Source of the DNA: an uncultured virus (IMG/VR IMGVR_UViG_3300044719_000152)
Taxonomy: Duplodnaviria; Heunggongvirae; Uroviricota; Caudoviricetes
DNA: 64,000 nucleotides
IMG/VR virus record: IMGVR_UViG_3300044719_000152
Reading direction: 5' to 3' (one strand)
Shown here: positions 1 through 64,000 of the stretch, piece after piece
How the letters are laid out: every line of letters begins with the position of its first letter
Numbering within the stretch: position 1 is the stretch's first letter
Notes under the pieces: generated by a model
The model's database searches: none
Seen by the model: the letters and a program-made list of their open reading frames with translations, nothing else
Told to the model about the DNA's origin: nothing
Program-made: the position numbers and the translations under genes

Positions 1-202
1 GACGCTCTTCCGATCTTGGTCTATTCACGCTCGACGAGGCAGCCGACCGGGTGAAACCTGCCCTGGTGGCCCGGATCCACGCAGCGCTGGATGCCCTGGC
101 CACGGGCGCAATCGCCCTGTGCGAAGACGGCAAACGCGTGTTCTAACCAGGCCCCCGCCTGGGCGTACTCTCTCGCCTGCAACGATCCCCCGGGGGCCAC
201 CA

Positions 203-1429
203 ATGTCCACGTCCTCGCCGCTGTCCGAGAACCTCGCCCGGCTCCGCAAGAGCAAGGACCTCTCGCAGGAGGAACTCGCCGAAGCCGCCGAAGTCGGTGT
301 CGACACGATCGGCCGCCTCGAACGCGGCAGCCGACGCGCCGCCCGAGACGAGACCATCGCGAAGATCGCCCAAGCCTTGGGTGTCACGCCGACCGTGCTC
401 CGCGGCGAGCTCCCGTCAGCCAAGTGGGCCGACCGCGACCGGGTGGCAGAGCTGCGACACGCCATCACGGCAAGCGAGGAGATCCCCGGCCTGTCGGACT
501 TCGCTGAGGAGACCGAAGTCCTTCCGCTCATGAAGCTGACGAAGGCCGCTCACCAGGCGTGGCGCGCCTACGTCGATGGCGACCACAGCGATCTCCTGCA
601 CGCGCTGCCCACGCTGCTCGTTGACGCCCGCCGCTTCGTGCACGTCACCCACGACGACACCAAGGCGGCAGGCCACCGCGTGCTGTCGACGGCCTACCGG
701 CTCGGCGCCGGGCTCGCCGGTCGCTTCGACCTCGAGGACCTGGCGTGGACATCCGCGGAGCGCGCTCTCCGCGCTGCCCGCAGTTCCGACGTGCCGGACA
801 TCGAGTCGGCGATCTCGCTGCGCTACCTGGTGTGGACGCTCGTGCGTCAGGGCCGCGCCGACGACGCCGAGCGGGTCGCTGTCAAGGCGGCCGAGCAGAT
901 CGAGCCGAGGATGCTCGACCGCGACCCGGCGCGCTCCGGCGTGTTCGGCAACCTCCTGTTCAACGCCGCGTCGGCGGCCATCCGGTCGGGACGCGGCGAC
1001 CGCGCTGAAGACCTCCTTGCCGTCGCCCAGTCCGCGGCCGTCCGGTCTGGCCGCGACGTGGCAAGCGAGGCCGCCATCTTCGGGCCGCGCGTCGCCGCGC
1101 TTCAGGCCGTCGACCACGCCCTCCGGCTCGGCGACCCGGAGACCGCGCTTCGGCTGGCTGAGCGCGTCCCGGAGACGTCGGGCGAGGTGCCGGCGTTCTG
1201 GGAAGCAGGGCACCGCCTGCACCTGGCTTCAGCAGCAGTCGAACTGCGGCGGGACCGAGAAGCACTCGGTTATCTGGCGCAGGCGCGCGACCTGGCGCCG
1301 GACTGGGTGCGCTATCAGCCTCTTGGGGCTCGCACGATGCGCACTCTGGTCGACCGGGCGCCGCGACGGCGCGGAAAGGGGTTCGCCGCTTTGGCGACTC
1401 ACTACGGTGTCGCCGGGCCAGCGGACTAG
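203..1429 (+). CDS. XRE-family HTH transcriptional regulator with C-terminal helical/TPR-like domain
   Basis: N-terminal HTH (LARLRKSKDLSQEELAEAAEVGVDTIGRLERG) followed by Ala-rich helical repeats; typical actinomycete XRE regulator; in-frame ATG at 203. Confidence 0.85.
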   Translation: MSTSSPLSENLARLRKSKDLSQEELAEAAEVGVDTIGRLERGSRRAARDETIAKIAQALGVTPTVLRGELPSAKWADRDRVAELRHAITASEEIPGLSDFAEETEVLPLMKLTKAAHQAWRAYVDGDHSDLLHALPTLLVDARRFVHVTHDDTKAAGHRVLSTAYRLGAGLAGRFDLEDLAWTSAERALRAARSSDVPDIESAISLRYLVWTLVRQGRADDAERVAVKAAEQIEPRMLDRDPARSGVFGNLLFNAASAAIRSGRGDRAEDLLAVAQSAAVRSGRDVASEAAIFGPRVAALQAVDHALRLGDPETALRLAERVPETSGEVPAFWEAGHRLHLASAAVELRRDREALGYLAQARDLAPDWVRYQPLGARTMRTLVDRAPRRRGKGFAALATHYGVAGPAD

Positions 1430-1702
1430 CCGGCGCCCGGCCTTGCACAGCGCTCCATACCCCAGATGGGCGATAGGCTCGACCTGGTGATCTTAGCGGC
1501 GCGTATTCGTTCACGCACTGAATGAATTGGTTCGTACCCGTTTGGTGCACTCTGTGTGCCCGGTCAATAGTTGCTATGCCGCAACTGGGTGGTTCGATTG
1601 GGCTCATCCGGTGGTGGTGCTGCGGACCCGATCGGTGGACTGATTGGTTGGGGCACTCTGGGCGGTCGCCTGGGGGTGGATGTGATCTAGGAGGCGCACA
1701 CG

Positions 1703-1945
1703 ATGGGTGGGGGCCGGCGAACCGACGGCGACGTGGAAGACCAAGCGGCAAGCGCTATCCGGGCTTTGGTGCAGCCGAATCTGACGGAGGGGCGGCTACT
1801 ACGAACAGCCGTGGTGGTGACGCTGACAGAGAGCACAGACGGGTCCGAGCCGCGCACGGACGTCTACTACCCGCTCGGCACTCCAGACCGGGCCACAGAG
1901 CGAGCGCTCCTCAGTCGCGCCGCCGACCGCCTTCGTGACAGATAG
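1703..1945 (+). CDS. small hypothetical protein, paralog of 2131..2385
   Basis: AGGAGG RBS upstream; shares E..DGS..R...P.G..D...ER.L pattern with the next ORF. Confidence 0.6.
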   Translation: MGGGRRTDGDVEDQAASAIRALVQPNLTEGRLLRTAVVVTLTESTDGSEPRTDVYYPLGTPDRATERALLSRAADRLRDR

Positions 1946-2130
1946 TGTTCATGGGGTTGTAGCCCGTACGCGTGACCGACTCGTGACACGCTCAGTGATC
2001 AACGCAGGTAACGAGAATCACAAGCCCGGAGATAGGTGAAGCAACAACCAGATCCGGCCGCACCACCGCAACTTCCCACGGTGACCAGGCCACGGAGCGC
2101 GACCACTCGGCCGCCAGGGAGGAGCCACCC

Positions 2131-2385
2131 GTGGACACCCGTAGAACGACCACCAGCGGAGCCCGCGTCATGGACCAGGTCCGGGCGATGGCCCAGGAGG
2201 CCGGCATCCTCCAGGACGACATGATGGTGACCGACTGCATCGTGCTGTTCCGGGCAGAGCGCATCGACGGGAGCGCGGTGCGGGCGCGGTTTCACCCGAT
2301 GGGAGCGATGGACGATCTGCGGGAACGCGGCCTGATCGAGCAGCATCACGACGACGTGGTCGACGAGGACCGTCTGCGACGCTGA
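2131..2385 (+). CDS. small hypothetical protein, paralog of 1703..1945
   Basis: GGAGGAG RBS before GTG; shared motif with the upstream ORF. Confidence 0.65.
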   Translation: MDTRRTTTSGARVMDQVRAMAQEAGILQDDMMVTDCIVLFRAERIDGSAVRARFHPMGAMDDLRERGLIEQHHDDVVDEDRLRR

Positions 2386-2958
2386 CTACTCGCGCGCGGG
2401 TTCCTCGTGCACGACATGTTCGACGACCGGCCCCGGCACTCCCCGGGGCCGTTCTTCGTGGGCCACGTAGTGAACCGGCTCGTCGGAGGTGGCTGCCTCT
2501 TCGTCCTGCGCCGTCGGCCAGAGCATGGACTCGATGACGTCGATGACGGCGCGGCGCTGCCGGTCGGTCAGCTTGGATGCCTGCTCGGCTATCCGGGACG
2601 CGGTGATGTTCGGGCGTCCGGTGTTCTTGGTGAGGTAGCGGTCGAGTTCACCGTCGGGAACGCCGGCGAGACGCAGGGCGTCCGCGGGGGCGATCACGTG
2701 CTCTGACTGGCCGGAGCGGTGTAGGGCGTCGTTGATGACGTCGATGACCGCCAGGACGCTCTGCGGCTTCGGGTCGAACGGCTTGTCGTCGTAGCGCGCG
2801 CCGCGCATGAGGTACTGCACGAAGCCGCGTGACACGCTGGCGCCGTCGGCGAGTTGGGTCTGGTTGAAGCCCGCCGCCTTGCTGGCGTGTGTCACGCGTT
2901 CGGCGAGCTGGCGTAGCAGCTCAGGGTCGCGCTCCCCGGTGGTCACGCTGCGCATCAT
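2386..2958 (-). CDS. XRE-family HTH protein, probable immunity repressor (cI-like)
   Basis: HTH FNQTQLADGASVSRGFVQYLMRG; divergent from a cro-like gene across a ~120 bp control region. Confidence 0.75.
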   Translation of the reverse strand: MMRSVTTGERDPELLRQLAERVTHASKAAGFNQTQLADGASVSRGFVQYLMRGARYDDKPFDPKPQSVLAVIDVINDALHRSGQSEHVIAPADALRLAGVPDGELDRYLTKNTGRPNITASRIAEQASKLTDRQRRAVIDVIESMLWPTAQDEEAATSDEPVHYVAHEERPRGVPGPVVEHVVHEEPARE

Positions 2959-2984
2959 CCCTTAACCACGGTCAAAAACACAGT

Positions 2985-3077
2985 GCGGCGATGCTACTGG
3001 GCGTGCCAAAGCTGCCACAAACAGCCAAACGGGCACGACTGCTTGTTTGTGGCGGCTTGTGGCGCTACGGTGGCAGC
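2985..3077. promoter_or_regulatory. divergent genetic switch: rightward promoter TTGTTT(3043-3048)-17bp-TACGGT(3066-3071), leftward -10 TAGCAT (2991-2996), TTGTGGC operator-like repeats
   Basis: 24-bp TGCTTGTTTGTGGCGGCTTGTGGC (3040-3063) recurs exactly at 11659-11682; inverted partial copy GCTGCCACAAACA at 3011-3023. Confidence 0.75.
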
Positions 3078-3473
3078 ATGACGAGCCCACCCCAGCCCCA
3101 GCCCGCCGAGCTGGCCCGCCTGATCCGAGAGGCCCGCAAGGCGCTCGACCTCACCCAGGTCGAGCTGGCCGCCGCCACCTGCGGCAAGGTCAGCTACTCG
3201 TACGTCCGCACCATCGAGGCCGGCCGTCGGGCGGACGGCCACCCGCTGCAGATCTCCGCCGACGTCGCCCTGGCCCTGGCCTCCGCGCTTATGCTCGACG
3301 AGCAGGAGGTCCTCCGGCTGGCCGGCCACCCGTTCAACGAGGCCGCGTCCCGCCACCAGGCCGTCGCCGCCGTGAACGCGCTGCCGCCGCACCTGCGGAA
3401 CGCCGTCACGGTGATCGCGCGGGCGCTCAGCTCCGAGCAGATGGGCACCGACCGCCAGGAGCTGATCGCGTGA
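3078..3473 (+). CDS. Cro-like XRE HTH protein, probably leaderless
   Basis: LIREARKALDLTQVELAAATCGKVSYSYVRTIEAGRR; ATG 6 nt after the predicted -10. Confidence 0.8.
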   Translation: MTSPPQPQPAELARLIREARKALDLTQVELAAATCGKVSYSYVRTIEAGRRADGHPLQISADVALALASALMLDEQEVLRLAGHPFNEAASRHQAVAAVNALPPHLRNAVTVIARALSSEQMGTDRQELIA

Positions 3474-3766
3474 ACGCCACGGTCAGAACCCTGCCCGACC
3501 CGGCCACCGACCTGCCGGACCCCGACGACCTGCCGCAGTACGGCTTCGACACGCACCAGGTCGCGATCATGTTCGGCTACATGCCGAAGGGGACCGAGCG
3601 GGGCACGAAGGAGGCCCGGCGCGGTGCCGAGCGCGTGCGGAACCTGATCGAGACCGGCCGGCTCCCCGCGCGGTACACCGGCAAGGAGTGGCGGATCTTC
3701 TCGCCCACGCTGAAGGCGTACATGACCGAGGGCGACGACCCGAGCGTGTCGCAGGTCGCGTCATGA
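3470..3766 (+). CDS. excisionase-like (HTH_17/MerR-type) DNA-binding protein
   Basis: FDTHQVAIMFG...VRNLIETGRLPARYTGKEWRI; GTGA overlap with the cro-like gene. Confidence 0.65.
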   Translation: MNATVRTLPDPATDLPDPDDLPQYGFDTHQVAIMFGYMPKGTERGTKEARRGAERVRNLIETGRLPARYTGKEWRIFSPTLKAYMTEGDDPSVSQVAS

Positions 3767-4164
3767 ACGCCCCGACCATCACACGCGACATGGGCACCGC
3801 CGCGCCGGCCCGGCCGTGCGTCATCGACAACGCCGAGTACGCGTGGAACAACGCGCCCGAGGCCAGCGACGCCATGCTGGCCGCGTTGCCGGACGACTTC
3901 GTCTACGACTTCCGCGAGCTGCTGTCTGGTGTGGCCATCGCAGCGCTGGAGCCGCTGCTGCGCGCCGAGTGGGCACGCCGGGGTTACGACGTGGAGTTCG
4001 TGCCGCGCAACGTGATCGGCTCCTCGGAGACGAAGCGTGTGGTGCCGGACGAGACCTACTGGGCGGTGTGGGACGCAGCCGTCAGCCGCCTGGAAGCCAC
4101 CGAGTTGGTCGCGGCCGCCGAGCTGAACGACGAGCTGTTCGGCTACCGGGAGGCGGCTGCATGA
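3763..4164 (+). CDS. hypothetical phage protein
   Basis: ATGA-coupled ORF, high GC3. Confidence 0.7.
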   Translation: MNAPTITRDMGTAAPARPCVIDNAEYAWNNAPEASDAMLAALPDDFVYDFRELLSGVAIAALEPLLRAEWARRGYDVEFVPRNVIGSSETKRVVPDETYWAVWDAAVSRLEATELVAAAELNDELFGYREAAA

Positions 4165-4292
4165 GCGGCAATCGCGACGACTACGGGCCCGCCGGGTGCG
4201 CGTCGGGTTGCGCCTCGACGATGGCCGGGATGGCGCTGCTGCTGGCCGCGTTCATCGGGCTGGTGCGCCGACAGAGAGGCGGCCGGCGATGA
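4161..4292 (+). CDS. 43-aa membrane peptide (DYGPxGC motif + TM + basic tail)
   Basis: MSGNRDDYGPAGCASGCASTMAGMALLLAAFIGLVRRQRGGRR; GGAGG RBS; coupled on both sides; similar to 13638..13775. Confidence 0.6.
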   Translation: MSGNRDDYGPAGCASGCASTMAGMALLLAAFIGLVRRQRGGRR

Positions 4293-4540
4293 CCGCCCCG
4301 GCGCCGCTGGCGTGGTCCCAACTCGACCAGGACCTGCTGGTGTGGGGCGTGGCTGTCCTGTTCGACCTCGGCATCTACCAGGTCATCTCGCACAAGGGTG
4401 ATCGCGAAGCCGCTGAGATCGCCGCCGGCTCGACCAACGTCTACGCCACCACGCCCGACGACGTGGCCACCGTCGTCTTTCACCATCCCGATACCGGCTG
4501 GACCTGCCCGGTGACCGGGCGCACGTTCCGCACTCTCTGA
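4289..4540 (+). CDS. hypothetical protein
   Basis: coupled ORF, high GC3. Confidence 0.6.
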   Translation: MTAPAPLAWSQLDQDLLVWGVAVLFDLGIYQVISHKGDREAAEIAAGSTNVYATTPDDVATVVFHHPDTGWTCPVTGRTFRTL

Positions 4541-4581
4541 GCTTTTTCTTGCCGCCAAAGAATTGTTGAAGGGGTACCCCC

Positions 4582-5460
4582 ATGCCCGAAACCAGCACCG
4601 CCGTCGCCACGACGACCGACGCCACCGGGCGTCAGGTCGTGCGCGTCCCGCTGAACCAGCCGCTCGCCGACATGGACCAGGCGTGGCGTCTGGCCGTGGC
4701 GTTCGCAAACGCCGACATCGTCCCCACCAGCCTGCGCGGCAAGCCCGCCAACGTGTTCCTCACCATGCTGTACGGGCAGCGCCTCGGCCTGCCGCCGGAG
4801 ATCGCCATCAACGAGATCGCCGTCGTCAAGGGCAAGCCGCGCATGTCCGGCCAGCTGCTGCTCGCCAAGGTTCGCGAGGCCGGGCACCGCGCGTTCGTGC
4901 CCTGCACCGAGTGCGGCCAGGCGAAGGTCGATCACAGCGACAACAAGCTCGCCCACAACTACGTCGCCGACCACGATTCGCAGCACTGCACCTTCACCAT
5001 CATCCGTAGCGATGGCGAGGAGCACACCGAGACCTACACCATCGAGGACGCCGTCACCGCCCGGCTGTGCACGATCAAGGACGGCAAGCCGTTCGCCCGG
5101 TCGAAGCAGGGCGAGGCGATGACGTGGGAGACCAACCCGAAGCGGATGCTGCGGTGGCGGGCGGTCGGCGCGGGCGTGGACATCATCTGCCCCGAGGTGA
5201 AGATGGGCTTCGCCGTCGAGGGCGAGCTGGACGAGCTACCCCAGGACATGCCGACGCTGGGCCAGGTCGCGGCCGAGCGCATGGACAAGGCCAGCGAGCC
5301 GGCCGCGCCGGTTGTCGACGAGGACGCCGAACTGCGGGCGCAGATCGACCAGATCGCACAGGACCACGCCACCCCTGCTGATGCCGTTGAGTCCGAGCCG
5401 GAAGCAGACCTGGCTGCCTACGAGGAGACCGACGGCGCGCTGTTCGGCGGTGAGCAGTAG
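4582..5460 (+). CDS. RecT-like single-strand annealing protein
   Basis: AWRLAVAFANADIVPTSLRGKPANVFLTMLYGQRLGLPP...PKRMLRWRA; acidic C-tail; paired with a downstream exonuclease. Confidence 0.75.
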   Translation: MPETSTAVATTTDATGRQVVRVPLNQPLADMDQAWRLAVAFANADIVPTSLRGKPANVFLTMLYGQRLGLPPEIAINEIAVVKGKPRMSGQLLLAKVREAGHRAFVPCTECGQAKVDHSDNKLAHNYVADHDSQHCTFTIIRSDGEEHTETYTIEDAVTARLCTIKDGKPFARSKQGEAMTWETNPKRMLRWRAVGAGVDIICPEVKMGFAVEGELDELPQDMPTLGQVAAERMDKASEPAAPVVDEDAELRAQIDQIAQDHATPADAVESEPEADLAAYEETDGALFGGEQ

Positions 5461-6485
5461 TGACCACTCTGGACGATCGGCCCGTCGCGGCCGACATGAC
5501 CACCGCCCAACTCCTCCTCGCCTGGGACCAGCGTCGCGCCCGCTCCCGCCAGACCGAGATCGGCATGTCCGAGATCGGCGGCTGCCGGCGGCGCGTCGGC
5601 TACCGGCTCGCCGGTGCCGAGCCGACCAACTCCAGCGGCAGCGTGCAGGCCGTCATGGGCACCGCCATCCACAGCGCGGTCGAGAACGTGTACCGGGAAA
5701 TGCAGGCCGCCGGCATCCTCCCCGCCGACGACCTCGTCGAGCACGAGGTGCGGTTCGCCGGGATCCTCGGCCACCTCGACCGCTACGACAGCGTCCGAGG
5801 GCGCGCCCACGACACCAAGTCCACGACGCAACGTCGCCTCGACCACATCAAGCTGCACGGCCCGGACCAGCAGCACCTGTGGCAGATCCACCTGTACGGC
5901 GCCGCCCTGATCCAGTCCGGCCGGCCGGTGCGTGAGGTCGTCATCGACTACATCGCCCGCGACACCGGCGACGACTACCAGGTGGTCGCGAAGTTCGACC
6001 CGCAGCATGTGCGGGACGCGCTGGCTTGGCTGGAGAACGTGCGTGCCCTGCCGGTGGAGATGCTGAACCGGGACTACGCGCCCGACTCGGCGTTCTGCGG
6101 GAACTGCCCATTCCGGGACCTGTGCTGGGACGGTGCCACGACCGGCCGGGATCCGCGTTCGGTTCTATTCACCGACGACCCGAACGCCGCCCGGTGGGCC
6201 CGCCAGTTGCGGGAGGCGCGGGCGATCATCGCGGACGCCGAGAAGCTGGAGAAGGAAGCCAAGGGCGCGCTCGACGCGCTGCGCCCCAACGACAGCGGCA
6301 AGTCGGACCCGGTCGACGTGGGCCTCCCGGACGTGGCTCTCCAGTGGACCGTGTCGACCACCACCCGCGTGGACGTGGACGCTGTGCGCCGCGAGTACGA
6401 GCAGGCCGGCGCGAAACCGCCGACCAAGACGTCCACCACCACGAAGCTCAAGTTCGTCGCGAAGACTGAGGCGGACGCGGCATGA
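5460..6485 (+). CDS. Cas4-like/PD-(D/E)XK exonuclease with Fe-S cysteines
   Basis: GMSEIGGCRR, GTAIH, GHLD..., DTKS, QIHLY, CGNCPFRDLC motifs. Confidence 0.85.
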   Translation: MTTLDDRPVAADMTTAQLLLAWDQRRARSRQTEIGMSEIGGCRRRVGYRLAGAEPTNSSGSVQAVMGTAIHSAVENVYREMQAAGILPADDLVEHEVRFAGILGHLDRYDSVRGRAHDTKSTTQRRLDHIKLHGPDQQHLWQIHLYGAALIQSGRPVREVVIDYIARDTGDDYQVVAKFDPQHVRDALAWLENVRALPVEMLNRDYAPDSAFCGNCPFRDLCWDGATTGRDPRSVLFTDDPNAARWARQLREARAIIADAEKLEKEAKGALDALRPNDSGKSDPVDVGLPDVALQWTVSTTTRVDVDAVRREYEQAGAKPPTKTSTTTKLKFVAKTEADAA

Positions 6486-6667
6486 GCGCGCACGAGTTCA
6501 CTCCGGACCAGATCGAAGAGGGCATCGCCCTCGCGCTGAAGGACCGGGAGTTCAGCGTCATCCCTGCCCTCGTGCAGCTGCTCGCCGTGCAGTCGCCGGA
6601 GCGCGCCCAACGGGTGCTCGACGCGCTGCAAGGCCGGTACACGGTGAACCTGGTAGGTGAGGTGTGA
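6482..6667 (+). CDS. hypothetical protein
   Basis: coupled 61-aa ORF. Confidence 0.6.
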   Translation: MSAHEFTPDQIEEGIALALKDREFSVIPALVQLLAVQSPERAQRVLDALQGRYTVNLVGEV

Positions 6668-7029
6668 TGCCACGCCTCATGTCCGTCGCGTTCACCGAGG
6701 ACGCCGTGCGCTCCCGCACCAAGACGGTCACCCGCCGCAAGGGTTGGTTGCAGCTAAAGCCCGGCGACCGGCTCACCCTGTGCCGCAAGGTGATGGGGCG
6801 CAAGCCCGGCGAGCCACTGGTCCGGATCACGGACGTTGAGGTCGTGAGCGTGCGGCGGGAGCCGCTTGAGCGCATCACCGCCGACGACGTTGCCCGCGAG
6901 GGCTTCCCGGGGATGAGCGCGGCCGAGTTCATCCAGCGTTTCTTCGTCGTCGCGCAGCGCATCCAGCCCGGCGACCTGGTGACGCGCATCGAGTGGACCT
7001 ACGTCGAATCCCATGGAGGGACGGAATGA
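6667..7029 (+). CDS. ASCH-domain protein
   Basis: RTKTVTRRKGW..LKPGDRL...ITADDVAREGF signature. Confidence 0.8.
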   Translation: MPRLMSVAFTEDAVRSRTKTVTRRKGWLQLKPGDRLTLCRKVMGRKPGEPLVRITDVEVVSVRREPLERITADDVAREGFPGMSAAEFIQRFFVVAQRIQPGDLVTRIEWTYVESHGGTE

Positions 7030-8039
7030 GCGGCCAGACCACGATCGAGTGGACCGACGCCACGTGGAACCCCGTCACCGGCTGCACCGAGGTGTCGCCG
7101 GGCTGCGATCACTGCTACGCCAAGACGTTCGCCGAGCGCTGGCGCGGCGTGCCCGGCCACCACTTCGAGTACGGGTTCGACGTGCAGCTCCGCGAGGACA
7201 AGCTGAGTCTGCCGCTGAGGTGGCGGAAGCCCCGCAAGGTGTTCGTCAACAGCATGTCGGACCTGTTCCACGACTTCGTTCCGGATGACTACATCGCGCG
7301 AGTTTTCGCGGTGATGGCTGGAGCTCGCCAGCACACCTTCCAGGTCCTCACGAAGCGGCACGGAAGGATGCATTCCCTGCTCAACTCCCAGCGTTTCGTG
7401 GACAAGGTCCGCGTGTACTACTCCTGGGCCGACGACGACCCGAGCGTTGTCGACTACGAGAACGACCAACGCCCGGCGTTTTCGGTGTGGCCGCTTCCGA
7501 ATGTCTGGCTCGGTGTGTCGGTGGAGAGCCAGCAGTGGGCGGACATCCGGATCCCCGCGCTGCTGGGGACCCCGGCCGCCGTACGGTGGCTCTCTTGTGA
7601 GCCGCTGCTGGGGCCAGTCGACCTGGACGGCCCGGTCGTCAACGGCCACCGGCCGAAGCTGACGTACTGGCTCACCGGCCGCCCCGGCTGGGGGCAGGAG
7701 CACACCGGCTCGACTGGCGTGGTGATGCAAGAGCTCGTCACCGGACCGCGAATCGACTGGGTCGTGGTCGGTGGTGAATCCGGTCGTGGTGCACGGCCGA
7801 TGGATCCAAAGTGGGCGCACCGCCTGCGCGATCAGTGCCAGGCCGCCAACGTGCCGTTCCTGTTCAAACAGTGGGGCGAGTGGGCACCGCGCTGCACGCT
7901 CGGGCTGTGCGGGCAACGCTGCTCGTGCGCGGGTGCCAACGCGTCGCATCCGACCGAGATGCACCGCGTCGGCAAGAAGGCCGCCGGCCGTCTGCTGGGC
8001 GGCCTGACGTACGACGAGTACCCGGAGCGTGCCGCATGA
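7026..8039 (+). CDS. phage Gp37/Gp68 (DUF5131) family radical-SAM-like protein
   Basis: IEWTDATWNPVTGCTEVSPGCDHCYA (CxxxxxxCxxC), VFVNSMSDLFH, IDWVVVGGESG, FLFKQWG. Confidence 0.92.
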   Translation: MSGQTTIEWTDATWNPVTGCTEVSPGCDHCYAKTFAERWRGVPGHHFEYGFDVQLREDKLSLPLRWRKPRKVFVNSMSDLFHDFVPDDYIARVFAVMAGARQHTFQVLTKRHGRMHSLLNSQRFVDKVRVYYSWADDDPSVVDYENDQRPAFSVWPLPNVWLGVSVESQQWADIRIPALLGTPAAVRWLSCEPLLGPVDLDGPVVNGHRPKLTYWLTGRPGWGQEHTGSTGVVMQELVTGPRIDWVVVGGESGRGARPMDPKWAHRLRDQCQAANVPFLFKQWGEWAPRCTLGLCGQRCSCAGANASHPTEMHRVGKKAAGRLLGGLTYDEYPERAA

Positions 8040-8383
8040 CCACGCCCGCGCCTGTCATCGGTGAACCCGAGCTGGATGCCATGCTCCCGGCCGCCGTCAA
8101 CCTCATCTGGGCCGTACGCACCGAAGACGCCGACGAGGTCGCCACAGCCCGGACCGACGCCCACAACGCCCGCCTCAACACCAAGCCGACCGACCGATCC
8201 GAAGTCGCCACGCTCCGCGCGCTCATCGTGCTCCTCGCTGGCCTCGTCCCGGACGACCGCAGCCCGCAGCAACTCCTCCGCTGGCTGCGGAACCCCCAGG
8301 CGTACCGGCAGTTGCGTAACGACGGCTACGACGCCGACACCGCCGGCAGCATCGCCGCCGCACGCACCGGGGAGGCGGCGTGA
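8036..8383 (+). CDS. hypothetical protein
   Basis: coupled ORF. Confidence 0.65.
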   Translation: MTTPAPVIGEPELDAMLPAAVNLIWAVRTEDADEVATARTDAHNARLNTKPTDRSEVATLRALIVLLAGLVPDDRSPQQLLRWLRNPQAYRQLRNDGYDADTAGSIAAARTGEAA

Positions 8384-8577
8384 CCGCGATCCTCGAAGCC
8401 CTGCAAGCGTTCAGCTCGGCTGTCGTGCAACTGCTGTGGCACCTGTTCGGCATCCTCCCGCCCGACCCCAACACCGGCCGGCACCGGCTGGCCGCCGTGC
8501 CCGCACACCAGGGCTACGCCGACCACCCCGAATTGCTCACCGAACTCGTCTTGGTTCGAGGGAGGCACGCAGCATGA
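8380..8577 (+). CDS. hypothetical protein
   Basis: coupled 65-aa ORF with GGAGG RBS. Confidence 0.5.
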   Translation: MTAILEALQAFSSAVVQLLWHLFGILPPDPNTGRHRLAAVPAHQGYADHPELLTELVLVRGRHAA

Positions 8578-9389
8578 AGCCCCCGTTCGCCTACTTCGGC
8601 GGAAAGACGATGCTCGCCGACCGGATCGTCAACCTGCTACCCGCGCACGAGCACTACGTCGAGCCGTTCGCAGGGTCCCTCGCGGTGCTGCTGGCTAAGC
8701 CGCGCTCCCGGATGGAGACCGTCAACGACCTCGACGGCGACCTAGTCCTGTTCTGGCGGATGCTCCGCGACCACCCCGACGAACTGATCCGTGCGTGCGC
8801 ACTGACACCGCACGCTCGGGTCGAACACCTCGAGGCCTACGCGCTTGACGATGCGCCGGACGAGCTCGAGCGCGCCCGGCGCGTGTGGGTGCTGCTGACA
8901 CAGGGCCGCAGTGGACAGATGCGCCCGACCGGCTGGCGGCACTACGTCGACCCGGCGGGATCGGTCACCTCGATGCCCGGCTACCTCGAGGCCTATGTGG
9001 CCCGCATGGGTCCTGGGGTGGCGCGGTTGGCCGGGGTTTCGCTCGAGTGCCAGCCAGCACTCGACCTGATCGAGCGGTACGGACGTTCGCCGAACGTGCT
9101 GCTGTACGTTGACCCGCCGTACCTCGGTAGCACGCGGGTTTCGGGTGGCTACCGGCACGAGATGCGCAGCGAGGCTGAGCATCGGGAACTGGCAGCCGTG
9201 CTCAAGAGATGCCGGGCTGCGGTTGTCCTCTCTGGCTACGCCTCGCCGCTGTACGGCGAGCTTTACGGGGGCTGGTGGTCCACAAGCATCGACACGACCA
9301 CAGGGCAGGGGGGCACCCGGCAGGAACGTACGGAGTGGCTGTGGAGCAACCGAATGCCGCAGCCCGATCTGTTCGGCGGTGCGGCATGA
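8574..9389 (+). CDS. DNA adenine methyltransferase (Dam/D12 class)
   Basis: YFGGK, YVEPFAGS, VNDLDG, catalytic YVDPPY. Confidence 0.93.
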   Translation: MKPPFAYFGGKTMLADRIVNLLPAHEHYVEPFAGSLAVLLAKPRSRMETVNDLDGDLVLFWRMLRDHPDELIRACALTPHARVEHLEAYALDDAPDELERARRVWVLLTQGRSGQMRPTGWRHYVDPAGSVTSMPGYLEAYVARMGPGVARLAGVSLECQPALDLIERYGRSPNVLLYVDPPYLGSTRVSGGYRHEMRSEAEHRELAAVLKRCRAAVVLSGYASPLYGELYGGWWSTSIDTTTGQGGTRQERTEWLWSNRMPQPDLFGGAA

Positions 9390-9859
9390 AGCGCTCCGGC
9401 CCGATCCAACGCACCGCGATGAAGCCGTACCGGCCGACCGTTACCACCGCCGAGCGCAACGCGCGCGACCTCGTCCGCGCCCGCTCCGGCGGCTGGTGCG
9501 AAGTCCGCCTCCCCGACATCTGCCTCGGCCGCGCGGCCAACATGCACCACCGGAAGAACCGATCCCAAGGCGGACACGGAGACGCGGCCAACCTGGTCGA
9601 CCTCTGCGGATCCGGGACAACAGGATGCCACGGCGCGCTCACCGACACGCAGGGCCAGCGCGCCGAGTACGAGGCCCACGGCTGGATCGTCCCGCGCGAG
9701 CAGGAGCCAGCCGAAGTTCCGGTGCTCCTGCACAACGCCACCACCGGCCACGAATGGGTGCTCCTCGACGACCAGGGGGACGTCGCGTTCGCGCCGTTCC
9801 CCGAACCTGCGTCGGGCGACCCGTTCGAACTGCCCGTCCCACCGTCCACAGCGGCCTGA
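9386..9859 (+). CDS. HNH endonuclease
   Basis: CEV....C...HHRKNRSQGG...NLVDLCG....CH. Confidence 0.8.
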   Translation: MKRSGPIQRTAMKPYRPTVTTAERNARDLVRARSGGWCEVRLPDICLGRAANMHHRKNRSQGGHGDAANLVDLCGSGTTGCHGALTDTQGQRAEYEAHGWIVPREQEPAEVPVLLHNATTGHEWVLLDDQGDVAFAPFPEPASGDPFELPVPPSTAA

Positions 9860-9898
9860 CGACCGCCTCCCCACGAACCCCTCGGAGGCACGATCACG

Positions 9899-10846
9899 AT
9901 GCGACCGACAGCGTTCAGTCCGATCAACTGGGCCAAGAACGTGCCGCCGATGCTGCGCGCCGACGGGCGCGTCGACACCACTGCACATCACGTGCTGCTC
10001 GTGCTGGCCACCTACGCCAAGAAGGACGGCAGCGAGGCCCGCCCCGGGCTCGACCTACTCGCCGACGACTGCTACCTCACGCCGAAGTACGTGTCCGAGG
10101 CGCTCGACCGGATCCAGGCAGCCGGCCTGATCTCGAAGACGGCCTGCCTCACCGGCGGCACCGTGGTGTGGCGGCTGCACCTCGAGGTCGTCAACACCGG
10201 GCCGTCGGTGGTCGACCAGCACCGGGAGCGGCGGCGCCTGGCCGACCGCGAGCGGCAGCGGCGGCACCGCGAGCGGAGGGCTCAGGAGGCCGCCGGTCAC
10301 GGTGCGCCAGACCGTGATGTCACGGTCTCGGAGAGCGTGACAGTCACGGCGCGCGAGGACGTGACGGTCACGGCGTCGCAGGCCGTGAGTCACGGCGCGG
10401 CAGTGCGTGAGTCACGGCGCGGCACGCCGTTTGTCACGGCCCCACAACCGTTACAACCGCAGGTCACCCCGGCTACAACTGCCAGTGAACTGCCAATTGA
10501 ACTGCCAATAGATCTCTCTCCCCCGCCGCCGGTGGCGATCACGACCGCCCAGTTCGACGAGTTCTGGAGGGTCTATCCCAAGAAGGTCGGGAAGAAGGAC
10601 GCCCGCCGCGCCTGGGACAAGGCCATCAAGGACGGGGCCACCGCGGACGAGCTCATCGCCGGCGTGCGTCGCTACGCCGCTGAGCGGGCCGGCCAGGACC
10701 CGACCTACACCAAGCACCCGGCCACCTGGCTCAACAAGGGCTGCTGGGACGACGAGCCCCAGCGGCCCCAGCTGCGCGCCGCCGCCGGCGGCTATCAGCC
10801 CTTCCGGAGCCCGACCGATCACTCCATCTACGACGAGGACCTGTGA
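9899..10846 (+). CDS. phage replication initiator (N-terminal HTH; C-terminal FDEFW..YPKK domain)
   Basis: FDEFWRVYPKKVGKKDARRAW...KHPATWLN; upstream of a DnaC-like ATPase; internal iteron array. Confidence 0.85.
   Translation: MRPTAFSPINWAKNVPPMLRADGRVDTTAHHVLLVLATYAKKDGSEARPGLDLLADDCYLTPKYVSEALDRIQAAGLISKTACLTGGTVVWRLHLEVVNTGPSVVDQHRERRRLADRERQRRHRERRAQEAAGHGAPDRDVTVSESVTVTAREDVTVTASQAVSHGAAVRESRRGTPFVTAPQPLQPQVTPATTASELPIELPIDLSPPPPVAITTAQFDEFWRVYPKKVGKKDARRAWDKAIKDGATADELIAGVRRYAAERAGQDPTYTKHPATWLNKGCWDDEPQRPQLRAAAGGYQPFRSPTDHSIYDEDL
10296..10507. repeat. putative replication origin: 7 GTCACGG iterons at 22-24 bp spacing plus 3 AACTGCCA repeats
   Basis: GTCACGG at 10296, 10319, 10343, 10367, 10389, 10411, 10433; AACTGCCA at 10477, 10488, 10500; inside the initiator gene, as for lambda O. 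Confidence 0.8.
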
Positions 10847-11499
10847 TGCACGAACTCGCGCTGCTCGACCTGATCGACGCCTACCCGGGCCTGGACCCGC
10901 ACTGGGTCGAGACCAACCAGGCCAACGCCGACGCGGCCCTCGCCGACGTGCCGGTCCACTACCGCGAGGCCACCGTCACCGACCCCGGCGTGCGCGCCTG
11001 GGCCGTCGAGCTGTGCCACAGCGCGGCCAAGTCGGCACGGGCGTTCAACCCGATCGTCGCGACAGGACCCTCGCTGCTCCTGCTCGGGCCGGTTGGCACG
11101 GGCAAGACACACGAGTCGTTCGGGGCGATCCGGCAGATCGCCCACAGCGGCGTCGCCGTCAGCTGGGCCGCCATCACCGCCGCCGACCTCTACGCCGAAC
11201 TGCGGCCGAAGGAGCGTGGCAACCCCGAGGCAGCCATGGCCCGCTACCAGAAGATCCCGCTGTTGCTGCTCGACGACCTCGGCGCGGCCAAGACGTCGGA
11301 GTGGACGGAGGAGATCACGTTCCGGGTGATCAACCACCGGTACGAACACCACCTGGCCACGATCGTCACCAGCAACCTCGGCGGCGCGGAGCTCCGCAAC
11401 GGGCTCGGCGAGCGGGTGGCGTCGCGGTTGAGGGAAATGTCCCGCCAGGTGGCGCTGAAGGGTGAGGACCGGCGCCGGGCTCTGCGTCCGGCGGGCTGA
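10846..11499 (+). CDS. DnaC/IstB-like AAA+ helicase loader
   Basis: Walker A GPVGTGKT, Walker B LLLLDDLG, TIVTSN, RVASRL. Confidence 0.92.
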   Translation: MHELALLDLIDAYPGLDPHWVETNQANADAALADVPVHYREATVTDPGVRAWAVELCHSAAKSARAFNPIVATGPSLLLLGPVGTGKTHESFGAIRQIAHSGVAVSWAAITAADLYAELRPKERGNPEAAMARYQKIPLLLLDDLGAAKTSEWTEEITFRVINHRYEHHLATIVTSNLGGAELRNGLGERVASRLREMSRQVALKGEDRRRALRPAG

Positions 11500-11658
11500 G
11501 AGGCGCGCTGGCGGCGTAGCCGGTCTGATCTATCGCGGGCGCGGGTGTTGACGCGCTGACGGCGGTCTGGGGCGGCGGATTGGCCAGCATTTTGCCCACG
11601 GTCGCACTGGCTCGTGGTGTGGTCGGGGTGTGAACCATCGGAAAGATCTCCGCTCGAT

Positions 11659-11696
11659 TGCTTGTTTGTGGCGGCTTGTGGCAGTAGTGTGGCAGT
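11659..11696 (+). promoter_or_regulatory. second copy of the early promoter/operator (TTGTTT-17-TAGTGT)
   Basis: 24-bp identity with 3040-3063; intergenic, upstream of the second early gene cluster. Confidence 0.8.
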
Positions 11697-11732
11697 CGCG
11701 AACAGCTCAGCACCCCAACACCGGGAGCACAG

Positions 11733-12071
11733 ATGGACCCCAAGCCCCACACCCCGCCCTACACGGCCAGCGCCGTCGACCTTGCGTCGGCCGCCGAGCG
11801 CGTTGCGGCTGGCGTCGCCCTCCTCGACCAGAAGCGGCCCGGCTGGGACGCCGAGGTGGACCTCACCTTGCTGCTCCTGGCCTCCTGCGACAGGTGCGTC
11901 CTCGGGCAGTTGTACGGCGACTACAGCCGCGCCACAGATGTCTTCGACGAGGACGACTACCCGGAGCAGTACGGATTCGACCTGTTCGAAGGCGATCCCC
12001 TCACCTACGAGGACCTGACCGCCGAGTGGAAGCGCGTCATCACCGAGCGCCGGCAGGCGGTGGCCCGATGA
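11733..12071 (+). CDS. hypothetical phage protein
   Basis: GGGAG RBS, high GC3. Confidence 0.7.
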   Translation: MDPKPHTPPYTASAVDLASAAERVAAGVALLDQKRPGWDAEVDLTLLLLASCDRCVLGQLYGDYSRATDVFDEDDYPEQYGFDLFEGDPLTYEDLTAEWKRVITERRQAVAR

Positions 12072-12211
12072 GCCTCCCCGACTGGACCGCCGGCGTACGG
12101 GTTGCCCGCGTGTTCTCCGGCATCGGCACCGGCGAGACCTCGTTCGAGGACCTCGCGGACGCCGTCGACGCGGCCAACCGCGAGCGCGAGCAGGACGAGG
12201 AGCGTGCGTGA
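12068..12211 (+). CDS. small hypothetical protein
   Basis: coupled ORF. Confidence 0.5.
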   Translation: MSLPDWTAGVRVARVFSGIGTGETSFEDLADAVDAANREREQDEERA

Positions 12212-12366
12212 TGGCCGACATCGACCTGGACATGCTCGCCTACGACATCGCCGACCTGATCGACCGCAATGGCTACCAGATCGACGTGGCCAGCAGCCAC
12301 ATCCGGGCCGCTCTCCCCGACTTCATCCGCCAGATCCAGCAGAACTCGGCAGGCGACGATGACTGA
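12211..12366 (+). CDS. small hypothetical protein (MADIDLDMLAYD...)
   Basis: GAGGAG RBS, TGATG coupling; below the ORF-track cutoff. Confidence 0.55.
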   Translation: MADIDLDMLAYDIADLIDRNGYQIDVASSHIRAALPDFIRQIQQNSAGDDD

Positions 12367-12907
12367 CCTCAACGCCATCACGTGGCGGCTGAACGCCTAC
12401 GCCGGTCACTGGCTGACCGACGACGACCTCACCGCCGTCACCGACTGGATGGCCGACAACCAGCTCGACCGCGTCACCGCACAGCACCCGGTCACCGTTT
12501 CGCACGGCCAGATCACCTACGGGCAGGACCGCTCACCATCGACCGTCCGAGCCGCACACCGCGACATCGTCACCGTGACGGCGCCGCTGCTGACGGTCCC
12601 GCCGGTGGTGTGGCAGCCGGACTGCGACGAGTCGGCCATGGCACAGCTTCGGAAGGTGTTCGACGAGCACGAGTGGTCGGCCGGGTTCGGCGGTGTCTGC
12701 GTGGATTGCAGCCGGATCGCGGTCGACGAAACCGGGCGCGTGTGGTGCCACCGAGACGACGCCGCGCGCTGGCCGTGCTCTGCGGTCCGGGACGCGTTGG
12801 CCGAGGCCGACATCCCGGTGCCCGGCGAGGAGTTCACGCCTCGTGTCCTCGGCGACTGCTTGGACCCCGACGACAACGCACGGGCCTTCGCGGAGGTGAC
12901 GCGGTGA
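12359..12907 (+). CDS. hypothetical protein with Cys/His cluster
   Basis: CVDC...WCH...WPC; coupled. Confidence 0.65.
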   Translation: MTDLNAITWRLNAYAGHWLTDDDLTAVTDWMADNQLDRVTAQHPVTVSHGQITYGQDRSPSTVRAAHRDIVTVTAPLLTVPPVVWQPDCDESAMAQLRKVFDEHEWSAGFGGVCVDCSRIAVDETGRVWCHRDDAARWPCSAVRDALAEADIPVPGEEFTPRVLGDCLDPDDNARAFAEVTR

Positions 12908-13002
12908 ACACCCGTGACGACTGGGGTCCCGCCGCCCCCGAGGAGTGCGAGCACAACCTCACCGACTGCCCCGTCTGCGCAACGCTCGGAGGCCAGCGAT
13001 GA
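12904..13002 (+). CDS. 32-aa peptide with CxH...CxxC (zinc-binding-like)
   Basis: VNTRDDWGPAAPEECEHNLTDCPVCATLGGQR; GGAGG RBS; coupled on both sides. Confidence 0.5.
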   Translation: MNTRDDWGPAAPEECEHNLTDCPVCATLGGQR

Positions 13003-13316
13003 ACGCGCCAGCGCTCCCGTTGGAGCAGATGCGAGAGGCCGCCGAGAAGCGCGCCATCAGCCGTGTCGACGTCGGCTGGTGGGTGTGCACCTGGGACTAC
13101 GAGACCGAGATCTGGGGTCGCGTCACCGCTTGGCAGGACCTGACCGGGGAGCAGACCGGGAAGAAGTACCGCAGGTTGTTCACCCGTGAGCCGGACGGCA
13201 AGCAGGGCTGGGTGCACACCCTGGCGCATGAGCCGGTGCTGTGCCTGACGAAGGCCGACGCCGCGAAGCTCGGGCTGCGGCAGGAGATCCGCGACATCCA
13301 GGCAGGTGCGCGATGA
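12999..13316 (+). CDS. hypothetical protein
   Basis: coupled ORF. Confidence 0.65.
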   Translation: MNAPALPLEQMREAAEKRAISRVDVGWWVCTWDYETEIWGRVTAWQDLTGEQTGKKYRRLFTREPDGKQGWVHTLAHEPVLCLTKADAAKLGLRQEIRDIQAGAR

Positions 13317-13423
13317 CCTGCCCTGACTGCTACGGCGAACTGGAACAGGTCGACGACACGACCTTGTACCGCTGTTCCGGCTGCGACGCCGAGTTCGACG
13401 AAGACGAACTCGGCGCGCCGTGA
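13313..13423 (+). CDS. small zinc-ribbon protein
   Basis: MTCPDCYG...YRCSGCDAEF. Confidence 0.55.
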   Translation: MTCPDCYGELEQVDDTTLYRCSGCDAEFDEDELGAP

Positions 13424-13638
13424 CTACGCCGGCGGAGCCTGCGAGACCGCGCCTGCTGCTCGACGTCGCCACCGAACTGGAGCAGCTCCGCAAGCATCGA
13501 CAGCTCCTCGAACGCCAACAGCTGCACCAGTCGACCGGGCCAATCCATCAGCTGATGGAGACGGCCCGCGAAATCCAAGACACCAAAGTCGTTGAGCGCT
13601 GGCTTGCCCGGCAGCTCCGCAACACCGGAGGACACTGA
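13420..13638 (+). CDS. hypothetical protein
   Basis: coupled ORF. Confidence 0.55.
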   Translation: MTTPAEPARPRLLLDVATELEQLRKHRQLLERQQLHQSTGPIHQLMETAREIQDTKVVERWLARQLRNTGGH

Positions 13639-13775
13639 TGCCCAGCTACCGCAAGGACTACGGCCCGCAGGGCTGCTTCCAGCAGGGCGGCACCTCGCTG
13701 CTGTTCCTGGCCACGCTGTTCGCCGCCGTGCTCACGCTGGTCCGGCCGAACCGGAAGCGGGGTGCGTCGAGGTGA
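13638..13775 (+). CDS. 45-aa membrane peptide (DYGPxGC + TM + basic tail)
   Basis: MPSYRKDYGPQGCFQQGGTSLLFLATLFAAVLTLVRPNRKRGASR; GGAGG RBS; not in ORF track. Confidence 0.65.
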   Translation: MPSYRKDYGPQGCFQQGGTSLLFLATLFAAVLTLVRPNRKRGASR

Positions 13776-14284
13776 CCACCGAGCACCCCAACTACGGCAC
13801 CTGCACCGGCTGCACCCAGTCCAAGGGCGTCAAGACGAACGGCCGGATCAAGCGGCACAACCGCACCAACGGCTACGGCTCCTGGCAGATGACCGTCGAG
13901 TGCCCCGGATCCGACCGCCCGTACGCCGAGCAGAACCGCGAGCAGTGGGACGCCGGGCAGGGCCGCTGGAAGGAAATGCCGCTCGAGGTCGAGGCGACCC
14001 TGCACGTGGACGGCAAGGAGCAGCCGCACATCGTCGAGGTGCACCCGTTCCCGGACGTGAAGGCCGGGCACAAGCTGTTCGGCGAGCGCAGCATGACGTT
14101 GCACCTGCACCTGCTGGAGCGCGGCGGTTACGCGAACACGTTCCGCGTCGAGCTGCGCGACGCCGAGGGCACCATCGTCAACTCCGAGCAGGAGCGCGAC
14201 GACGGCGGCCTCAACGGCCTGACGCTGCGGTGGATGGCGGACCTGGCCAAGGACACCGCCGACGCCTCTGGCGGTGCGCGATGA
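13772..14284 (+). CDS. hypothetical protein with CxxC...H...C zinc-like N-terminus
   Basis: GTCTGC...IKRH...CPGS. Confidence 0.65.
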   Translation: MTTEHPNYGTCTGCTQSKGVKTNGRIKRHNRTNGYGSWQMTVECPGSDRPYAEQNREQWDAGQGRWKEMPLEVEATLHVDGKEQPHIVEVHPFPDVKAGHKLFGERSMTLHLHLLERGGYANTFRVELRDAEGTIVNSEQERDDGGLNGLTLRWMADLAKDTADASGGAR

Positions 14285-14652
14285 CCGCCGAGGCGTGGCC
14301 GGCCGAGCGGGACGCGGCCGTCGCACTCCTCAACAACGCCGCCACCGTCATCGAGGCTCTCGGTTCGCGGGCCACCCAGGGTCGTTGGGAGATGTGCGGA
14401 ATCGGCGACTTCGGCTGGACCGTCCACTGCCTCGAAGGCTCCTTCAGCGTCGAGACCGAGGACAGCGAGCAGGGCCGCGCCGACGCCGCGTGGATCGCGC
14501 TGGCGGCACCGGCCATCGCCCCGTTCCTCTCGGGTTGGCTGCGCAAGGTCGCCCAGATCGCCGCCACCCAGGAACGCCGCGAGGACTTCCAGGTCTACGT
14601 CGACCGGAAAGCGATCGGCCTCGCTGGGCACGTGATGGCGGTGGTCCAGTGA
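14281..14652 (+). CDS. hypothetical phage protein
   Basis: ATQGRW...ADAAWIALAAP motif, common in phage early genes. Confidence 0.65.
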   Translation: MTAEAWPAERDAAVALLNNAATVIEALGSRATQGRWEMCGIGDFGWTVHCLEGSFSVETEDSEQGRADAAWIALAAPAIAPFLSGWLRKVAQIAATQERREDFQVYVDRKAIGLAGHVMAVVQ

Positions 14653-14897
14653 CCGCCGTCCTGCCGGAGCCGGTCACCGTGTCCGAACTGGACCGGCTGC
14701 GCCGCGAGAACGACAACCTCCGCGCGATGAACACCGCGCTCCTCGACGAGCTCGTTGCTCACGACCTCGTCGCCGCCCGCAATCACGCCGAACACCCCCG
14801 CACCGCCGAGCAGCTGGTGCGCATCGCCGACGAATCCCGCGAGCGCCACACGCGGCTCGCACTCAACGTCATCGCCGCCAAGGAGCAGAACCGATGA
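14649..14897 (+). CDS. hypothetical coiled-coil protein
   Basis: coupled ORF. Confidence 0.6.
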   Translation: MTAVLPEPVTVSELDRLRRENDNLRAMNTALLDELVAHDLVAARNHAEHPRTAEQLVRIADESRERHTRLALNVIAAKEQNR

Positions 14898-15310
14898 GCA
14901 GCAACAGCCAGATCGCCGCAGCCGCCGCGCGCATCGCCAGCGACCTCGCCCAGTACGACCACCTGCCCGCGCCATCCTGGCTGTCCATCGGAGCCAGCGG
15001 CAGGAACTGGATGAACTTCATGCTCATCGGCGGCGACCCCTACGCCGAGTTGCGCGCCGTGTGCGCGTGGGCCGCCGAGTTCGACGTGTTCATCAACGTC
15101 AGCCTGTCCTTCGGCGGTGGCGGCGAGGCCACGGTCGACGTCGACCTCGGCGGCGAGACAGTCCAGTGCAAGGCCAGCGTCAACAGTGCCCACGCCTACG
15201 AGCTCGGCCGCAAGCTTGGGCAGCCGCTGACCAAGAACGCCCTCCGCATCAGCGGCCCCGACCTGTTGGCCGCTATGACCGCCGACGGCGAGAAGACGGC
15301 GGTGGCGTGA
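14894..15310 (+). CDS. hypothetical protein
   Basis: AAGGAG RBS, coupled. Confidence 0.7.
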   Translation: MSSNSQIAAAAARIASDLAQYDHLPAPSWLSIGASGRNWMNFMLIGGDPYAELRAVCAWAAEFDVFINVSLSFGGGGEATVDVDLGGETVQCKASVNSAHAYELGRKLGQPLTKNALRISGPDLLAAMTADGEKTAVA

Positions 15311-15738
15311 TGTCCGACACCGTCAAGCCCAACCAGCTATGGAAGTCCAACGACGACAGCGCGCCCCGCACTGTCCGCGTCGTCACCACCGACTGCCGCT
15401 GGGCCGAAGTCCGCAACACCGACACCGGCCGTGTCTCCCGCATCGACCTGTCCCGCTTCACCCGCAAGGGCCGCACCGGCTGGACCTACGTTGGTGAAGC
15501 CGACACGCCGCTCCCAGCCGAGCCGACCGTGCAGGTCGGCCAGATCTACCAGGACCGCTACGAGGAACGCCACGGACGCACCCGCTACCTCCGTGTCGCC
15601 TCGGCTGGTTCCAGCCGGGCCCGCTGCATCTCCTGGTACGAGAACTCGAGCACGCACGATCGTGAGACGAATCTGGCGTTCACGACGCTGCTCGGCCCGG
15701 GCTACCGGCTCGTGTCCGAACCGGACGGCGGTGCGTGA
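15310..15738 (+). CDS. hypothetical protein with two tandem SH3-like beta-barrel repeats
   Basis: VKPNQLW...RTVRVV...GWTYVGE and VQVGQIY...RYLRVA...GYRLVSE. Confidence 0.6.
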   Translation: MSDTVKPNQLWKSNDDSAPRTVRVVTTDCRWAEVRNTDTGRVSRIDLSRFTRKGRTGWTYVGEADTPLPAEPTVQVGQIYQDRYEERHGRTRYLRVASAGSSRARCISWYENSSTHDRETNLAFTTLLGPGYRLVSEPDGGA

Positions 15739-16001
15739 TGTACGAGTCCCGCGCCTACGACAAGCCCGGCGACGCGTTCGGGCCGGAGCCGGTCGTCGTC
15801 CTCGTCGCAACCGGAACCCACGACGTCAGCCGGCTGGTGAACCTGCTCTCCGGAGGCCAGCCGGTCATCGAGCAGTTGGAGCTGGGCAAGCGGATCCGCG
15901 AGCAGGTCAAGCGCCACAACGGCGGCCAGGCCGCGCTGAAGCTGTTGCGCGACCACGGCGGCCCCGACTTCACCGACGACGAGCAGAAAGCGGGCGCGTG
16001 A
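15738..16001 (+). CDS. hypothetical protein
   Basis: TGATG coupling. Confidence 0.65.
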   Translation: MYESRAYDKPGDAFGPEPVVVLVATGTHDVSRLVNLLSGGQPVIEQLELGKRIREQVKRHNGGQAALKLLRDHGGPDFTDDEQKAGA

Positions 16002-17125
16002 TGTCCGAGCAGCAGAACGGTGTCTCGTCGGGTACGGCCGGCGGGGCGGCCGCCCCCGACCCGATCGGCACCGTCCGAGCCGTCGACGGCGTGGTGTTCG
16101 TACTCGGCCACAACCCGGACTACGGCCGCCGCTGGTGGCCGGTCGAGGGCGGCGGCCAGTACGAGGACGGGGAGAACTGGCGGCAGGAGAGCCGGCCCGT
16201 GATCGGGGCGGTGTCCGGCACGCCAGCGGCGCGCGGCCAGCGCGGCGAGTTGGCCGAGATCCGGGCGAAGCTCGCCGAGGTCCACGACGCCGCCCAGTAC
16301 GACGACATCAGCACCGTGCGCGCGGTGGAGATGCTGGCCGAGCAGCGGGACAGCATGATGGCCGGCTGGGGACGCTGCCACGCCAAGCACATCGCGCAGC
16401 GCGACGAGGTCGCGCAGCTGCAGCAGCGTCTCGACGAGCACCTCGCCGACGAGAACAGTGCCCAGGCCGCCAACGACCGGCTCCGCGACGAGATCCAGAA
16501 CCTGAACGCCGGACACGAGGCCACCCTGCGGTTCATCACGCTGCGCCTCGCCGACATCCTCGACACCAGCGAAGAGACTCCGCTTACCGATCTGCTCGAC
16601 ATGGTGCAGGGCGTCGCGGATGCGCGCGACGAGTTCCAGCAGGAGTGGCACCGCGCCGACGCCGAGGTCACCCGGCTCAAGCGGCTCGTCGGCAACGAGA
16701 ACATCCCCTACGACGGCTGGGACGGTCTCAGCCGCCAGGACGCCATCGTGCGCTGCGAGGAGGGCTGGCAGGAGTACCGGAAGGTGCGCGACGAGCGGGA
16801 CCGCCTGCGCACCGAGCTCGACCGTGCGCGCGAGCTGCTCGACGGCATCCGACCACGCATCGGCGGCATTGCCGTCGCCCTCGGCATGACGGTCGCGGAA
16901 GCCGCCCCGCCGGCCGAGCCGCGCCGGTGGGTCGCCGGCGACCCCGAGCCCGAGATCGGCACCCGCGCGCTGTTTGCCGACGGAAAGATCCGCACGCGGC
17001 GCGCGAGCGGCTGGCACTACGACGACTGTCCGGCGGATTGTCACATCGTCGTCGCTTCCACCGGCGCCTGGACTGCCATGGTCAACGAGGGCCCGGTCGT
17101 CGAGGTGGTGAGCACCGATGGCTGA
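16001..17125 (+). CDS. coiled-coil hypothetical protein
   Basis: long heptad-rich centre flanked by P.IGT..-containing ends. Confidence 0.7.
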   Translation: MSEQQNGVSSGTAGGAAAPDPIGTVRAVDGVVFVLGHNPDYGRRWWPVEGGGQYEDGENWRQESRPVIGAVSGTPAARGQRGELAEIRAKLAEVHDAAQYDDISTVRAVEMLAEQRDSMMAGWGRCHAKHIAQRDEVAQLQQRLDEHLADENSAQAANDRLRDEIQNLNAGHEATLRFITLRLADILDTSEETPLTDLLDMVQGVADARDEFQQEWHRADAEVTRLKRLVGNENIPYDGWDGLSRQDAIVRCEEGWQEYRKVRDERDRLRTELDRARELLDGIRPRIGGIAVALGMTVAEAAPPAEPRRWVAGDPEPEIGTRALFADGKIRTRRASGWHYDDCPADCHIVVASTGAWTAMVNEGPVVEVVSTDG

Positions 17126-17549
17126 CGCCGGCATCACGAGGATCGACATCAGCGTCCAGATCGCCTGTGCCCGCATCCTGACTGCGAAGGATGGCAGCAA
17201 GTTCCGTGTCGACCAGGCCGACCTCGCCTTCATCCCAGACGGGGACCGCTGGGCCGTGACGTACGCGTTCCTGTCCGGACCCGACGTCGAGCCCAACGGG
17301 GCCCTGTCGGTGATCCGCCGCAACGGCCTGCGCCTGACGCCACCCGACAGCTCCGGCACCATCCCCGAGCGGATCAACGCAGTCCTCGGGGCCTGCATGC
17401 CGGGCGGCCACGGCCGGATCAGCACCGACAGCGACTTCTACGCATGTCCGAAGCCCGACTGCGACACCCCGCGCGACGAGGCCGGCGACTGCCCGGTGCA
17501 CGAGATCCCCCTGCTCCACATCGGACCCGACGGGCATGTGGTGGCGTGA
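17118..17549 (+). CDS. hypothetical protein, C-terminal Cys/His zinc-like motif
   Basis: YACPKPDC...GDCPVH. Confidence 0.65.
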   Translation: MADAGITRIDISVQIACARILTAKDGSKFRVDQADLAFIPDGDRWAVTYAFLSGPDVEPNGALSVIRRNGLRLTPPDSSGTIPERINAVLGACMPGGHGRISTDSDFYACPKPDCDTPRDEAGDCPVHEIPLLHIGPDGHVVA

Positions 17550-17866
17550 TGGCCGAGTTCCCCAAGCGCCGACGTCACGTCAGCCTCGCCCGCTGCCGGG
17601 ACGCCCTCCTGCGCCGCGGCTTCGTCCAGAGCGTGTGGCCCGCTCCCGCCAACCACCAGTGGGTCCTCACCTACGTCCGAGGCGGCAACAAGATCACCGT
17701 CGTCCTCGGCCCGCACCGGGGCCACCCCGCCGTCATCCCCGCCATCTGGGACGGGTGCCGCTGGCGCGCCCGTCACGCCGAGCCGCCCCGTGACAACGTC
17801 GCCGCCGCCCGGCAAGCCCTCGCCCTCTACCACCGAATCCAGACCGCACAGGAGTGTGCAGCATGA
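17549..17866 (+). CDS. hypothetical protein
   Basis: TGATG coupling. Confidence 0.55.
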   Translation: MAEFPKRRRHVSLARCRDALLRRGFVQSVWPAPANHQWVLTYVRGGNKITVVLGPHRGHPAVIPAIWDGCRWRARHAEPPRDNVAAARQALALYHRIQTAQECAA

Positions 17867-18333
17867 CGGACCCGGGACAAGACGTGCGCCTGCACCTGGT
17901 GCCGGTGTCCTTCCGGGATGCCTGCGGCTTCGTCGAGATGCACCACCGCACACACCAACCGCCCGTCGGCTGCAAGTTCGTCACCGGCGTCGCCGACGAC
18001 GACGGCGTACTCCGCGGCGTCGCCATCATCGGCCGCCCCGTCGCTCGACACCTCGACGACGGCCAGACCCTCGAAGTCACCCGCACCGCGACCGACGGCA
18101 CAGCGAACGCCAACTCGATGCTGTACGGCGCCGCCCGGCGAGCCGCGTTCGCGCTCGGCTACACCAAGCTCATCACCTACACCCAGCACGGCGAATCCGG
18201 CGCAAGCCTGCGCGCCGCCGGCTGGCGAGTGATCGCCGAACGGCCAAGCAAACCCGGCTGGGACCGCCCGAGTCGCCCACGACAGGAACTCGGCACCGAG
18301 GGCATCGCCCGGACGCTCTGGGAGGCGTCGTGA
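17863..18333 (+). CDS. XF1762-family protein (Mom-like GNAT fold)
   Basis: FVEMHHRTH, GVAIIGRPVARHLDDG.TLEVTR, NANSMLYGAA, LITYT..GESGASLRAAGW. Confidence 0.8.
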   Translation: MTDPGQDVRLHLVPVSFRDACGFVEMHHRTHQPPVGCKFVTGVADDDGVLRGVAIIGRPVARHLDDGQTLEVTRTATDGTANANSMLYGAARRAAFALGYTKLITYTQHGESGASLRAAGWRVIAERPSKPGWDRPSRPRQELGTEGIARTLWEAS

Positions 18334-18452
18334 CCGCCCAGTTGATTGCCCCGGCTGTCACCGTGTTCCTCGCCATCGCCGCCGGAACCGCACAGGGCTG
18401 GTGGGTCATCCACAACATCCGCATCGACCGCCACCGCAAGGAGAAGCCATGA
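18330..18452 (+). CDS. small membrane protein
   Basis: hydrophobic 40-aa coupled ORF. Confidence 0.5.
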   Translation: MTAQLIAPAVTVFLAIAAGTAQGWWVIHNIRIDRHRKEKP

Positions 18453-18868
18453 CCCTCTTCGCCCACGCCGACACCATCGCCGCCCACCCCGGCCCCGCCG
18501 ACACCACCTTCCCCGCGGCCGACGCCCAGCACTACGGCGTCAAGATCGCCCGATTCTGGGCAGACGACTCCGCAACACGCGTGGTCGCCCTCACCCACGA
18601 CGTACACCGCGCCATCGCCGCCGCCAACCGCTGGTGGCGCGAGGACGAGGCCGGCGAGAACGCACACGAGATCAGCATCGAGTGGGCCGGCTGGTGGCAG
18701 ATCACCCGCGCATGCCAGGAATGCGAGGTCGACGCGTCTCACCGCTGCACGTGGTGGACGCATCCGAACGACTGGTCGCGCACCCAGGCGAAGCACTCGT
18801 GGCGGTACGAGCCGTGCGATCCCGGCGCCGAGAACGCGTTCCCCGTGATCGAACTGGCGGTGCTGTGA
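18449..18868 (+). CDS. hypothetical protein
   Basis: AAGGAG RBS, coupled. Confidence 0.65.
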   Translation: MTLFAHADTIAAHPGPADTTFPAADAQHYGVKIARFWADDSATRVVALTHDVHRAIAAANRWWREDEAGENAHEISIEWAGWWQITRACQECEVDASHRCTWWTHPNDWSRTQAKHSWRYEPCDPGAENAFPVIELAVL

Positions 18869-19539
18869 TGACGCCCCGCCTGTTCGCGCTCGGCCGCCGG
18901 AAGCAGCGCGCCAAGCTGGCCGCCATCGCCGACGCTGCTCGCTACTACGACCGGCCAGCCGATTGCGACGGATCGGATTGCTTCCACGACGACGACGTGT
19001 GCGTGAACCTGGAGACCCGCTACGCCACCACCGAGGACGCGCTCGCGGCAGCGCGGGTGCCGAGGTTGGAGGCGGATGTTGATCGCCTGCTGAAGAGGAC
19101 GGCGAAGCTCGGCGACCTGGAGCTGGCCATCGGCGAGGCGCTCGGCCTGTCGGCTAGTGCGGGCACCGACGACCTGATCGCCGCAGTCGGTCGGCTCAAG
19201 AAGCTGGGCGAGGCGAACGGCCTGAATGCCCGCTTCTGGGCGGACCACTTCGACGAGGTACAGAAGGCCAACCGGCAGGCACTCGGCGAACACCACAAGC
19301 CCGGCCACACCGTGGCGGAGCTCATCACCGCGCTCGTCGGTCAAGTCGACCAGTACCGCGAGTTGCTCGGCTCGATCTGGCTGTACATCAGCTGGCGCTC
19401 AGTTACCCGACACCTCACCACCGAGCAGCGGGAACTGTGGGCGGAAGCGGTCGAGTCGTCCGGTGACCCGGACGAGCGGATCGCCGCGGACCGGTGGTGG
19501 CGCGACGACGCGCCGGCTGAGACGGGAGGCGCGGAGTGA
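18868..19539 (+). CDS. hypothetical phage protein
   Basis: TGATG coupling, high GC3. Confidence 0.65.
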   Translation: MTPRLFALGRRKQRAKLAAIADAARYYDRPADCDGSDCFHDDDVCVNLETRYATTEDALAAARVPRLEADVDRLLKRTAKLGDLELAIGEALGLSASAGTDDLIAAVGRLKKLGEANGLNARFWADHFDEVQKANRQALGEHHKPGHTVAELITALVGQVDQYRELLGSIWLYISWRSVTRHLTTEQRELWAEAVESSGDPDERIAADRWWRDDAPAETGGAE

Positions 19540-19832
19540 AGATCGGACCACGCACCGCGAAGCTCCTCCGCGAGGCCATCCTGCTCGCGCACGTCCACGG
19601 CTCTTGTTGGGGCCAAGCCAATCCCCGGCAGCTCGGCGGCGACGACGACTATCCGAAGGACTCCGAGGTTGTCAGGCAGGTACTGGTCTCGGCAACCCGA
19701 AACGCGGACAAGTTCCCCACGCTGGCGAAGCTCGATGTGGCGCAAGAGGCCGACGCCCGGCACCGGCAGGCATTCACCGAGGAGATCAAGCAGTTGATGG
19801 CGCAGCGCGCCGAGCAGAACGGAGAGCGGTGA
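19536..19832 (+). CDS. hypothetical protein
   Basis: GGAGG RBS, coupled. Confidence 0.6.
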   Translation: MKIGPRTAKLLREAILLAHVHGSCWGQANPRQLGGDDDYPKDSEVVRQVLVSATRNADKFPTLAKLDVAQEADARHRQAFTEEIKQLMAQRAEQNGER

Positions 19833-20374
19833 TGGACTGGCGACACAGGGCGGCATGCCGCGACGAAGATCCCGAGTTGTTCCATCCGGTCGGCAGCAGC
19901 GGTCCGGCGCTCTTGCAGATCGCCGAGGCGAAGACCGTATGCCGTCGCTGCCCGGTGGTGTCGCTCTGTTTGACCGAGGCGCTCGGCATGAAGGACTGCT
20001 CGGGTGTCTGGGGCGGCATGTCCGAGGACGAGCGGGACGCGTTGAAGCGCCGGCAGGCCCGAACAAGGCAGCGTTCCCACGTCGTCGAGGAGCCTCCGGA
20101 GGAGCCGGAGCAGGCCACGCCGGTCCGGGTCGACGGCCGCCTGATGGCCGCGCCGGCAACCGTCCTGGGTCGCCTGTATCAGGAGCGCACGTCGGACCAG
20201 CGTCAGCACGCGCTGATGAGCAACGGCCGCTCGGCGTGCGGGTCGACCCGCCTGGACACGGATCGGCAGCGTCCAGTGGCGGAGTTGGGTGCGTCGCGGC
20301 GCTGCCGAACGAAGGCGTGCACTCGGCTGTTCACGGTCGCCGACCAGGAGCACCTGGTGTTCTCCCATGGCTGA
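19832..20374 (+). CDS. whiB: WhiB-family Fe-S transcription regulator (WhiB1-like) with C-terminal extension
   Basis: MDWRHRAACRDEDPELFHPVG...CRRCPV...C...GVWGGMSEDER; 4 conserved Cys and GVWGG turn. Confidence 0.92.
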   Translation: MDWRHRAACRDEDPELFHPVGSSGPALLQIAEAKTVCRRCPVVSLCLTEALGMKDCSGVWGGMSEDERDALKRRQARTRQRSHVVEEPPEEPEQATPVRVDGRLMAAPATVLGRLYQERTSDQRQHALMSNGRSACGSTRLDTDRQRPVAELGASRRCRTKACTRLFTVADQEHLVFSHG

Positions 20375-20699
20375 CCTGTTCGAGCTCCTGCTACGCGCCG
20401 CCGTCGAGGCCCTGCCGAACGACCCGGACATGGTGGAGGACAAGGAGACCGTTGTTGGCTGGCGGGTGGTCGACGCCCGCGAGGAACACACCGCCGACCC
20501 GTACGTGCCCGAGGAGTACTGGGTGCCCGAGTTCGGGCCGTCGGAGATCGTCGCCGCCAAGGTGACGGCCGCCGTGCTCCAGGTCCTCGCCGCCGACCCG
20601 CGCGCCGGTCTGCCGCCGGAGAGCCGGCAGCAGTTCGAGAACCTCGCGCTGGAGCTGGAGCACCGGCAACTCCTCATGCAGGAGGCCGGTGATGTCTGA
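20367..20699 (+). CDS. hypothetical protein
   Basis: coupled ORF. Confidence 0.6.
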   Translation: MADLFELLLRAAVEALPNDPDMVEDKETVVGWRVVDAREEHTADPYVPEEYWVPEFGPSEIVAAKVTAAVLQVLAADPRAGLPPESRQQFENLALELEHRQLLMQEAGDV

Positions 20700-20907
20700 G
20701 CCGCGCCGGATGCGCCGGTTCGTCGCCGGCTGCGGCACTCAGTTCGACGAGACCATCGACGGCCACCTACGGCGTCGCCTGGCCCGCAGCGACAAGAGCC
20801 CGATCCCCTCGCCCCAGACCCGAGAAGCCGTCGTGGCCGCGTACGGGGAACTGCGGGAGATGTCCACCGTGGAGCTGACCATCAAGAAGGGATGGGCACG
20901 ACGATGA
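20692..20907 (+). CDS. hypothetical protein
   Basis: GGAGG RBS. Confidence 0.55.
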   Translation: MSEPRRMRRFVAGCGTQFDETIDGHLRRRLARSDKSPIPSPQTREAVVAAYGELREMSTVELTIKKGWARR

Positions 20908-21239
20908 CGCCCGAACCCGAGGTGCGCGCGACGAACTACGTCGTGACCGCCGCGCCCGACTGGGACCACCCGGACGCGAGCCTGTGGAACATCGAGGTCC
21001 ACGAGCGCGGCGGCGGCAAGTGGGGCGTCTACAACCGCACCCGATGCCTCGGCGCGGACGGCGAGTGGAGTTGGGAGTCGATCCCCAGCGAGCGCCGCGA
21101 AGAGTGGCTCGCCGATCACCGCTTCGACCTGGACACCGCGCTGCGTCTGGCGAAGGAACAAGTGCCGCTCGTCACCGTCGGCGGCCTGACCGTCGAGCAG
21201 GCGCTCGAGCGGTTCACAACGAGGAAGGAACGGCCGTGA
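20904..21239 (+). CDS. hypothetical phage protein
   Basis: WSWESIPSERREEWLADHRFDLDTALRLA motif, typical of actinophage genes. Confidence 0.7.
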   Translation: MTPEPEVRATNYVVTAAPDWDHPDASLWNIEVHERGGGKWGVYNRTRCLGADGEWSWESIPSERREEWLADHRFDLDTALRLAKEQVPLVTVGGLTVEQALERFTTRKERP

Positions 21240-21709
21240 CTGCCATCGAGATCCCCGGGCTGATCGGCAACGAGCCGATCCATGTGTTCGTGCCTGGCCA
21301 GCCCGCGCCCCAAGGCTCCGTCCGCGCCATCAACCACCGGAGCACCGGCCGCGCCGTCGTCATCAAGGACAACAACGCCACCCAGAAGGCGTGGCGCAGC
21401 TACGTCCGGGACGCGCTCATCGGGCCGGACGGCCAGCCGCTGCGCCGCTTCGACGAGGCTGTGCACGTCGACCTCGACTTCGTCATGAAGCGTCCACTGT
21501 CGACGCCCAAGCGCCGGACACCGCCAGCGACGAAGAAGCCCGACCTCGACAAGCTCGTGCGCGCGGTGTTCGACGCGATCACCTCGGCCGGCGTGTGGCC
21601 GGACGACTCGTACGCGGTCCAGTTGCACAGCTCGAAGCGGCTCGCCGAGCTCGGCGAAGCGCCGGGTTGCTTGATCCGGATCGCCGGCGCCCGCTGGGGC
21701 TTCGAGTGA
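21236..21709 (+). CDS. rusA: RusA-family Holliday junction resolvase
   Basis: VPGQPAPQGS...KPDLDKLVRAVFDAIT..GVWPDDS. Confidence 0.9.
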   Translation: MTAIEIPGLIGNEPIHVFVPGQPAPQGSVRAINHRSTGRAVVIKDNNATQKAWRSYVRDALIGPDGQPLRRFDEAVHVDLDFVMKRPLSTPKRRTPPATKKPDLDKLVRAVFDAITSAGVWPDDSYAVQLHSSKRLAELGEAPGCLIRIAGARWGFE

Positions 21710-22092
21710 TCGCGTTCGTCGGCCGGGCGCTGCTCGCGTTGCTGGGCGTCATGACCCGACCGAGACCACCCGTCCCCGACCTGCCGCCGGTCGTACCGCC
21801 AGACGCGCCGCGCCTCGACCCGCTCACCGATGACGAGATCGCCGAGCACCTGCACGACGGCGTCGAACCGTGGCGCATCGACGAGCGCCAGATCGACGGC
21901 GGCTGGTGCGGCAACGAATGGCCCCGCCTCTGGCCAACCCGCCAGCGCGAGCCGACGGCAGTCCGGCCGTGCTGGGCGTGCGGCAACCCCGCCGGGTTCC
22001 ACACCGAACACCAGCCCTGCTCGAACGTCCCGACCTTCACCCGTACCGCGCCCACGCTGCCCGACGGCAGCCAGCTCCGGAGGAACCCGTGA
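21706..22092 (+). CDS. hypothetical protein
   Basis: coupled; CWAC...H...C. Confidence 0.55.
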   Translation: MIAFVGRALLALLGVMTRPRPPVPDLPPVVPPDAPRLDPLTDDEIAEHLHDGVEPWRIDERQIDGGWCGNEWPRLWPTRQREPTAVRPCWACGNPAGFHTEHQPCSNVPTFTRTAPTLPDGSQLRRNP

Positions 22093-22460
22093 CCGCCAAC
22101 GACACGCCCGCGAACCCACCCGCCGCCCTCGAATGGCGACAGATCGGCGAAGGCGTCTACGTCACCGAACACAACGGCAAGCCCTGGACCCTTGCCGCTC
22201 ACTCCGCGTGGCTCGGCAAGGCCGGCTGGTCCGGCACCAACGAGTGGCACCTCCACGAAGGCGACGAGCGCACCTCGCAGGGCAGCGAGGGCCGGTTCCT
22301 CGGTCCGGCCGGGCGCGGCACGCAGTTCCACAAGACGAAGCTGGTCCGCGCCCAGAAGCTCGCCGCGTGGATCGTGGCCAACCCCGACCTGGCCGCCACG
22401 ATGGTACTGCGGCAAATCGAGGATATTGTGTTCGACGACTCCGACAGGAGCGACCGGTGA
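22089..22460 (+). CDS. hypothetical protein
   Basis: GGAGG RBS, coupled. Confidence 0.6.
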   Translation: MTANDTPANPPAALEWRQIGEGVYVTEHNGKPWTLAAHSAWLGKAGWSGTNEWHLHEGDERTSQGSEGRFLGPAGRGTQFHKTKLVRAQKLAAWIVANPDLAATMVLRQIEDIVFDDSDRSDR

Positions 22461-22915
22461 CCGCCGCCGCGTTTGCCGCCCTGTTCGTAGCCCTGCTCGT
22501 CGGCCACCACCTCGGCGACTACCTGCTCCAGTCCCAGTGGCAGGCCGACCACAAAGGCGACCACCCCGGACACGACCACCCGGGCCACCGTGACACCCTC
22601 ACCGGCTGGCGCGCCGCCGCCAGCCACGTTGCCGGCTACACCATCGCCACCGTCACCACCACCGGCGTCGCCGCGCTCGCACTGCACCTGCCGATTGCCC
22701 TGACCGCCTTCATCGCCGCCCACCTGCTGTCCTCCGGCAGCCACCTCGTCATCGACCGCCGCTACACACTCCGCGCCGCCATGGCCGCCCTCGACAAGGT
22801 CATCCCCGGCAAGCTCGCCTACTACGACGGCGGCGGCGCACCGCTGCTCGACCAGATGGCGCACATCCTGTTCCTGTTCGGCGCCGGGCTGCTCGGGGTA
22901 GCCCCGCTCGGCTGA
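22457..22915 (+). CDS. DUF3307-like membrane protein
   Basis: GHHLGDYLLQ, SHLVIDRR, DQMAH motifs with TM helices. Confidence 0.8.
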   Translation: MTAAAFAALFVALLVGHHLGDYLLQSQWQADHKGDHPGHDHPGHRDTLTGWRAAASHVAGYTIATVTTTGVAALALHLPIALTAFIAAHLLSSGSHLVIDRRYTLRAAMAALDKVIPGKLAYYDGGGAPLLDQMAHILFLFGAGLLGVAPLG

Positions 22916-22984
22916 CTGTCCAGTTAGGAAACGGGAAACACCTTCCCCGGCAACCAGTCCACACCCGACACTGAGGTGCAACCC

Positions 22985-23359
22985 ATGACCGCCAGCACCG
23001 TGTGCGCGTTCTGCGAGATCGTCGCCGGCCGCGCACCCGCCACCTTCGACCGCACGTGGCCCGACGCCATCGCCATCCGGCCGCGGCGAGGAGGGGTCAA
23101 CGACTCCCACGTCCTCGTCATCCCCACCGTCCACGTCGCCGACGCCGGCGAGAACCCCGCCGTCACCGCCGCCGTCATGGCCCGGGCCGCCGAACTCGTC
23201 TCCGAGCGGCAAGCCGCCAACATCATCACCAGCAAGGGCGTGGCCGCCACCCAGAGTGTGTTCCATCTCCACGTGCACGTCATCACCCGCACCGACGGCG
23301 ACGGGCTGCCGCTGCCGTGGACACCCCAGCAGACCAAGGAGGAGACCCGCCGTGGGTGA
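22985..23359 (+). CDS. HIT-family nucleotide hydrolase
   Basis: CAFC, HVLVIP..H, QSVFHLHVHVI histidine triad. Confidence 0.9.
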   Translation: MTASTVCAFCEIVAGRAPATFDRTWPDAIAIRPRRGGVNDSHVLVIPTVHVADAGENPAVTAAVMARAAELVSERQAANIITSKGVAATQSVFHLHVHVITRTDGDGLPLPWTPQQTKEETRRG

Positions 23360-23867
23360 GATCCAACTCGTCATGGCCCGCGAGCCCATCCCTGACGGGC
23401 CCAGTGTGTTTCTCGCTGGCCCCAGCCCGGAACGCGGCTCGGGTGTGCCGTCGTGGCGGCCGGACGCAGCCGCAGCCCTCGCCGCCACGTGGCTCGGGGA
23501 CGAGCCGCTGGCGGTGCTGTCGCCGGAGAGCCGCGGTGGCGTGCGGGCGGCCCGCTACGAGGACCAGACGGACTGGGAGATGGCGGCCCGTTACCGGGCG
23601 GCCGTGGTCCTGTTCTGGATCCCGCGGGACGTGCGCCTGATGCCCGGCTTCACGACCAACGTCGAGTTCGGCTACGACGTCGCCGCCCGCCGGCAGGTCG
23701 TGCTGGGCTGCCCGCCGGACTGTCCGAACCCGGAGCGCAACCGCTACCTCATACGGGTGGCTCAGCTCCACGCCGTCCCGGTCTGCACCACGCTCCCGCA
23801 GACCGTTTCCGCCGCCATCAACCTCATCCACGCCACCGAGCACCAACCATCCACTGAGGAGTGCTGA
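23352..23867 (+). CDS. nucleoside 2-deoxyribosyltransferase-like protein
   Basis: SVFLAGP...SWR...YEDQTDWE...VLFWIPR...GFTTNVEFG. Confidence 0.8.
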   Translation: MGEIQLVMAREPIPDGPSVFLAGPSPERGSGVPSWRPDAAAALAATWLGDEPLAVLSPESRGGVRAARYEDQTDWEMAARYRAAVVLFWIPRDVRLMPGFTTNVEFGYDVAARRQVVLGCPPDCPNPERNRYLIRVAQLHAVPVCTTLPQTVSAAINLIHATEHQPSTEEC

Positions 23868-23869
23868 CC

Positions 23870-23995
23870 ATGGCCGAGAACGACGGCACGCACACCACCG
23901 CCAGCACGCAGACGAGCGGCGGCGTGGTCTACGACGTCACCACCACCCGCTCGGCCGACGGCCGGGTGATCGGCGGGACCGCGACACCCCGATAA
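23870..23995 (+). CDS. small hypothetical protein
   Basis: GAGGAG RBS, 41 aa. Confidence 0.45.
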   Translation: MAENDGTHTTASTQTSGGVVYDVTTTRSADGRVIGGTATPR

Positions 23996-24058
23996 CAGGC
24001 CCCCGCCAGCGGCCCCGCTCTCTCCCCCGGAGCGGCGCCGCTCTGTATTCGACGCGCG

Positions 24059-24484
24059 CTAGCGAGAGAGGTACCGCTCGCCCCAGTTGGACGAGCCCTC
24101 CGGATATACGAGCTTCACTCTGACCGAGCGGATCCAGAAGTCGCCGGGCGGCTCGTCGTCAGTCATATCGAGCCGCACCGTCAGGGCACCGAGGCTGGCG
24201 TCGTAGAGCACCGTGGCGGATCGCTCAACCTCGGCGGTGCCGTCCTTCGTGCTCGTCCGGACATACACGCCCGCGCCTTGCCGACCGATCAGCAGGCCCT
24301 CCGTCTTGAGGGCGGTGAGGGCGGTGTCGACGGTGCCCTTGGCGACGCCGAAGTGGGCCATGAGCGCCGCCTGGCCGGGGATGCGCTCGCCCTCGGCGAT
24401 CTCGCCGGTGCGGATCGCGTCGCGGATGGCGTCGGCGATTTGCCGGCTCGCCGGGGTGGGGTCGTTAGGGTCGATTGTCCTCAT
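24059..24484 (-). CDS. GntR-family regulator (Kor/TraR-like), probably leaderless
   Basis: QIADAIRDAIRTGEIAEGERIPG..ALMAHFGVAKGTVDTAL..LKTEGLL..RQGAGVYV; TTGAGT-17-TAACCT promoter 6 nt before ATG. Confidence 0.88.
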   Translation of the reverse strand: MRTIDPNDPTPASRQIADAIRDAIRTGEIAEGERIPGQAALMAHFGVAKGTVDTALTALKTEGLLIGRQGAGVYVRTSTKDGTAEVERSATVLYDASLGALTVRLDMTDDEPPGDFWIRSVRVKLVYPEGSSNWGERYLSR

Positions 24485-24550
24485 TCCACTAGGTTAGCTA
24501 GGATAGTTGCGTAACTCAAACCTTGATGCGCAGCCACCCGTCGGCGCAGG

Positions 24551-24823
24551 ATGACCTGCATGGACGCCGCCGAATACCACCGCCTCGCCGCCGAGCTCGA
24601 TGTACCCGACGAGGAGCGCGACCACGAGCTCGCCTGCGCCCGCTGGGACGCCCAGCACCTGCCCGAGACCATTCACGGACGCGACGTGCACCAGCACGCC
24701 GCCGACGCCCTCACCGCCAGCCGAGCGCAGCCGGTCAGGCCGCCGCTGAAGCCCGTCGAGTTCCGCCGCACCGAACACCCCTGCTGGACGCCAGGGCAGG
24801 CGCTGGCCGCGATCAAGCGCTGA
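24551..24823 (+). CDS. hypothetical protein divergent from GntR
   Basis: 90-aa ORF, high GC3. Confidence 0.5.
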   Translation: MTCMDAAEYHRLAAELDVPDEERDHELACARWDAQHLPETIHGRDVHQHAADALTASRAQPVRPPLKPVEFRRTEHPCWTPGQALAAIKR

Positions 24824-24874
24824 ACACGGTAACGCCCCCGACCCGCAAGGTCAGGGGCGCAGCGCACCAGTTGT

Positions 24875-25081
24875 CTACGGCTTCAGTACCCAGTCCCCGC
24901 CGTCTGCCGTGACCGCGGCGGCGTCGAACAGTGACGGCTCCCAGCCGCCCGTCGCCCGATGCCGGACCAGCACCCGGCCGTCGGTGAGCACGTACCAGTC
25001 GGCGTCGATCGGCACCTGCACGCCCTCCCGCTGCACGAACACCCGCGCGCTGGCCAGCTCCTCGTCAGTCGGCACCTTCAC
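24875..25081 (-). CDS. hypothetical protein
   Basis: GAGGAG RBS, coupled. Confidence 0.6.
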   Translation of the reverse strand: MKVPTDEELASARVFVQREGVQVPIDADWYVLTDGRVLVRHRATGGWEPSLFDAAAVTADGGDWVLKP

Positions 25082-25425
25082 TGCTGCTCCTCACGTTGGG
25101 CGCCTCGCGCCGCGATGTTCTGTGTCGATTCAGTAGCGTCAGGCCAAGACGCCAGCCCATGCTCGCCGGCCACCGTCAGCCGCTCGTTGTGAGCCTTCAC
25201 GGCATTCCGCACCGCCGACCGCGACACGCCCAGCTCAGCCGCAACCTCGTCGTACGTGCGCCTCCTGGTCTCCTCGTAGATGGCGTCCACGCGGACAGCG
25301 GTGAGCCCCCTCGCGTTCCGGGTGTCCAGCAGCGCGCCCAGCCACCTGGCACGCTGGATCGGCGGCAGCGTGTCCAACCAGGCCAGCACCTCGTCGAAGG
25401 CGGTCGGCTCGTGCTTGTCGGTCAT
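25078..25425 (-). CDS. HTH DNA-binding protein (sigma region-4-like)
   Basis: RTYDEVAAELGVSRSAVRNAVK; AGGAG RBS. Confidence 0.7.
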   Translation of the reverse strand: MTDKHEPTAFDEVLAWLDTLPPIQRARWLGALLDTRNARGLTAVRVDAIYEETRRRTYDEVAAELGVSRSAVRNAVKAHNERLTVAGEHGLASWPDATESTQNIAARGAQREEQQ

Positions 25426-25450
25426 GATCGTCTCTCCTGCTGGGAGGGGA

Positions 25451-25472
25451 AGGGGCCCGATACCGGGCCCCT
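25451..25472. other. GC-rich hairpin between two - strand genes
   Basis: AGGGGCCCG-ATAC-CGGGCCCCT. Confidence 0.55.
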
Positions 25473-25477
25473 CGCCG

Positions 25478-25828
25478 TCAGGCCGCCGCCAGCTCCGCAG
25501 GCATCCAGGTGCAGTCGCAGCAGGGGTAGTGCTTGCCGTAGCGGGCGAACCACTCGCGGTGGATGCGCTCCTGGACCTCGGCCGCCTTCCGGGCCTCCCG
25601 GTCGCGCCACGCCTGCACACGCGCCTCGTCCTCGTCGGTCCACTCGTCGTCGTCATCCTCGACCGGCGAGTACTCGAACTGCCACTCGAACATGGCCTTC
25701 GGCATGATGTCCTCGCTGCCGTCGAAGAAGCGGACTCGCACCATTCCGGGCTGTCCCGGCTCGTCGCCGATCAGGTCGGCCAGCTCGCCGTTGTCGGTGT
25801 CCTGGTAGTCGCCCCGGAACTTGCTCAT
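25478..25828 (-). CDS. acidic hypothetical protein
   Basis: AAGGAG RBS; downstream of a palindromic operator/promoter. Confidence 0.65.
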   Translation of the reverse strand: MSKFRGDYQDTDNGELADLIGDEPGQPGMVRVRFFDGSEDIMPKAMFEWQFEYSPVEDDDDEWTDEDEARVQAWRDREARKAAEVQERIHREWFARYGKHYPCCDCTWMPAELAAA

Positions 25829-25871
25829 CTCGGTCTCCTTGGTGGCTGGTTCTCTGTGGCCTGACACGAAC

Positions 25872-25902
25872 TACTCTAGGCACCCATGGGTGCCTAGCGC
25901 AA
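25872..25902 (-). promoter_or_regulatory. promoter TTGCGC-18-TAGAGT overlapped by a perfect 22-bp palindromic operator
   Basis: CTAGGCACCCATGGGTGCCTAG at 25876-25897. Confidence 0.7.
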
Positions 25903-25957
25903 GACCTGAGACAGACGCCACACGAATGGAGCAACAAAAAGCTTTGACGGTGCGCAG

Positions 25958-26713
25958 CTAAGGAGCCCCTATCGCACCGGTCACCACACCGACAGCGACC
26001 GACAGAACACCCGGAAAGAGAGCAACACCCAAGACAACGAACAACGGAAAGACCAGCAGACGCTCAGCACCACCACCAGCACGAAAGCGCAGGCCATACG
26101 GAGTGGCTATCCGGAACCACCGCTGGCCACGAATAGGAAGTGGCCACAAGAACGGCACACCCGCACGCGTCAGAGCATCCCCCAAGATGTGCACCACACA
26201 CCCAAGAGCGACCGCCACGCCGATCCAGCCGCGCACGGGGGACAGCTCGTCCCCACCCGCCAGGAGTCCCCACACCACGGGGACAGCCCCCGCCCCCAGC
26301 ACCCACCTCCCCAGGGACCTCCCGGCCAGCAGAGTCCCCACCGTCACGGGGAGCAGCACTCCCCACCAAGGGGACAGGGCAGTCCCCAGCGCGGTGACCC
26401 CGCCGACCACCGCGGCGAACACGAAGGTGTGGCTGAGGTGCCGGTGCGTCCCCTCGCTGTCCCGATCCCGGGGAGTCCGCGTCGCCTCGAACGCCACCGC
26501 CGACAGCTCCCGCAGCGCCAGCGACAACCAGCCCGTCACCCAGCCGCCCCACCGCGTCGCCACCGCACCCGGGTGATCCAGGTCCGGCGCCAGACTCCAG
26601 CCGGCCACCGTCGCCGCCACTAACAGTGACTGCGCCGGGCTGGCCGCGCCAAGCAACGGAGCCACCAGTAGCCCCGCGCACCACCCGGACAACGCGTGCG
26701 TTCGGCCCATCAT
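25958..26713 (-). CDS. YdjM-like membrane metal-dependent hydrolase
   Basis: MGRTHAL, PDLDH, HRHLSH, HILGDALT..GVP motifs; multiple TM helices. Confidence 0.85.
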   Translation of the reverse strand: MMGRTHALSGWCAGLLVAPLLGAASPAQSLLVAATVAGWSLAPDLDHPGAVATRWGGWVTGWLSLALRELSAVAFEATRTPRDRDSEGTHRHLSHTFVFAAVVGGVTALGTALSPWWGVLLPVTVGTLLAGRSLGRWVLGAGAVPVVWGLLAGGDELSPVRGWIGVAVALGCVVHILGDALTRAGVPFLWPLPIRGQRWFRIATPYGLRFRAGGGAERLLVFPLFVVLGVALFPGVLSVAVGVVTGAIGAP

Positions 26714-26732
26714 CAGCGTGTGCTCCTCGCTC

Positions 26733-26973
26733 GTGGTCCACACGGTCCACGCCTGTTTGCGTGGACCACCCGACACAGGGGGTGTTGCGACTGTTTCCGC
26801 AGGTCAGGTATTTGCGGCACCTGTCCTGCTGGTCCACGTGGACCACCGGCTTGACATCGTTGACAACGTGGACCATCCCAGGTCACCGGCCATGGACCGG
26901 CTGGTCCACACCGACCGGTGGTCCACACCCGGTCCACGCCGACGACCAGGCCGGTCCACGCGGTGGTCCACAC
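26733..26973. repeat. clt-like array of GGTCCAC/GTGGACC repeats downstream of traB
   Basis: GGTCCAC at 26735, 26744, 26831, 26903, 26920, 26931, 26953, 26965; GTGGACC at 26761, 26838, 26868. Confidence 0.8.
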
Positions 26974-27021
26974 AGCGGTGCCCTCCAGCCGAGCACGACC
27001 GGAGGGCACCCGCGGTACGAC

Positions 27022-29520
27022 TCACACGCCAGCAGCGCGGCGCAGATCCGCCACGAACCAGCCGCGCGGCCGCTCACCATCCGTGACCGTGCGGGGTCGC
27101 TGCATCGGCAGCTTGAACGGCTCGCCCTCGAGCATCCGCTGCAACGCCGCCGCGCTCATCCCGACCATGGCGGCGGCGTCGACCGCGGTGACGAACTCGC
27201 GGTTGTCCCCGGCCAGCTTCCGCACCAAGACTCCCAAGGTCTCCCCGGCCGTCATGTCCATCCCCTCGGCCGCCCCCTCGCCGGGGACGGGGCGTCCCTC
27301 GAGGAACGCGCGGATCGTCCCCAGGATCAGGTCCCTCGGCCACCCCAACGTCCCCTCCTGGCGGGTCGGGGACAGGTACCACGGCTTCCCCTGCAACTCC
27401 CCAGCCAGCTTGTCCCCAGCCGTGTCCCAGTCCCCGTCGTCCGGGACGCGCCCGATGATGTGCGCGAGCAGCCCCGCCGGCACAAACCCGGGAGCGTTCT
27501 CAGCATTCACCGCATCCATGATCGGACCCATCAGAGGACCGAGCGGACCGTATTTGCGGGCCTGCTCGATCGCCTCGTCCATCTTCGCGTTCGCCGCCGC
27601 CAGCTTCGCCTTCACTTCGTCGCTCATGCTGTCGCTCTCCTTGTCGGGTTCCGCAGCCGGCAAAGCCACCTGATCAATCTCATCCACAACAGGTGACCCT
27701 GTGTGCACACTCCCGGGCCACGGTAGACCCTCATCCGCTGCGATAGCAGCCAACTCGGGCAGACGCGTCGCGCTCCACCGCTCACGGAAAGCATCCCCCG
27801 CCAGGGGTGGAACCCAATTCGTTCGGCGTGACGTGTACTTCTCCGCGATTGGGCCGATCGTTTCCGCGCCGTCCAACAGCCACGCCTTGGCCGGGATCAC
27901 CCGGGGTTCCGCCAATGCCGGCTGCACCAGCAGCGTGTAGTCCTTCAACTTGGTCGTGTCCGGTGCGCTGATCGCGGTCAGAATGTCCCGGCCGTCGCTG
28001 TAGGTGTAGGTGCGGCCGCACACCCGGAACGTCAGGTTGCGGCGCATCAGCGACCCGTGTCCACCCAGCGCATCCATGATCCCGAACTGGGTCAGCAGGA
28101 AGATCGAGATCGATGCCGAGCGAGCCGCCCGCGCGAGCGCGTTCAGCAGCTGCGAGGCGTTCCACCGATGCCCGTCGAACGTGGTGACCACCACGTCCGA
28201 ATGGTCCATCAGGAGATCGGACGCCTCCTCGATGACGCACACGATCGCCGGCTCGTCCCGGCTCGGCGTGTGCTTGGACTGCCGCCCCAGCTTGCCGTTG
28301 CGGCGCTTCGCCTCGTGGTACAGCTCGGCGAGCATCTCGGTGACGCTGCGCGCCGACTGGCCAGACACGTACTTCAGGACCGGCTCCCTGGTGCGACCCA
28401 GAAGCCACGGCAGCAGCCACGAGTACGCCAGCGGCGTCAGCTTGTCGGTGGCACCCAACCACACCTCGGCGTCCCCGCACTCCAACACGCCGGCAATCAG
28501 GCAGTTCGCGAACACGGTCTTGCCGCCGCCGGTGCCGGCGCACATCACGCCGTGGTTGCCGCACAGGCACACACCGAGCGGGGACATGTCCTTGTACTTG
28601 CCCAGGATGCGCGGATCCAGGATCGTCCCGACCGGCACGTCCATCGGATAGGGCAGCGACGCTGCGAACTTGTTGGACGTGTACACGTGCAGCCGGAACA
28701 GGTGCGCTGGCATACCCTCCGGCTGCTCCGGGCACAGGTCCCCCTCCGACAGGGTGACCCCGTCCGGGGCCATGCGGGCGGAGGCGATCGACAGCATCGA
28801 GCCGACCATGCCGCAGAACCCCTGCCACTTGATCGGCTTCGTCGGATTGTCGGCGAAGTCCAGGTAGAAGCCGCCCTCCTGCGGCACCTTCTGCACCAAC
28901 GTGATGCCGCAGCCGGGGTTGGCCTGCTCGGCAATCTCCTGCCACTCGTCCCGGGCCTTGGCCTGCTCCACCTCGGCGACCCGCTCGACGCCGGCCGCGA
29001 TGACCTCGGTCCGCTTGGCCTTCACCTCGGCCTTCACCGACGGGGCCCGGGTGTGCAGCGCGCCGAACGCGGCCCCGCACACCAACGCCACCAGCAGCAG
29101 CGCGCCAAGCGCGACCGGCCGCAACGGGTTCCCGCCGCCGGCAAACACCATCCACGCGGTCATCAGCACGCCGGCACCGACCGCGATGGCTTGCGCTGCG
29201 CGGCGCTGCTCGTGCCCGTACTCGACGGCCTTGTAGAAGTGTCGGGCCAGCCACACACCCGCCGCCGTCGATGCCACGCCGGGTGCGACCAGCACCCAGG
29301 ACGGAAGCCCCGTCCACACCGGGATCGCCGCCAGCGTGTACGCCTGGCAGGACGCAACGGCCGGTAGGAACCAGCGCAGGTCCGGCTCGAACTCGCGCAG
29401 CGCATCCCCGAGCCCACGCTTCGGCGCAGCAGGCTCGGCCTTCTGCTTCGTGGCCTTGGCCGGCTTCTCGGTGTCCAGCGCAGGAGCCGGCGGCGTGTCC
29501 TGGGTGGCGGGGGCAGTCAT
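27022..29520 (-). CDS. traB: TraB-like FtsK/SpoIIIE DNA translocase (actinomycete conjugative transfer)
   Basis: N-terminal TM helices; Walker A AGTGGGKT; Walker B IVCVIEEA; LLTQ motif; C-terminal wHTH-like region ending RGWFVADL. Confidence 0.8.
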   Translation of the reverse strand: MTAPATQDTPPAPALDTEKPAKATKQKAEPAAPKRGLGDALREFEPDLRWFLPAVASCQAYTLAAIPVWTGLPSWVLVAPGVASTAAGVWLARHFYKAVEYGHEQRRAAQAIAVGAGVLMTAWMVFAGGGNPLRPVALGALLLVALVCGAAFGALHTRAPSVKAEVKAKRTEVIAAGVERVAEVEQAKARDEWQEIAEQANPGCGITLVQKVPQEGGFYLDFADNPTKPIKWQGFCGMVGSMLSIASARMAPDGVTLSEGDLCPEQPEGMPAHLFRLHVYTSNKFAASLPYPMDVPVGTILDPRILGKYKDMSPLGVCLCGNHGVMCAGTGGGKTVFANCLIAGVLECGDAEVWLGATDKLTPLAYSWLLPWLLGRTREPVLKYVSGQSARSVTEMLAELYHEAKRRNGKLGRQSKHTPSRDEPAIVCVIEEASDLLMDHSDVVVTTFDGHRWNASQLLNALARAARSASISIFLLTQFGIMDALGGHGSLMRRNLTFRVCGRTYTYSDGRDILTAISAPDTTKLKDYTLLVQPALAEPRVIPAKAWLLDGAETIGPIAEKYTSRRTNWVPPLAGDAFRERWSATRLPELAAIAADEGLPWPGSVHTGSPVVDEIDQVALPAAEPDKESDSMSDEVKAKLAAANAKMDEAIEQARKYGPLGPLMGPIMDAVNAENAPGFVPAGLLAHIIGRVPDDGDWDTAGDKLAGELQGKPWYLSPTRQEGTLGWPRDLILGTIRAFLEGRPVPGEGAAEGMDMTAGETLGVLVRKLAGDNREFVTAVDAAAMVGMSAAALQRMLEGEPFKLPMQRPRTVTDGERPRGWFVADLRRAAGV

Positions 29521-29543
29521 CGTCGTCCTCGTCTCGATCCGGA

Positions 29544-30884
29544 TCAGCCGCGGTTGCGGCCGATGTCCCACTTCTCCTCGCGCGGGTCCGACCGCGTCAG
29601 CTTCGCCAGCCGGTCGGCGTGGCCGCGGCGGAACGTCTCGCCGTACTCACGGACCTTCGTGACCTGCTGGTGCTGGGCGGCGGCGAAGTCGCTGAGCGCG
29701 TCGGCGAACTCGGGGGTGATGTCGATCTGTTCCCGGATCGCGCGGGCCTCGGCCTCCCAACGGCTGGCCTGGGCCTCCGCGTAGGCCGGGGCGTGGTTGA
29801 CGTAGTCGATGAGGTCGTTGGCCCGCTCGATCTCCAGCGGGGCGGCCCCCGAGATCGCCTCGCGGCGACTCGCGAACGGATCGGGCATCGTCGTTCCTCC
29901 ATGTGCGCGCCGGCCACTCCGGTCCGGCTGTCCTGCTGTGACCTCCCGCCGCGGCCCGCAGCCCGGCGGAACGTTCTTCGTGCGGCTCTTGTCCTTCTTG
30001 CCCTTGCGGTCCTTGGGCCTCGCGCTGTCCGGCATGCGCTCCGCGCCCCGGCCACCGAGCAGACCCGAACCCTTGGTGCGCTTCTTCCTGCCCTTCGGCT
30101 TCTTCCCGCCGCCAGGCCCCGTCGACGCGGAGTTGGTGTCGGAGGGACGCTTCAGGCCGAACAGGCGGCGCGCGCCCAGGCCGACAAGGCTTGCGGCGGT
30201 GCGGCCGAGCCGGCTCCCCAAGTCGCGGCCGCTGTTCCGGTCCTTGCCGCTGTTGCTCTTGCCGCCGGGGCCTTTGCCGCGCCCCAGGCCGCTACCGGCC
30301 CCACGGCCACGACCGGTCGGGCCACCGGCGCCACGCTGCTTCCCGCCGACCGGCCCAGACCCCTTACGGCCGCGGGCATTCCTGCGAGTCGGGTCTTTGC
30401 TGCCGAGCAGCCCGGCGCCCTTCGTGGCGGCAGCGGTCGCGCCGCGCTTCGCCAGCTCGGCGCCCTTGCCGGCGACCTTCCGGGCCACACCGAGCAGTCC
30501 CGCGCCGCGCTTGCGACCCTCGCCCCCGCCAGTGCCCGTGCCCCGCTTCCGACCGCCGAGCAGTCCACGGCCGCCGAGACGCGGACCGCGACCACCCGGC
30601 ACGCGGCCACGACCCGCACCGGCCCGATCCTTGGACTTGCCCTTCGCCTTGTCACGGTCCGGCTTCCGCAACCCCAGCTTCTCCGCCGTGCCGGGCGCGA
30701 ACCGGCGCACCGCGGCGATCCCGCCAGCGGTCAACGCGCCCGCCGCCGTCACCACCGCGACACCGGTCGGGCCCGCCAGCAGCCCAGCCGTCGTCATGCC
30801 GGCGCTCCCCGCGCTGGTAGCGCCCAGCAGCGCATGGGGAGAGATCCACCTCTCCCGCTGCTGCTCGGGCGCTTCAGTAACCAC
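29544..30884 (-). CDS. TraA-like plasmid transfer protein (N-terminal TM, G/K/R-rich linker, helical C-domain)
   Basis: immediately upstream of traB; C-terminus HADRLAKLTRSDPREEKWD resembles proteins preceding traB in actinomycete elements (from memory). Confidence 0.55.
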   Translation of the reverse strand: MVTEAPEQQRERWISPHALLGATSAGSAGMTTAGLLAGPTGVAVVTAAGALTAGGIAAVRRFAPGTAEKLGLRKPDRDKAKGKSKDRAGAGRGRVPGGRGPRLGGRGLLGGRKRGTGTGGGEGRKRGAGLLGVARKVAGKGAELAKRGATAAATKGAGLLGSKDPTRRNARGRKGSGPVGGKQRGAGGPTGRGRGAGSGLGRGKGPGGKSNSGKDRNSGRDLGSRLGRTAASLVGLGARRLFGLKRPSDTNSASTGPGGGKKPKGRKKRTKGSGLLGGRGAERMPDSARPKDRKGKKDKSRTKNVPPGCGPRREVTAGQPDRSGRRAHGGTTMPDPFASRREAISGAAPLEIERANDLIDYVNHAPAYAEAQASRWEAEARAIREQIDITPEFADALSDFAAAQHQQVTKVREYGETFRRGHADRLAKLTRSDPREEKWDIGRNRG

Positions 30885-30908
30885 CGGGGGACTCCTCTCG
30901 TCACCGGA

Positions 30909-31178
30909 TCAGTAACGCGGCTGGCTGTACGGGCCGGACGGCTGCGGCGGGTTCGCCCGCTCCTGGTGCAGCACGCGCGTGTAGGCACCGAGCACGGTGT
31001 CGGCGGCGAGGCGGGCCTGTGCGAGCGCCTCCTCGACGTCCTCGCGGGTCTGCTCGGTGAACGGCGTCTCGCCGCCGTTGGTGGCCGGCAGCAGGTTGTC
31101 CAGGTCGGTGATGAGCCGGTCGACCTTGGCGGCCTCGGCGGCCCAGAACTCGACGGCCTGCTGGGTGGTGGTGAGCAT
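30909..31178 (-). CDS. hypothetical protein in transfer operon
   Basis: GAGGAG RBS. Confidence 0.7.
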   Translation of the reverse strand: MLTTTQQAVEFWAAEAAKVDRLITDLDNLLPATNGGETPFTEQTREDVEEALAQARLAADTVLGAYTRVLHQERANPPQPSGPYSQPRY

Positions 31179-31194
31179 GGCTGGACTCCTCGGG

Positions 31195-31395
31195 TCAGTT
31201 GAAGAACGACTTGACGGTGGTGATGGCGCTGTCCACGCCGGTGGACACGCCGTGTTGGAGGTTCGGGCCGATGGCGGTGGTCGCGAGCATCACGCCGAAC
31301 AGGACGAGCGCGGCGAAGCCGGACTTGGTCCAGCCGCGGCCGAAGGCGACGACGGCGAGCACGCCGAGGATCGCGCACACCAGGTAGACATTCAT
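31195..31395 (-). CDS. small two-TM protein (Spd-like)
   Basis: MNVYLVCAILGVLAVVAF...AALVLFGVMLATTAIG; AAGGA RBS. Confidence 0.6.
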   Translation of the reverse strand: MNVYLVCAILGVLAVVAFGRGWTKSGFAALVLFGVMLATTAIGPNLQHGVSTGVDSAITTVKSFFN

Positions 31396-31406
31396 GTTCC
31401 TTCCCT

Positions 31407-32213
31407 TCAGTTCCCGGCCGCGGCAGTGCCGGAGTTGCCCATGGCAGCGGCGACTTCGGCACGCCAGCCCTTGATGTGCTTCTTGCTCATGCCCTCGGAA
31501 GCGCCGACCGCCCGGTCGCACTCGACGGCCGAGATGGACTCCCAGTGCCGGTCGGCCTTGAACGCCTCTCGCATGAACCATGCGCGGGCCTTGTCCTTCA
31601 GTGACGCGTCCTCCGGCACGTCGAGCCCGACAGTCGGCTTCACCAGCACCAGCGGCTTCGACGGCGCCGCAGCGGCCTCGCGCTCCCGTCGGCGCGCCGC
31701 AGCAGCCTCGTCCCGCTGCCGCTTCTCCTGCTCGCGGTGGGCCTGTGCCTCCTGCTCCGCCTTCTGGCGCGCAGCGGAGGCGAGCCGCTCCTGCTCGGCG
31801 GCGATCTTCATGTGGTGCTCGGCCAGGGCGGTCCGGTACGACTGCGCGGCCTCGGTGAGGACGATCAACAGCGCTGGCGGGATCGCGTGCAGCGTCACGC
31901 CCAATGCGTCGCCGGCCAGCCACGCGGCCGAGCAGTTCAGCACCAGCGACATCACCGTTGCCGCCCACCGCAGCGCGGTGCCCCAGCGCGAGGAGAGGCC
32001 GAGCTGGGCGAGCGCCTTGTCGCCGACCAACGCCACCGCGAGCGCAGCGTCGATGGCCAGCCCGAGCGCCAGGCCCTGCGTCCAGTTCGCGCTGTGCAGC
32101 CGGAACAGGTCGGCGGCGGTGGTGGCGCTGACGCTCATGACGACGAGCGCGACACCCCACACGCCGGTGGAGATGAGGCGCAGCGTGCGCTCGGCGTCAC
32201 CAGTGATTTTCAT
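31407..32213 (-). CDS. SpdB/DUF2637-like 4-TM spread protein with coiled-coil tail
   Basis: four TM helices, LAIDAAL, SLVLN, HAIPPALLIVLTEA; first membrane gene of the tra operon. Confidence 0.7.
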   Translation of the reverse strand: MKITGDAERTLRLISTGVWGVALVVMSVSATTAADLFRLHSANWTQGLALGLAIDAALAVALVGDKALAQLGLSSRWGTALRWAATVMSLVLNCSAAWLAGDALGVTLHAIPPALLIVLTEAAQSYRTALAEHHMKIAAEQERLASAARQKAEQEAQAHREQEKRQRDEAAAARRREREAAAAPSKPLVLVKPTVGLDVPEDASLKDKARAWFMREAFKADRHWESISAVECDRAVGASEGMSKKHIKGWRAEVAAAMGNSGTAAAGN

Positions 32214-32215
32214 GG

Positions 32216-32593
32216 TCAGTCGCTCCCCAGCGGCAGGTGCTCGATCTTGGGTTCGAGTAGATGGGGCTGAGATGCCGTGGGGTTCACTGGTTGTGAACCT
32301 GCCGTTGACACTGAGTCCGGGGACGCAAGGAACGGGCGCGCCCAGCGGTAGATGGTCGCGTGCGATTCCTGCTCGAGCAGGGCGGCGATTTCCCGCCACG
32401 GCCGGCCGCGGTTCTGGTTGAACTCGGCGGCGACCTGTCCGACCACGTCCTGATCGGTTTCGCGTCGTTGCGCCGCTATCCGTCCGACGGCGGCGAGCTG
32501 GTCGTCGGGCAGCTCGGCGAGCTGTGTCGGGGCCATGTCTCCTCCGGCGAGCTGGTCGACGATGCGGGCGAGGTGTTGCTGGTCGTGCGGCAT
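32216..32593 (-). CDS. HTH regulator heading the transfer operon
   Basis: GRPWREIAALLEQESHATIYRWARP. Confidence 0.65.
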   Translation of the reverse strand: MPHDQQHLARIVDQLAGGDMAPTQLAELPDDQLAAVGRIAAQRRETDQDVVGQVAAEFNQNRGRPWREIAALLEQESHATIYRWARPFLASPDSVSTAGSQPVNPTASQPHLLEPKIEHLPLGSD

Positions 32594-32860
32594 GGGGTAG
32601 TAGAGCAGCTCGTTTCACTTTGATACAAGAGTGATATCGCGATGCAAAGGCAGTGACCTGATCGCAATGTTGACCTTGGCGGCCGCATTATGACCGTATG
32701 ACTCCGCGTGAAAGCGAACGCATTCGGAATAGGGCGGAGCGGCAACCGTCGAATGTGAGAAACGATCACCCGCCACGCCGACACGCCCGAGACGAAAATC
32801 ACCCGACCGCGCCAACCAGACGTACTCTCCCCGCCAACCGCCGCTACGCCAGGAGAGTGC

Positions 32861-33100
32861 ATGACCGCCGCACCCAGTCCAGACGACGACAGAGTTGACC
32901 CCAGCGACCCACGCTTCCGGACCGCCGTCGCCGAGATCGCCGCGCGTTACTTCAGCGAGGCCGCCGTGAAGACGCGCCACGACGTCGCCCGCGAACTCGA
33001 GCTCGCCGGCCTCGACGCGGCAGCGCGGTACGTCCGGAAGCGTGCCAAGGAGATCGAGGCGCAGCTGCCGGACCGGCAGCGCCCCGGCGGCGAGCAGTGA
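32861..33100 (+). CDS. hypothetical protein
   Basis: AGGAG RBS. Confidence 0.65.
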   Translation: MTAAPSPDDDRVDPSDPRFRTAVAEIAARYFSEAAVKTRHDVARELELAGLDAAARYVRKRAKEIEAQLPDRQRPGGEQ

Positions 33101-33300
33101 ACCTGGAGAACCACCAGCGCGGCCGGATGCTCACCCACATCCGGCACAGCGGCAGCAACGAGCCGGACCTGACGGCGGAGCAACGGCGGGCAGCGGCGCG
33201 GCGGATCGCCACCGAAGCGGACGACGCCGACGAGTGCCGCGAGTTGCTCGACATGCTCGGCCTGACAGCGGCGGACGGCCTCCGGCCAGCCGACAACTGA
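33097..33300 (+). CDS. hypothetical protein
   Basis: coupled; ADDADECRELLDMLGL motif. Confidence 0.65.
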   Translation: MNLENHQRGRMLTHIRHSGSNEPDLTAEQRRAAARRIATEADDADECRELLDMLGLTAADGLRPADN

Positions 33301-33313
33301 CCCCAGACACAAC

Positions 33314-33343
33314 GAAGCCCCACCGCTGGAACGGTGGGGCTTC
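33314..33343. terminator. stem-loop between convergent genes (probably bidirectional terminator)
   Basis: GAAGCCCCACCG-CTGGAA-CGGTGGGGCTTC. Confidence 0.75.
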
Positions 33344-33440
33344 TCCCTGTGCTCGGCTGAGGCGTAACGGCCCAGGGAAGTGGAGCCGGGATGGCAGTGC
33401 GCCCACTGTGCGTTCCAGAGCCCGGCCCGATCAGGCTACC

Positions 33441-33866
33441 TCACGGGAAAGCCACGTACGGCGGGCACGTGTCCGGCGGGAACACGGCGGTCACCGTCGG
33501 CGTCGGCGCGGGCGTCCGTCGCGGAGCGGACGGATGCTGCGGGTCCGGCGGCTCGGGAGCGGCCGGCGGGTACGCGCATGCCACCGGCAGCTGCGTGGTG
33601 GTCGTGGTGGGGTCCGTTGGTGCGGCCGGGACTGCGTTGTGCTGCACCGCGCCGGCGCGGCTCGTGCTCGTCGTGCTGCTCGGCGCCGCCGGACGTGTGG
33701 TCGTCGTCGGCGCGGTGGTGGTCGTGACGTAGGTCTGCGGCACCAGACCGGCCGGCGACGGCCGCGACACCTGCTGCGGTGCCGGCACGCTCGCCGCTAC
33801 CGCGAACGCCACACCCGTACTCGCGACCGCGAACACCACCGCGGCCACCGGAATGATCCTCTTCAC
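33441..33866 (-). CDS. secreted Pro/Thr-rich protein
   Basis: signal peptide MKRIIPVAAVVFAVASTGVAFA; poly-Thr/Pro; two Cys. Confidence 0.65.
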   Translation of the reverse strand: MKRIIPVAAVVFAVASTGVAFAVAASVPAPQQVSRPSPAGLVPQTYVTTTTAPTTTTRPAAPSSTTSTSRAGAVQHNAVPAAPTDPTTTTTQLPVACAYPPAAPEPPDPQHPSAPRRTPAPTPTVTAVFPPDTCPPYVAFP

Positions 33867-34105
33867 CCGTTCTCCCCCTCCACCTGCCGCGCCCCGCTAC
33901 CCGGCCGCGTCGCGACCCAGCGGACACCCTCGACCATGGCCCACACCATCACGTACACCAGCCACAGCGAGAACACCACAAACCACGCCATCAACGCGAA
34001 CAGGAACGCCCCCGTCCACCAGAACCAGGCCCGCGTCCAATACCGCCGGCGGATGACGACGCGCGGCCGGCGACGCTGGCGGATGAGCTGGATCGGGCTG
34101 GGCAT
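33863..34105 (-). CDS. small membrane protein
   Basis: Arg-rich N-terminus, long Trp/Phe-rich TM segment. Confidence 0.55.
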   Translation of the reverse strand: MPSPIQLIRQRRRPRVVIRRRYWTRAWFWWTGAFLFALMAWFVVFSLWLVYVMVWAMVEGVRWVATRPGSGARQVEGENG

Positions 34106-34234
34106 CGATCTGTGTGCAGGCACCTCGAGCTCCTTCGGCGGTCAACTCGGTCTCATCGCCGCAGGTGGCCAGGTGTTACAACGCCGAGGTGGAACCGGCG
34201 GCCGGGCTGCCCGCCACAGCCGGCCGCCGGCAGC

Positions 34235-35191
34235 TCAGGACAGGCCCTTGGTCGCCATCCACGTGCGCACCGCGGTCACGGCGCGGTGGTTGTCGCCGAC
34301 GTGGTGCTCCCTCAGCCACGGCCGGAGAGCAGCGACCAGAGCCTGGTCAGCAGGGTCCACAACCGGCGGCGCAGGGACGGGCGTCGGACCGGGGGTGGGC
34401 TGGACGGGAAACGGATTGGGCTTCCCCGTCAACACGGCGAAGTCCTCACCCAACCCATGCAGGTCGACCCCTTCCGGGCTGTGGCCGGTCGCGTCCAGCC
34501 ACTCCGGCGCGACGACGACCCACGCCTCCTCGACGTACTGCGCCCACCACGCGTCGGCCACGTCCTGCGTCCGCGCCCACGTCACCACCCGCACGGTCTC
34601 GCCCGGCGTGCTGTAGTAGCCGACCGGCACCGCGTGACCGCCGTCGATCCCGCCGTCCGGGGCGACCACCGTCCAGGGCTGGCCGGCGTTGAACTGGTCC
34701 ATCGCCGAGTTCGGCAGGTTCACCCCGAGGCACAGGGCGCCGAACACGTTGATCGCCGCGTCCACCTCGGACTGGTTGTGGATGTCGACCTCGGCGTAGG
34801 CCAGGATCTTGTGCCCGGCGATGCCCACCTTCAGCCAGTAGGCCAGCGCGTCCTGGATGACGGTGCCGTTGTCGGTGCTCGGGTCGGACGGGTCGAATCC
34901 GGTGACCGCCGTGTAGCCGTCGAGCAGCGCCTGCTCCGGCACGGTGACGGTGCTGCCGCCGCCGTACGTGGAGAACGCCTCGATCAGGTGTCCGATCATC
35001 GCCCACACGCAGTCGCCGTACTGGTCGTTGCCGTACATCGGCCACGACCCGACCCGCGAGAGCCAGTCCACCACCGCGGGGTTCGGGGGCACCGCCGTGT
35101 TCAGGTGCGGCGCGAGCTTGAGCCGCGGCTTGCTCGGGTCGTTCGGGAGCCGGCCGAGTCGCCCGGCCCGCTGCGGTTCCATCGCCGTCAT
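34235..35191 (-). CDS. papain-like cysteine peptidase in lysis cassette (possible second endolysin)
   Basis: GNDQYGDCVWA (Cys), GGHAVPVGYY (His), VVTW. Confidence 0.75.
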   Translation of the reverse strand: MTAMEPQRAGRLGRLPNDPSKPRLKLAPHLNTAVPPNPAVVDWLSRVGSWPMYGNDQYGDCVWAMIGHLIEAFSTYGGGSTVTVPEQALLDGYTAVTGFDPSDPSTDNGTVIQDALAYWLKVGIAGHKILAYAEVDIHNQSEVDAAINVFGALCLGVNLPNSAMDQFNAGQPWTVVAPDGGIDGGHAVPVGYYSTPGETVRVVTWARTQDVADAWWAQYVEEAWVVVAPEWLDATGHSPEGVDLHGLGEDFAVLTGKPNPFPVQPTPGPTPVPAPPVVDPADQALVAALRPWLREHHVGDNHRAVTAVRTWMATKGLS

Positions 35192-35200
35192 CGTTCGCTC

Positions 35201-36013
35201 CTAGCGCTTTCCGCCGCCGAGCAACGGCGGTGGTGTCGTGGTGGTGGTCGCCGTGCTCGGGTTCACGCAGGCGATCCCGTCGTACTTGGTGCCGTCGTTC
35301 GCGGTGATGACCGCCTCGTGCTGCTCGTAGCCCGAGGGACACGTCGGCCCGGGGTCGCCCTTGTCGCCCTTCGGTCCGGGAGGGCCCGTCGGGAGAGGGC
35401 CGACGTCCTGCGTGGTGTTGTCGTCGTAGGTGACGATCAGGTGACCGGTTGACCCGTCCATCGACCGCACGCTTCGGCCTGGGTCGCCCTTCGCGCCGGG
35501 CGGCCCGACCACCTGCCCGATGTCCTGGGTCGTGTTGTCGGTGTACGAAAAGAACAGGTGGCCACCGGACAGAACGGAGCCAGTGATGCCCCGGCCGTTC
35601 GCTCCCGGTGCGCCGTCCTTCCCGACGACCTGTCCCTTGTCCTCGGTCTTGTTGTCCGTGTAGGTGACGAACATGTGGCCGCCGATGATGGCGGTGCCTG
35701 TGATACCGCGGCCCGGGAGCCCCTGCGCCCCACTTGGGCCTGGCGGCACAGCCGCCGGTGTACCGCCGAGCCGCTGCACCTGGTCGTGCAGCTGCTGCGC
35801 CACCACGTGGTTCTCCTGCGCCGACGACTGGGCCTGCTGCACCTGGGTGGTCAGCTCGTCCACCTTGGAATCGAACCCGGCCAGGACGAAGCCCACCAGG
35901 ACGAGCCCTAGCACGGTGATGATCACGCCGGCCCAGATCACCCGATGCCCGCGGCGGTGGAGCGCACCGCGGGCTGCCGGGGCTACGACCGTCGCCTTGA
36001 TGTCATCCGTCAT
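35201..36013 (-). CDS. membrane-anchored coiled-coil/collagen-like protein
   Basis: single TM, coiled coil, Gly-X-Y stretches and three G..I......GH....YTD.T..D.G repeats. Confidence 0.8.
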   Translation of the reverse strand: MTDDIKATVVAPAARGALHRRGHRVIWAGVIITVLGLVLVGFVLAGFDSKVDELTTQVQQAQSSAQENHVVAQQLHDQVQRLGGTPAAVPPGPSGAQGLPGRGITGTAIIGGHMFVTYTDNKTEDKGQVVGKDGAPGANGRGITGSVLSGGHLFFSYTDNTTQDIGQVVGPPGAKGDPGRSVRSMDGSTGHLIVTYDDNTTQDVGPLPTGPPGPKGDKGDPGPTCPSGYEQHEAVITANDGTKYDGIACVNPSTATTTTTPPPLLGGGKR

Positions 36014-36279
36014 GCCTCCTCCACCTCTTTCCGCTTCTCGGTGAGACGCTTTGCGGCCTTGCGTCTGCGGATCAAGTCGGCCGCCTCCTCGGGCGTGATC
36101 TTCCCGTCGGCGGCCGCGTTGAGGACGTCGTCGTCGAGGACCTGGTCGATCGCGCGTCGCGCGGCGTCTTCCCGTTCCTGCGGGGACGTTCGGAGCCACG
36201 TGATGAGGGCGGTCGCGATCCCGCCGAGGGCAGCAAGGATCCCGCCGATACCTGTGAGCAGGCTCGCCCATTCACTCAC
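36010..36279 (-). CDS. small single-TM lysis-associated protein
   Basis: LLTGIGGILAALGGIATALITWL followed by charged tail. Confidence 0.65.
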   Translation of the reverse strand: MSEWASLLTGIGGILAALGGIATALITWLRTSPQEREDAARRAIDQVLDDDVLNAAADGKITPEEAADLIRRRKAAKRLTEKRKEVEEA

Positions 36280-36397
36280 CAGCACCCCCTTGTTGCGTGG
36301 CGTGCTGTTGCGCGCCGATTGGTGATCACGGTGCGCCTTCCGCCTTCCGTGGTGGAGATGCCGCCAGCCGTGTCGGGGCGGCTGGCAGCGGTCCGGG

Positions 36398-36736
36398 TCA
36401 AGGCGTCGGGCGTGCCGTAACCTTGTTCGGCACCACCTGCACCGCCACCACGCCGAGCGCGGCGATGACGATGGTGATCCAGCCCTGCGTGGTGATCGCG
36501 CTGCTGCCGGCGACCTGCACGGCGGCCTGCGCACCGGCCAGGAGCACGGCGACGATGGTCTTCGGCCACTCGTAGATGCCAGGTAGCACCGGCACCAGGT
36601 ACACGCCGACTGCGGTCAGCGCCGCGACGGCGATGGTGGCACCGGTCTGCATGGTGAACGGCGCGGTGGCGACGGTCTGGAGTGCGGTGAGGACGGCCAT
36701 CACGATCGCGGCGATCGCCTTGGCGTACTTGGACAT
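36398..36736 (-). CDS. holin (4 TM)
   Basis: MSKYAKAIAAIV...GVYLVP...VVPNK; follows the endolysin. Confidence 0.8.
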   Translation of the reverse strand: MSKYAKAIAAIVMAVLTALQTVATAPFTMQTGATIAVAALTAVGVYLVPVLPGIYEWPKTIVAVLLAGAQAAVQVAGSSAITTQGWITIVIAALGVVAVQVVPNKVTARPTP

Positions 36737-36762
36737 GGCGGGTTTCCCTTCCGTGGTCGTGA

Positions 36763-37734
36763 TCACGAGGTCTTAGGGGTGGCCGTGCCGGTCACGGCGA
36801 GATCGAAAGCGAGCGACGTCGGCGCGGCCGTCACTCCGCCGCCGCCGCTCGTCAGCTTGGCGAGGGCGGCGGTGGCGGCCTTGTGTGCATCGGAGTTCTT
36901 CTCGTAGTCGTCGAACACGGCGGTGTCGACGCCGCGCACGCTTGCCGGCGCACCGCCGGCCTTGGCCTCGGCCAGCTTGGCGCTGATGTCGGCCCAGCTG
37001 GTGCCGATGAGCTCGGCGGTGGGCAGGAGTTCGGCGCACCGGGTGTAGGAACCGTCCGTCTGCACGGTTCCCTCGTCGACCAGAAACTTCCACATGTCGT
37101 CGTCCTCACTGTTCGGGGAGCGAACCGCTCCCGGGGGTTGCTGCCCGAAGCTGGCCTGCCGGGCCTCGTTGGTGTCGCACTCGACGCCGTCGACCACGAC
37201 GGTGCCGAGGCGTTGAAGGAGGTGGATGCGCGGGTCGACCTGGCCGCCGGACCAGGCCTCTGTCTGCCAGGCGAGACTGGCCAGCCCGGCGTCCAGCGCC
37301 CGGGAAACCGCGTAGTAGCCGCCGTACACGCCGGTGCGACTGTGCCCGAGCACGCTGGCGGCGCCCGCGAGGTAGTCCCCGACGGGGCCGAGCTTGGCGA
37401 GCGCCGACATGGCGGCCGGCGCATAGTCGGGGATGTCGAAGTCCACCGCGAAGTAGATCGGCCAGCCTGACGCGCCGACAGCATCGGCCGCGGCGAGCGC
37501 CGCTCGCGCATCGGCGACGCCGGCGTCATGGCCAGCTGCTGCGCGGTTGGCCTGTGACTCCCAGACGAGCGCGACCGCGACGCCGTTGGCGCGTAGGTCG
37601 GCGAACTCGGCTGCAGTTAGGTTGTATCGGCCGCCACCGAGGCCGTTCTCCAGGTACCGCACGACGAACCGATAGCTGGCGGCGTAGATGGCCGCGCCGG
37701 ACGGTCGCCCTCCCGAGTAGTCCAGACCGAGCAT
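36763..37734 (-). CDS. endolysin, DUF1906/GH25-like glycoside hydrolase
   Basis: GLDYS, FVVRYL, ALVWE, PIYFAVDFD, TGVYGG, WQTEAWSGG. Confidence 0.88.
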   Translation of the reverse strand: MLGLDYSGGRPSGAAIYAASYRFVVRYLENGLGGGRYNLTAAEFADLRANGVAVALVWESQANRAAAGHDAGVADARAALAAADAVGASGWPIYFAVDFDIPDYAPAAMSALAKLGPVGDYLAGAASVLGHSRTGVYGGYYAVSRALDAGLASLAWQTEAWSGGQVDPRIHLLQRLGTVVVDGVECDTNEARQASFGQQPPGAVRSPNSEDDDMWKFLVDEGTVQTDGSYTRCAELLPTAELIGTSWADISAKLAEAKAGGAPASVRGVDTAVFDDYEKNSDAHKAATAALAKLTSGGGGVTAAPTSLAFDLAVTGTATPKTS

Positions 37735-37747
37735 GTTCGTCTCCTTG

Positions 37748-38728
37748 TCAGCTGGCGGTGGTAGTGAGCACGTTGGCAGGGCCTTCGTCCTTGACGACCA
37801 CGCCAACAGGGTTGGCGAGCCCGGCCGCACCACCCTGGAACTGGATGTTGCCGCTGCCAGACACGCGAACCGCGGTCATCGTGAACACCAGCGATCCGGG
37901 ACTGCTGCCGGTCTCGTAGTCTGTGGAGAACTCGTCCGTGTACCCGATCCCGTTGGCCAGGATGGTGAACACGTTCTCCCGAAGTTGGTTTCCGCCTGTG
38001 CCCGCCGTCGCGCCGACCCTGATCTTCAGGGAGTAGATGTCGTTGGCGACAGAGCCGAGCGCTTTGAACCGGACCGTGATCCGGTATCGGCGGTTCGAGC
38101 TCAGCGCGACCGATCCACTGTCCATGTTGGTCGGTTCGGTCTCGGTCGTGGTGATCGTGGGGCCGAGGTTGTTGGTGCCGGTGATCTGCCGGCCGCCAAC
38201 GACTCCCCGCGACAGACTGCTCCCGTTGACCTGGACATCCGTGACGGCGTTGATCGTGTTGTCCGTTTTCAGGACGCCGGCGCTGGCACGGTACAAGTTG
38301 ACGTCCACATTGGTTGACCCGCCGGGGCCCCACTGCATCCGTCCGTCGAAGTCCTGGATGAAGCTGGCGTTGGTGTCGCCGGACTTGCGGAAGTCGACGA
38401 CCCGATTACCAGAGATCGTGGCGGTGGTCTGGATCCGCAGCGCTGCCTGTGCCCCGGTCGCACCGAGCGTTGCAGGGCCACCGGTGCCGTGCAGGTAGCT
38501 CCAGGACGCTGACGCCGGGCTTGATCCGTTGGACACCAGCGCAGCGCCAGTGTCTGACTCCAGCACCCCCTGTCCGGCGATGGGTGTGGACGGCCTGGTG
38601 GTGCTGGTGGCCGGCGTGAACCCCACCAGGTTGTCGATCTTGTCGGCGTTCGCGTTGAAGATCGTGACGTCGTAAAACTCGCTCGTCGCCGGCTTGACCA
38701 GCGCTGCGCGGGTCGTGGTCGTCGACAT
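37748..38728 (-). CDS. tail fibre/receptor-binding minor tail protein
   Basis: LVKP...YDV..FNANADKID N-terminus; DVNLYRASAGVLKTD; last tail gene. Confidence 0.7.
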   Translation of the reverse strand: MSTTTTRAALVKPATSEFYDVTIFNANADKIDNLVGFTPATSTTRPSTPIAGQGVLESDTGAALVSNGSSPASASWSYLHGTGGPATLGATGAQAALRIQTTATISGNRVVDFRKSGDTNASFIQDFDGRMQWGPGGSTNVDVNLYRASAGVLKTDNTINAVTDVQVNGSSLSRGVVGGRQITGTNNLGPTITTTETEPTNMDSGSVALSSNRRYRITVRFKALGSVANDIYSLKIRVGATAGTGGNQLRENVFTILANGIGYTDEFSTDYETGSSPGSLVFTMTAVRVSGSGNIQFQGGAAGLANPVGVVVKDEGPANVLTTTAS

Positions 38729-39273
38729 CAGGACTCCTCGGAGGCGTCGGGGTACGCGGCGGAAATGATCGGCTCAGGGCCGAGCAGTTGTCGCCGAAGA
38801 ACCTCGGCCCGCGGCACCGGAGCGAGCGACAAACGGCGTCGGTGCGCGAGTTGCTGCTCACGCACCTGGGACACATGAGCGGTCTTCACCGCCACCACCT
38901 CCAGGTCCATTACCGACTCCGCGCGCACCCGGTCCAGTGGCGTCCCCTTCGCCCTCGTGGACATGCGGTGCCGCAGCTTCACCGCCGCGCAGCGGGCGAG
39001 ATGGTCGCGGCGGGCGGTGGCGATGTCGGGGGCGGTGTGCAGTGCGCTGCCGTTTGCCCAGTCCTCCGGCGTGAGGTGGGGCTCGGTGAGAACCACATCC
39101 AAGAGGGAGGCGGTGTCCGACGGGTCGATGCCGTACTCGGCGGCCCTCCACTCCATTGTGTCTGTTGGGAACACGTGCAGCTGCCGTTCCGATGAGCCGT
39201 CGTCAGCTGTGAGGGTTTTCGCCACGCGCCAGCGATCCCGGACCAGTTCGACGCTATCGAACACGATCTTCAT
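38728..39273 (-). CDS. hypothetical tail-associated protein
   Basis: EWRAAEYGIDP motif; between tail genes. Confidence 0.6.
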   Translation of the reverse strand: MKIVFDSVELVRDRWRVAKTLTADDGSSERQLHVFPTDTMEWRAAEYGIDPSDTASLLDVVLTEPHLTPEDWANGSALHTAPDIATARRDHLARCAAVKLRHRMSTRAKGTPLDRVRAESVMDLEVVAVKTAHVSQVREQQLAHRRRLSLAPVPRAEVLRRQLLGPEPIISAAYPDASEES

Positions 39274-39287
39274 CGTTCACCGCCTTT

Positions 39288-42116
39288 CTAGGAGAGTCGG
39301 AAGCACCAGGTGTTGACGATCACCGCGTGGGCGTTGGGGTATGCGACTGTGACGCCTGTCGCCGACGAGGCGCTGATTGCCGCGTACGTGTTAGGGCTGC
39401 CACTGTCGATCACGCTCGCGACGGGGTTGATCCGGCCGGCGAACGTTGCCCCATAGGACAGGATGAGGCTGCCGAACCCTGCTCCCACGCTGGTTTCCTC
39501 GCAGTAGGTGGCTGACAGACCGCCGATGTTTTGCGCCTCTGCCCACACGCCCTTCTGGAAGTGGTTCGCCGAGTTGTCGATCTCGTACCAGGCGTCTACT
39601 GAGGCGTTGCTGACCCCGTTCCGTGTGATGTTCGACCACGCCTGGAAGAAGCCCCCGTCGTTGCTCTGGTCGGTCGTCTTGATCAGCTGCATGGTGATCG
39701 AGTCGGTCGCGATCAGGCGTGTCCGGTTTGTGTTTCCGGACGTGACGTTGGTGAACGTGCCAGAGTTCATGCCCATGGTGGTGCCGGCGTTGCCGCCGTC
39801 GGGTGCGTTGATGAACGCGACGTTGGAGCTGTTCGACGGGTAGAAGTCGATGGTGGGCCAGCCGTCGCCGCCGCCGGTCGGGCCAGCCGGGTTCAGGATG
39901 ACGCGGCTTCCCGTTCCGACACCGGACTGCACGGTTCCGGTGAGGGTGGCGGACCCGTCGGCCGAGTTGATCGCTACCGTCTGTGTGCCGTTGCCGTTGT
40001 AGGCCTGCAATCCGCTGGAGTTGAGCTCGACCCGGGCACCACTATCCGCTGTCTTGATGCGGGCGCCGATGAACCAGTCCGCGGTGATCGTGCCCGCGGT
40101 CACCTTAGTCACTGTCAGGTCGGAGATGTGCGCGTTGTCGATGAGCAGCGCGGTCGCCTGCACTGCCGTGCTCGGATTGGACTTGTTGCCCGCCTCGTCC
40201 ACGGCGAGCACCTTGAAGTAGAGCGCACCCGTGGACTCGACATTGAACGTACCAACGGCGGGGATCTGAGCAATGATCATGCCGTTGTTGGCGATCAGTT
40301 TGCCCAGCAGCGTCGTGTTGTCCGGGGTGAACGTGGGCTCGTACTGCGCGTGCACCTCGAGATGGTGCAGGTCGGCTTCCAGGTTGTACGTGCCACCGCT
40401 CGACTTGCCGAGCGTGTGGGTCACCTGGATCGCGATCCGCGACGCGGCAACGGAAGGGGGCGCCGGTACGGACGGGGCGATCGTGTCCCCCACCGTCTGG
40501 ATCGTCGTCGTCGCCGACCACACCGAGCTGTTCGGTGGGTTTCCGTTGTCCACTGCCCTGATCTGGATGTCGTACGGCACACCAGGCGTGAGCTCCTGGA
40601 TCAGGTACGAGGTGGCGTCGAAGCCCACGTAGGCGGTCTGCCACGGGCCCGGCGTGTAGGTGATCGGCTCGGCGTTCGTACCGGCGTGCAACTGGGCGTG
40701 GGTGTAACTGGCCATCTGGGCGTGCGTGGCTGGGAAGATCGGTGTCGCGCCGGTGCGGTACTGGATCTCATAGTGGTCGCCGTCGATGATCGCCGAACCG
40801 TCCGTGTTGGTTGGCCTCGTCCACGCGACCTGCACCTGGGCCTTGGTGATGCCGCTGTTGGTGGACTGGTAGACGGACTGCGTGAAGGGCAGAACGAACG
40901 CGGGCGCGTTGGGGATGCTGGTGTTCGGCATCGGCCGCGTGCCGATGCTCTCCCCGTTCGGGTTCGTCAACGACCGATCGAACCCGCCGACGGTGAGGGT
41001 CGTCGAGCCGGACTCCCAGATGACGTAGTCCGTCAGGTCGTACCAGTTGCCGTTGTAGTCCCGGTAGGCCACGGACATGCCGGCGGTGATCGGGTAGGTC
41101 AGCTCCATCACGCGCAGCTTGGTCGGGTTGATCCGCTGCCCGCGGAACACGATCTCGTTCGGCGTCGCCGAGGTGTCGACCAGGCCGGCGTCCGGGTCGT
41201 GCACCCACACCCAGTCCCCGAGCGCGACGTCGCCGCGGATGTCGAACTGGTCGCTGGTCAGCTTGATCTGCTGCCGCGGCGTGCTGTACGTGTTCAACGT
41301 GACGGCGGCCTGGGCGTTGGCGTTGTTCGGGTCCGTCGAGGACTGCGACACCGCGCTGATGATGCTGACCGGGTTGCCGTGCAGGTCCAGGTACGGGTTG
41401 AGCGCCGGGGAGATCGTGGCCGCGCCGGTCGCGATCGCCGTGCCCTGGCCCTGCGCGAGCAGGATCACCTCGGTGATGAACGACTGCACGTCCTCCGTGG
41501 TGACGCCCTTCCCCGGCAGCGCCCGGACGCCCATGTCGGCGCCGATGTCACGCCGCACCACCGCGGCGACCGGGTTGGTGACGTACAGATCGCTGACGAG
41601 CCCGGCGTCCAAAGTGGCGTCGCCGTTCACCCTGTACTCAACCGGGTTGGTGTAGTCGCTGGTCATGGTCGAGCACAGGTAGTCCAACGCCTTGCGGGAG
41701 GTCTGCCACTGGTGCAGGCCGGTGTAGGCCCCGGTGACCGAGTGGATCGTGCCGGCGGTGACCGCACCGGACGCCGGCAGCATCGCGTTCACGGCGGAGG
41801 TGAACGAGGCGTTGGTGAACGTGAGCGCGGTGGTGATGACGGGCCCGTTGTTGTTCTCGTCGCCCAACCAGTACGCCATGCCGCTGCCGGACAGGTTGTA
41901 TCCGCTGTCGTCGCTCGCGAACGTCTTGCCCCTCAGCACGCCCGTGTACCTGCCCGAGCGGAGCAGGGTGTCGCCGGCAACGCGCGGATCGGGGCGTCCG
42001 GTGCTGACGACGATGTGCCCGAAGTACTGGATGGCGTCGATGACGGCGCGCGGTGTGTCCGGCCGCAGCTTCAGCGACCAACTGCCCAGCGCGCCCTTGG
42101 TCTCGGTGATGCTCAT
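39288..42116 (-). CDS. large minor tail protein with fibronectin-III-like domain
   Basis: LTPGVPYDIQIRAVD..N.S.WS, DTIAPSVP, ISDLTVTKVTAGTITA. Confidence 0.8.
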   Translation of the reverse strand: MSITETKGALGSWSLKLRPDTPRAVIDAIQYFGHIVVSTGRPDPRVAGDTLLRSGRYTGVLRGKTFASDDSGYNLSGSGMAYWLGDENNNGPVITTALTFTNASFTSAVNAMLPASGAVTAGTIHSVTGAYTGLHQWQTSRKALDYLCSTMTSDYTNPVEYRVNGDATLDAGLVSDLYVTNPVAAVVRRDIGADMGVRALPGKGVTTEDVQSFITEVILLAQGQGTAIATGAATISPALNPYLDLHGNPVSIISAVSQSSTDPNNANAQAAVTLNTYSTPRQQIKLTSDQFDIRGDVALGDWVWVHDPDAGLVDTSATPNEIVFRGQRINPTKLRVMELTYPITAGMSVAYRDYNGNWYDLTDYVIWESGSTTLTVGGFDRSLTNPNGESIGTRPMPNTSIPNAPAFVLPFTQSVYQSTNSGITKAQVQVAWTRPTNTDGSAIIDGDHYEIQYRTGATPIFPATHAQMASYTHAQLHAGTNAEPITYTPGPWQTAYVGFDATSYLIQELTPGVPYDIQIRAVDNGNPPNSSVWSATTTIQTVGDTIAPSVPAPPSVAASRIAIQVTHTLGKSSGGTYNLEADLHHLEVHAQYEPTFTPDNTTLLGKLIANNGMIIAQIPAVGTFNVESTGALYFKVLAVDEAGNKSNPSTAVQATALLIDNAHISDLTVTKVTAGTITADWFIGARIKTADSGARVELNSSGLQAYNGNGTQTVAINSADGSATLTGTVQSGVGTGSRVILNPAGPTGGGDGWPTIDFYPSNSSNVAFINAPDGGNAGTTMGMNSGTFTNVTSGNTNRTRLIATDSITMQLIKTTDQSNDGGFFQAWSNITRNGVSNASVDAWYEIDNSANHFQKGVWAEAQNIGGLSATYCEETSVGAGFGSLILSYGATFAGRINPVASVIDSGSPNTYAAISASSATGVTVAYPNAHAVIVNTWCFRLS

Positions 42117-43348
42117 CTGCGCACCGCCTGCACGAGCTCGCTGGGCGCGCCGAGGTACTGGGCATAGAGGTCGCCCGCCACGTCGCCGGCCACCGCGCCG
42201 GATCCGCCGGCGACGACGCCGATGAACGCGTCGAGGGTGACGGTGCTGGCGAGCTGGATCCCGCCCTGCGTGGTCAACGCGGTGAACGTCTTCGCCGAGC
42301 CGATGATGTACCGGTTGCCCGCAGCGTCGTTCGCGGTGGCGGACACGTAGCCGGTGCCGGCGGTGCCGGCCTCTGCAGTGACGCACTGGATCGTCAGCGT
42401 CGCCGAGAACTCGCCCTGCACGTACACCTCGACGAACCTGCTGCCGCGGCGCAGCGTGAGGTCGACGGTGATCCGCCCAGGTGCCTGCGTCCACAGCAGA
42501 CGCACCACGGCGATCTCGACCTCGTTGCGCAGCACGGTGCACGACGTCGGCGCGCCGAGCGAACTGGCGGCGGACTGGATGTCCCAGTTCTTCGTCTGCC
42601 AGCCGCCCCCGGTGTACGCCGACACCTGGAGCACACCGTTGCTCGTCAACGGGGTAACACGGACGAGGGAGTTGTGCAGCGTCCACCCGGTCGCCGCCAC
42701 GCTGTAGTTGATGCCAGCCCGCTCCAGCGAGTTCTGGTCAATGAACCGCACCCGGCCGTTGAGGTAGGAGCCGACCGGGCAGCCCCACCGCGGGTTGTAG
42801 CCGGTCTGGAGTCGCCGGTAGACGGTCATTGCCCCGTCGCTGCCGGTTCGGGTCACTGTGGACGGCTGGGACGGTCCGGCCCAGTACGCGTAGTGCCCTA
42901 TCGGCGGGCAGTGCCACCGCTCCCCCGTCGCGCTGAAGCTGTTGTTGCGGGCGGTCGCACCGGTCAACCTGGACTCCAGGTCGACCTCGGTGTCCGTGCC
43001 GACCCGGATGAGGTTCGCCGACCAGTCGCACGTGATGAGCTCGCCCGTCCAGTTCATCAACGCGGCCTGCGCCGCGGTGAGCCGGTAGTAGCCGTTCCGG
43101 TCCTGCTTGTTCGTGAACGTCACCGGCTGGATCGAACTGCCGGCCATACCGGTCAGGTCGTCCTCGACCTGCGCCAGCGCCGCCACCGACAGGCCAGCCG
43201 ACGGCGCGGTGGAGGCGTTCACCTCCTGCCCGGTCAACGCGAGGGTGCGGCCGGTGGCGTTGGTCGAGTCGACCGCGTCCGTGGCCGTCGTGATGGCCTC
43301 CCGCAACGACAATCGGCCGATCTGCGTGGTCCCGAAGTTCGTGGTCAT
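42113..43348 (-). CDS. minor tail protein (distal tail-like)
   Basis: directly follows the tape measure gene. Confidence 0.7.
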   Translation of the reverse strand: MTTNFGTTQIGRLSLREAITTATDAVDSTNATGRTLALTGQEVNASTAPSAGLSVAALAQVEDDLTGMAGSSIQPVTFTNKQDRNGYYRLTAAQAALMNWTGELITCDWSANLIRVGTDTEVDLESRLTGATARNNSFSATGERWHCPPIGHYAYWAGPSQPSTVTRTGSDGAMTVYRRLQTGYNPRWGCPVGSYLNGRVRFIDQNSLERAGINYSVAATGWTLHNSLVRVTPLTSNGVLQVSAYTGGGWQTKNWDIQSAASSLGAPTSCTVLRNEVEIAVVRLLWTQAPGRITVDLTLRRGSRFVEVYVQGEFSATLTIQCVTAEAGTAGTGYVSATANDAAGNRYIIGSAKTFTALTTQGGIQLASTVTLDAFIGVVAGGSGAVAGDVAGDLYAQYLGAPSELVQAVRR

Positions 43349-46300
43349 GAGTACTGGCCCTCCACGACTCGCAGGGCGTTGCGGAGCTCGAAGACCATCT
43401 TTCGGGCGTTGGCGGTCATCGCGTTCGGGTCGGTGAGGTCGACGATCCCGGTCACGTTGACGTTCTCGATCGTGATGCCGCCCTGCCCGGCCGTGGTCGA
43501 CGAAGTCGCGCCGGCCAGGCCCTGAGCGGACACGAGCGGCGCGCCGCCGGACACCATCACGCCCCGCGCCGCGGCGAGCACACCAGCCGCCATGGTCCGC
43601 GACGCGGCGACGGCCTGACCCTGCGTCTGCTGCATACCCACCACGAGGCCGGTCGGGATGTGTTGGCCCACCTCTTCGGCCATCACCCGCGACGGCGACG
43701 AGATCCCCAGGGCGTCCTTGATTGGGCCCGGGATCACGCTCTTGATCCAGCCCCACACGTGGTCATAGAGCCACTGGCCCATGCCCTCGATGCCGTGCCA
43801 GATGCCCTCGACGATGTTCTTGCCGATGTCAAAGATGCCGGAGATCGCGTCCCACACCGCGCGCACAGCGCCCTTGACGATGTCGACGATCGCGTTCCAG
43901 ATGCCGCCGAACACGTCCTTGATGCCCTGCCACACCTGGCCCCAGTTGCCGGAGATGATGCCGGTGACGACCTCGATCACGCCCTTGATCACCTGCATGA
44001 CGTCCTTGACGATGTCGGCGATCGACCCGAACACGTCCTTCACGACGGGCAACAGCGCCTTGATCACCGGGACCAGGATGTCCACGATGATCTGTATCAG
44101 CGGCTGGATCACTGGCACCAGATCCGAGATCAGCTGAGCCACGAGCCGCAGGATCGGCATCAGAGCCTGGAGGATGTCCAGCAGCGGCGGGATCGCGGCC
44201 TGCACGATCTGCATCAACGCCGGGAACAGCGGCGCCGCTGCCTGGAACACGCCCTGCATCAGCTGGCCCCAGGCGTCCAGGATCGGCATCAGCGCGGGGA
44301 ACACGCCGGACACCGCGTTCGCGACGGTAGTGATCAGCTGGACAAGGATCGGCAGCAGCGGCGAGATCGCCGTCCACACCGCGCTGAACGCGGTCGATAG
44401 TGCCTGGCCGACGACGTGCGCCAGCTGGGTCACCACGTTGATGATCGGCGGCAGGATCGGCAGCAACCCAACCAGTAGCTTCGCGACGAAGTCGGTGATG
44501 GGTGGGATCAGCTGCAGGATCGCGCCGACCAGCTGACCGAACGCCGGCATCGCCGGGGCGAGCGCCTTGAGCACGGAGTCGAGCTGCTGGGCCACCACGG
44601 TCAGCACCGGGCCGAGCGCGGCCAGAACCGGCTTCAGCAGGGCGACGATCATGTTGGCCAGGTCGGAGATCACCGGAACCAGCGCGGCGAACACCGGCGC
44701 GAACGCCTGCGCGATCAGCGTCACCAGCTGGCCGAGCGGCGCGCCGAGACTGCCGATGGCCTGCCCCAGCGACTGCAACATCGACCCCAGCGGGGCCATC
44801 GCCGGCGCCAGCGCGGCCATCATCTGGTTGAGGCCGCCACCGATCGCGTTCAGCCCGGCACCCAGGCCGGACGTCACCGGCCCGGCGACCGAGCCGAGCT
44901 GCACGAGCCCGGTGAACACCTGGCCCAAGCCGCCGAGCAGCCCCTGAAACAGCGGGACGGCGTTGGCGAACAGCGCCTGCAACTGGCCCTGGAACAGCGG
45001 CGTCTTGAACAGGTTCCCCGCCTGCACCGCAGCGTCCGAGAACACGTGCCCCATGGACGCGATGCCAGCGTTGAAGATGGGGAACAAGCCCACGGAGTCC
45101 TTGAGCATGGTGGTCATGCCCGGCAGGAAGCTGTTCTCCGAGGTGGCCTTCAGCCCGTCCACCAACGGTTTCATCGACAGCAGCTGGTTGACGAAGTCTC
45201 GGCCGGCCGGGGTCAGCTTCGCCATAGCCGCCGCGAACTGGCTGGCGGCGCCGGCGGACTGGGCGGCCTGCGCCGCCTGCTGCGCTTCGGTGTCCGCCAA
45301 CTGCTGCTGCGCCTTGGCCACTGCCTCCGCAGCGTCAGCTTCCTGCCGGGAGGCGTCGACCTGAGCCTTGGTCAGAGCTTCCTGCGCGTTCTGCACGCCC
45401 TCGTTCGCGGAGATCAGGGAGTTCTTCGCGTCAACGACCTGCTTGTCGCCCTCGACGCCCTTGGCGTTGGCGTCGGCGGCCTGCTGTCGGACCTGCTCGT
45501 CGCGCTGCTTCAGGTCGTCGAGCTGCTGCTGGGCGTTCTTGACGTCGTACTCCGCCTGGCGCTTCTCCAGGTCCGTGGACAGGGGGTTGGCCAGGACCTG
45601 CTTCAACCGCTGCTGGGCCTGCTCGACCGCGAGGCTCGCGCCCTCCTCGTTCACCGCCATGTCGCTCACCTGCTGGTTGAGCGACTCGATCTGCTGCTCG
45701 GCGGCCTTCCGCGCGTCGGTGAGGTTCTGCGTCGCGATCTGGTCCTGCCGCTGCGCATCCGTGACCCGCTGCTCGGCCTGTGCGATGGACAGCGCGGCAT
45801 CCTCGTACACGCGGGCCTGTTGCTTCTGGGCGTCCGCGATCGCCTGCTGCGCGTTGCGGATCGCGATCGCGTTGCTGAGCTGGGTTGAGGCCGCAGAGTT
45901 CGACGCCGATGCCGCGGCCTTCTGGTCCGCCGAGTAGCCCTTCAACGCCTCCGATACACCGTGGAACGCGAACCCGATCCCAGCGAGCGCCGCGCCAGCC
46001 CCGGCTGCGGCTGGTCCGATCGCGGCGATGGCCGCAGCCGCAACAGCCGCGAGCGCCGGGATGGCGCCGAGTCCCATCGCCGCGAACCCGCCGATCCCCG
46101 CGAGCGGCCCGGACAGGCTGGATGCCGAGAAGCCCGCCTTGTCCACCGACGACGATGCCTGCTCGGCCTTCGTCTTGACGTCGTCCAAGCCGGAGCCGTC
46201 GCCCTGGATGGCGACCCGCTTGGCCTTCAAGGTGTCGACGCGCGCGTTGAGCTGATCCAGCTTCGCCTCGGCGGCCGCGATGTCGGCGTCCACCTTCGGT

Positions 46301-46767
46301 GAGGCCCGCTTGGCGTCGAGCTCCTGGATCTTCAGCTGGACGCGTTCCAGGTTGATGTTCGCGGCCGCGATGTCCGCGTCCACCTTCGGCGACGGCCGCT
46401 CCTCGTTCAGCTCCTCCAGCTTCGACGTGATCTGCTGAGCCTTGAGCTCCGCGGCGGCGATCTCGACGTCGATCTTCGGGTCGGTCTTGCGGGCCTTCAG
46501 GTCGTCCAGCCGTGCCTTGACCTGATCGATCTGCGCGGTGGCGGCAGCGATGTTCGCGTCGATCGTCGCCGTGGCGCGCTTCCCGTCGATGCGTGTGCGC
46601 ACCTCGTCGGCCTTCGCCTCGGCCGGTGCGACGTCGGCGTCGACCTTCATCTCGGCGGGTGCCTCGCCGCGCACCTTCGCCTCGATCTTGGCCAGGTCGT
46701 CCTCCGTCGAGTCCTTCAGTTTGACCTCGACGTACGCCTCGGCGATCTTGAAGCCGTCACCGGCCAT
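43345..46767 (-). CDS. tape measure protein
   Basis: 1140 aa; FKIAEAYVEV start, Ala/Gln coiled coil, amphipathic repeats, LGISSPSRVM. Confidence 0.92.
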   Translation of the reverse strand: MAGDGFKIAEAYVEVKLKDSTEDDLAKIEAKVRGEAPAEMKVDADVAPAEAKADEVRTRIDGKRATATIDANIAAATAQIDQVKARLDDLKARKTDPKIDVEIAAAELKAQQITSKLEELNEERPSPKVDADIAAANINLERVQLKIQELDAKRASPKVDADIAAAEAKLDQLNARVDTLKAKRVAIQGDGSGLDDVKTKAEQASSSVDKAGFSASSLSGPLAGIGGFAAMGLGAIPALAAVAAAAIAAIGPAAAGAGAALAGIGFAFHGVSEALKGYSADQKAAASASNSAASTQLSNAIAIRNAQQAIADAQKQQARVYEDAALSIAQAEQRVTDAQRQDQIATQNLTDARKAAEQQIESLNQQVSDMAVNEEGASLAVEQAQQRLKQVLANPLSTDLEKRQAEYDVKNAQQQLDDLKQRDEQVRQQAADANAKGVEGDKQVVDAKNSLISANEGVQNAQEALTKAQVDASRQEADAAEAVAKAQQQLADTEAQQAAQAAQSAGAASQFAAAMAKLTPAGRDFVNQLLSMKPLVDGLKATSENSFLPGMTTMLKDSVGLFPIFNAGIASMGHVFSDAAVQAGNLFKTPLFQGQLQALFANAVPLFQGLLGGLGQVFTGLVQLGSVAGPVTSGLGAGLNAIGGGLNQMMAALAPAMAPLGSMLQSLGQAIGSLGAPLGQLVTLIAQAFAPVFAALVPVISDLANMIVALLKPVLAALGPVLTVVAQQLDSVLKALAPAMPAFGQLVGAILQLIPPITDFVAKLLVGLLPILPPIINVVTQLAHVVGQALSTAFSAVWTAISPLLPILVQLITTVANAVSGVFPALMPILDAWGQLMQGVFQAAAPLFPALMQIVQAAIPPLLDILQALMPILRLVAQLISDLVPVIQPLIQIIVDILVPVIKALLPVVKDVFGSIADIVKDVMQVIKGVIEVVTGIISGNWGQVWQGIKDVFGGIWNAIVDIVKGAVRAVWDAISGIFDIGKNIVEGIWHGIEGMGQWLYDHVWGWIKSVIPGPIKDALGISSPSRVMAEEVGQHIPTGLVVGMQQTQGQAVAASRTMAAGVLAAARGVMVSGGAPLVSAQGLAGATSSTTAGQGGITIENVNVTGIVDLTDPNAMTANARKMVFELRNALRVVEGQYS

Positions 46768-46786
46768 TCGCTGTCACCTCCCTCCG

Positions 46787-47466
46787 TCAGTCGACGATTC
46801 CGGGGAACTGGGCCTTGAACTGGTCGAGCGGGATCACGTCCGCGCCGCCCGCTCGCTGCTGCTGTGGCTCGCGCGTTGGTGGCTGGTAGGTCTCTTCCTC
46901 GTCCTGTAGATGCCGGTACCGGGCGGCCATGACCCCGTCGTAGGCGAACACCCTGCGGGCCAGGTTGAAGAACCGCGGCCCGTCGATGTCGGCGGCGTCC
47001 AGGTCGATGCCGTAGCAGGCAAGGAAGTCGGCGTCGAGGTCATCGAGGTAGTCCGGTATCCAGGCGATCTCTTCTAGGCGCTCGCCGAGCGTCCTTTTGG
47101 GACGTCTAGCGCGCCCATGGCCTGCTTGACCACGATCTGCATGAGCTGCTCCAGATGCTCGGGTTCGAGATCGGGGTAGTTGACGAGCGCGTCGTACGCT
47201 TCCTCGCCGATGACCTCCTCGAGCAGCTCGGCGGAGGCGACGTCGAGGCCCTGCCGACGCATGGTGCGGATCACCCGCAGGCCCAGATTGGGCGGGAACC
47301 GTCGGGGGATGGTGAACTCGCGGCCATCCAGGGTGAACAGGACGGCACGCTCCTCCGGCGCCCGGTCCTCCGGCCGCTTGGTGGTGAGGTGCAGCGGCTC
47401 GAAGTCGCCGTTGTCGACGACGCGCACTGGGGTCTTGCGCTTGACGGTGCGGGCGTTGCTGGCCAT
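46787..47466 (-). CDS. tail assembly chaperone, long (G/T) form via -1 frameshift at CCCAAAA (47095-47101)
   Basis: -1 frame is open from the slip site to TGA at 46787 (RTLGERLEEIAWIPDYLDDLDADF...FPGIVD); between major tail and tape measure. Confidence 0.8.
47074..47466 (-). CDS. tail assembly chaperone, short (G) form
   Basis: AAGGAG RBS; LFTLDGREFTIP. Confidence 0.8.
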   Translation of the reverse strand: MASNARTVKRKTPVRVVDNGDFEPLHLTTKRPEDRAPEERAVLFTLDGREFTIPRRFPPNLGLRVIRTMRRQGLDVASAELLEEVIGEEAYDALVNYPDLEPEHLEQLMQIVVKQAMGALDVPKGRSASA

Positions 47467-47492
47467 GGCGGGCTCCTTGCTGTGGCGGGGGT

Positions 47493-47525
47493 TGCGCGGC
47501 CGGGCGCTCGGTTCCCGGCCGCGCA
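47493..47525 (-). terminator. hairpin after major tail gene
   Basis: TGCGCGGCCGGG...CCCGGCCGCGCA. Confidence 0.55.
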
Positions 47526-47528
47526 GGA

Positions 47529-48092
47529 TCAGGCGGTCTGGTCGACGACGTGCACGATCGCGATCGACGGGGACACGTAGTGCGCGCCGAACTGGACCGG
47601 GATGAACGTCTGCTTGTCCTTGCTGTACTGGGACTCGACCTTGCTGACGTTCAGCACCCGGCGGGCGATCACCCTGCGCCGGAACGCATTGCCGGGCGCG
47701 TAACCGTCCATGATCGCCGCGAAGTAGTTCGGCTGTGTCGCGCTGGTGACGTTCAGTGGCTCCAGCGAGGAGTAGTTCGCCCCGGTCGCCGAGGTACCAC
47801 CGTTGATCGCCTGCTGCAGGTTGACCAGGGTGGGCTCGGCGAGGTTGGTCTCCAGGGTGATCTCGCGGCTCGTGAGCCGCCGCCCGACGACGTCAACGAG
47901 CTGGTCGCACTGGAGCATCGCGAACTTCTGGTCGACGGACACCTTCACGCCACCGTCGGTGCCACCCACGTCGGTCCACGCCGACGCGGCCGGCGCCGAG
48001 TTGACGGCGGAGTCGAGGGGCTCGGTCGCGCCGAACAGGCCGGTGTAGAGCGTGCCCGGCCCCATCGTGAGGTTGCTCGCGGTCACGGACAT
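47529..48092 (-). CDS. major tail protein
   Basis: NLTMGPGTLY...WTDVGGTDGGV...TNLAEPTL.NL. Confidence 0.85.
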   Translation of the reverse strand: MSVTASNLTMGPGTLYTGLFGATEPLDSAVNSAPAASAWTDVGGTDGGVKVSVDQKFAMLQCDQLVDVVGRRLTSREITLETNLAEPTLVNLQQAINGGTSATGANYSSLEPLNVTSATQPNYFAAIMDGYAPGNAFRRRVIARRVLNVSKVESQYSKDKQTFIPVQFGAHYVSPSIAIVHVVDQTA

Positions 48093-48102
48093 GGTCCGCC
48101 TC

Positions 48103-48390
48103 CTACTTCTTCTTGCCGGACTTGATGCCGGTGACGTTGATCGACGGGTACTTGCGCGCCACGCGCTGCTGGATCTGCTTCTGCTGCGCCGGGGTCGCGT
48201 TCTTGGCGGCGCGGCCGAGAGCGGCGCGCGCGTGCGCTGCGTCATCCAGGCGGTACTTCTTCTGCTTGGGCAGACCGAAGTCGGAGGCCGGCATCTTCGC
48301 CCGGCCGCCCTTGGTGTTCTTCTTCGCGTTCGCCGCCTTGGACAGTGGCGACTTCATCGGCTGCCCGTTGTGCCTGCTCTTGCCGGCCAT
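48103..48390 (-). CDS. small basic protein (DUF6582-like)
   Basis: MPASDFGLPKQKKYRLDDAAHARAAL. Confidence 0.7.
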   Translation of the reverse strand: MAGKSRHNGQPMKSPLSKAANAKKNTKGGRAKMPASDFGLPKQKKYRLDDAAHARAALGRAAKNATPAQQKQIQQRVARKYPSINVTGIKSGKKK

Positions 48391-48402
48391 CTCCTCGTCT
48401 CC

Positions 48403-48648
48403 TCAGCTCGCGTCTCGGAACTGGTGCCGGTTCAGGTCGCCGTCCAGGTCGAACTGGACCGTGGCGTAGTCGGGGTGCATCGCCAGCGGGATGCACTGCG
48501 ACTCGGGGATGTCGGCCGGCACATCCACGACCCGCGTGCCGGGGTGCATGAACTCCATCTGCCGCCGGTTGTGGTGCGTGATGATCAGCCCGTTGTAGGT
48601 GAGCATCTGTCGGGAGATGGCCCCGTACAGGGCGAAGCGGTCGCTCAT
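48403..48648 (-). CDS. hypothetical protein
   Basis: coupled ORF in neck module. Confidence 0.6.
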   Translation of the reverse strand: MSDRFALYGAISRQMLTYNGLIITHHNRRQMEFMHPGTRVVDVPADIPESQCIPLAMHPDYATVQFDLDGDLNRHQFRDAS

Positions 48649-49115
48649 GACTGGTCCACCCAATTCAGCGCGAGGTCGAAGGTGTACGAGGCGTAGAGGC
48701 CGATGTCGCCGTAGGACCGGCGCGGCTCGGTCACCACGTACGCCGACAGCACCCGGGCGTTCGGGTAGCCGGCTGGCAGCGTGAGGAGCCGCGGCACGTT
48801 GCGGAGTTCCGCGTCGGTGCGCGGGTAGCAGGCTCGGACGATGCATTCGGCGAGGTAGTTCGCCTTGTTCCACGGCGGCTTGGTGGACTGGGGCTTGCAC
48901 GCCCAGGTGTCCACGGTGACCACCGGCTGCCGCAGAGCGTTGTCCAGCACCGGCCGGCCGCCGGTCGTGCGCACCGTCACGAAGCCGCTGGCCGCCCACG
49001 TGCTGTTGTCCGACGGCAGCTGGCTGGCGACCATGGCCGGCGTCAGCCCGGTCACGCCGCCGAGCCAGGCGACCGCCACCAGGTCCGTGTTCGCGCGCAG
49101 CACCGGGGACGTCAC
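48645..49115 (-). CDS. tail terminator
   Basis: DLVAVAWL...VTVRTTGG...PVVTVDTWA; position in module. Confidence 0.75.
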   Translation of the reverse strand: MTSPVLRANTDLVAVAWLGGVTGLTPAMVASQLPSDNSTWAASGFVTVRTTGGRPVLDNALRQPVVTVDTWACKPQSTKPPWNKANYLAECIVRACYPRTDAELRNVPRLLTLPAGYPNARVLSAYVVTEPRRSYGDIGLYASYTFDLALNWVDQS

Positions 49116-49579
49116 GACGCACCGCCGACCTGCGCACGAAGCGCCTTCACCTCGGCCAGGAGTGCCGCGTGGTCGGCGCGCATCTCGGCGATGATCTGAC
49201 CCTGCTGCACCACGAGCTGCTTGGTGTCCCGGTTGACCTGGTAGTCCGACGCCGCCGCTATGGCCGACACCTGGTCACTGCGCTTGGCCGCGATCAGCAG
49301 GATCGCGCCCTGGAGCGCGGCCACGCAGGACAGCACGAGGTTGAGGAGGATGAACGGGTACGGGTCGAAGCCCTGGCTGCCGTTGAAGGCCATCCACAGG
49401 GCGAGGAACGCGATGGCCGCGAACACGAAGCCCCACGAGCCCATGCCGTTGCGCATCCGGTCCGCAGCCCGCTCACCGAGGGACAGCTGGTCGTGCGACG
49501 GCACCACCGGGTGGTGTCGCCAGTGGTCGGTCATCGCGAAGTACTCGCGGACGAAGGCATGCCAGGCGCGGCGCATCAC
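49112..49579 (-). CDS. DUF1003 membrane protein
   Basis: GERAAD...GSWGFV...FDPYPFILLNLVLSCVAALQGAILL. Confidence 0.85.
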   Translation of the reverse strand: MMRRAWHAFVREYFAMTDHWRHHPVVPSHDQLSLGERAADRMRNGMGSWGFVFAAIAFLALWMAFNGSQGFDPYPFILLNLVLSCVAALQGAILLIAAKRSDQVSAIAAASDYQVNRDTKQLVVQQGQIIAEMRADHAALLAEVKALRAQVGGAS

Positions 49580-49908
49580 TCACCCCGCTGCCGATAGAGG
49601 GCCGGGCGCATGAAGTCCTGCGGCGGCTGGACGCGGCCCGTGTCGTGTTTCCTGCCGTCACGGCCGCGATAGACGATCCGGTGGCCCTCGTTGACGTACA
49701 CCGAGTAGTCGACGTCCTTCGACCCGATCCGCACTGTGCTGTCGTCGGTCAGGCCGTAGTCCAGCGAGGCGACGAGCCGGCCCGTGTCGACAGGGCAACC
49801 GGCCTGCATGTCCGAGAGGATCTGCGGCCCGATCTTCTCGTCGAGCAGCTTCGTGCCGGCCTTGGCCACGTGCTCGTGCCAGCCCTGCGCTACGCGGAAC
49901 TCGGCCAC
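49576..49908 (-). CDS. HK97 gp10-like tail completion protein
   Basis: CPVDTGRL.AS, YSVYVNEG, QDFMRPAL. Confidence 0.85.
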   Translation of the reverse strand: MAEFRVAQGWHEHVAKAGTKLLDEKIGPQILSDMQAGCPVDTGRLVASLDYGLTDDSTVRIGSKDVDYSVYVNEGHRIVYRGRDGRKHDTGRVQPPQDFMRPALYRQRGE

Positions 49909-49978
49909 GTTCCCTCACCTCCCAACGCCTCTACAGCGGTCGGTCATCCGTATGCGGTTGTGCGGAGCACGCGCCCAT

Positions 49979-50317
49979 CTACTGGGTTGGCGTGATCCGG
50001 GTCAGGTCGACGTCCAGGTCCGGTGTCCAGGCGGCGCCGTACTTCTGGGTCACGTCGTTGACCAGGTAGAGCACGTTGTTGGTGTCGTCCCGCACCTGGT
50101 CGCCGGGCTTGACGTCCACGTTGGACTGGCACACGGCTTCGATCGCGCGGACGATCCGCGGCTGCTGCGTGGCCGGGTCGAACACGCGCTGGTTGACGTC
50201 CTCGATGAGGAACGGCACGCCCGTTGCGATGACCGTGCCGGTGTCGACGGTGTCGCCGAACTGATCGACGCTGGTGCCGCGGAGGATGCTCGCAGTGCAC
50301 GAGGCGAGGGCGTACAT
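49979..50317 (-). CDS. head-tail stopper/closure protein
   Basis: DQFGD...DVKPGDQV; position in module. Confidence 0.7.
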   Translation of the reverse strand: MYALASCTASILRGTSVDQFGDTVDTGTVIATGVPFLIEDVNQRVFDPATQQPRIVRAIEAVCQSNVDVKPGDQVRDDTNNVLYLVNDVTQKYGAAWTPDLDVDLTRITPTQ

Positions 50318-51072
50318 CAGCCACCACCCCACGATCCGTAACCCGCCGGCGACCACACCTCGTAGAAGTCGTTGCCGGCCGAATCGGGGTCGGGCGAGAT
50401 CGGGGTCATGCCGTCCTGGAACGGCGACCGGATGTGCACCGACCGGGTGCGCAGCCACGACACGCGGGACAGTGCCTTCCGCGCGAGAGGCGCGATCAGC
50501 AGCGTCTCCTCCTTGAGGCCGATCGACTTCCGGCCCTCGGAGATCATCGTGACGTCGAGGCGCGTGAACAGGTCCGGCTGCCCGGCCAGCCACACCGCCT
50601 CGTAGGCGACGGCCCGCTTCATCCACTCGGCGTCCCGCGAGCCGGTGTTGGCGTGGGCCAGGGCATAGGTGCGGCGCGCGAACATCTCGATGATGGCGTT
50701 GGCCTCCGCCAGCGCCTGCGGCGTGACCGTGATGCCGGTAAGTGCGAGGACGTCGCCGATCTGCGCCCACGTTCCGGTGCTCGCGGCCAGCACTGTCACG
50801 ACCTCCGACGCCGTGACAGGGTTGCTGTTGTAGGTGGCGTTCCACACCGCGACGTGGTCGCCGAGCACCGCGGAGGCCGGAACCGCCCACGTGTACTGGT
50901 AGACGCCGGTGGTGACGTGCACGATGCCGCTCGAGGTGGTGGCCACGTCGACCGTGCTGTCCGGCGCGGTGATGCCGATCGTCAGCCCGGACACGTCCAC
51001 GGCCGGGCCGCCGGCGTAGGCGTACCACTGTGCGGTGAGGGTGATCGACTGGCCCTGCGCTACCTGGGTCAT
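50317..51072 (-). CDS. head-tail adaptor with N-terminal Ig-like domain
   Basis: TGVYQYTW beta domain fused to WAQIGDVLALTG...KRAVAYEA...IAPLARKAL. Confidence 0.7.
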   Translation of the reverse strand: MTQVAQGQSITLTAQWYAYAGGPAVDVSGLTIGITAPDSTVDVATTSSGIVHVTTGVYQYTWAVPASAVLGDHVAVWNATYNSNPVTASEVVTVLAASTGTWAQIGDVLALTGITVTPQALAEANAIIEMFARRTYALAHANTGSRDAEWMKRAVAYEAVWLAGQPDLFTRLDVTMISEGRKSIGLKEETLLIAPLARKALSRVSWLRTRSVHIRSPFQDGMTPISPDPDSAGNDFYEVWSPAGYGSWGGG

Positions 51073-52346
51073 GCCGCACCCACTAGCGGGATGTAGCCCG
51101 TCGCGGTGCCGACGGTGGCCGGGTTGAAGCTGGCCGGCAACGCCGACTGGCCGTTGAGGTAGAAGGCCCGGCGGTTGCCCGAGTTCGAGATACCGAAGGC
51201 CAGCCACGGGGCGTTGAGGTCGTTCGCACCGAGGGCGTACGGCACGCTGACGCCGGTGAACCCGCCGCAGAGGTAAAGGATGTAGACCCACCGGCCGGCG
51301 CCCTGCGCGGGGACGGTGGTAATGGGGCGGCTGGCCCAGCCGGCGGTGGTCCACAGTGTCGAGTCGTCAGTCGTGGCCTGGACCAGTGCACCGGTGTCGT
51401 CGTAGAGCCCCAGGCGGTTGGGCACGGAGGACGTCGAGTAGGTGCCACCGGTGCGGATGGCGACCGCGAGGTTGTTGAGCGCATCGCCCGCCGGCACCCA
51501 GCAGCGGGCGCCGAAGATGGTTCCGGACGCCAAGGTGCTGATGTTCTGGAACAGCGCGGGGTTATCCGACGCAGTGAGCAAGCCGTACCCGGCGAGGGGA
51601 AACACTCCGCCGGGGGTGCTGCTGCCACCGCCGGATGCCGCGGCCCACTTGACGCCGGCGGCCTGGGTGGAGTCGGCGGTGAGCACCTGGCCGTCCGAGC
51701 CGACGCCGAGCCGAGCGATCGCGGCCGCGGCCGTCGCGACGAGGAGGTCGCCCTTGGCCGTGGCGGTCGACGCCTGCACGGCACCGGTGATCCGGCTGTC
51801 GTTGCCCTGCGCCGCGGTCCCGCTCACGGTGCCGTAGACGACGGCGAGCGTCCGGTCCGCGCTCAGGTCACCGCCGCCGGACAGTCCGGTGCCGGCGCTG
51901 ATGAGGCGGCTTGTCGGCGCCTTGTTGGCCAGGGCGGGCACGGTCGGGGACGCCGCTGTGCCGCCCAGGTCGCCGGCAAGCTGCACGATGCCCTTGGCCG
52001 CGTTGGTGGCGTCGGTCGCCGAAAGCGTGCGATCGGCGGTGAGGTCGCCGCCGCCGGCGAGCCCTGTGCCAGTGAGGATCTGGCGGGACGTGCCGACCTT
52101 CGTGGCGAGGGCGGGCACCGTCGGAGCAGCGGCCGTTCCCGCCAGGTCACCGGCCAGCTGCACCTTGCCCTTGGAGGTGGTCGTCGCGTCCGGCACTCCG
52201 GCGAGCGCAGTGTTGTCGACGTACTGCTTGTCCGCGGCCTGCAACGCTGCGGTCGGGTCGGCGGCCAGCATGAGCGCGCCGGTCATCGTGTCCCCGGCCT
52301 TCGAGACCTTGGTCGGGTCTCCGCCGACGTACCCGGTCGCTGCCAT
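51069..52346 (-). CDS. fibre-repeat protein in head module (head/neck fibre)
   Basis: two DAT...KG.VQLAGDL.GTAA.PTVP and GTGL.GGGDL.ADRTL repeats. Confidence 0.7.
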   Translation of the reverse strand: MAATGYVGGDPTKVSKAGDTMTGALMLAADPTAALQAADKQYVDNTALAGVPDATTTSKGKVQLAGDLAGTAAAPTVPALATKVGTSRQILTGTGLAGGGDLTADRTLSATDATNAAKGIVQLAGDLGGTAASPTVPALANKAPTSRLISAGTGLSGGGDLSADRTLAVVYGTVSGTAAQGNDSRITGAVQASTATAKGDLLVATAAAAIARLGVGSDGQVLTADSTQAAGVKWAAASGGGSSTPGGVFPLAGYGLLTASDNPALFQNISTLASGTIFGARCWVPAGDALNNLAVAIRTGGTYSTSSVPNRLGLYDDTGALVQATTDDSTLWTTAGWASRPITTVPAQGAGRWVYILYLCGGFTGVSVPYALGANDLNAPWLAFGISNSGNRRAFYLNGQSALPASFNPATVGTATGYIPLVGAA

Positions 52347-52383
52347 ACTGTCCCTCCCCTCCGACTCGCAGGTCGTGCTGCCG

Positions 52384-52875
52384 CTACTCGGCGGCGTGGA
52401 TGTCCTGCGCCGTGGTGGTTTCGCCCGGCTCGGTGTCGATGGAGGCCGGCACGACCTGCACCGCGTACCGCAGGTCGGTGTGCCGCATCCGGCGGGAACC
52501 CGAGGCGTTGAGCGGCTCGTCGGTCTCCTCGATGGCGACGAGGTACACGTCGCCCCGCGGGTGGAGGCCGCGCTGCACCGCTTCCTGCACGACAGCGACG
52601 GCGTTCTGTCGGTGGATCGGGTCGTCCTCCGTGACACCGATCCGGCCGACGCGGAACACCTTGTGCCACATGTCCTCGTCGGCACCGTCGACCGCGCGCT
52701 GCGCGACTTCGGTGTGCAGGCCCTCTTCGGTGCCGTCGACTGCGGGGAACTGCTCTGTCACGTCGGAGACCGGCAACTGCGGTTCCTCCGGGCCCGACTC
52801 GTCCACCTCGTCGCTGTGCTCGTAGGCCGGTGATTCGTCGTCGAACACGTCCTCAGCGAGGGTGTCGTCGTCCAC
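52384..52875 (-). CDS. acidic hypothetical protein after capsid
   Basis: GGGAG RBS, GTG start. Confidence 0.65.
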   Translation of the reverse strand: MDDDTLAEDVFDDESPAYEHSDEVDESGPEEPQLPVSDVTEQFPAVDGTEEGLHTEVAQRAVDGADEDMWHKVFRVGRIGVTEDDPIHRQNAVAVVQEAVQRGLHPRGDVYLVAIEETDEPLNASGSRRMRHTDLRYAVQVVPASIDTEPGETTTAQDIHAAE

Positions 52876-52900
52876 GGCGTTCTCCCTGCGTGCGGCAGAT

Positions 52901-52934
52901 GGTGGGCGTGGCAGCCGCCACAGCCACGCCCACC
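52901..52934 (-). terminator. hairpin downstream of major capsid gene
   Basis: GGTGGGCGTGGC...GCCACGCCCACC. Confidence 0.6.
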
Positions 52935-52947
52935 GGACTGGGTTGGA

Positions 52948-54006
52948 TCAGCTGCCGGAGTTGTCTTCCAGCACGGAGAAGGCGTTCTCGTGGCCGACGG
53001 CGAACGCGCGCCGAGCACGCATCTTGAGGATCGACTCGTCGGTCAAGGCGGCCAATCCATTCCTCCCGTCAATGAAGACGGACTCGGGTCCACTGCGGAC
53101 ACCGAGCAGCAGGAACTCCTTCGAGCAGATGACCAGCAGCGGGTTGCCGGTCGGCGTCGCCGTCGGCGCTGCCGAGGTGCGGGCACCCAGCGTCCACTTG
53201 ACCGGGTAGCCGAACAGCATGTCCGGGGTGGACGCCTGGCCGCCACCGGGGAAGCCGCCGCTGGACTCCTGGAAGATCGGCCGGCCGTTGAGGTCCTTGA
53301 TGCCGCGCAACTTCCTCTTGAACGTCGGGTGCGCGAGCACGAGGGCCTGCTCCTCGTCCCAGTAGTCGCCGGTTTCGACCAGGCCGACCGTGGTGGACAG
53401 CAGGTCGTAGGTGGTGCCACCCGAACCGGTCTTGGTCAGGTTCGTGTTGGCCTGGTAGCCGGTCGCCGAGTCGGTCTGGGTGAGCGTGTAGTAGAGCGAG
53501 TCGAACGCGCAGCCGGAGGTCGCCTTCGCCGCGGTGACGCCCAAGCAGGCGTTGTCGAGGCCCTTGGCGTAGGCCGTGGCCCAGTCGGACAGCTTGGTGT
53601 TGACCACGTCCGCCAGGCTGTCGTCGATGTCCTCCTCGGCGATCCGCACGGCCTTGCCGAACTTCTGGACGCTCAGGATGACCTGGTCGTTGGTCGACTG
53701 GTCCTCGCCGTACGTCCCGCCCTTGGCGACGATGTCGATGCCGACACCGCCGGACCGCGGGGTCGAGCGCGTGGCGGTCTTCATCGGGACGCGCTGGCCG
53801 TAGGACTCGATCGCGGAGACCTGCTTGACCTTCTGGATGACGTCGGAGCCGAACTCCTCCCAGACCCAGGCGTCGAAGTTGTTGCGGGCGCTGCCACCGA
53901 GGGCGCGGATCGGCTCGCCGTTGCGGCGGTAGCCGAGGATGTCGCCGACGTCGTGCGCCGGAACGGACTCGTCGAACAGGTCGAGGTCGAACTGGGATGC
54001 AGACAC
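52948..54006 (-). CDS. major capsid protein (HK97 fold)
   Basis: KFGKAVRIAEEDIDDS, LRGIKDLNGRPIF, LFGYPV, LKMRARRAFAV...AFSVL; GGAAGG RBS before GTG. Confidence 0.92.
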   Translation of the reverse strand: MSASQFDLDLFDESVPAHDVGDILGYRRNGEPIRALGGSARNNFDAWVWEEFGSDVIQKVKQVSAIESYGQRVPMKTATRSTPRSGGVGIDIVAKGGTYGEDQSTNDQVILSVQKFGKAVRIAEEDIDDSLADVVNTKLSDWATAYAKGLDNACLGVTAAKATSGCAFDSLYYTLTQTDSATGYQANTNLTKTGSGGTTYDLLSTTVGLVETGDYWDEEQALVLAHPTFKRKLRGIKDLNGRPIFQESSGGFPGGGQASTPDMLFGYPVKWTLGARTSAAPTATPTGNPLLVICSKEFLLLGVRSGPESVFIDGRNGLAALTDESILKMRARRAFAVGHENAFSVLEDNSGS

Positions 54007-54144
54007 GGCGCGTGCCCTTCCGAGTGATGGGTGCGGTGGTGTCCTGCGCCCCATCACGGGCACGTCAGGGCATTTGAATTGCCCGATCGCCGGTCCTAGC
54101 GGGCCGTCCCATCCGGGTGGCCTGCTGTCTCGGAGAATACACGC

Positions 54145-54178
54145 GAAAGCGCCCGACACGGATAGTGTGGGCGCTTTC
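54145..54178 (-). terminator. hairpin between scaffold and capsid genes
   Basis: GAAAGCGCCC-G-ACAC-GGATA-GTGT-GGGCGCTTTC. Confidence 0.6.
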
Positions 54179-54225
54179 TAGGCGCGTTTCCCCTATTCGT
54201 TTTCACACGGTTTAGGGAATTGCGT

Positions 54226-55008
54226 CTACCGCATCGAGTTGTGGATCTGCGCGGCGATCCGTTCCCCCGTCGTCTTGAACTGCGCGGGCGCGGGCTGCTT
54301 GTTCCCGGCGTCGATCCGCGGCGCGCGGCGGCGCTCCGGCTTGGCCGGCTCCGGCTCGGCGTCCTTGCCGAACAGCTCGGGGAACTCGTCGACCAGGTCG
54401 TCGATCTGGTCCTCGAGGCCGTCGACCTTCCCGGTCTCGGTGTCGACGTCGAGCTCGTCCATGTCCAGGCGCCGGATCATGCGGTTCAGGCGCTGCTCGG
54501 TGGGGTTGCGGAAGTCCGCCTTCATCAGCGCGGCGATCGCGGCCGACCGGATGGCAACCGGCTTGAACTTCTGCTCGGCGGCCTCCAGTGCGGCCTGCTC
54601 CCGCGCCGCGGCGTCCTCGTCGCCGGCCTGGCCGCCGCCCTGCTCGGCGGCGCGAGTGGACTTGCGGAGCTCGCGGACGCGGAGCCGGTGCTTCTTGGCC
54701 TCGGCGTTCGCCTCGGTGAGGGCCTTCTGGGTCTTCTCCCACTCCTCGCGGGTGGGCGGCTTCCACTCGTCGCCCTTGGCCTTGTCGGCGCCGTCGTCGT
54801 GCTCGTCCTCCTCGTCTTCGTCGTCTTCGTCGTCGAGGATGTCCCGGCCGCCGCCGCTGCCCTGCGAGCCGCCGCCCTCCAGGTCGATCTCGGGGCCGTC
54901 GTCGTCATCGTCGGCGCCGCCGAGCGCCGGCCAGACGGGCGTGCCGTCGGAGAGCAGCCCGATGGCGGGCAGGAGCGTGTCCGGGTGGATGGGCAGGTCG
55001 AGCAGCAT
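54226..55008 (-). CDS. capsid scaffolding protein
   Basis: acidic N-region, ALTEANAEAKKHR coiled coil, FPELF; AAAGGA RBS. Confidence 0.85.
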   Translation of the reverse strand: MLLDLPIHPDTLLPAIGLLSDGTPVWPALGGADDDDDGPEIDLEGGGSQGSGGGRDILDDEDDEDEEDEHDDGADKAKGDEWKPPTREEWEKTQKALTEANAEAKKHRLRVRELRKSTRAAEQGGGQAGDEDAAAREQAALEAAEQKFKPVAIRSAAIAALMKADFRNPTEQRLNRMIRRLDMDELDVDTETGKVDGLEDQIDDLVDEFPELFGKDAEPEPAKPERRRAPRIDAGNKQPAPAQFKTTGERIAAQIHNSMR

Positions 55009-55025
55009 GGCGGCGTTCCTTTCGA

Positions 55026-56105
55026 TCATGATCGGGCCTTGCGGGGGAAGTCGTTGAACCGGCCGCGGCGGACCGCGGTGCGGGCACGGGCCTGCACGGA
55101 CTTCGGCAGGGTCGTGCCGCGGGCGAGCAGCCGAGACGCGGCGCGGAGCCTGGCCGGCTGGGACTCGGACGCCATGCGCCAGCCGGTGAGGATGCTGCGC
55201 TCGGCCTCCCGGCGAAGCGCGGCCGGCAGGTCGGGGCCGGTGTAGCCGGGCACGCTGCCCAGCCACACCGTGATCCGGCACCGGCAGTGCGGATGCAGCG
55301 GGCATCCGGGCAGGAACATCGGGTCCGGCCACGGCACCAGCGGCTTGTCGCCGAACGTCAGCCCGACCGGGAAGCCCTGGCCAGCTCTCGCGACGTGCCC
55401 GGAGTAGGCGAGGCAGTGCACGCACGCGTCCCGCTCCGCGACCCACAGCCGCTCGGCGTCGAGCTGGTCAGCGACCGCGGCGACGCCGTCGTTGACGGCC
55501 TTGTTCGTGGCCCATGTTGCGGTCGCCTCGGTCGCGGTCGCTGCCTGCTGCGCCGGCGACAGTGCGGTGGCCAGCTCGGCGAAGTTGTTGCCGGCGATGC
55601 GCGTGACGGCGGTTTCGGCGTCGGCGAGCTTGCCGGCGACGGTGGCGTCCACGGCGCGGATCGCGTCCACGGTGGCCTGGTCGAGGTCGGCCGCTGGCCA
55701 CTCGAAACGAGCCGCGCGGCGGCCGGTCGCCGGCAGGACGTGCTCGACGGCTCCTTCGGTGGCGTGGAGGTGCAGTTCGTCCACGGCCTGCCGCACACCG
55801 AGGTCGATGGCCTGCTCCGCGTACCGAGTCAGTTCGTCGGCCGGGGTGAACCGGATGTCGGCGAGGTGGTTGCGTGTCTCGGTGGCGATGTCGTGCAGCG
55901 TGATCGGGTCGGCCGGCTCGTCGACCCGGCCAACCTTCCGCACCCACAAGGCGGAGAGCGTGCGCGTGAGCGCCTTCAGCTTGGCGCGTAGTGGCGCCGC
56001 GACACCGCGGGCCGCCCGCTCGAGGGCCAGCGCCTCGGCGGCGTGCTCCAGCACCAGCTGCAGCGTCGGCTGGTTCGGGGTTTGTGGCGGCTGCGGGGCG
56101 GTCAC
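55026..56105 (-). CDS. minor head protein (MuF/gp7-like)
   Basis: WVAERDACVHC...PLHPHCRC. Confidence 0.8.
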   Translation of the reverse strand: MTAPQPPQTPNQPTLQLVLEHAAEALALERAARGVAAPLRAKLKALTRTLSALWVRKVGRVDEPADPITLHDIATETRNHLADIRFTPADELTRYAEQAIDLGVRQAVDELHLHATEGAVEHVLPATGRRAARFEWPAADLDQATVDAIRAVDATVAGKLADAETAVTRIAGNNFAELATALSPAQQAATATEATATWATNKAVNDGVAAVADQLDAERLWVAERDACVHCLAYSGHVARAGQGFPVGLTFGDKPLVPWPDPMFLPGCPLHPHCRCRITVWLGSVPGYTGPDLPAALRREAERSILTGWRMASESQPARLRAASRLLARGTTLPKSVQARARTAVRRGRFNDFPRKARS

Positions 56106-57760
56106 GCTGTGCCCGTGTCAGGGCCCATGAGCTCGGGCTCGCCGATGATCGAGCTGATCAGCTCCTGCACCTGGCCCTCGTCGACGATGCCGGTCGAGGC
56201 CGCGGCCGAGAGGCCCTGCAACGCGACGGCGATCTCCGAGAGCAGGTGCACGCGGAACGGCAGGTCGTCGTCGTTGTCGCCGAACCACTCGTCGGTCTGG
56301 TCCTTGGTGTAGCCGGCCTCCTGGAACGCCTGCGCCGGCGGGACACCGGCGTCGAGCTTGGCCTGGACGGTCTGCCAGCCGGTGAGGTCGTCCACGCTGG
56401 CCGGGGACTTCCAGTGCACGGTGACCTTGGGGTCGGGGACGCCGGTGATGCGCAGGGCGAACTCGAAGATCTCCCGCCAGGTCGCGCCGAAGGACAGCTG
56501 GCGGTTCACGATCTTCTTGACGAACGGCCCCTCGGCGGTGCGCAGGGACTCGCCGGACGGGGCGTCGCCACTGGGGTCGAAGTAGTGGAACGGGGTGACG
56601 CACAGCTGGGCCATGGCCCGCAGGTAGACCTGGAGCGGGCCCATGAACGTCTCGGGGTTGGCCTCGGCGAACTGGCCGACCTCGGTGACGCCCTGCATGT
56701 ACCAGAGCGAGCCGGGGTCGCTGGTCAGTTGGGACTGCGGGTCGGATGGCCGGCTGGTGGCGCCGGTGTCGAGGGCGAAGCTGAACTCGTCCTCGTCGGA
56801 GTTGACGGCGTCGGCGGTGTCGGTGTCCGGCGCGGTGAGCGCGTACCGCTGGGGGAAGGCTTGGTAGTCGACGCCAGCCATGTGGCTGAGGATCAGCTTG
56901 TGGATCGCGTCCTGCGGGCCGAACGCGGACAGGTGCTCCGGCTTGCCGTACGGCCGGCTGGCCGCGCGGAAGTGAAAGACGGGGACCTCGTTGAACGGAT
57001 TTACGAGCGGCCACTCGTCACCCGGGTTGTCCCGGTACGGGTGCATGTCGCCGGCCTCGACGTTGGTGACGCCCTCCTTGGAGATGAACCGCTCGATCCG
57101 GTCCGGGTAGTACAGGTCGATGCGGACCTGCTGGGTGTTGTTCAAGATCCATTTCTTGACCGCGTACCGCTTCCGCAATGGGCGCTCGGGGTCGTAGAAG
57201 ACCCGGCAGCAGTGCGGGCTGTTGTAGAAGATGTCGACGTTGAGGAACCCGTCGGCGTCGGTGTCGAGCAACTGGGGCGAGCCGTCGCCCTCGAAGTCGT
57301 CGGCGCCGTCCGGGGCGGTGGGCCAGACGATGACGTAGGCGTCGCCGTACTCGCACGCCTTGAGCATGATGTGCGGGGCCTCGAGGTCGAGCTGGTTGTC
57401 CCGCCACATGTCCTCGATGCGGGCGTTGCTGTTCTCGTCGGTCGCGGAGACGGCGTTTATCTCCAGGCGGTCGACGACAGCGTCCACGGGGGTCTTGGCG
57501 AAGTTGAACCGGAACCCCACACCGGTGCGGGCCATGGCGCGGCGGAGCCGGATCGAGGCGAAGAACTCGGGGACGGTGCCCTCGTAGTAGTTCTCGGCGC
57601 GCTGGTAGAGCACCGCGGAGGTGGTGAGGGATTCGATCGCGTTCTGCAGGTCCGAGGGCGATGATGGGCGCCATACGCCGTAGGCAGAATCCGACATGAG
57701 GGTAGGGGTGGCCGCGACGCCCATGGTGGCCTGATCGGTCAACGCGAGGTTCTTGTCCAC
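56102..57760 (-). CDS. portal protein (SPP1 gp6-like)
   Basis: NYYEG, NFAKTPVDAVVDRL, AFPQRY, PSGESLR. Confidence 0.92.
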   Translation of the reverse strand: MDKNLALTDQATMGVAATPTLMSDSAYGVWRPSSPSDLQNAIESLTTSAVLYQRAENYYEGTVPEFFASIRLRRAMARTGVGFRFNFAKTPVDAVVDRLEINAVSATDENSNARIEDMWRDNQLDLEAPHIMLKACEYGDAYVIVWPTAPDGADDFEGDGSPQLLDTDADGFLNVDIFYNSPHCCRVFYDPERPLRKRYAVKKWILNNTQQVRIDLYYPDRIERFISKEGVTNVEAGDMHPYRDNPGDEWPLVNPFNEVPVFHFRAASRPYGKPEHLSAFGPQDAIHKLILSHMAGVDYQAFPQRYALTAPDTDTADAVNSDEDEFSFALDTGATSRPSDPQSQLTSDPGSLWYMQGVTEVGQFAEANPETFMGPLQVYLRAMAQLCVTPFHYFDPSGDAPSGESLRTAEGPFVKKIVNRQLSFGATWREIFEFALRITGVPDPKVTVHWKSPASVDDLTGWQTVQAKLDAGVPPAQAFQEAGYTKDQTDEWFGDNDDDLPFRVHLLSEIAVALQGLSAAASTGIVDEGQVQELISSIIGEPELMGPDTGTA

Positions 57761-57879
57761 GGGCGTCCTCCTGTGCGCGGATATGCACAGGGTAAACGCG
57801 CTGTGCGGCTATTCCGGTAACGGACCGCGACATTAGCAGTGTGTGAAAACAATGCTGTCGAGAATTGTTTGCGCACGAT

Positions 57880-59484
57880 TCAAGAGGCGATGTCATCGGC
57901 ATCGAACCCAGCCGGCGGCAGCACGGTGACCTTCGACTTCTTGCCCGGCTTGAGGAACATGTCGATGCCGGTGCCAATCGCATCCACCAGGTCGTCATGC
58001 GCGCCCTTGGGGAAGCCGACCATCTGCTCCTCGGCCTGCGTCAGCGGACGCTCGTGTACGACGTACGGCAGCCCGTCCGGCCGGCGGCGCTGGTACCAGT
58101 TCAGGGCGCGGGCGGCCCGGACCTCCTTGGCCTCGCCCTGGTGCACCGGTTTGATCGGCAGCGGGAGTCCCTTGAGGACGCTGTCCCGCCAGACTTGGCC
58201 GCCCTGGTTCGTCTCGACCACCACGCCGCGCGTCTCCGGGAACTCCTCCAGCACCTCCAGCACCCACTTGCGGAGCGGCTCGCCGGGCTGGACGCGCCGG
58301 GCGTGGGCGTAGCGGACGACGACCCGCCGGTGGTGCGCCGAGTAGGCAACGACGGCCAGCGCGGTGAAGTCGCTCTTGCCCTTGTCGGTGACCGCCGGGT
58401 CAATCGACAGCAGCTGGTGCGTGAGTGCAGGCACGGTGGCGTGGACGAAGTCCTCTTCGCGCCAGTACTCACCGTCCCGACCCATGGGGTCGTTGGCGTA
58501 GTTCTTCTTGTAGGCGCGGGTGTGCCGGATCGATTCGAGGTAGGCCAGTGGCCACTTCGCCGGCCACAGGCTCCGCTCGGCGCCAGTCTCGTCGTCGCGG
58601 ACGATCGCCGGGTAGTAGTGGACTCGCCAGTGCTCGTCGGCAATCCACGGCGGGTGTTCCTCGCCGGGCTTGGTGACGGTCTTGACCAAGTCGTGCACGA
58701 TGGAGCCCGGCATGGTGACGGTGCCGACCAGGACCACGCGGGCATAGACGTTGAGCGGCAGGATCGCGTCGAGCAGTGTGGAGAGCCGCTTCTCCTTGAG
58801 ATATGGCGAGTAGTTCGACTCGTCGGGCTCGACGTCGTCCAGCACGATCAGGTCTGGCCGCCGCTCAGCGACCTTCATGCCGAGGGCGGCGCCGTCGACA
58901 CCGCGGGCGGCGAACACGAACCCGGACTTGGTGATCAGCATGCCGCGGTTGTCGGACTCGGTGCTTCCGCGCGGCCGGCGGGCCGGCGTGCACAGCTGGG
59001 GGAAGTCCAGCGCCAGCAACGCGTTCTGGTCGAGCTCGCGCTTGAACGTCTGGAGGTGCAACTCGGCCTGCGTGGCGGAGTGTGCAAAGGCGGCGCAGAA
59101 CCGGCGGTGCCCATGCGCCGCGGACCAGAGGGGCAGCACGAGGAAGAACCAGGTGCTCTTACCGACGCCGCGGGGGCCGACGTAGGTATCCCGGTCCTCC
59201 GCCGGGTTGTCGGATGGGAGCGCCCACTTCTTCGCCTCGACGACGACGTCCAGGTGGAACTCGCTGAACGTGATGCGCTCGCCGGTCTCCTTACCCCGCA
59301 GGTGGTGCGGCAGATACAGCAAGGCGAACAAGAGCGGGTCGTACTTGGTGAGGAGCCGCCGGCACTCGGCGATCTCCAGCATCCGCGGGTCGAACTGCGC
59401 GAGGTACGCGTCCAGGTTGAAGCCGACCCCCGACGCCGGGTCTGCCGGGTCGGGGGTCGGCTCGTGATCCTGGACAGCGGTCAC
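57880..59484 (-). CDS. terminase large subunit
   Basis: GPRGVGKST, RPDLIVLDDVE, SIDPA...SDFTA, HDDLVDA. Confidence 0.92.
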   Translation of the reverse strand: MTAVQDHEPTPDPADPASGVGFNLDAYLAQFDPRMLEIAECRRLLTKYDPLLFALLYLPHHLRGKETGERITFSEFHLDVVVEAKKWALPSDNPAEDRDTYVGPRGVGKSTWFFLVLPLWSAAHGHRRFCAAFAHSATQAELHLQTFKRELDQNALLALDFPQLCTPARRPRGSTESDNRGMLITKSGFVFAARGVDGAALGMKVAERRPDLIVLDDVEPDESNYSPYLKEKRLSTLLDAILPLNVYARVVLVGTVTMPGSIVHDLVKTVTKPGEEHPPWIADEHWRVHYYPAIVRDDETGAERSLWPAKWPLAYLESIRHTRAYKKNYANDPMGRDGEYWREEDFVHATVPALTHQLLSIDPAVTDKGKSDFTALAVVAYSAHHRRVVVRYAHARRVQPGEPLRKWVLEVLEEFPETRGVVVETNQGGQVWRDSVLKGLPLPIKPVHQGEAKEVRAARALNWYQRRRPDGLPYVVHERPLTQAEEQMVGFPKGAHDDLVDAIGTGIDMFLKPGKKSKVTVLPPAGFDADDIAS

Positions 59485-59611
59485 ACCTGCTCCGGCGGTC
59501 GGTGAGCGTCACAGCACCCGTCGGCCGTGACCTGGCCAACGCACTCCTCGCTGTCGCGTTGGCACGGCAGGTATTCCTCGTCGGACACGAGCGGGCGGTC
59601 GAACCCGGGGC

Positions 59612-59917
59612 TCATGCCGGCCACGCCCAGTTGCCCGGCTGGTCGCCCTCGACGCGCGAGGTCGCCCAGTACTGGCCGTACCCGTCGAGTTGCACCATCA
59701 GGTTGGCCGTGGTGGTCGACGGGTCGAACACGGCGACGATCGTCGCTGGGTAGATCTGGCCGGCGTGGACCGAGTTGCGCTGGTAGATGTCGTACTCGCC
59801 GCCGTCGAGGCGGGTGCCCTTCCGGTGCTGCGGCGCGTGGGAGTCGATGAGGGCAAGGTCGCCCTCGCTGACCTTGTAGAGGACGTGCGCGCCGATGCTC
59901 GGCTTCTGGTCGGTCAT
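59612..59917 (-). CDS. hypothetical phage protein
   Basis: KPSIG..VLY...PATIV...NL.V.LDG...W.WP. Confidence 0.7.
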   Translation of the reverse strand: MTDQKPSIGAHVLYKVSEGDLALIDSHAPQHRKGTRLDGGEYDIYQRNSVHAGQIYPATIVAVFDPSTTTANLMVQLDGYGQYWATSRVEGDQPGNWAWPA

Positions 59918-59994
59918 GTCACTCTCCGTTCATCAGCATTTGCAAGTGCGAGTGTTTCGCCGGGGATCTCCGGCACTTGCGTCACGGTCAGTTG

Positions 59995-60705
59995 CTATCC
60001 AACCCACCGCCACGGCACCGGGTCTGGTCGGAGCGCCGCGTTCAGCGCGTCGTGGTGGACCACGACGGCCGTCCCAGGTGGTACGAGCGGGCTGTACCGG
60101 ATCGGCAGGTCGGGCATCGCGCCGACGGCGACGCGCGTCATCACGGCGGGACCGTCGGCCGCTCGGCAGTAGAGGGCGCGGCCGGTCAGCTCGGTCGGCT
60201 CATGCCGTGCCTGCTGCATGTGGGCAACGGCGACGCGCGCTGCGTCTGCGATGTGCCGCTCCAGCTCGCTCGCCGGCGCGACCGCCGCAGGCATGGCCAG
60301 CGGGGAGAAGTCGAGCACCTCGACGGGCTCCTCCTCGACGTTCCCCGCGGTGATCCGGTACGACCGCACCTCGGGCTCGTCGGCGCGGAGCGAGACGATG
60401 ACGTAGTGCGCGTCCGGTTCGGCGGCGTACCGCACATCCGGCGCGGACGGGTACGCCTCGGTGGCCGGGTGGGAGTGGTAGATGACCACCGGTTGCTCGC
60501 CGCGCCGGTCCATGTCGAGCCACACGGCGAGCTGCTCGCCGGGGTCCATCTCGTAGCGGCTGCGGGACTGGGCGGCGTTGCGCATGGGGACGTGCCGCTC
60601 GGCGAGCCCATCCCGGCCGGCGAGCACGCCGCACGCTTCGAGGGGTGCTTCGGCGCGGCAGTGGGCGACCATGGCGTCCAGGAGGTCACGGCGTAGGCGC
60701 AGCAC
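59995..60705 (-). CDS. Mov34/JAB (JAMM) metallopeptidase, Mec-like, with C-terminal extension
   Basis: EACGVLAG...IYHSHPATEAYPSAPD (E-x-HxH-x10-D); GGAGG RBS before GTG 60705. Confidence 0.9.
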   Translation of the reverse strand: MLRLRRDLLDAMVAHCRAEAPLEACGVLAGRDGLAERHVPMRNAAQSRSRYEMDPGEQLAVWLDMDRRGEQPVVIYHSHPATEAYPSAPDVRYAAEPDAHYVIVSLRADEPEVRSYRITAGNVEEEPVEVLDFSPLAMPAAVAPASELERHIADAARVAVAHMQQARHEPTELTGRALYCRAADGPAVMTRVAVGAMPDLPIRYSPLVPPGTAVVVHHDALNAALRPDPVPWRWVG

Positions 60706-60889
60706 TGGGTGCCTCCGGTTCATCCAGGGCGGCGCGCAGGCCGTCGATGATGTACTGCACGGAGCCCGACGCGCGGTGCTCCTCGTCGTGCTCCAGCGAC
60801 GTGATCGCCTCGCGGATCGCGGCGCCGAGCCGGTCGACGCGGCGGCCGAGGATCCGGGCCAGCGCGGTCGAGGTGGCCGAGGCGCTCAT
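60686..60889 (-). CDS. hypothetical protein
   Basis: coupled ORF. Confidence 0.55.
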   Translation of the reverse strand: MSASATSTALARILGRRVDRLGAAIREAITSLEHDEEHRASGSVQYIIDGLRAALDEPEAPSAAPTP

Positions 60890-61083
60890 GCCGGCTTCCC
60901 CTTGACCTCGACCCAGTCGACGGCGGTGAGGTTGATGAGGCGCTGGCCGGACGCGTCGTTGATGGTGAGGACGCCACCGAAGCCGAGGTCGTCGACCAAC
61001 GCGGTGAACTGCTTCAGCTCGTCGTCGGTGGGGCTGTAGGCGACGGTGTCGCCGTTGCGCATGTGCAGGACGATCGGGATCAC
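60886..61083 (-). CDS. hypothetical protein
   Basis: AAGGAG RBS. Confidence 0.6.
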   Translation of the reverse strand: MIPIVLHMRNGDTVAYSPTDDELKQFTALVDDLGFGGVLTINDASGQRLINLTAVDWVEVKGKPA

Positions 61084-61556
61084 GGCTGCTCCTTCGAAGC
61101 GGGCGGCCACTCGCTGGCCGGCACGAACTCGGCCGGCGGCGGCGCACCCGCGCGCCGATACCGCAGCGGCTCCCAGAACGGGCCCGGCAGCACGTGCACG
61201 CCGAGGTGCGTCCGGTGGTGCGTCGCGCACAGCGGCTCTAGGTTCCCCGGCCCCTCGATCCACGCCTGGAAATCGGCGTCGGACTCGAAGTGCAGGCCGA
61301 ACGCCGCGGCGACCTTGTCCGGGTCCATGTTGTTGACCTCGGAGAACTCGATGTGGCTGTGGTGCAGCTCGATCGGGCCGCCGCACAGGTCGTCGCCGAT
61401 GACGCACTTCCACAGGCCCTGCCGATGGAGCCGGGCCTTGGCCTGCATGAACAGGTGGTAGTGCGGGTCGGACTCGCGGGGTTGGTGCTCCGGGACGTGG
61501 GCGAGGATGTGCAGCGTTAGTCGCTGCTCGTGCGCCGGCGTCGGGTGGTCAACCAT
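61080..61556 (-). CDS. HNH-like nuclease near terminase
   Basis: C......C...IELHH...NLEPLCATHH. Confidence 0.65.
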   Translation of the reverse strand: MVDHPTPAHEQRLTLHILAHVPEHQPRESDPHYHLFMQAKARLHRQGLWKCVIGDDLCGGPIELHHSHIEFSEVNNMDPDKVAAAFGLHFESDADFQAWIEGPGNLEPLCATHHRTHLGVHVLPGPFWEPLRYRRAGAPPPAEFVPASEWPPASKEQP

Positions 61557-61848
61557 CAGTCGGCTCCTTCGGCTTGGCGTCCTTCAACTCCGCGTCCGCC
61601 CACCGGCCCCAGAACTCCGCCTGCGCCTGGGCTATCGCCATCTGGAAGTCGAGCTCGGCCGTGGCCGCCGCCTTCACGGCTTCCTCGATGGCCTGCACCG
61701 TCCGGCACGGCCACGTCTGCGGGTTCTCGCCAGCGCACTCCGCGCAGCTGCCGTACTCCTCGTGATGCAGCCGCAGCACCGCCGCCGCGACAGGGTTCGC
61801 ACTCGACACGCGGGCCAGTTCCACCACGCGGTCCCAGTCAGCTGCCAT
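61549..61848 (-). CDS. hypothetical protein (H...CxxC...WPC zinc-like)
   Basis: LRLHH...CAEC...WPCRT. Confidence 0.6.
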   Translation of the reverse strand: MAADWDRVVELARVSSANPVAAAVLRLHHEEYGSCAECAGENPQTWPCRTVQAIEEAVKAAATAELDFQMAIAQAQAEFWGRWADAELKDAKPKEPTDG

Positions 61849-62377
61849 CGACGCCGCCCTTCAACCGGGCCTCGGCCAGCGCGGCGTCGGCCTTGGCCTT
61901 GTTCACCATGTCGATCAGTTCGAGGTCCTGCTGCGTCGTCTCCGTCAGCGTCGCGTCGACCTTCAGCGCGCCCTCCGTGCCGTGGAGGCGCATCATGCGA
62001 CCCACCAACGACTCGGCCCGGCCGATCGCCGCGAGCGTCACGCCGGGGTCCTCCAGCGGTGCACCGTCCGGGCCACGCACGACGCGGCCGTCCGACACGA
62101 GCGGGTGCGGTGTGCGGATGATCTCGACGGCCCGGTTGAACAGCCGCTCCAGGCGGTCGTGCTGGACGCGGCGGTACTGCTCGCGAAGCGGGTCGACGGT
62201 CTCCCGGATCTCGCACTCCAGGCGCCGGCTGACGGTGGTCTTGGACAGGCCGGTGAGCTCGGCGATCTCGCGGAGGTTGTGGCCGGCGAGGTACAGCTCG
62301 TAGCAGATGCGTTGTTCTTCGGCGAAGTGTGCGTTGGTGTAGCGGGGCTTGCGGTAGGGCTGGATTCCCCCGGCCAT
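61838..62377 (-). CDS. probable terminase small subunit (HTH)
   Basis: LAGHNLREIAELTGLSKTTVSRRL; AGGAGG RBS; near start of the late operon. Confidence 0.7.
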   Translation of the reverse strand: MAGGIQPYRKPRYTNAHFAEEQRICYELYLAGHNLREIAELTGLSKTTVSRRLECEIRETVDPLREQYRRVQHDRLERLFNRAVEIIRTPHPLVSDGRVVRGPDGAPLEDPGVTLAAIGRAESLVGRMMRLHGTEGALKVDATLTETTQQDLELIDMVNKAKADAALAEARLKGGVDGS

Positions 62378-62412
62378 CGCGTTCCACCTCCTACGTTCCG
62401 TTTGCCGGCGTG

Positions 62413-62643
62413 CTATTTGTTACGTGTGAGTGCGGCCCGGATTCGCGCGGCGCGTGTCCTTGTGGTTCCGTGCCCGGCCTTGTTCTTGGGGAGTGAGCGG
62501 TAACCAGTCTTCTTTCCGCGCTCGGCGACGATCTGCTCGGCCCAGCGGTGCGCGAAGGGCTTCTTCGTGGCGAACATCCATCGCCACTGAGCTTGCGAGT
62601 GGGCTGGACCTGGCGATTTGCGGTGTCCGTGTTCCTTGGGCAT
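62413..62643 (-). CDS. small basic protein
   Basis: SQAQWRWMFA motif; GGAGG RBS. Confidence 0.6.
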   Translation of the reverse strand: MPKEHGHRKSPGPAHSQAQWRWMFATKKPFAHRWAEQIVAERGKKTGYRSLPKNKAGHGTTRTRAARIRAALTRNK

Positions 62644-62677
62644 TCACGCCTCCCCGTCGTTGTTTCCCTGGCCAGTA

Positions 62678-62926
62678 TCACCCGCCGAGGTGCATGAGGG
62701 CGTCGGCGTCCGCCGTGGACGGAGTGGGCGCGTCTGTGCTGGTGGCGGGCTGGAGGGCGACGAGTTCGAGATGCAGCGTGCCCGTGGGGAGTTGGGTGGC
62801 GCGGACCTGGTGGTTGTCGGGGAGGAATTCGTTGGGGCGGATGCTGGCGGTTCCTCCGGCGCGGGCGACGAGTACGCAGAGCACTGCCTGCGTGATGTCT
62901 TTGTCCGTGCTTTCAACTTCGCTCAC
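62678..62926 (-). CDS. hypothetical protein, first late gene
   Basis: AGGAG RBS. Confidence 0.55.
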   Translation of the reverse strand: MSEVESTDKDITQAVLCVLVARAGGTASIRPNEFLPDNHQVRATQLPTGTLHLELVALQPATSTDAPTPSTADADALMHLGG

Positions 62927-63115
62927 GGTGTGCTCCTAGCTATTCGCTGGGCGTTATCGCCATCGTGTTCGTGTTATCAAACCGTGGCGTGTCGGCGGGT
63001 CGGCGGCGTTTGTCTGTGGGTTAGCGTAGGCCGAGAGCCGTCGGCCGCCGCGACTGTTGACACCGTTTCGTTGTGCGTGGCACCGATTGTTTTTCACGCA
63101 CGAAAGGCGGTGCTG

Positions 63116-63355
63116 ATGGATCCGCAGAACGAACCGACGTACGTCACACCCAGGCAGTTGGCGGAGCGTCTTGGCGTCACCCCGCAGAACGTGCTCTACC
63201 ACGTGAGGCAGAAGCACATCGCGGCCGAGCGGCCCGGCGGACGGGACGTCCTGATCCCGGCGGCGGAGGCGGATCGGGTGGCGGCGATGTACCGGCCGCA
63301 CGCCCAGCGGATCTGGCAGGCGCGGCGACCGGAGCAGGAGGCGAAGAGTGCCTGA
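63116..63355 (+). CDS. HTH_17/excisionase-like DNA-binding protein
   Basis: YVTPRQLAERLGVTPQNVLYHVRQKHIAAER.GGRDVLIP. Confidence 0.75.
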   Translation: MDPQNEPTYVTPRQLAERLGVTPQNVLYHVRQKHIAAERPGGRDVLIPAAEADRVAAMYRPHAQRIWQARRPEQEAKSA

Positions 63356-63845
63356 CTGGTTTACGTCCGAGAACCTGGCACCGCAGGGGCCAGCACCGCA
63401 GAAGTACCTGCTGGAGTGGAAGAAGCTGGGGTTCTACCAGCCGCTGTCGCGCGATGTGGCCATCCCGCCCGGTGTCACGGGCGTTGAGCTGTCGGTCGAC
63501 GAGACGCTCGGCTTCTGCTCCGAGCAGATCCTGCTGAAGCTGAAGGCGTTCGTGCTGACGCATCCGCTGGCCGAGCACGAGGTGACGCGGACGAAGGCGG
63601 TCGAGTGGCCGGCGACGCCGTGGCAGCACTGGAAGCAGCGCCACAGCGAGTCGTGGTGGCTGCGGTGGCTCGTGCAGCGGTGGCCAGTGCGAATGCAGCA
63701 GCAGGTCGTGGATTTCCGGGAGGCTTGGCAGGAGATGGCCGCGTACCCATGGCAGGACCGTCTGCCGCGGCTGTCCGGCTTGGGCAGCCCGTCTCGGATG
63801 GTGGAGGTTCTGGCGGCCGAGTGGAACGTCGAGGACACGCCGTGA
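63348..63845 (+). CDS. hypothetical phage protein
   Basis: PATPWQHWK motif; GGAGG RBS. Confidence 0.65.
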   Translation: MPDWFTSENLAPQGPAPQKYLLEWKKLGFYQPLSRDVAIPPGVTGVELSVDETLGFCSEQILLKLKAFVLTHPLAEHEVTRTKAVEWPATPWQHWKQRHSESWWLRWLVQRWPVRMQQQVVDFREAWQEMAAYPWQDRLPRLSGLGSPSRMVEVLAAEWNVEDTP

Positions 63846-64000
63846 GCGCGACGATCGCGGCCCGGTTCATCGGCGGCCCGTACGACGGCCAGGTGGAGAA
63901 CGTCCCGGCCGACTACGACCGGGACAAGCTGATCGGCCTGGTGCCGGCGCTCCGCACGATCCGCCGGGCGCAGCCGCCTGAGTTCCGCCTGGTGCCCTCC
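63842..64000 (+). CDS. hypothetical protein, truncated by window edge
   Basis: RFIGGPYDG motif; GTGA coupling. Confidence 0.5.
   Translation, partial: MSATIAARFIGGPYDGQVENVPADYDRDKLIGLVPALRTIRRAQPPEFRLVPS

What the first reader, a model, noticed from the sequence alone, without database searches (positions are those of the whole stretch)
53893..55008. Scaffold and major capsid share an N-terminal leader ending in ALGG; no prohead protease visible
Seen: scaffold begins ...PAIGLLSDGTPVWPALGG|A (54916-55008) and capsid begins ...DILGYRRNGEPIRALGG|S (53893-54006), consensus [IL]GxxxD/NGxP[IV]x(x)ALGG[AS]. Two otherwise unrelated proteins carry the same tag, and no HK97/ClpP-type protease is recognisable in the head module. 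Known analogy: Staphylococcus phage 80alpha scaffold and capsid share an N-terminal motif cleaved by host Prp. Inference: an equivalent actinobacterial maturation signal cut after Gly-Gly.
Basis: partly seen in the sequence, partly recalled or inferred. Interest (0 to 1): 0.82.

Follow-up and report, generated by a model that had tools for sequence, protein, structure and literature searches.

The report
Removable leaders on phage head proteins
In this actinobacterial phage the capsid and scaffold proteins start with the same short tag, which is probably cut off during head assembly by a ubiquitin-protease-type zinc enzyme carried by the phage or borrowed from the host; the cut is well supported by comparison, the cutter is unproven.

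Summary
Of 101 capsid loci, 43 carry the leader; 53 of 56 leaderless ones have a start codon exactly at position -1. A matrix built on these leaders ranks the mycobacteriophage Patience capsid leader first in 22 kb; its cryo-EM model begins at the next residue, and peptides of Patience gp21 (putative scaffold) begin right after a similar Gly-Gly. Such a gene occurs in 16 of 20 well-covered relatives with a leadered capsid and 0 of 27 without, but these give only 2-3 independent contrasts (not significant). All 21 hosts encode a chromosomal JAB; its partner CysO ends in AVAGG, like the leaders. Prp, HK97-type and C39_2 proteases were not found. Best reading: JAB-dependent head-protein processing, working like 80alpha/Prp with another enzyme class. 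No cleavage assay exists; ten literature searches found no description, though some GenBank records already label related JABs as maturation proteases.

The parts
54916..55008 (-). Scaffold N-terminal leader, 31 residues, ending Gly-Gly; predicted boundary before Ala32
54226..55008 (-). Scaffolding protein gene (260 aa)
   Evidence: PF06810 E 1.1e-11; phrog_4708 E 7e-15
53890..54006 (-). Capsid N-terminal leader, 39 residues, ending Gly-Gly-Ser; predicted boundary before Ala40; model shows a two-strand hairpin (residues 23-26, 32-34) and a low-confidence stretch 37-53
52948..54006 (-). Major capsid protein gene, HK97-type (352 aa)
   Evidence: PF05065 E 6.8e-18; TIGR01554 E 8.9e-21
59995..60723 (-). 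Mec-like JAB/JAMM metalloprotease gene; catalytic domain in the first ~135 residues with intact E...HSH-x7-S-x2-D, then a ~105-residue tail; candidate cutter
   Evidence: PF14464 E 6.2e-31; invariant E, H, S, H, S, D in 28 rows; 52-58% identical to host chromosomal JABs
57880..59484 (-). Terminase large subunit (context)
   Evidence: phrog_38 E 8.6e-68
56102..57760 (-). Portal protein (context)
   Evidence: phrog_104 E 4e-63
55026..56105 (-). MuF-like minor head protein (context)
   Evidence: phrog_241 E 8e-5; PF04233 weak, E 0.053
61838..62377 (-). HTH protein, probable small terminase; with TerL it brackets the JAB gene
   Evidence: weak hits phrog_1482 E 0.0018, PF20901 E 0.0027; inference

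Best explanation
Scaffold and capsid are made with a removable leader: a beta-hairpin followed by P-[IV]-x-x-hydrophobic-x-G-[GAS]. The leader is cut after position -1, giving a capsid that starts ARNNF and a scaffold that starts ADDDD (strongly inferred by comparison, not measured here). The cutter is a JAB/JAMM zinc protease (inferred): the phage's own Mec-like gene at 59995-60723, or, in relatives without one, the host's chromosomal Mec, because the last five leader residues resemble the C-terminus of the host sulfur carrier CysO. The uncut leader probably helps folding or co-assembly of scaffold and capsid, as in 80alpha (analogy only).
For: Boundary: 53 of 56 leaderless capsids have ATG/GTG exactly at -1, so Met removal gives the same N-terminus as the cut (loci are redundant). 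Leader profile: 234 proteins at E<=1e-3 among 1.84 billion; in the best 150 the single-stretch hits lie at N-termini, median boundary residue 30. Measured analogue: matrix without Patience ranks its capsid leader first of 30,249 windows (17.3 bits, next 6.2; leave-one-out range 13.5-39.7); cryo-EM model starts at Thr20, the next residue (PMC11965321); gp21 peptides start at residue 35 after Gly (PMC4324244), which is GG|T. Cutter: JAB in 16 of 20 well-covered records with a leadered capsid, 0 of 27 without; between scaffold and capsid in 9 of the 11 loci where it is within 10 kb; the only strong hit among 50,697 phage records is Dryad (E 4e-34), whose capsid has the leader; Patience gp19 is also Prok-JAB, seen only late in infection; six further Patience-like phages have a head-module JAB and matching short motifs on both proteins. 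Hosts: 21 of 21 have a chromosomal JAB; a CysO-like C-terminus ending AVAGG was found beside it in 10 of the 12 host loci examined, 8 of them with two extra residues; AVAGG scores in the top 7e-5 of 5-mers under the leader matrix. No ThiS-family partner in 34 records.
Against: No cleavage or binding was shown for this phage. The capsid tree has only 2-3 independent contrasts; sign test p 0.5. 4 of 16 well-covered viral records with a leadered capsid, plus Yara and Lizz, lack a JAB. 40 of 55 leaderless-capsid loci keep a scaffold leader with no phage JAB. Position -1 is A or S in 3 of 23 capsid and 9 of 36 scaffold leaders, including this capsid. 9 of 20 JAB-positive records carry it more than 10 kb away; in L001, L002, L028 it sits inside an 8-13 kb block of other genes. 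JAMMs normally recognise a folded beta-grasp domain (established knowledge), which the leader is not, and CysO lacks P(-8). The 2014 Patience paper placed the capsid cut at 82/83, not 19/20. Adjutor has SG instead of G[GAS] and its model starts at Asn28, two residues past the predicted site. Missing cryo-EM density can be disorder.
Confidence: 0.62

Rival explanations
1. The leader is cut at the same site, but by another protease (an unrecognised host peptidase, the MuF-like protein, or a C39-type double-glycine peptidase); the JAB gene is a passenger.
For: The pattern G(-2), G/A/S(-1), hydrophobic at -4 and -7 fits double-glycine leaders of C39 peptidases (recalled consensus). Leader-only phages exist in numbers. 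Co-occurrence with JAB is not phylogenetically significant. Some records label MuF-like genes 'capsid maturation protease'.
Against: No C39_2 (0 of 34 over cut-off), no S78 (0 of 34), no Prp (0 of 37); papain-like ORF matched only 3 of 34 records. JAB sits with leaders in three capsid lineages. Host C39 transporters (PF03412) were not searched.
Confidence: 0.18
2. The leader is not cut in this family: it is a docking hairpin that helps scaffold and capsid fold or assemble, and G-[GAS] is a flexible hinge.
For: The hairpin half alone recurs 3-9 times in large unrelated proteins without the Gly-Gly. Leaders are lost in relatives (15 scaffolds, 56 capsids). In 80alpha the scaffold leader is needed but its cleavage is not (PMC5744158).
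Against: Exact match of boundary and start codon; Patience peptides and model start right after the motif; conserved small residues on both sides of one bond.
Confidence: 0.1
3. The JAB has another job: removing ubiquitin-like tags that host defence systems attach to virion proteins, or recycling CysO as a metabolic aid; leaders are handled by host Mec alone or not at all.
For: Patchy presence (7 changes on the tree), variable position, Mec-like sequence; ubiquitin-like anti-phage conjugation exists (search listing).
Against: Never found with a leaderless capsid (0 of 56 loci); directly between scaffold and capsid in L038, L026, L047; constant head-module position in the 7 Patience-like phages examined.
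Confidence: 0.07
4. A Prp-like cysteine protease cuts three residues earlier (hydrophobic|AGG), as in the F|A site of 80alpha.
For: Some leaders contain FFA or WYA just before the glycines (Madi, Yara scaffold).
Against: No Prp in 37 genomes or records, control rings in B. subtilis; position -3 varies while G(-2) is fixed (partly by construction of the pattern); Patience data place the end after Gly.
Confidence: 0.03

Closest known systems
Staphylococcus phage 80alpha capsid and scaffold leaders cut by host Prp (PMC5744158, passages read)
   Same: Two unrelated head proteins share an N-terminal leader; it resembles a site in a host protein (L27 there, CysO here); no HK97-type protease.
   Different: Site is F|A, enzyme is the cysteine protease Prp; here G-[GAS]|A, no Prp found, candidate is a zinc JAB protease that many phages carry themselves.
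Mycobacteriophage Patience head module (gp19 'protease', gp21, gp23; PMC4324244, PMC11965321, PDB 8GIU)
   Same: Same motif register on capsid and putative scaffold, JAB gene among head genes, N-termini observed after Gly-Gly.
   Different: Capsid not detectably similar to this one by BLAST beyond the leader; JAB only 28% identical. In the passages read, neither paper notes a shared motif or names gp19 as JAB or as the cutter.
Mec / QbsD / CxnF JAMM peptidases that trim sulfur carriers after Gly-Gly (PMC5925218 passages; Mec-CysO biochemistry recalled, name 'Mec' assigned from the mec-cysO-cysM gene order)
   Same: Same family and catalytic motif; 52-58% identity to host copies; leader ends resemble the CysO end.
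   Different: Known substrates are folded beta-grasp proteins and the N-terminal part is the product; here the kept product is the C-terminal part, and no beta-grasp gene is in the phage.
HK97-type prohead protease (Peptidase_S78) with delta domain
   Same: N-terminal processing of the capsid during head maturation.
   Different: No S78 gene in 34 records; leader is 39 residues, scaffold is a separate gene.
Lambda gpK-type tail-tip JAB proteins
   Same: Phage JAB domain (phrog_30 E 1e-14).
   Different: Those hits are weak (E about 1e-4) and lie in tail modules; this gene lies between the terminase genes.

Membership tests
80alpha-type Prp-cleaved head leaders | Shared N-terminal motif on scaffold and capsid | tested here: met
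80alpha-type Prp-cleaved head leaders | F|A site matching ribosomal protein L27 extension | tested here: not met
   Consensus is G-[GAS]|A with no F before the site
80alpha-type Prp-cleaved head leaders | Prp (PF04327) in host or phage | tested here: not met
   0 of 37 over cut-off, one sub-threshold hit; control rings in 3 of 14
JAMM/MPN+ metalloprotease (gene 59995-60723) | Prok-JAB profile above cut-off | tested here: met
   107 bits vs 25
JAMM/MPN+ metalloprotease (gene 59995-60723) | E-xn-H-[ST]-H-x7-S-x2-D motif | tested here: met
   Invariant columns in 28 rows; motif as printed in PMC5925218
JAMM/MPN+ metalloprotease (gene 59995-60723) | Zinc-dependent cleavage after Gly-Gly | not testable with these tools
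   needs an assay
Mec (CysO-cysteine peptidase) system | Gene beside cysO and cysM | tested here: not met
   No ThiS-family gene in 34 phage records; host copies have cysO-like and cysM neighbours in 10 of 12 loci
JAB-associated Gly-Gly head leaders (Patience-like; undescribed) | Leader motif in the same register as Patience gp23 | tested here: met
JAB-associated Gly-Gly head leaders (Patience-like; undescribed) | JAB gene in or next to the head module | tested here: met
   two genes upstream of TerL
JAB-associated Gly-Gly head leaders (Patience-like; undescribed) | Mature proteins start after the motif | not testable with these tools
   only indirect:
HK97-type prohead protease system | Peptidase_S78 gene | tested here: not met
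   0 of 34 records; no hit in window ORFs
Double-glycine leader / C39 peptidase | C39-type peptidase in the phage | tested here: not met
   PF13529 0 of 34 over cut-off
Double-glycine leader / C39 peptidase | Host C39 transporter able to cut the leader | not tested
   PF03412 not searched in hosts

The most novel reading that the evidence does not exclude
Actinobacterial phages have turned the host's sulfur-carrier peptidase into a head-maturation enzyme: scaffold and capsid leaders mimic the CysO C-terminus, phages without their own gene depend on host Mec, and others have captured JAB genes more than once. This would be a deubiquitinase-class capsid maturation protease and a second case of host-protease mimicry, tying head assembly to cysteine metabolism and making mec a host factor for cultured Streptomyces phages.
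Probability: 0.4. Interest if true: 0.88.

Novelty: new variant of a known kind. Interest (0 to 1): 0.72.

Why it matters
Many actinophages have a scaffold and an HK97-fold capsid but no recognised prohead protease. If true, this names the enzyme class and site for a widespread group, explains two unexplained Patience observations (gp21 peptides from residue 35, capsid model from Thr20), adds JAB/JAMM to the proteases that mature virus heads, and gives a direct test with cultured phages: Dryad has the gene, its relatives Yara and Lizz do not.

Tried and rejected
No whole genome was held for the window, so host questions used the genomes behind loci. No complex prediction of JAB with leader was available; binding is untested. 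Leader profile against five host genomes: strong hits only in the prophages, no host protein with the full motif, so an L27-like host N-terminal extension was not found. Profile against PDB: only weak hits; 9lw6, a 543-aa capsid, shows the motif at residues 8-35, E 0.22. Capsid against PDB sequences: none. Papain-like ORF 34235-35191 as cutter: 3 of 34 records, two of them leaderless-capsid, rejected. Prp, S78, C39_2, ThiS. JAB tree: largely unresolved (16 of 29 branches open), so single versus repeated capture from Mec is not settled. Independent-pairs test not significant. JAB-side scan: 17 of 31 loci at 40% identity or more, 13 already in the capsid set (partly circular, the alignment held their JABs); of 4 new ones, 1 has both leaders and 3 are fragments without scaffold or capsid; a notebook entry giving 19/15 is a miscount. 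One search fetched an unrelated phage (MrGordo), which served as a negative control (best 4.8 bits). Papers PMC4351075, PMC7150772, PMC12908700 and bioRxiv 2022.09.09.507160 (passages) gave nothing on this motif. Earlier findings by place and sequence: none.

Full report
Setting. The window is a 69% G+C phage sequence; a 76 kb record with direct terminal repeats has a 100% identical capsid (L023). The late genes run on the - strand: probable small terminase, JAB gene (59995-60723), a 101-aa ORF, large terminase, portal, MuF-like, scaffold (54226-55008), capsid (52948-54006). The nearest genome-borne relatives are prophages of Pseudonocardiaceae and Actinocrinis, then Streptomycetaceae.

Observation. 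No in-frame start follows the motif until capsid Met75 and scaffold position 54525, so both leaders are translated.

Conservation and register. Among 101 capsid loci (many redundant), 43 capsids carry the leader (42 by pattern, L035 by eye), 56 do not, 2 were undetermined. All 39 leadered-capsid loci with a readable scaffold start have a scaffold leader (two called by eye); so do 40 of 55 leaderless-capsid loci. In 23 capsid and 36 scaffold non-redundant leaders the pattern is G(-10), P(-8), I/V(-7), hydrophobic(-4), G(-2), G/A/S(-1), then A or S (P and G(-2) are fixed by my pattern). In 53 of 56 leaderless capsids ATG or GTG sits exactly at -1, so initiator removal yields the N-terminus that a cut at this bond would give. 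The capsid model shows a hairpin at 23-34 and low confidence across the boundary (mean pLDDT 68). A profile of 39 leaders finds 234 proteins at E<=1e-3 among 1.84 billion; of the best 150, the single-stretch hits are N-terminal, mostly 200-300-aa proteins; of 72 hits scanned, 12 matched Phage_scaffold, 2 DUF4355 and 1 Phage_capsid, most had no family; the multi-stretch hits are repeats of the hairpin half.

Is it cut? Earlier notes of this scan pointed to Patience; I tested that lead. A matrix from 67 leaders without Patience ranks its capsid leader first in the first 22 kb (17.3 bits, next 6.2). PMC11965321 (passages) states the capsid model was trimmed to Thr20, the residue after the Gly-Gly, and that the N-arm ends between two helices. 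PMC4324244 (passages and Table S1) reports gp21 peptides starting at residue 35 after a glycine, which is GG|T; gp21 is abundant late and nearly absent from particles, as a scaffold would be. Against: the same paper put the capsid cut at 82/83, which conflicts with the later model, and Adjutor's model starts two residues past its SG motif. gp21 shares only the last seven positions and was not among the top matrix hits.

The cutter. The gene at 59995-60723 is an intact JAMM protein, 52-58% identical to the chromosomal JABs of the hosts. Searching whole records, a phage-borne copy occurs in 20 of 43 leadered-capsid loci and 0 of 56 leaderless ones; in well-covered records (21 prophages in genomes, 26 viral records at least 50% complete) 16 of 20 against 0 of 27. 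On a 56-row capsid tree (47 well-covered rows, 4 JAB-positive fragments, 5 cultured phages) the leader changes 3 times and the JAB 7 times, always within leadered clades, but 2-3 independent contrasts cannot reach significance (p 0.5). Independent lineages add weight: Dryad is the only strong hit among 50,697 phage records and has a leadered capsid; a contig with a 22.6% identical capsid has the leader and a JAB; Patience gp19 is Prok-JAB, with relatives in 98 records, and in six more of those that I read, putative scaffold and capsid both carry a matching short motif ending GG, GA, GS or (Adjutor) SG. Prp, S78, C39_2 and the papain-like ORF do not follow the leader, and no ThiS-family partner is encoded. 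No other peptidase family was hit in the window ORFs scanned.

Host link. All 21 host genomes have a chromosomal JAB. In 10 of 12 host loci examined a CysO-like C-terminus ending AVAGG and cysM lie beside it, 8 with two extra residues that need trimming. AVAGG is itself the end of 2 of 67 leaders, 28 of 67 end x-[IV]-A-G-G, and it scores in the top 7e-5 of background 5-mers. JAMM proteins trim such carriers after Gly-Gly (PMC5925218, passages) and one archaeal JAMM does not need the diglycine in linear fusions (PMC8832034, passages), which would allow GA and GS. The name Mec and its CysO-Cys activity are recalled. Phages without a JAB could thus use the host enzyme; this step is inference, and the full leader profile finds no host protein in five genomes.

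Mechanism, by status. Shown: shared translated leader, conserved register, intact JAB gene, co-occurrence counts. Strongly inferred: removal after position -1 (about 0.85). Inferred: JAB as cutter (about 0.7 given a cut), host Mec as substitute (about 0.5). By analogy only: the uncut leader aids folding or assembly, as in 80alpha, where the scaffold leader is required but cleavage is not (PMC5744158, passages).

Novelty. Ten searches (listings seen) found no paper describing this leader or a JAB head-maturation protease. The library lacks most subscription journals, bioRxiv supplements were closed, and only Table S1 of the eight Patience supplements was read, so peptide-level data may bear on the 82/83 question. 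Some GenBank records already call Patience-like JABs 'head maturation protease' or 'capsid maturation protease', without evidence shown there. Six earlier notes of this scan reach the same idea in other genomes; they are not independent support. It works like 80alpha/Prp but fails that family's tests: a new variant of a known kind. This window adds the start-codon coincidence, tolerance of A or S at -1 and the CysO resemblance. Interest 0.72.

Noticed in passing
window 34235-35191 (-): 318-aa ORF with a papain-like Cys/His pattern by eye and no Pfam hit; matched in 3 of 34 related records.
   Followed up: partly
P0003, P0018, P0019, P0033, P0037 and similar: The hairpin half of the leader recurs 3-9 times, without Gly-Gly, in 400-1900-aa proteins, most without a Pfam family; possibly a docking repeat of large-phage head proteins.
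   Followed up: no
L102:6636-7457, L103:7738-8622, L106:8241-9140: Scaffolds of Yara, Lizz and Dryad carry a different-looking leader ending in an aromatic-rich motif before GG (or SG in Dryad); P at -8 and GG fit the same register in Yara and Lizz.
   Followed up: partly
L001, L002, L028 (L143, L144): An 8-13 kb block of small genes, including the JAB, separates scaffold and capsid.
   Followed up: partly
L084, L086, L087; L006, L077: Streptomyces-type scaffolds lacking the leader; in L084/86/87 the first residues and the acidic stretch remain, as if the leader was deleted internally.
   Followed up: no
L123:953-1483 (record of L047): A 176-aa ORF that looks NlpC/P60- or YiiX-like by eye lies between scaffold and JAB.
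   Followed up: no
PDB 9lw6/9lw7/9lw8; P0127: Capsids of 543 and 474 aa with long N-terminal parts also begin with the motif, so the leader can precede a delta-domain-like region.
   Followed up: no
window 59995-60310 (-): The JAB has a ~105-residue C-terminal tail; L147 shares it, L023 has a different one.
   Followed up: no
window 51069-52340 (-): ORF after the capsid with DUF5907 repeats and tail-protein hits.
   Followed up: no
window 6993-8039, 8061-9386, 19226-20371, 22976-23867 (+): DUF5131, adenine methyltransferase, WhiB, HIT and nucleoside deoxyribosyltransferase-like genes in the early region.
   Followed up: no

Follow-up and report, generated by a model that had tools for sequence, protein, structure and literature searches.

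A Mec-like JAMM peptidase gene in an actinophage head module, a candidate protease for the Gly-Gly leaders of scaffold and capsid

The analyzed stretch of DNA, hereafter called the window, comprises 64,000 nucleotides of a soil actinobacterial phage with a GC content of 69%. Its head module lies on the minus strand in the order terminase small subunit (TerS) candidate, small genes, terminase large subunit (TerL), portal, MuF-like protein, scaffold and HK97 capsid (Table 1). A classical prohead protease was not found among the 17 proteins scanned. The gene studied here, encoding a JAMM (JAB) metalloprotease, is located between the TerS candidate and TerL within a cassette of small genes, as the original prediction had stated; the TerS match is a weak one. 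A promoter scan of positions 59400-63000 disclosed nothing exceeding chance. Elsewhere in the window, two small and very basic proteins (DUF6582-like; phrog_1375) are encoded on the minus strand at 48103-48390 and 62413-62643, in and before the structural operon, and a DUF1003 membrane protein is encoded in the head-tail region (49112-49579, minus strand). Accessory genes specify a HIT-domain protein (22976-23359) and a WhiB-domain protein (19226-20374), both on the plus strand. Near the lysis region, a 318-aa gene on the minus strand (34235-35191) matched phrog_19005, to which no function is assigned, with an E value of 8e-33; by eye its product exhibits a papain-like Gly-Asp-Cys motif.

Table 1. 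Positions of the JAMM gene, the leaders and the head genes in the window
Feature	Position	Strand	Remarks
Terminase small subunit candidate	61838..62377	minus	HTH; weak Sf6_terminase match, E 0.003
Exchangeable small-gene cassette, HNH gene to TerL	59484..61107	minus	from comparison with L004
Small ORF, ~65 aa	60886..61083	minus	upstream of the JAMM gene; kept in L004 and L002; no family
Mec-like JAMM/JAB metalloprotease gene	59995..60705	minus	236 aa; GTG start, GGAGG upstream
JAMM catalytic core, residues 1-130	60316..60705	minus	E23 at 60639, H77 at 60477, H79 at 60471, S87 at 60447, D90 at 60438
Variable C-terminal tail, residues 131-236	59998..60315	minus	106 aa; last ~60 aa common to P0002-P0004 only; no family
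Terminase large subunit	57880..59484	minus	phrog_38, E 9e-68
Portal protein	56102..57760	minus	phrog_104, PF05133
MuF-like head morphogenesis protein	55026..56105	minus	phrog_241, E 8e-5
Scaffold leader ending ALGG	54916..55029	minus	start ATG at 55029 or, more likely, ATG at 55008 behind AAAGGA
Scaffolding protein	54226..55029	minus	PF06810, phrog_4708
Capsid leader ending ALGG, 38 aa	53893..54006	minus	from GTG at 54006; predicted cut before Ser-Ala-Arg-Asn
HK97-fold major capsid protein	52948..54006	minus	TIGR01554, PF05065, phrog_10

JAMM enzymes cleave after the C-terminal Gly-Gly of ubiquitin-like (Ubl) proteins, and Mec is a CysO-Cys peptidase. The protein encoded in the window matched the Prok-JAB family PF14464 over residues 7-118 with 107 bits (E 5.9e-31; cut-off 25). 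The predicted E...HSH...D motif was intact, and its residues E23, H77, H79, S87 and D90 were invariant across the alignments. The AlphaFold model reached pLDDT values mostly >90 in the core, and Foldseek assigned to the predicted model the JAMM/MPN fold with matches to 2KKS and 5LD9. An NlpC domain was not detected in the protein by family search. Judged from its sequence, the gene is real and its product a member of the JAMM/MPN+ family (Prok-JAB, M67), predicted to be a Zn peptidase.

The proposed resemblance to Mec was affirmed by alignment with five named cellular Mec-like proteins, to which identities were 57-62%. Among the best 120 of 2,348 homologs, approximately 21 proteins with variable tails scored 188-251 bits and cellular M67/Mec proteins about 160 bits. 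A metagenome scan gave cellular-type Mec loci showing 54-63% identity (best 80 of 594). In a quick tree calculated from 76 rows and a small number of columns (139), from which three near-duplicate phage rows had been excluded, the protein fell outside the cellular Mec clade. It resided in a non-cellular clade of 23 rows (SH-aLRT 98), apart from 38 cellular rows (95), while the remaining phage JAMMs were long-branched and without firm placement. With NF041370 the protein scored 89, which is below the cut-off of 130. A CysO-like ORF was not found in the window, as had been foreseen (best score 3.3 bits), and the ThiS and PALP families, searched for cysO and cysM, gave no match in five related records including the nearest complete one of 76 kb. 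The data indicate that the protein is a JAMM enzyme with a Mec-like core, yet not a canonical Mec.

The extra C-terminal region of about 100 aa noted in the original prediction proved to be a tail of variable sequence among the JAMM relatives in the alignment. It is in frame with the core, as GC3 values of 0.86 in the tail and 0.93 in the core show, and its predicted model had a pLDDT of 49. As a stand-alone family the tail had no match at E 0.01 among proteins of 58-186 aa, and in viral contigs the twin of the window was the sole match. We also considered that the tail might be a capsid A-domain-like piece, a notion prompted by sub-threshold structure rows of the ESM Atlas; it was discarded after hhalign against 80-odd capsids had given a probability of 0.7%.

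Comparison with L004, a near-identical phage, disclosed that the cassette is exchangeable. The flanks of L004 are 97-99% identical to the window and the entire cassette has been swapped, but despite this swap L004 keeps the JAMM core (84% DNA identity) together with the small gene upstream of it. Judging from this one comparison, retention of the core would fit selection, or a role as recombination anchor. Two further genes of these cassettes were recorded. A small ORF following the JAMM gene in L004 (L004:10664-10942) recalls by eye a fragment of a capsid A-domain, and the TerS-TerL cassette of the relative L002 harbors a phospholipase-D-like gene (L002:1516-2067; HxK...D by eye).

The ALGG leaders described for scaffold and capsid are present in the window. 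The tetrapeptide alone occurs nine times in its six frames; hence, support for the leaders comes from their conservation across phages and not from the tetrapeptide. For this purpose 89 capsid loci were counted, near-duplicates included, taken from IMG/VR (80 loci, the best 80 of 179) and from eight cultured phages. In 43 of them a leader ending in GG (37), GG-S (5) or GA (1) stood right before a conserved mature start, A-R/A/E-N/D, and in 40 loci a start codon was found at that very position; three loci were of another kind and three unclassified. Since leaderless capsids start where the leaders end, a cut after Gly-Gly would yield the N-terminus which leaderless relatives obtain by removal of Met.

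The consensus of the leader is approximately [IL]G[YH]RxDGxP[IV]xx[IVL]AGG, with A or S as the next residue. A profile of it gave 287 matches at E 0.001 in 1.84 billion representatives. Multi-stretch matches were repeats and were excluded; of the 111 single-stretch matches examined among the best 150, 108 had the motif end at residue 13-52. Most of 87 scanned matches hit scaffold or scaffold-like PHROGs belonging to several unrelated families. When the leader alone was used as query in cultured phages of Gordonia, Mycobacterium and Streptomyces, 30 of 32 weak matches were annotated scaffolds and one more was the GenBank twin of a scaffold record. The idea that the leader belongs to a Pfam family was dropped, as 0 of 52 members matched. 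A solved relative was not found for this phage family; the N-terminus of the solved capsid 9LW6 matched the leader motif weakly (E 0.12). Other motifs were seen at two places. In the phages Dryad, Lizz, Yara and Wentworth (L092, L093, L094, L099) the Gly-Gly leader is retained on the capsid, but the scaffold has another motif resembling a leader, PFxPxxYA[DS]G[GD], in front of an acidic run. In H75 (MW584153.1, 16079-16147) one weak leader match lies under a gene annotated as tape measure protein, and may be a leader of a tail protein or a chance match.

The original prediction had proposed to examine the co-occurrence of JAB genes and leaders across phages, and such an association was indeed observed. 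In a capsid-first approach, PF14464 was searched through the whole records of 50 loci, selected from the 80 for their longer records. JAB genes were present in 15 of 28 records with a capsid leader and in none of the 22 remaining ones, of which 21 were leaderless or of another kind and one was unclassified; at a completeness of at least 70% the values were 8/12 and 0/9 (p 0.005, uncorrected for kinship). Similarly, among 21 prophages in named genomes, a set overlapping the IMG/VR capsid-first set, a second JAB was detected on the prophage contig in 4/4 cases with a capsid leader (Actinosynnema, Saccharothrix, Actinocrinis and a Pseudonocardiaceae MAG) versus 0/17 with a leaderless capsid. The latter, prophages of Streptomyces and Kitasatospora, mostly had a scaffold leader.

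The converse, JAB-first approach used a DNA pattern and returned 47 records, comprising 15 Mec-like JABs, three distant JABs and 29 non-JAB records, the last being a weak control since many are probably not actinophages. Leaders were found in 13 of the 15 Mec-like JAB records, the other two being fragments of 20-23%, one of which (L002) breaks off inside a leader-like start; none occurred in the 29 non-JAB and the three distant JAB records. Six of the 13 were new, and in five of these the capsid belonged to the same family (35-59% identity) and had a leader, while the capsid match of the sixth (G386; E 0.004) remained below confirmation. Finally, in 50,697 cultured-phage records (E 1e-3) the sole Mec-like JAB, besides one tail-tip match, was that of Dryad, whose capsid has a leader. 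On the capsid tree the leader changes about three times and JAB six times, so that the association is borne by roughly two leader lineages.

JAB was absent from four of 12 near-complete leader-capsid records, from three of four cultured Streptomyces phages with a capsid leader and from all five cultured phages with a scaffold leader. Close kin without the gene are Lizz, Yara and Wentworth as well as L103, L127, L128 and L130. With so many leader phages devoid of JAB, the phage copy cannot be solely responsible for the cut. Its placement between TerS and TerL is not conserved among relatives: in L104, L106, L009, L116 and L124-126 the gene is found between those for scaffold and capsid, and in L110, L118, L137, L138, L145 and Dryad it is remote from the head genes. 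JABs near head genes sit among unrelated small genes.

A post hoc inspection by eye disclosed leader ends other than Gly-Gly in 12/36 cases in JAB-positive phages versus 2/36 in JAB-negative ones (p 0.006); without the JAB-first finds the counts were 7/29 and 2/36 (p 0.07), kinship and ascertainment being uncorrected. A drift of the leader end away from Gly-Gly in JAB-positive phages is thereby suggested at most. In phages with divergent JABs (L311, L325, L312, L323 and L313; G408, G388, G397) both leaders are off Gly-Gly, and scaffold and capsid of G408 have LWG. This hints at a joint drift of enzyme and site.

Host genomes were inspected for Mec and CysO as well. A Mec-like match was obtained in 264 of 301 sampled Actinomycetes genomes (88%), including streamlined genomes of 1.3-1.5 Mb; without the unpublished genomes G095, G100, G107 and G320 the figure was 260/297. 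All 21 lysogen hosts had a cellular Mec-like JAB. Since Mec is near-core in the hosts, phages lacking JAB have a candidate cutter there. That even streamlined genomes possess Mec might indicate a housekeeping substrate other than CysO-Cys. PAVAGG was the end of all 27 CysO-like sequences located in 92 host loci; among 70 distinct leaders, 42 ended in AGG and three in AVAGG, the resemblance to the CysO end being a short one. A host protein with the same leader, which might be a native substrate in the manner of L27, was sought and rejected: 14 of 301 genomes gave matches, of which the convincing ones resembled prophage scaffold or capsid genes by sequence and the rest were like chance. Strong leader matches fell in Mec-positive genomes in 8/8 cases, which is uninformative at a base rate of 88%.

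We consider it fairly probable that the gene is an optional phage copy of a leader-cutting protease of the Mec type, the JAMM counterpart of the staphylococcal Prp processing. The enzyme would be a Zn-dependent endopeptidase that removes the N-terminal leader from capsid and scaffold by cutting after Gly-Gly, taking the last strand of the leader for the C-terminus of CysO, the sulfur carrier of the host. Host Mec can probably make the same cut, and this substitution would explain why many leader phages have no JAB gene. Phages in which the leader resides on the capsid, made in hundreds of copies, and not only on the scaffold might often carry the extra accessory copy for reasons of dosage. Of the two functions originally put forward, the processing of the leaders was upheld in part: co-occurrence, the Gly-Gly register relative to leaderless capsids and the data on phage Patience given below favor it, whereas the gene is optional and its position inconstant.

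Other explanations have to be weighed against this one. Another host protease may cut the leader, or the leader may stay on the protein and serve as a tag for folding or assembly; the JAMM gene would then be a lineage-restricted accessory gene travelling along in the same phage group. The few independent leader lineages, the varying position of JAB among morons and its dispensability in close kin agree with such a scenario. So does phage 80alpha, where leaders are reported to matter for assembly without needing cleavage: cleavage is dispensable for viable capsids, though the scaffold leader is needed (PMC5744158). However, the JAB-first search yielded the gene almost only together with leader capsids, the core was retained through the cassette swap, and a second, unrelated JAB family occurs in the head module of Patience, whose published head-protein N-termini fit processing after Gly-Gly. 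We regard this explanation as unlikely. Somewhat less likely still is an auxiliary metabolic gene (AMG) whose product would use CysO-Cys of the host, or further adducts of sulfur carriers, as substrate and thereby boost cysteine supply or redox defence during infection. The high identity to Mec would suit this function, virome work lists phage mec as a viral AMG (PMC11097641), and host mec-cysO-cysM is described as stress-induced (PMC8280819). Against it, the related records searched yielded no cysO or cysM, the phage proteins form a separate, long-branched clade, and the restriction to leader-capsid phages would be left without a reason.

The second branch of the original prediction, a deconjugase counteracting host defence, received no support. 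Bil and type II CBASS defences use Ubl-type conjugation, and the enzyme was thought to strip Ubl tags put by them on phage proteins. JAMM chemistry permits deconjugation, and counter-defence genes typically show the patchiness and mobility seen here. Yet the match to a PADLOC JAB profile was weak and partial (E 0.0013, residues 2-45), the enzyme shares 21% identity with the bacterial Ubl-DUB chain 8TYX_B compared to about 60% with Mec, and the link with leaders would not be explained. Our literature search found no paper on a phage anti-defence enzyme of the JAMM deconjugase type. We deem this function quite improbable.

If the gene product is indeed a leader-cutting protease, it would provide the maturation step so far lacking for head modules without a prohead protease gene. 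Mec would gain a further function as host factor for phages, and a JAMM enzyme would be seen cutting a peptide-sized Ubl mimic. Some viral mec genes filed under metabolism would have to be re-labelled. A wider generalization is conceivable, although we hold it to be somewhat short of probable: many temperate actinophages may tag their scaffold, and often their capsid, with a CysO-mimicking leader that is removed by host Mec, making Mec an assembly host factor across actinomycetes, and the phage "mec AMGs" may be head-maturation proteases that also let the cut site of the leader drift from Gly-Gly. A JAB processing of Gly-Gly head leaders was not found described in the literature searched, which lay mostly outside subscription papers.

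Compared to known systems, the enzyme shares the JAMM core and the catalytic residues with the actinobacterial CysO-cysteine peptidase Mec (M67, PF14464). It differs by its separate phage clade, the lack of adjoining cysO/cysM, the variable tail and the proposed internal cut instead of CysO-Cys release. The prokaryotic JAMMs HvJAMM1 and DRJAMM are reported to cleave fusion proteins of the linear type after Gly-Gly (PMC4443979, PMC8832034); their substrates are folded Ubl (beta-grasp) domains, unlike the leader of only 30-40 residues. For the lambdoid tail proteins K (JAB-NlpC/P60) and I (Ubl), it has likewise been suggested that a virion assembly protein is processed at a glycine by a phage JAB (PMC1779556), but that system involves the tail tip, a full beta-grasp substrate and a fused NlpC domain, none of which applies to the window enzyme.

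Published data that fit processing after Gly-Gly exist for one other phage, the mycobacteriophage Patience. In mass spectrometry, peptides of its scaffold gp21 begin at residue 35 after a glycine, which the authors did not explain (PMC4324244). Gly33-Gly34 lie directly before this residue. The cryo-EM model of the Patience capsid is reported to begin at Thr20 (PMC11965321), at odds with the cut at 82/83 proposed earlier (PMC4324244). Directly before Thr20 the capsid has Gly18-Gly19. A lack of density in cryo-EM does not, however, prove cleavage. Patience resembles the window by a stand-alone JAB near the head genes, its gp19, a Prok-JAB of the head module, and by Gly-Gly leaders on scaffold and capsid. 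The gp19 family occurs in 98 records, a few of which are labelled "capsid maturation protease" in GenBank. In contrast to the Mec-like, optional and mobile enzyme of the window, gp19 belongs to a distant JAB subfamily with a steady position, and it was missed by the cultured-phage search with the window enzyme. Adjutor (L198:9669-11000), a relative of Patience, has an LSG-HD motif on scaffold and capsid instead of Gly-Gly, with a JAB gene, gp11, next to them; its capsid model is stated to begin at Asn28, not after Gly-Gly (PMC11965321).

With 80alpha and Prp the window has in common a short leader that is shared by scaffold and capsid. The 80alpha leader is described as mimicking the native substrate of the host protease (PMC5744158, PMC9405229), and the leader of the window may do so likewise. 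A related capsid-cleaving phage protease is mentioned for Cp-1 (PMC9405229). Prp is reported to be a cysteine protease (C108) cutting an F-A site that mimics L27, whereas the candidate here is a Zn JAMM enzyme predicted to act on Gly-Gly at a CysO-like end. The system of the window would operate in the manner of Prp-type leader processing without belonging to it, as enzyme and site differ. The contribution of the window consists in a Mec-like copy that is optional, mobile and retained when its cassette was swapped, in the test starting from JAB and in the recognition of a near-core host enzyme.
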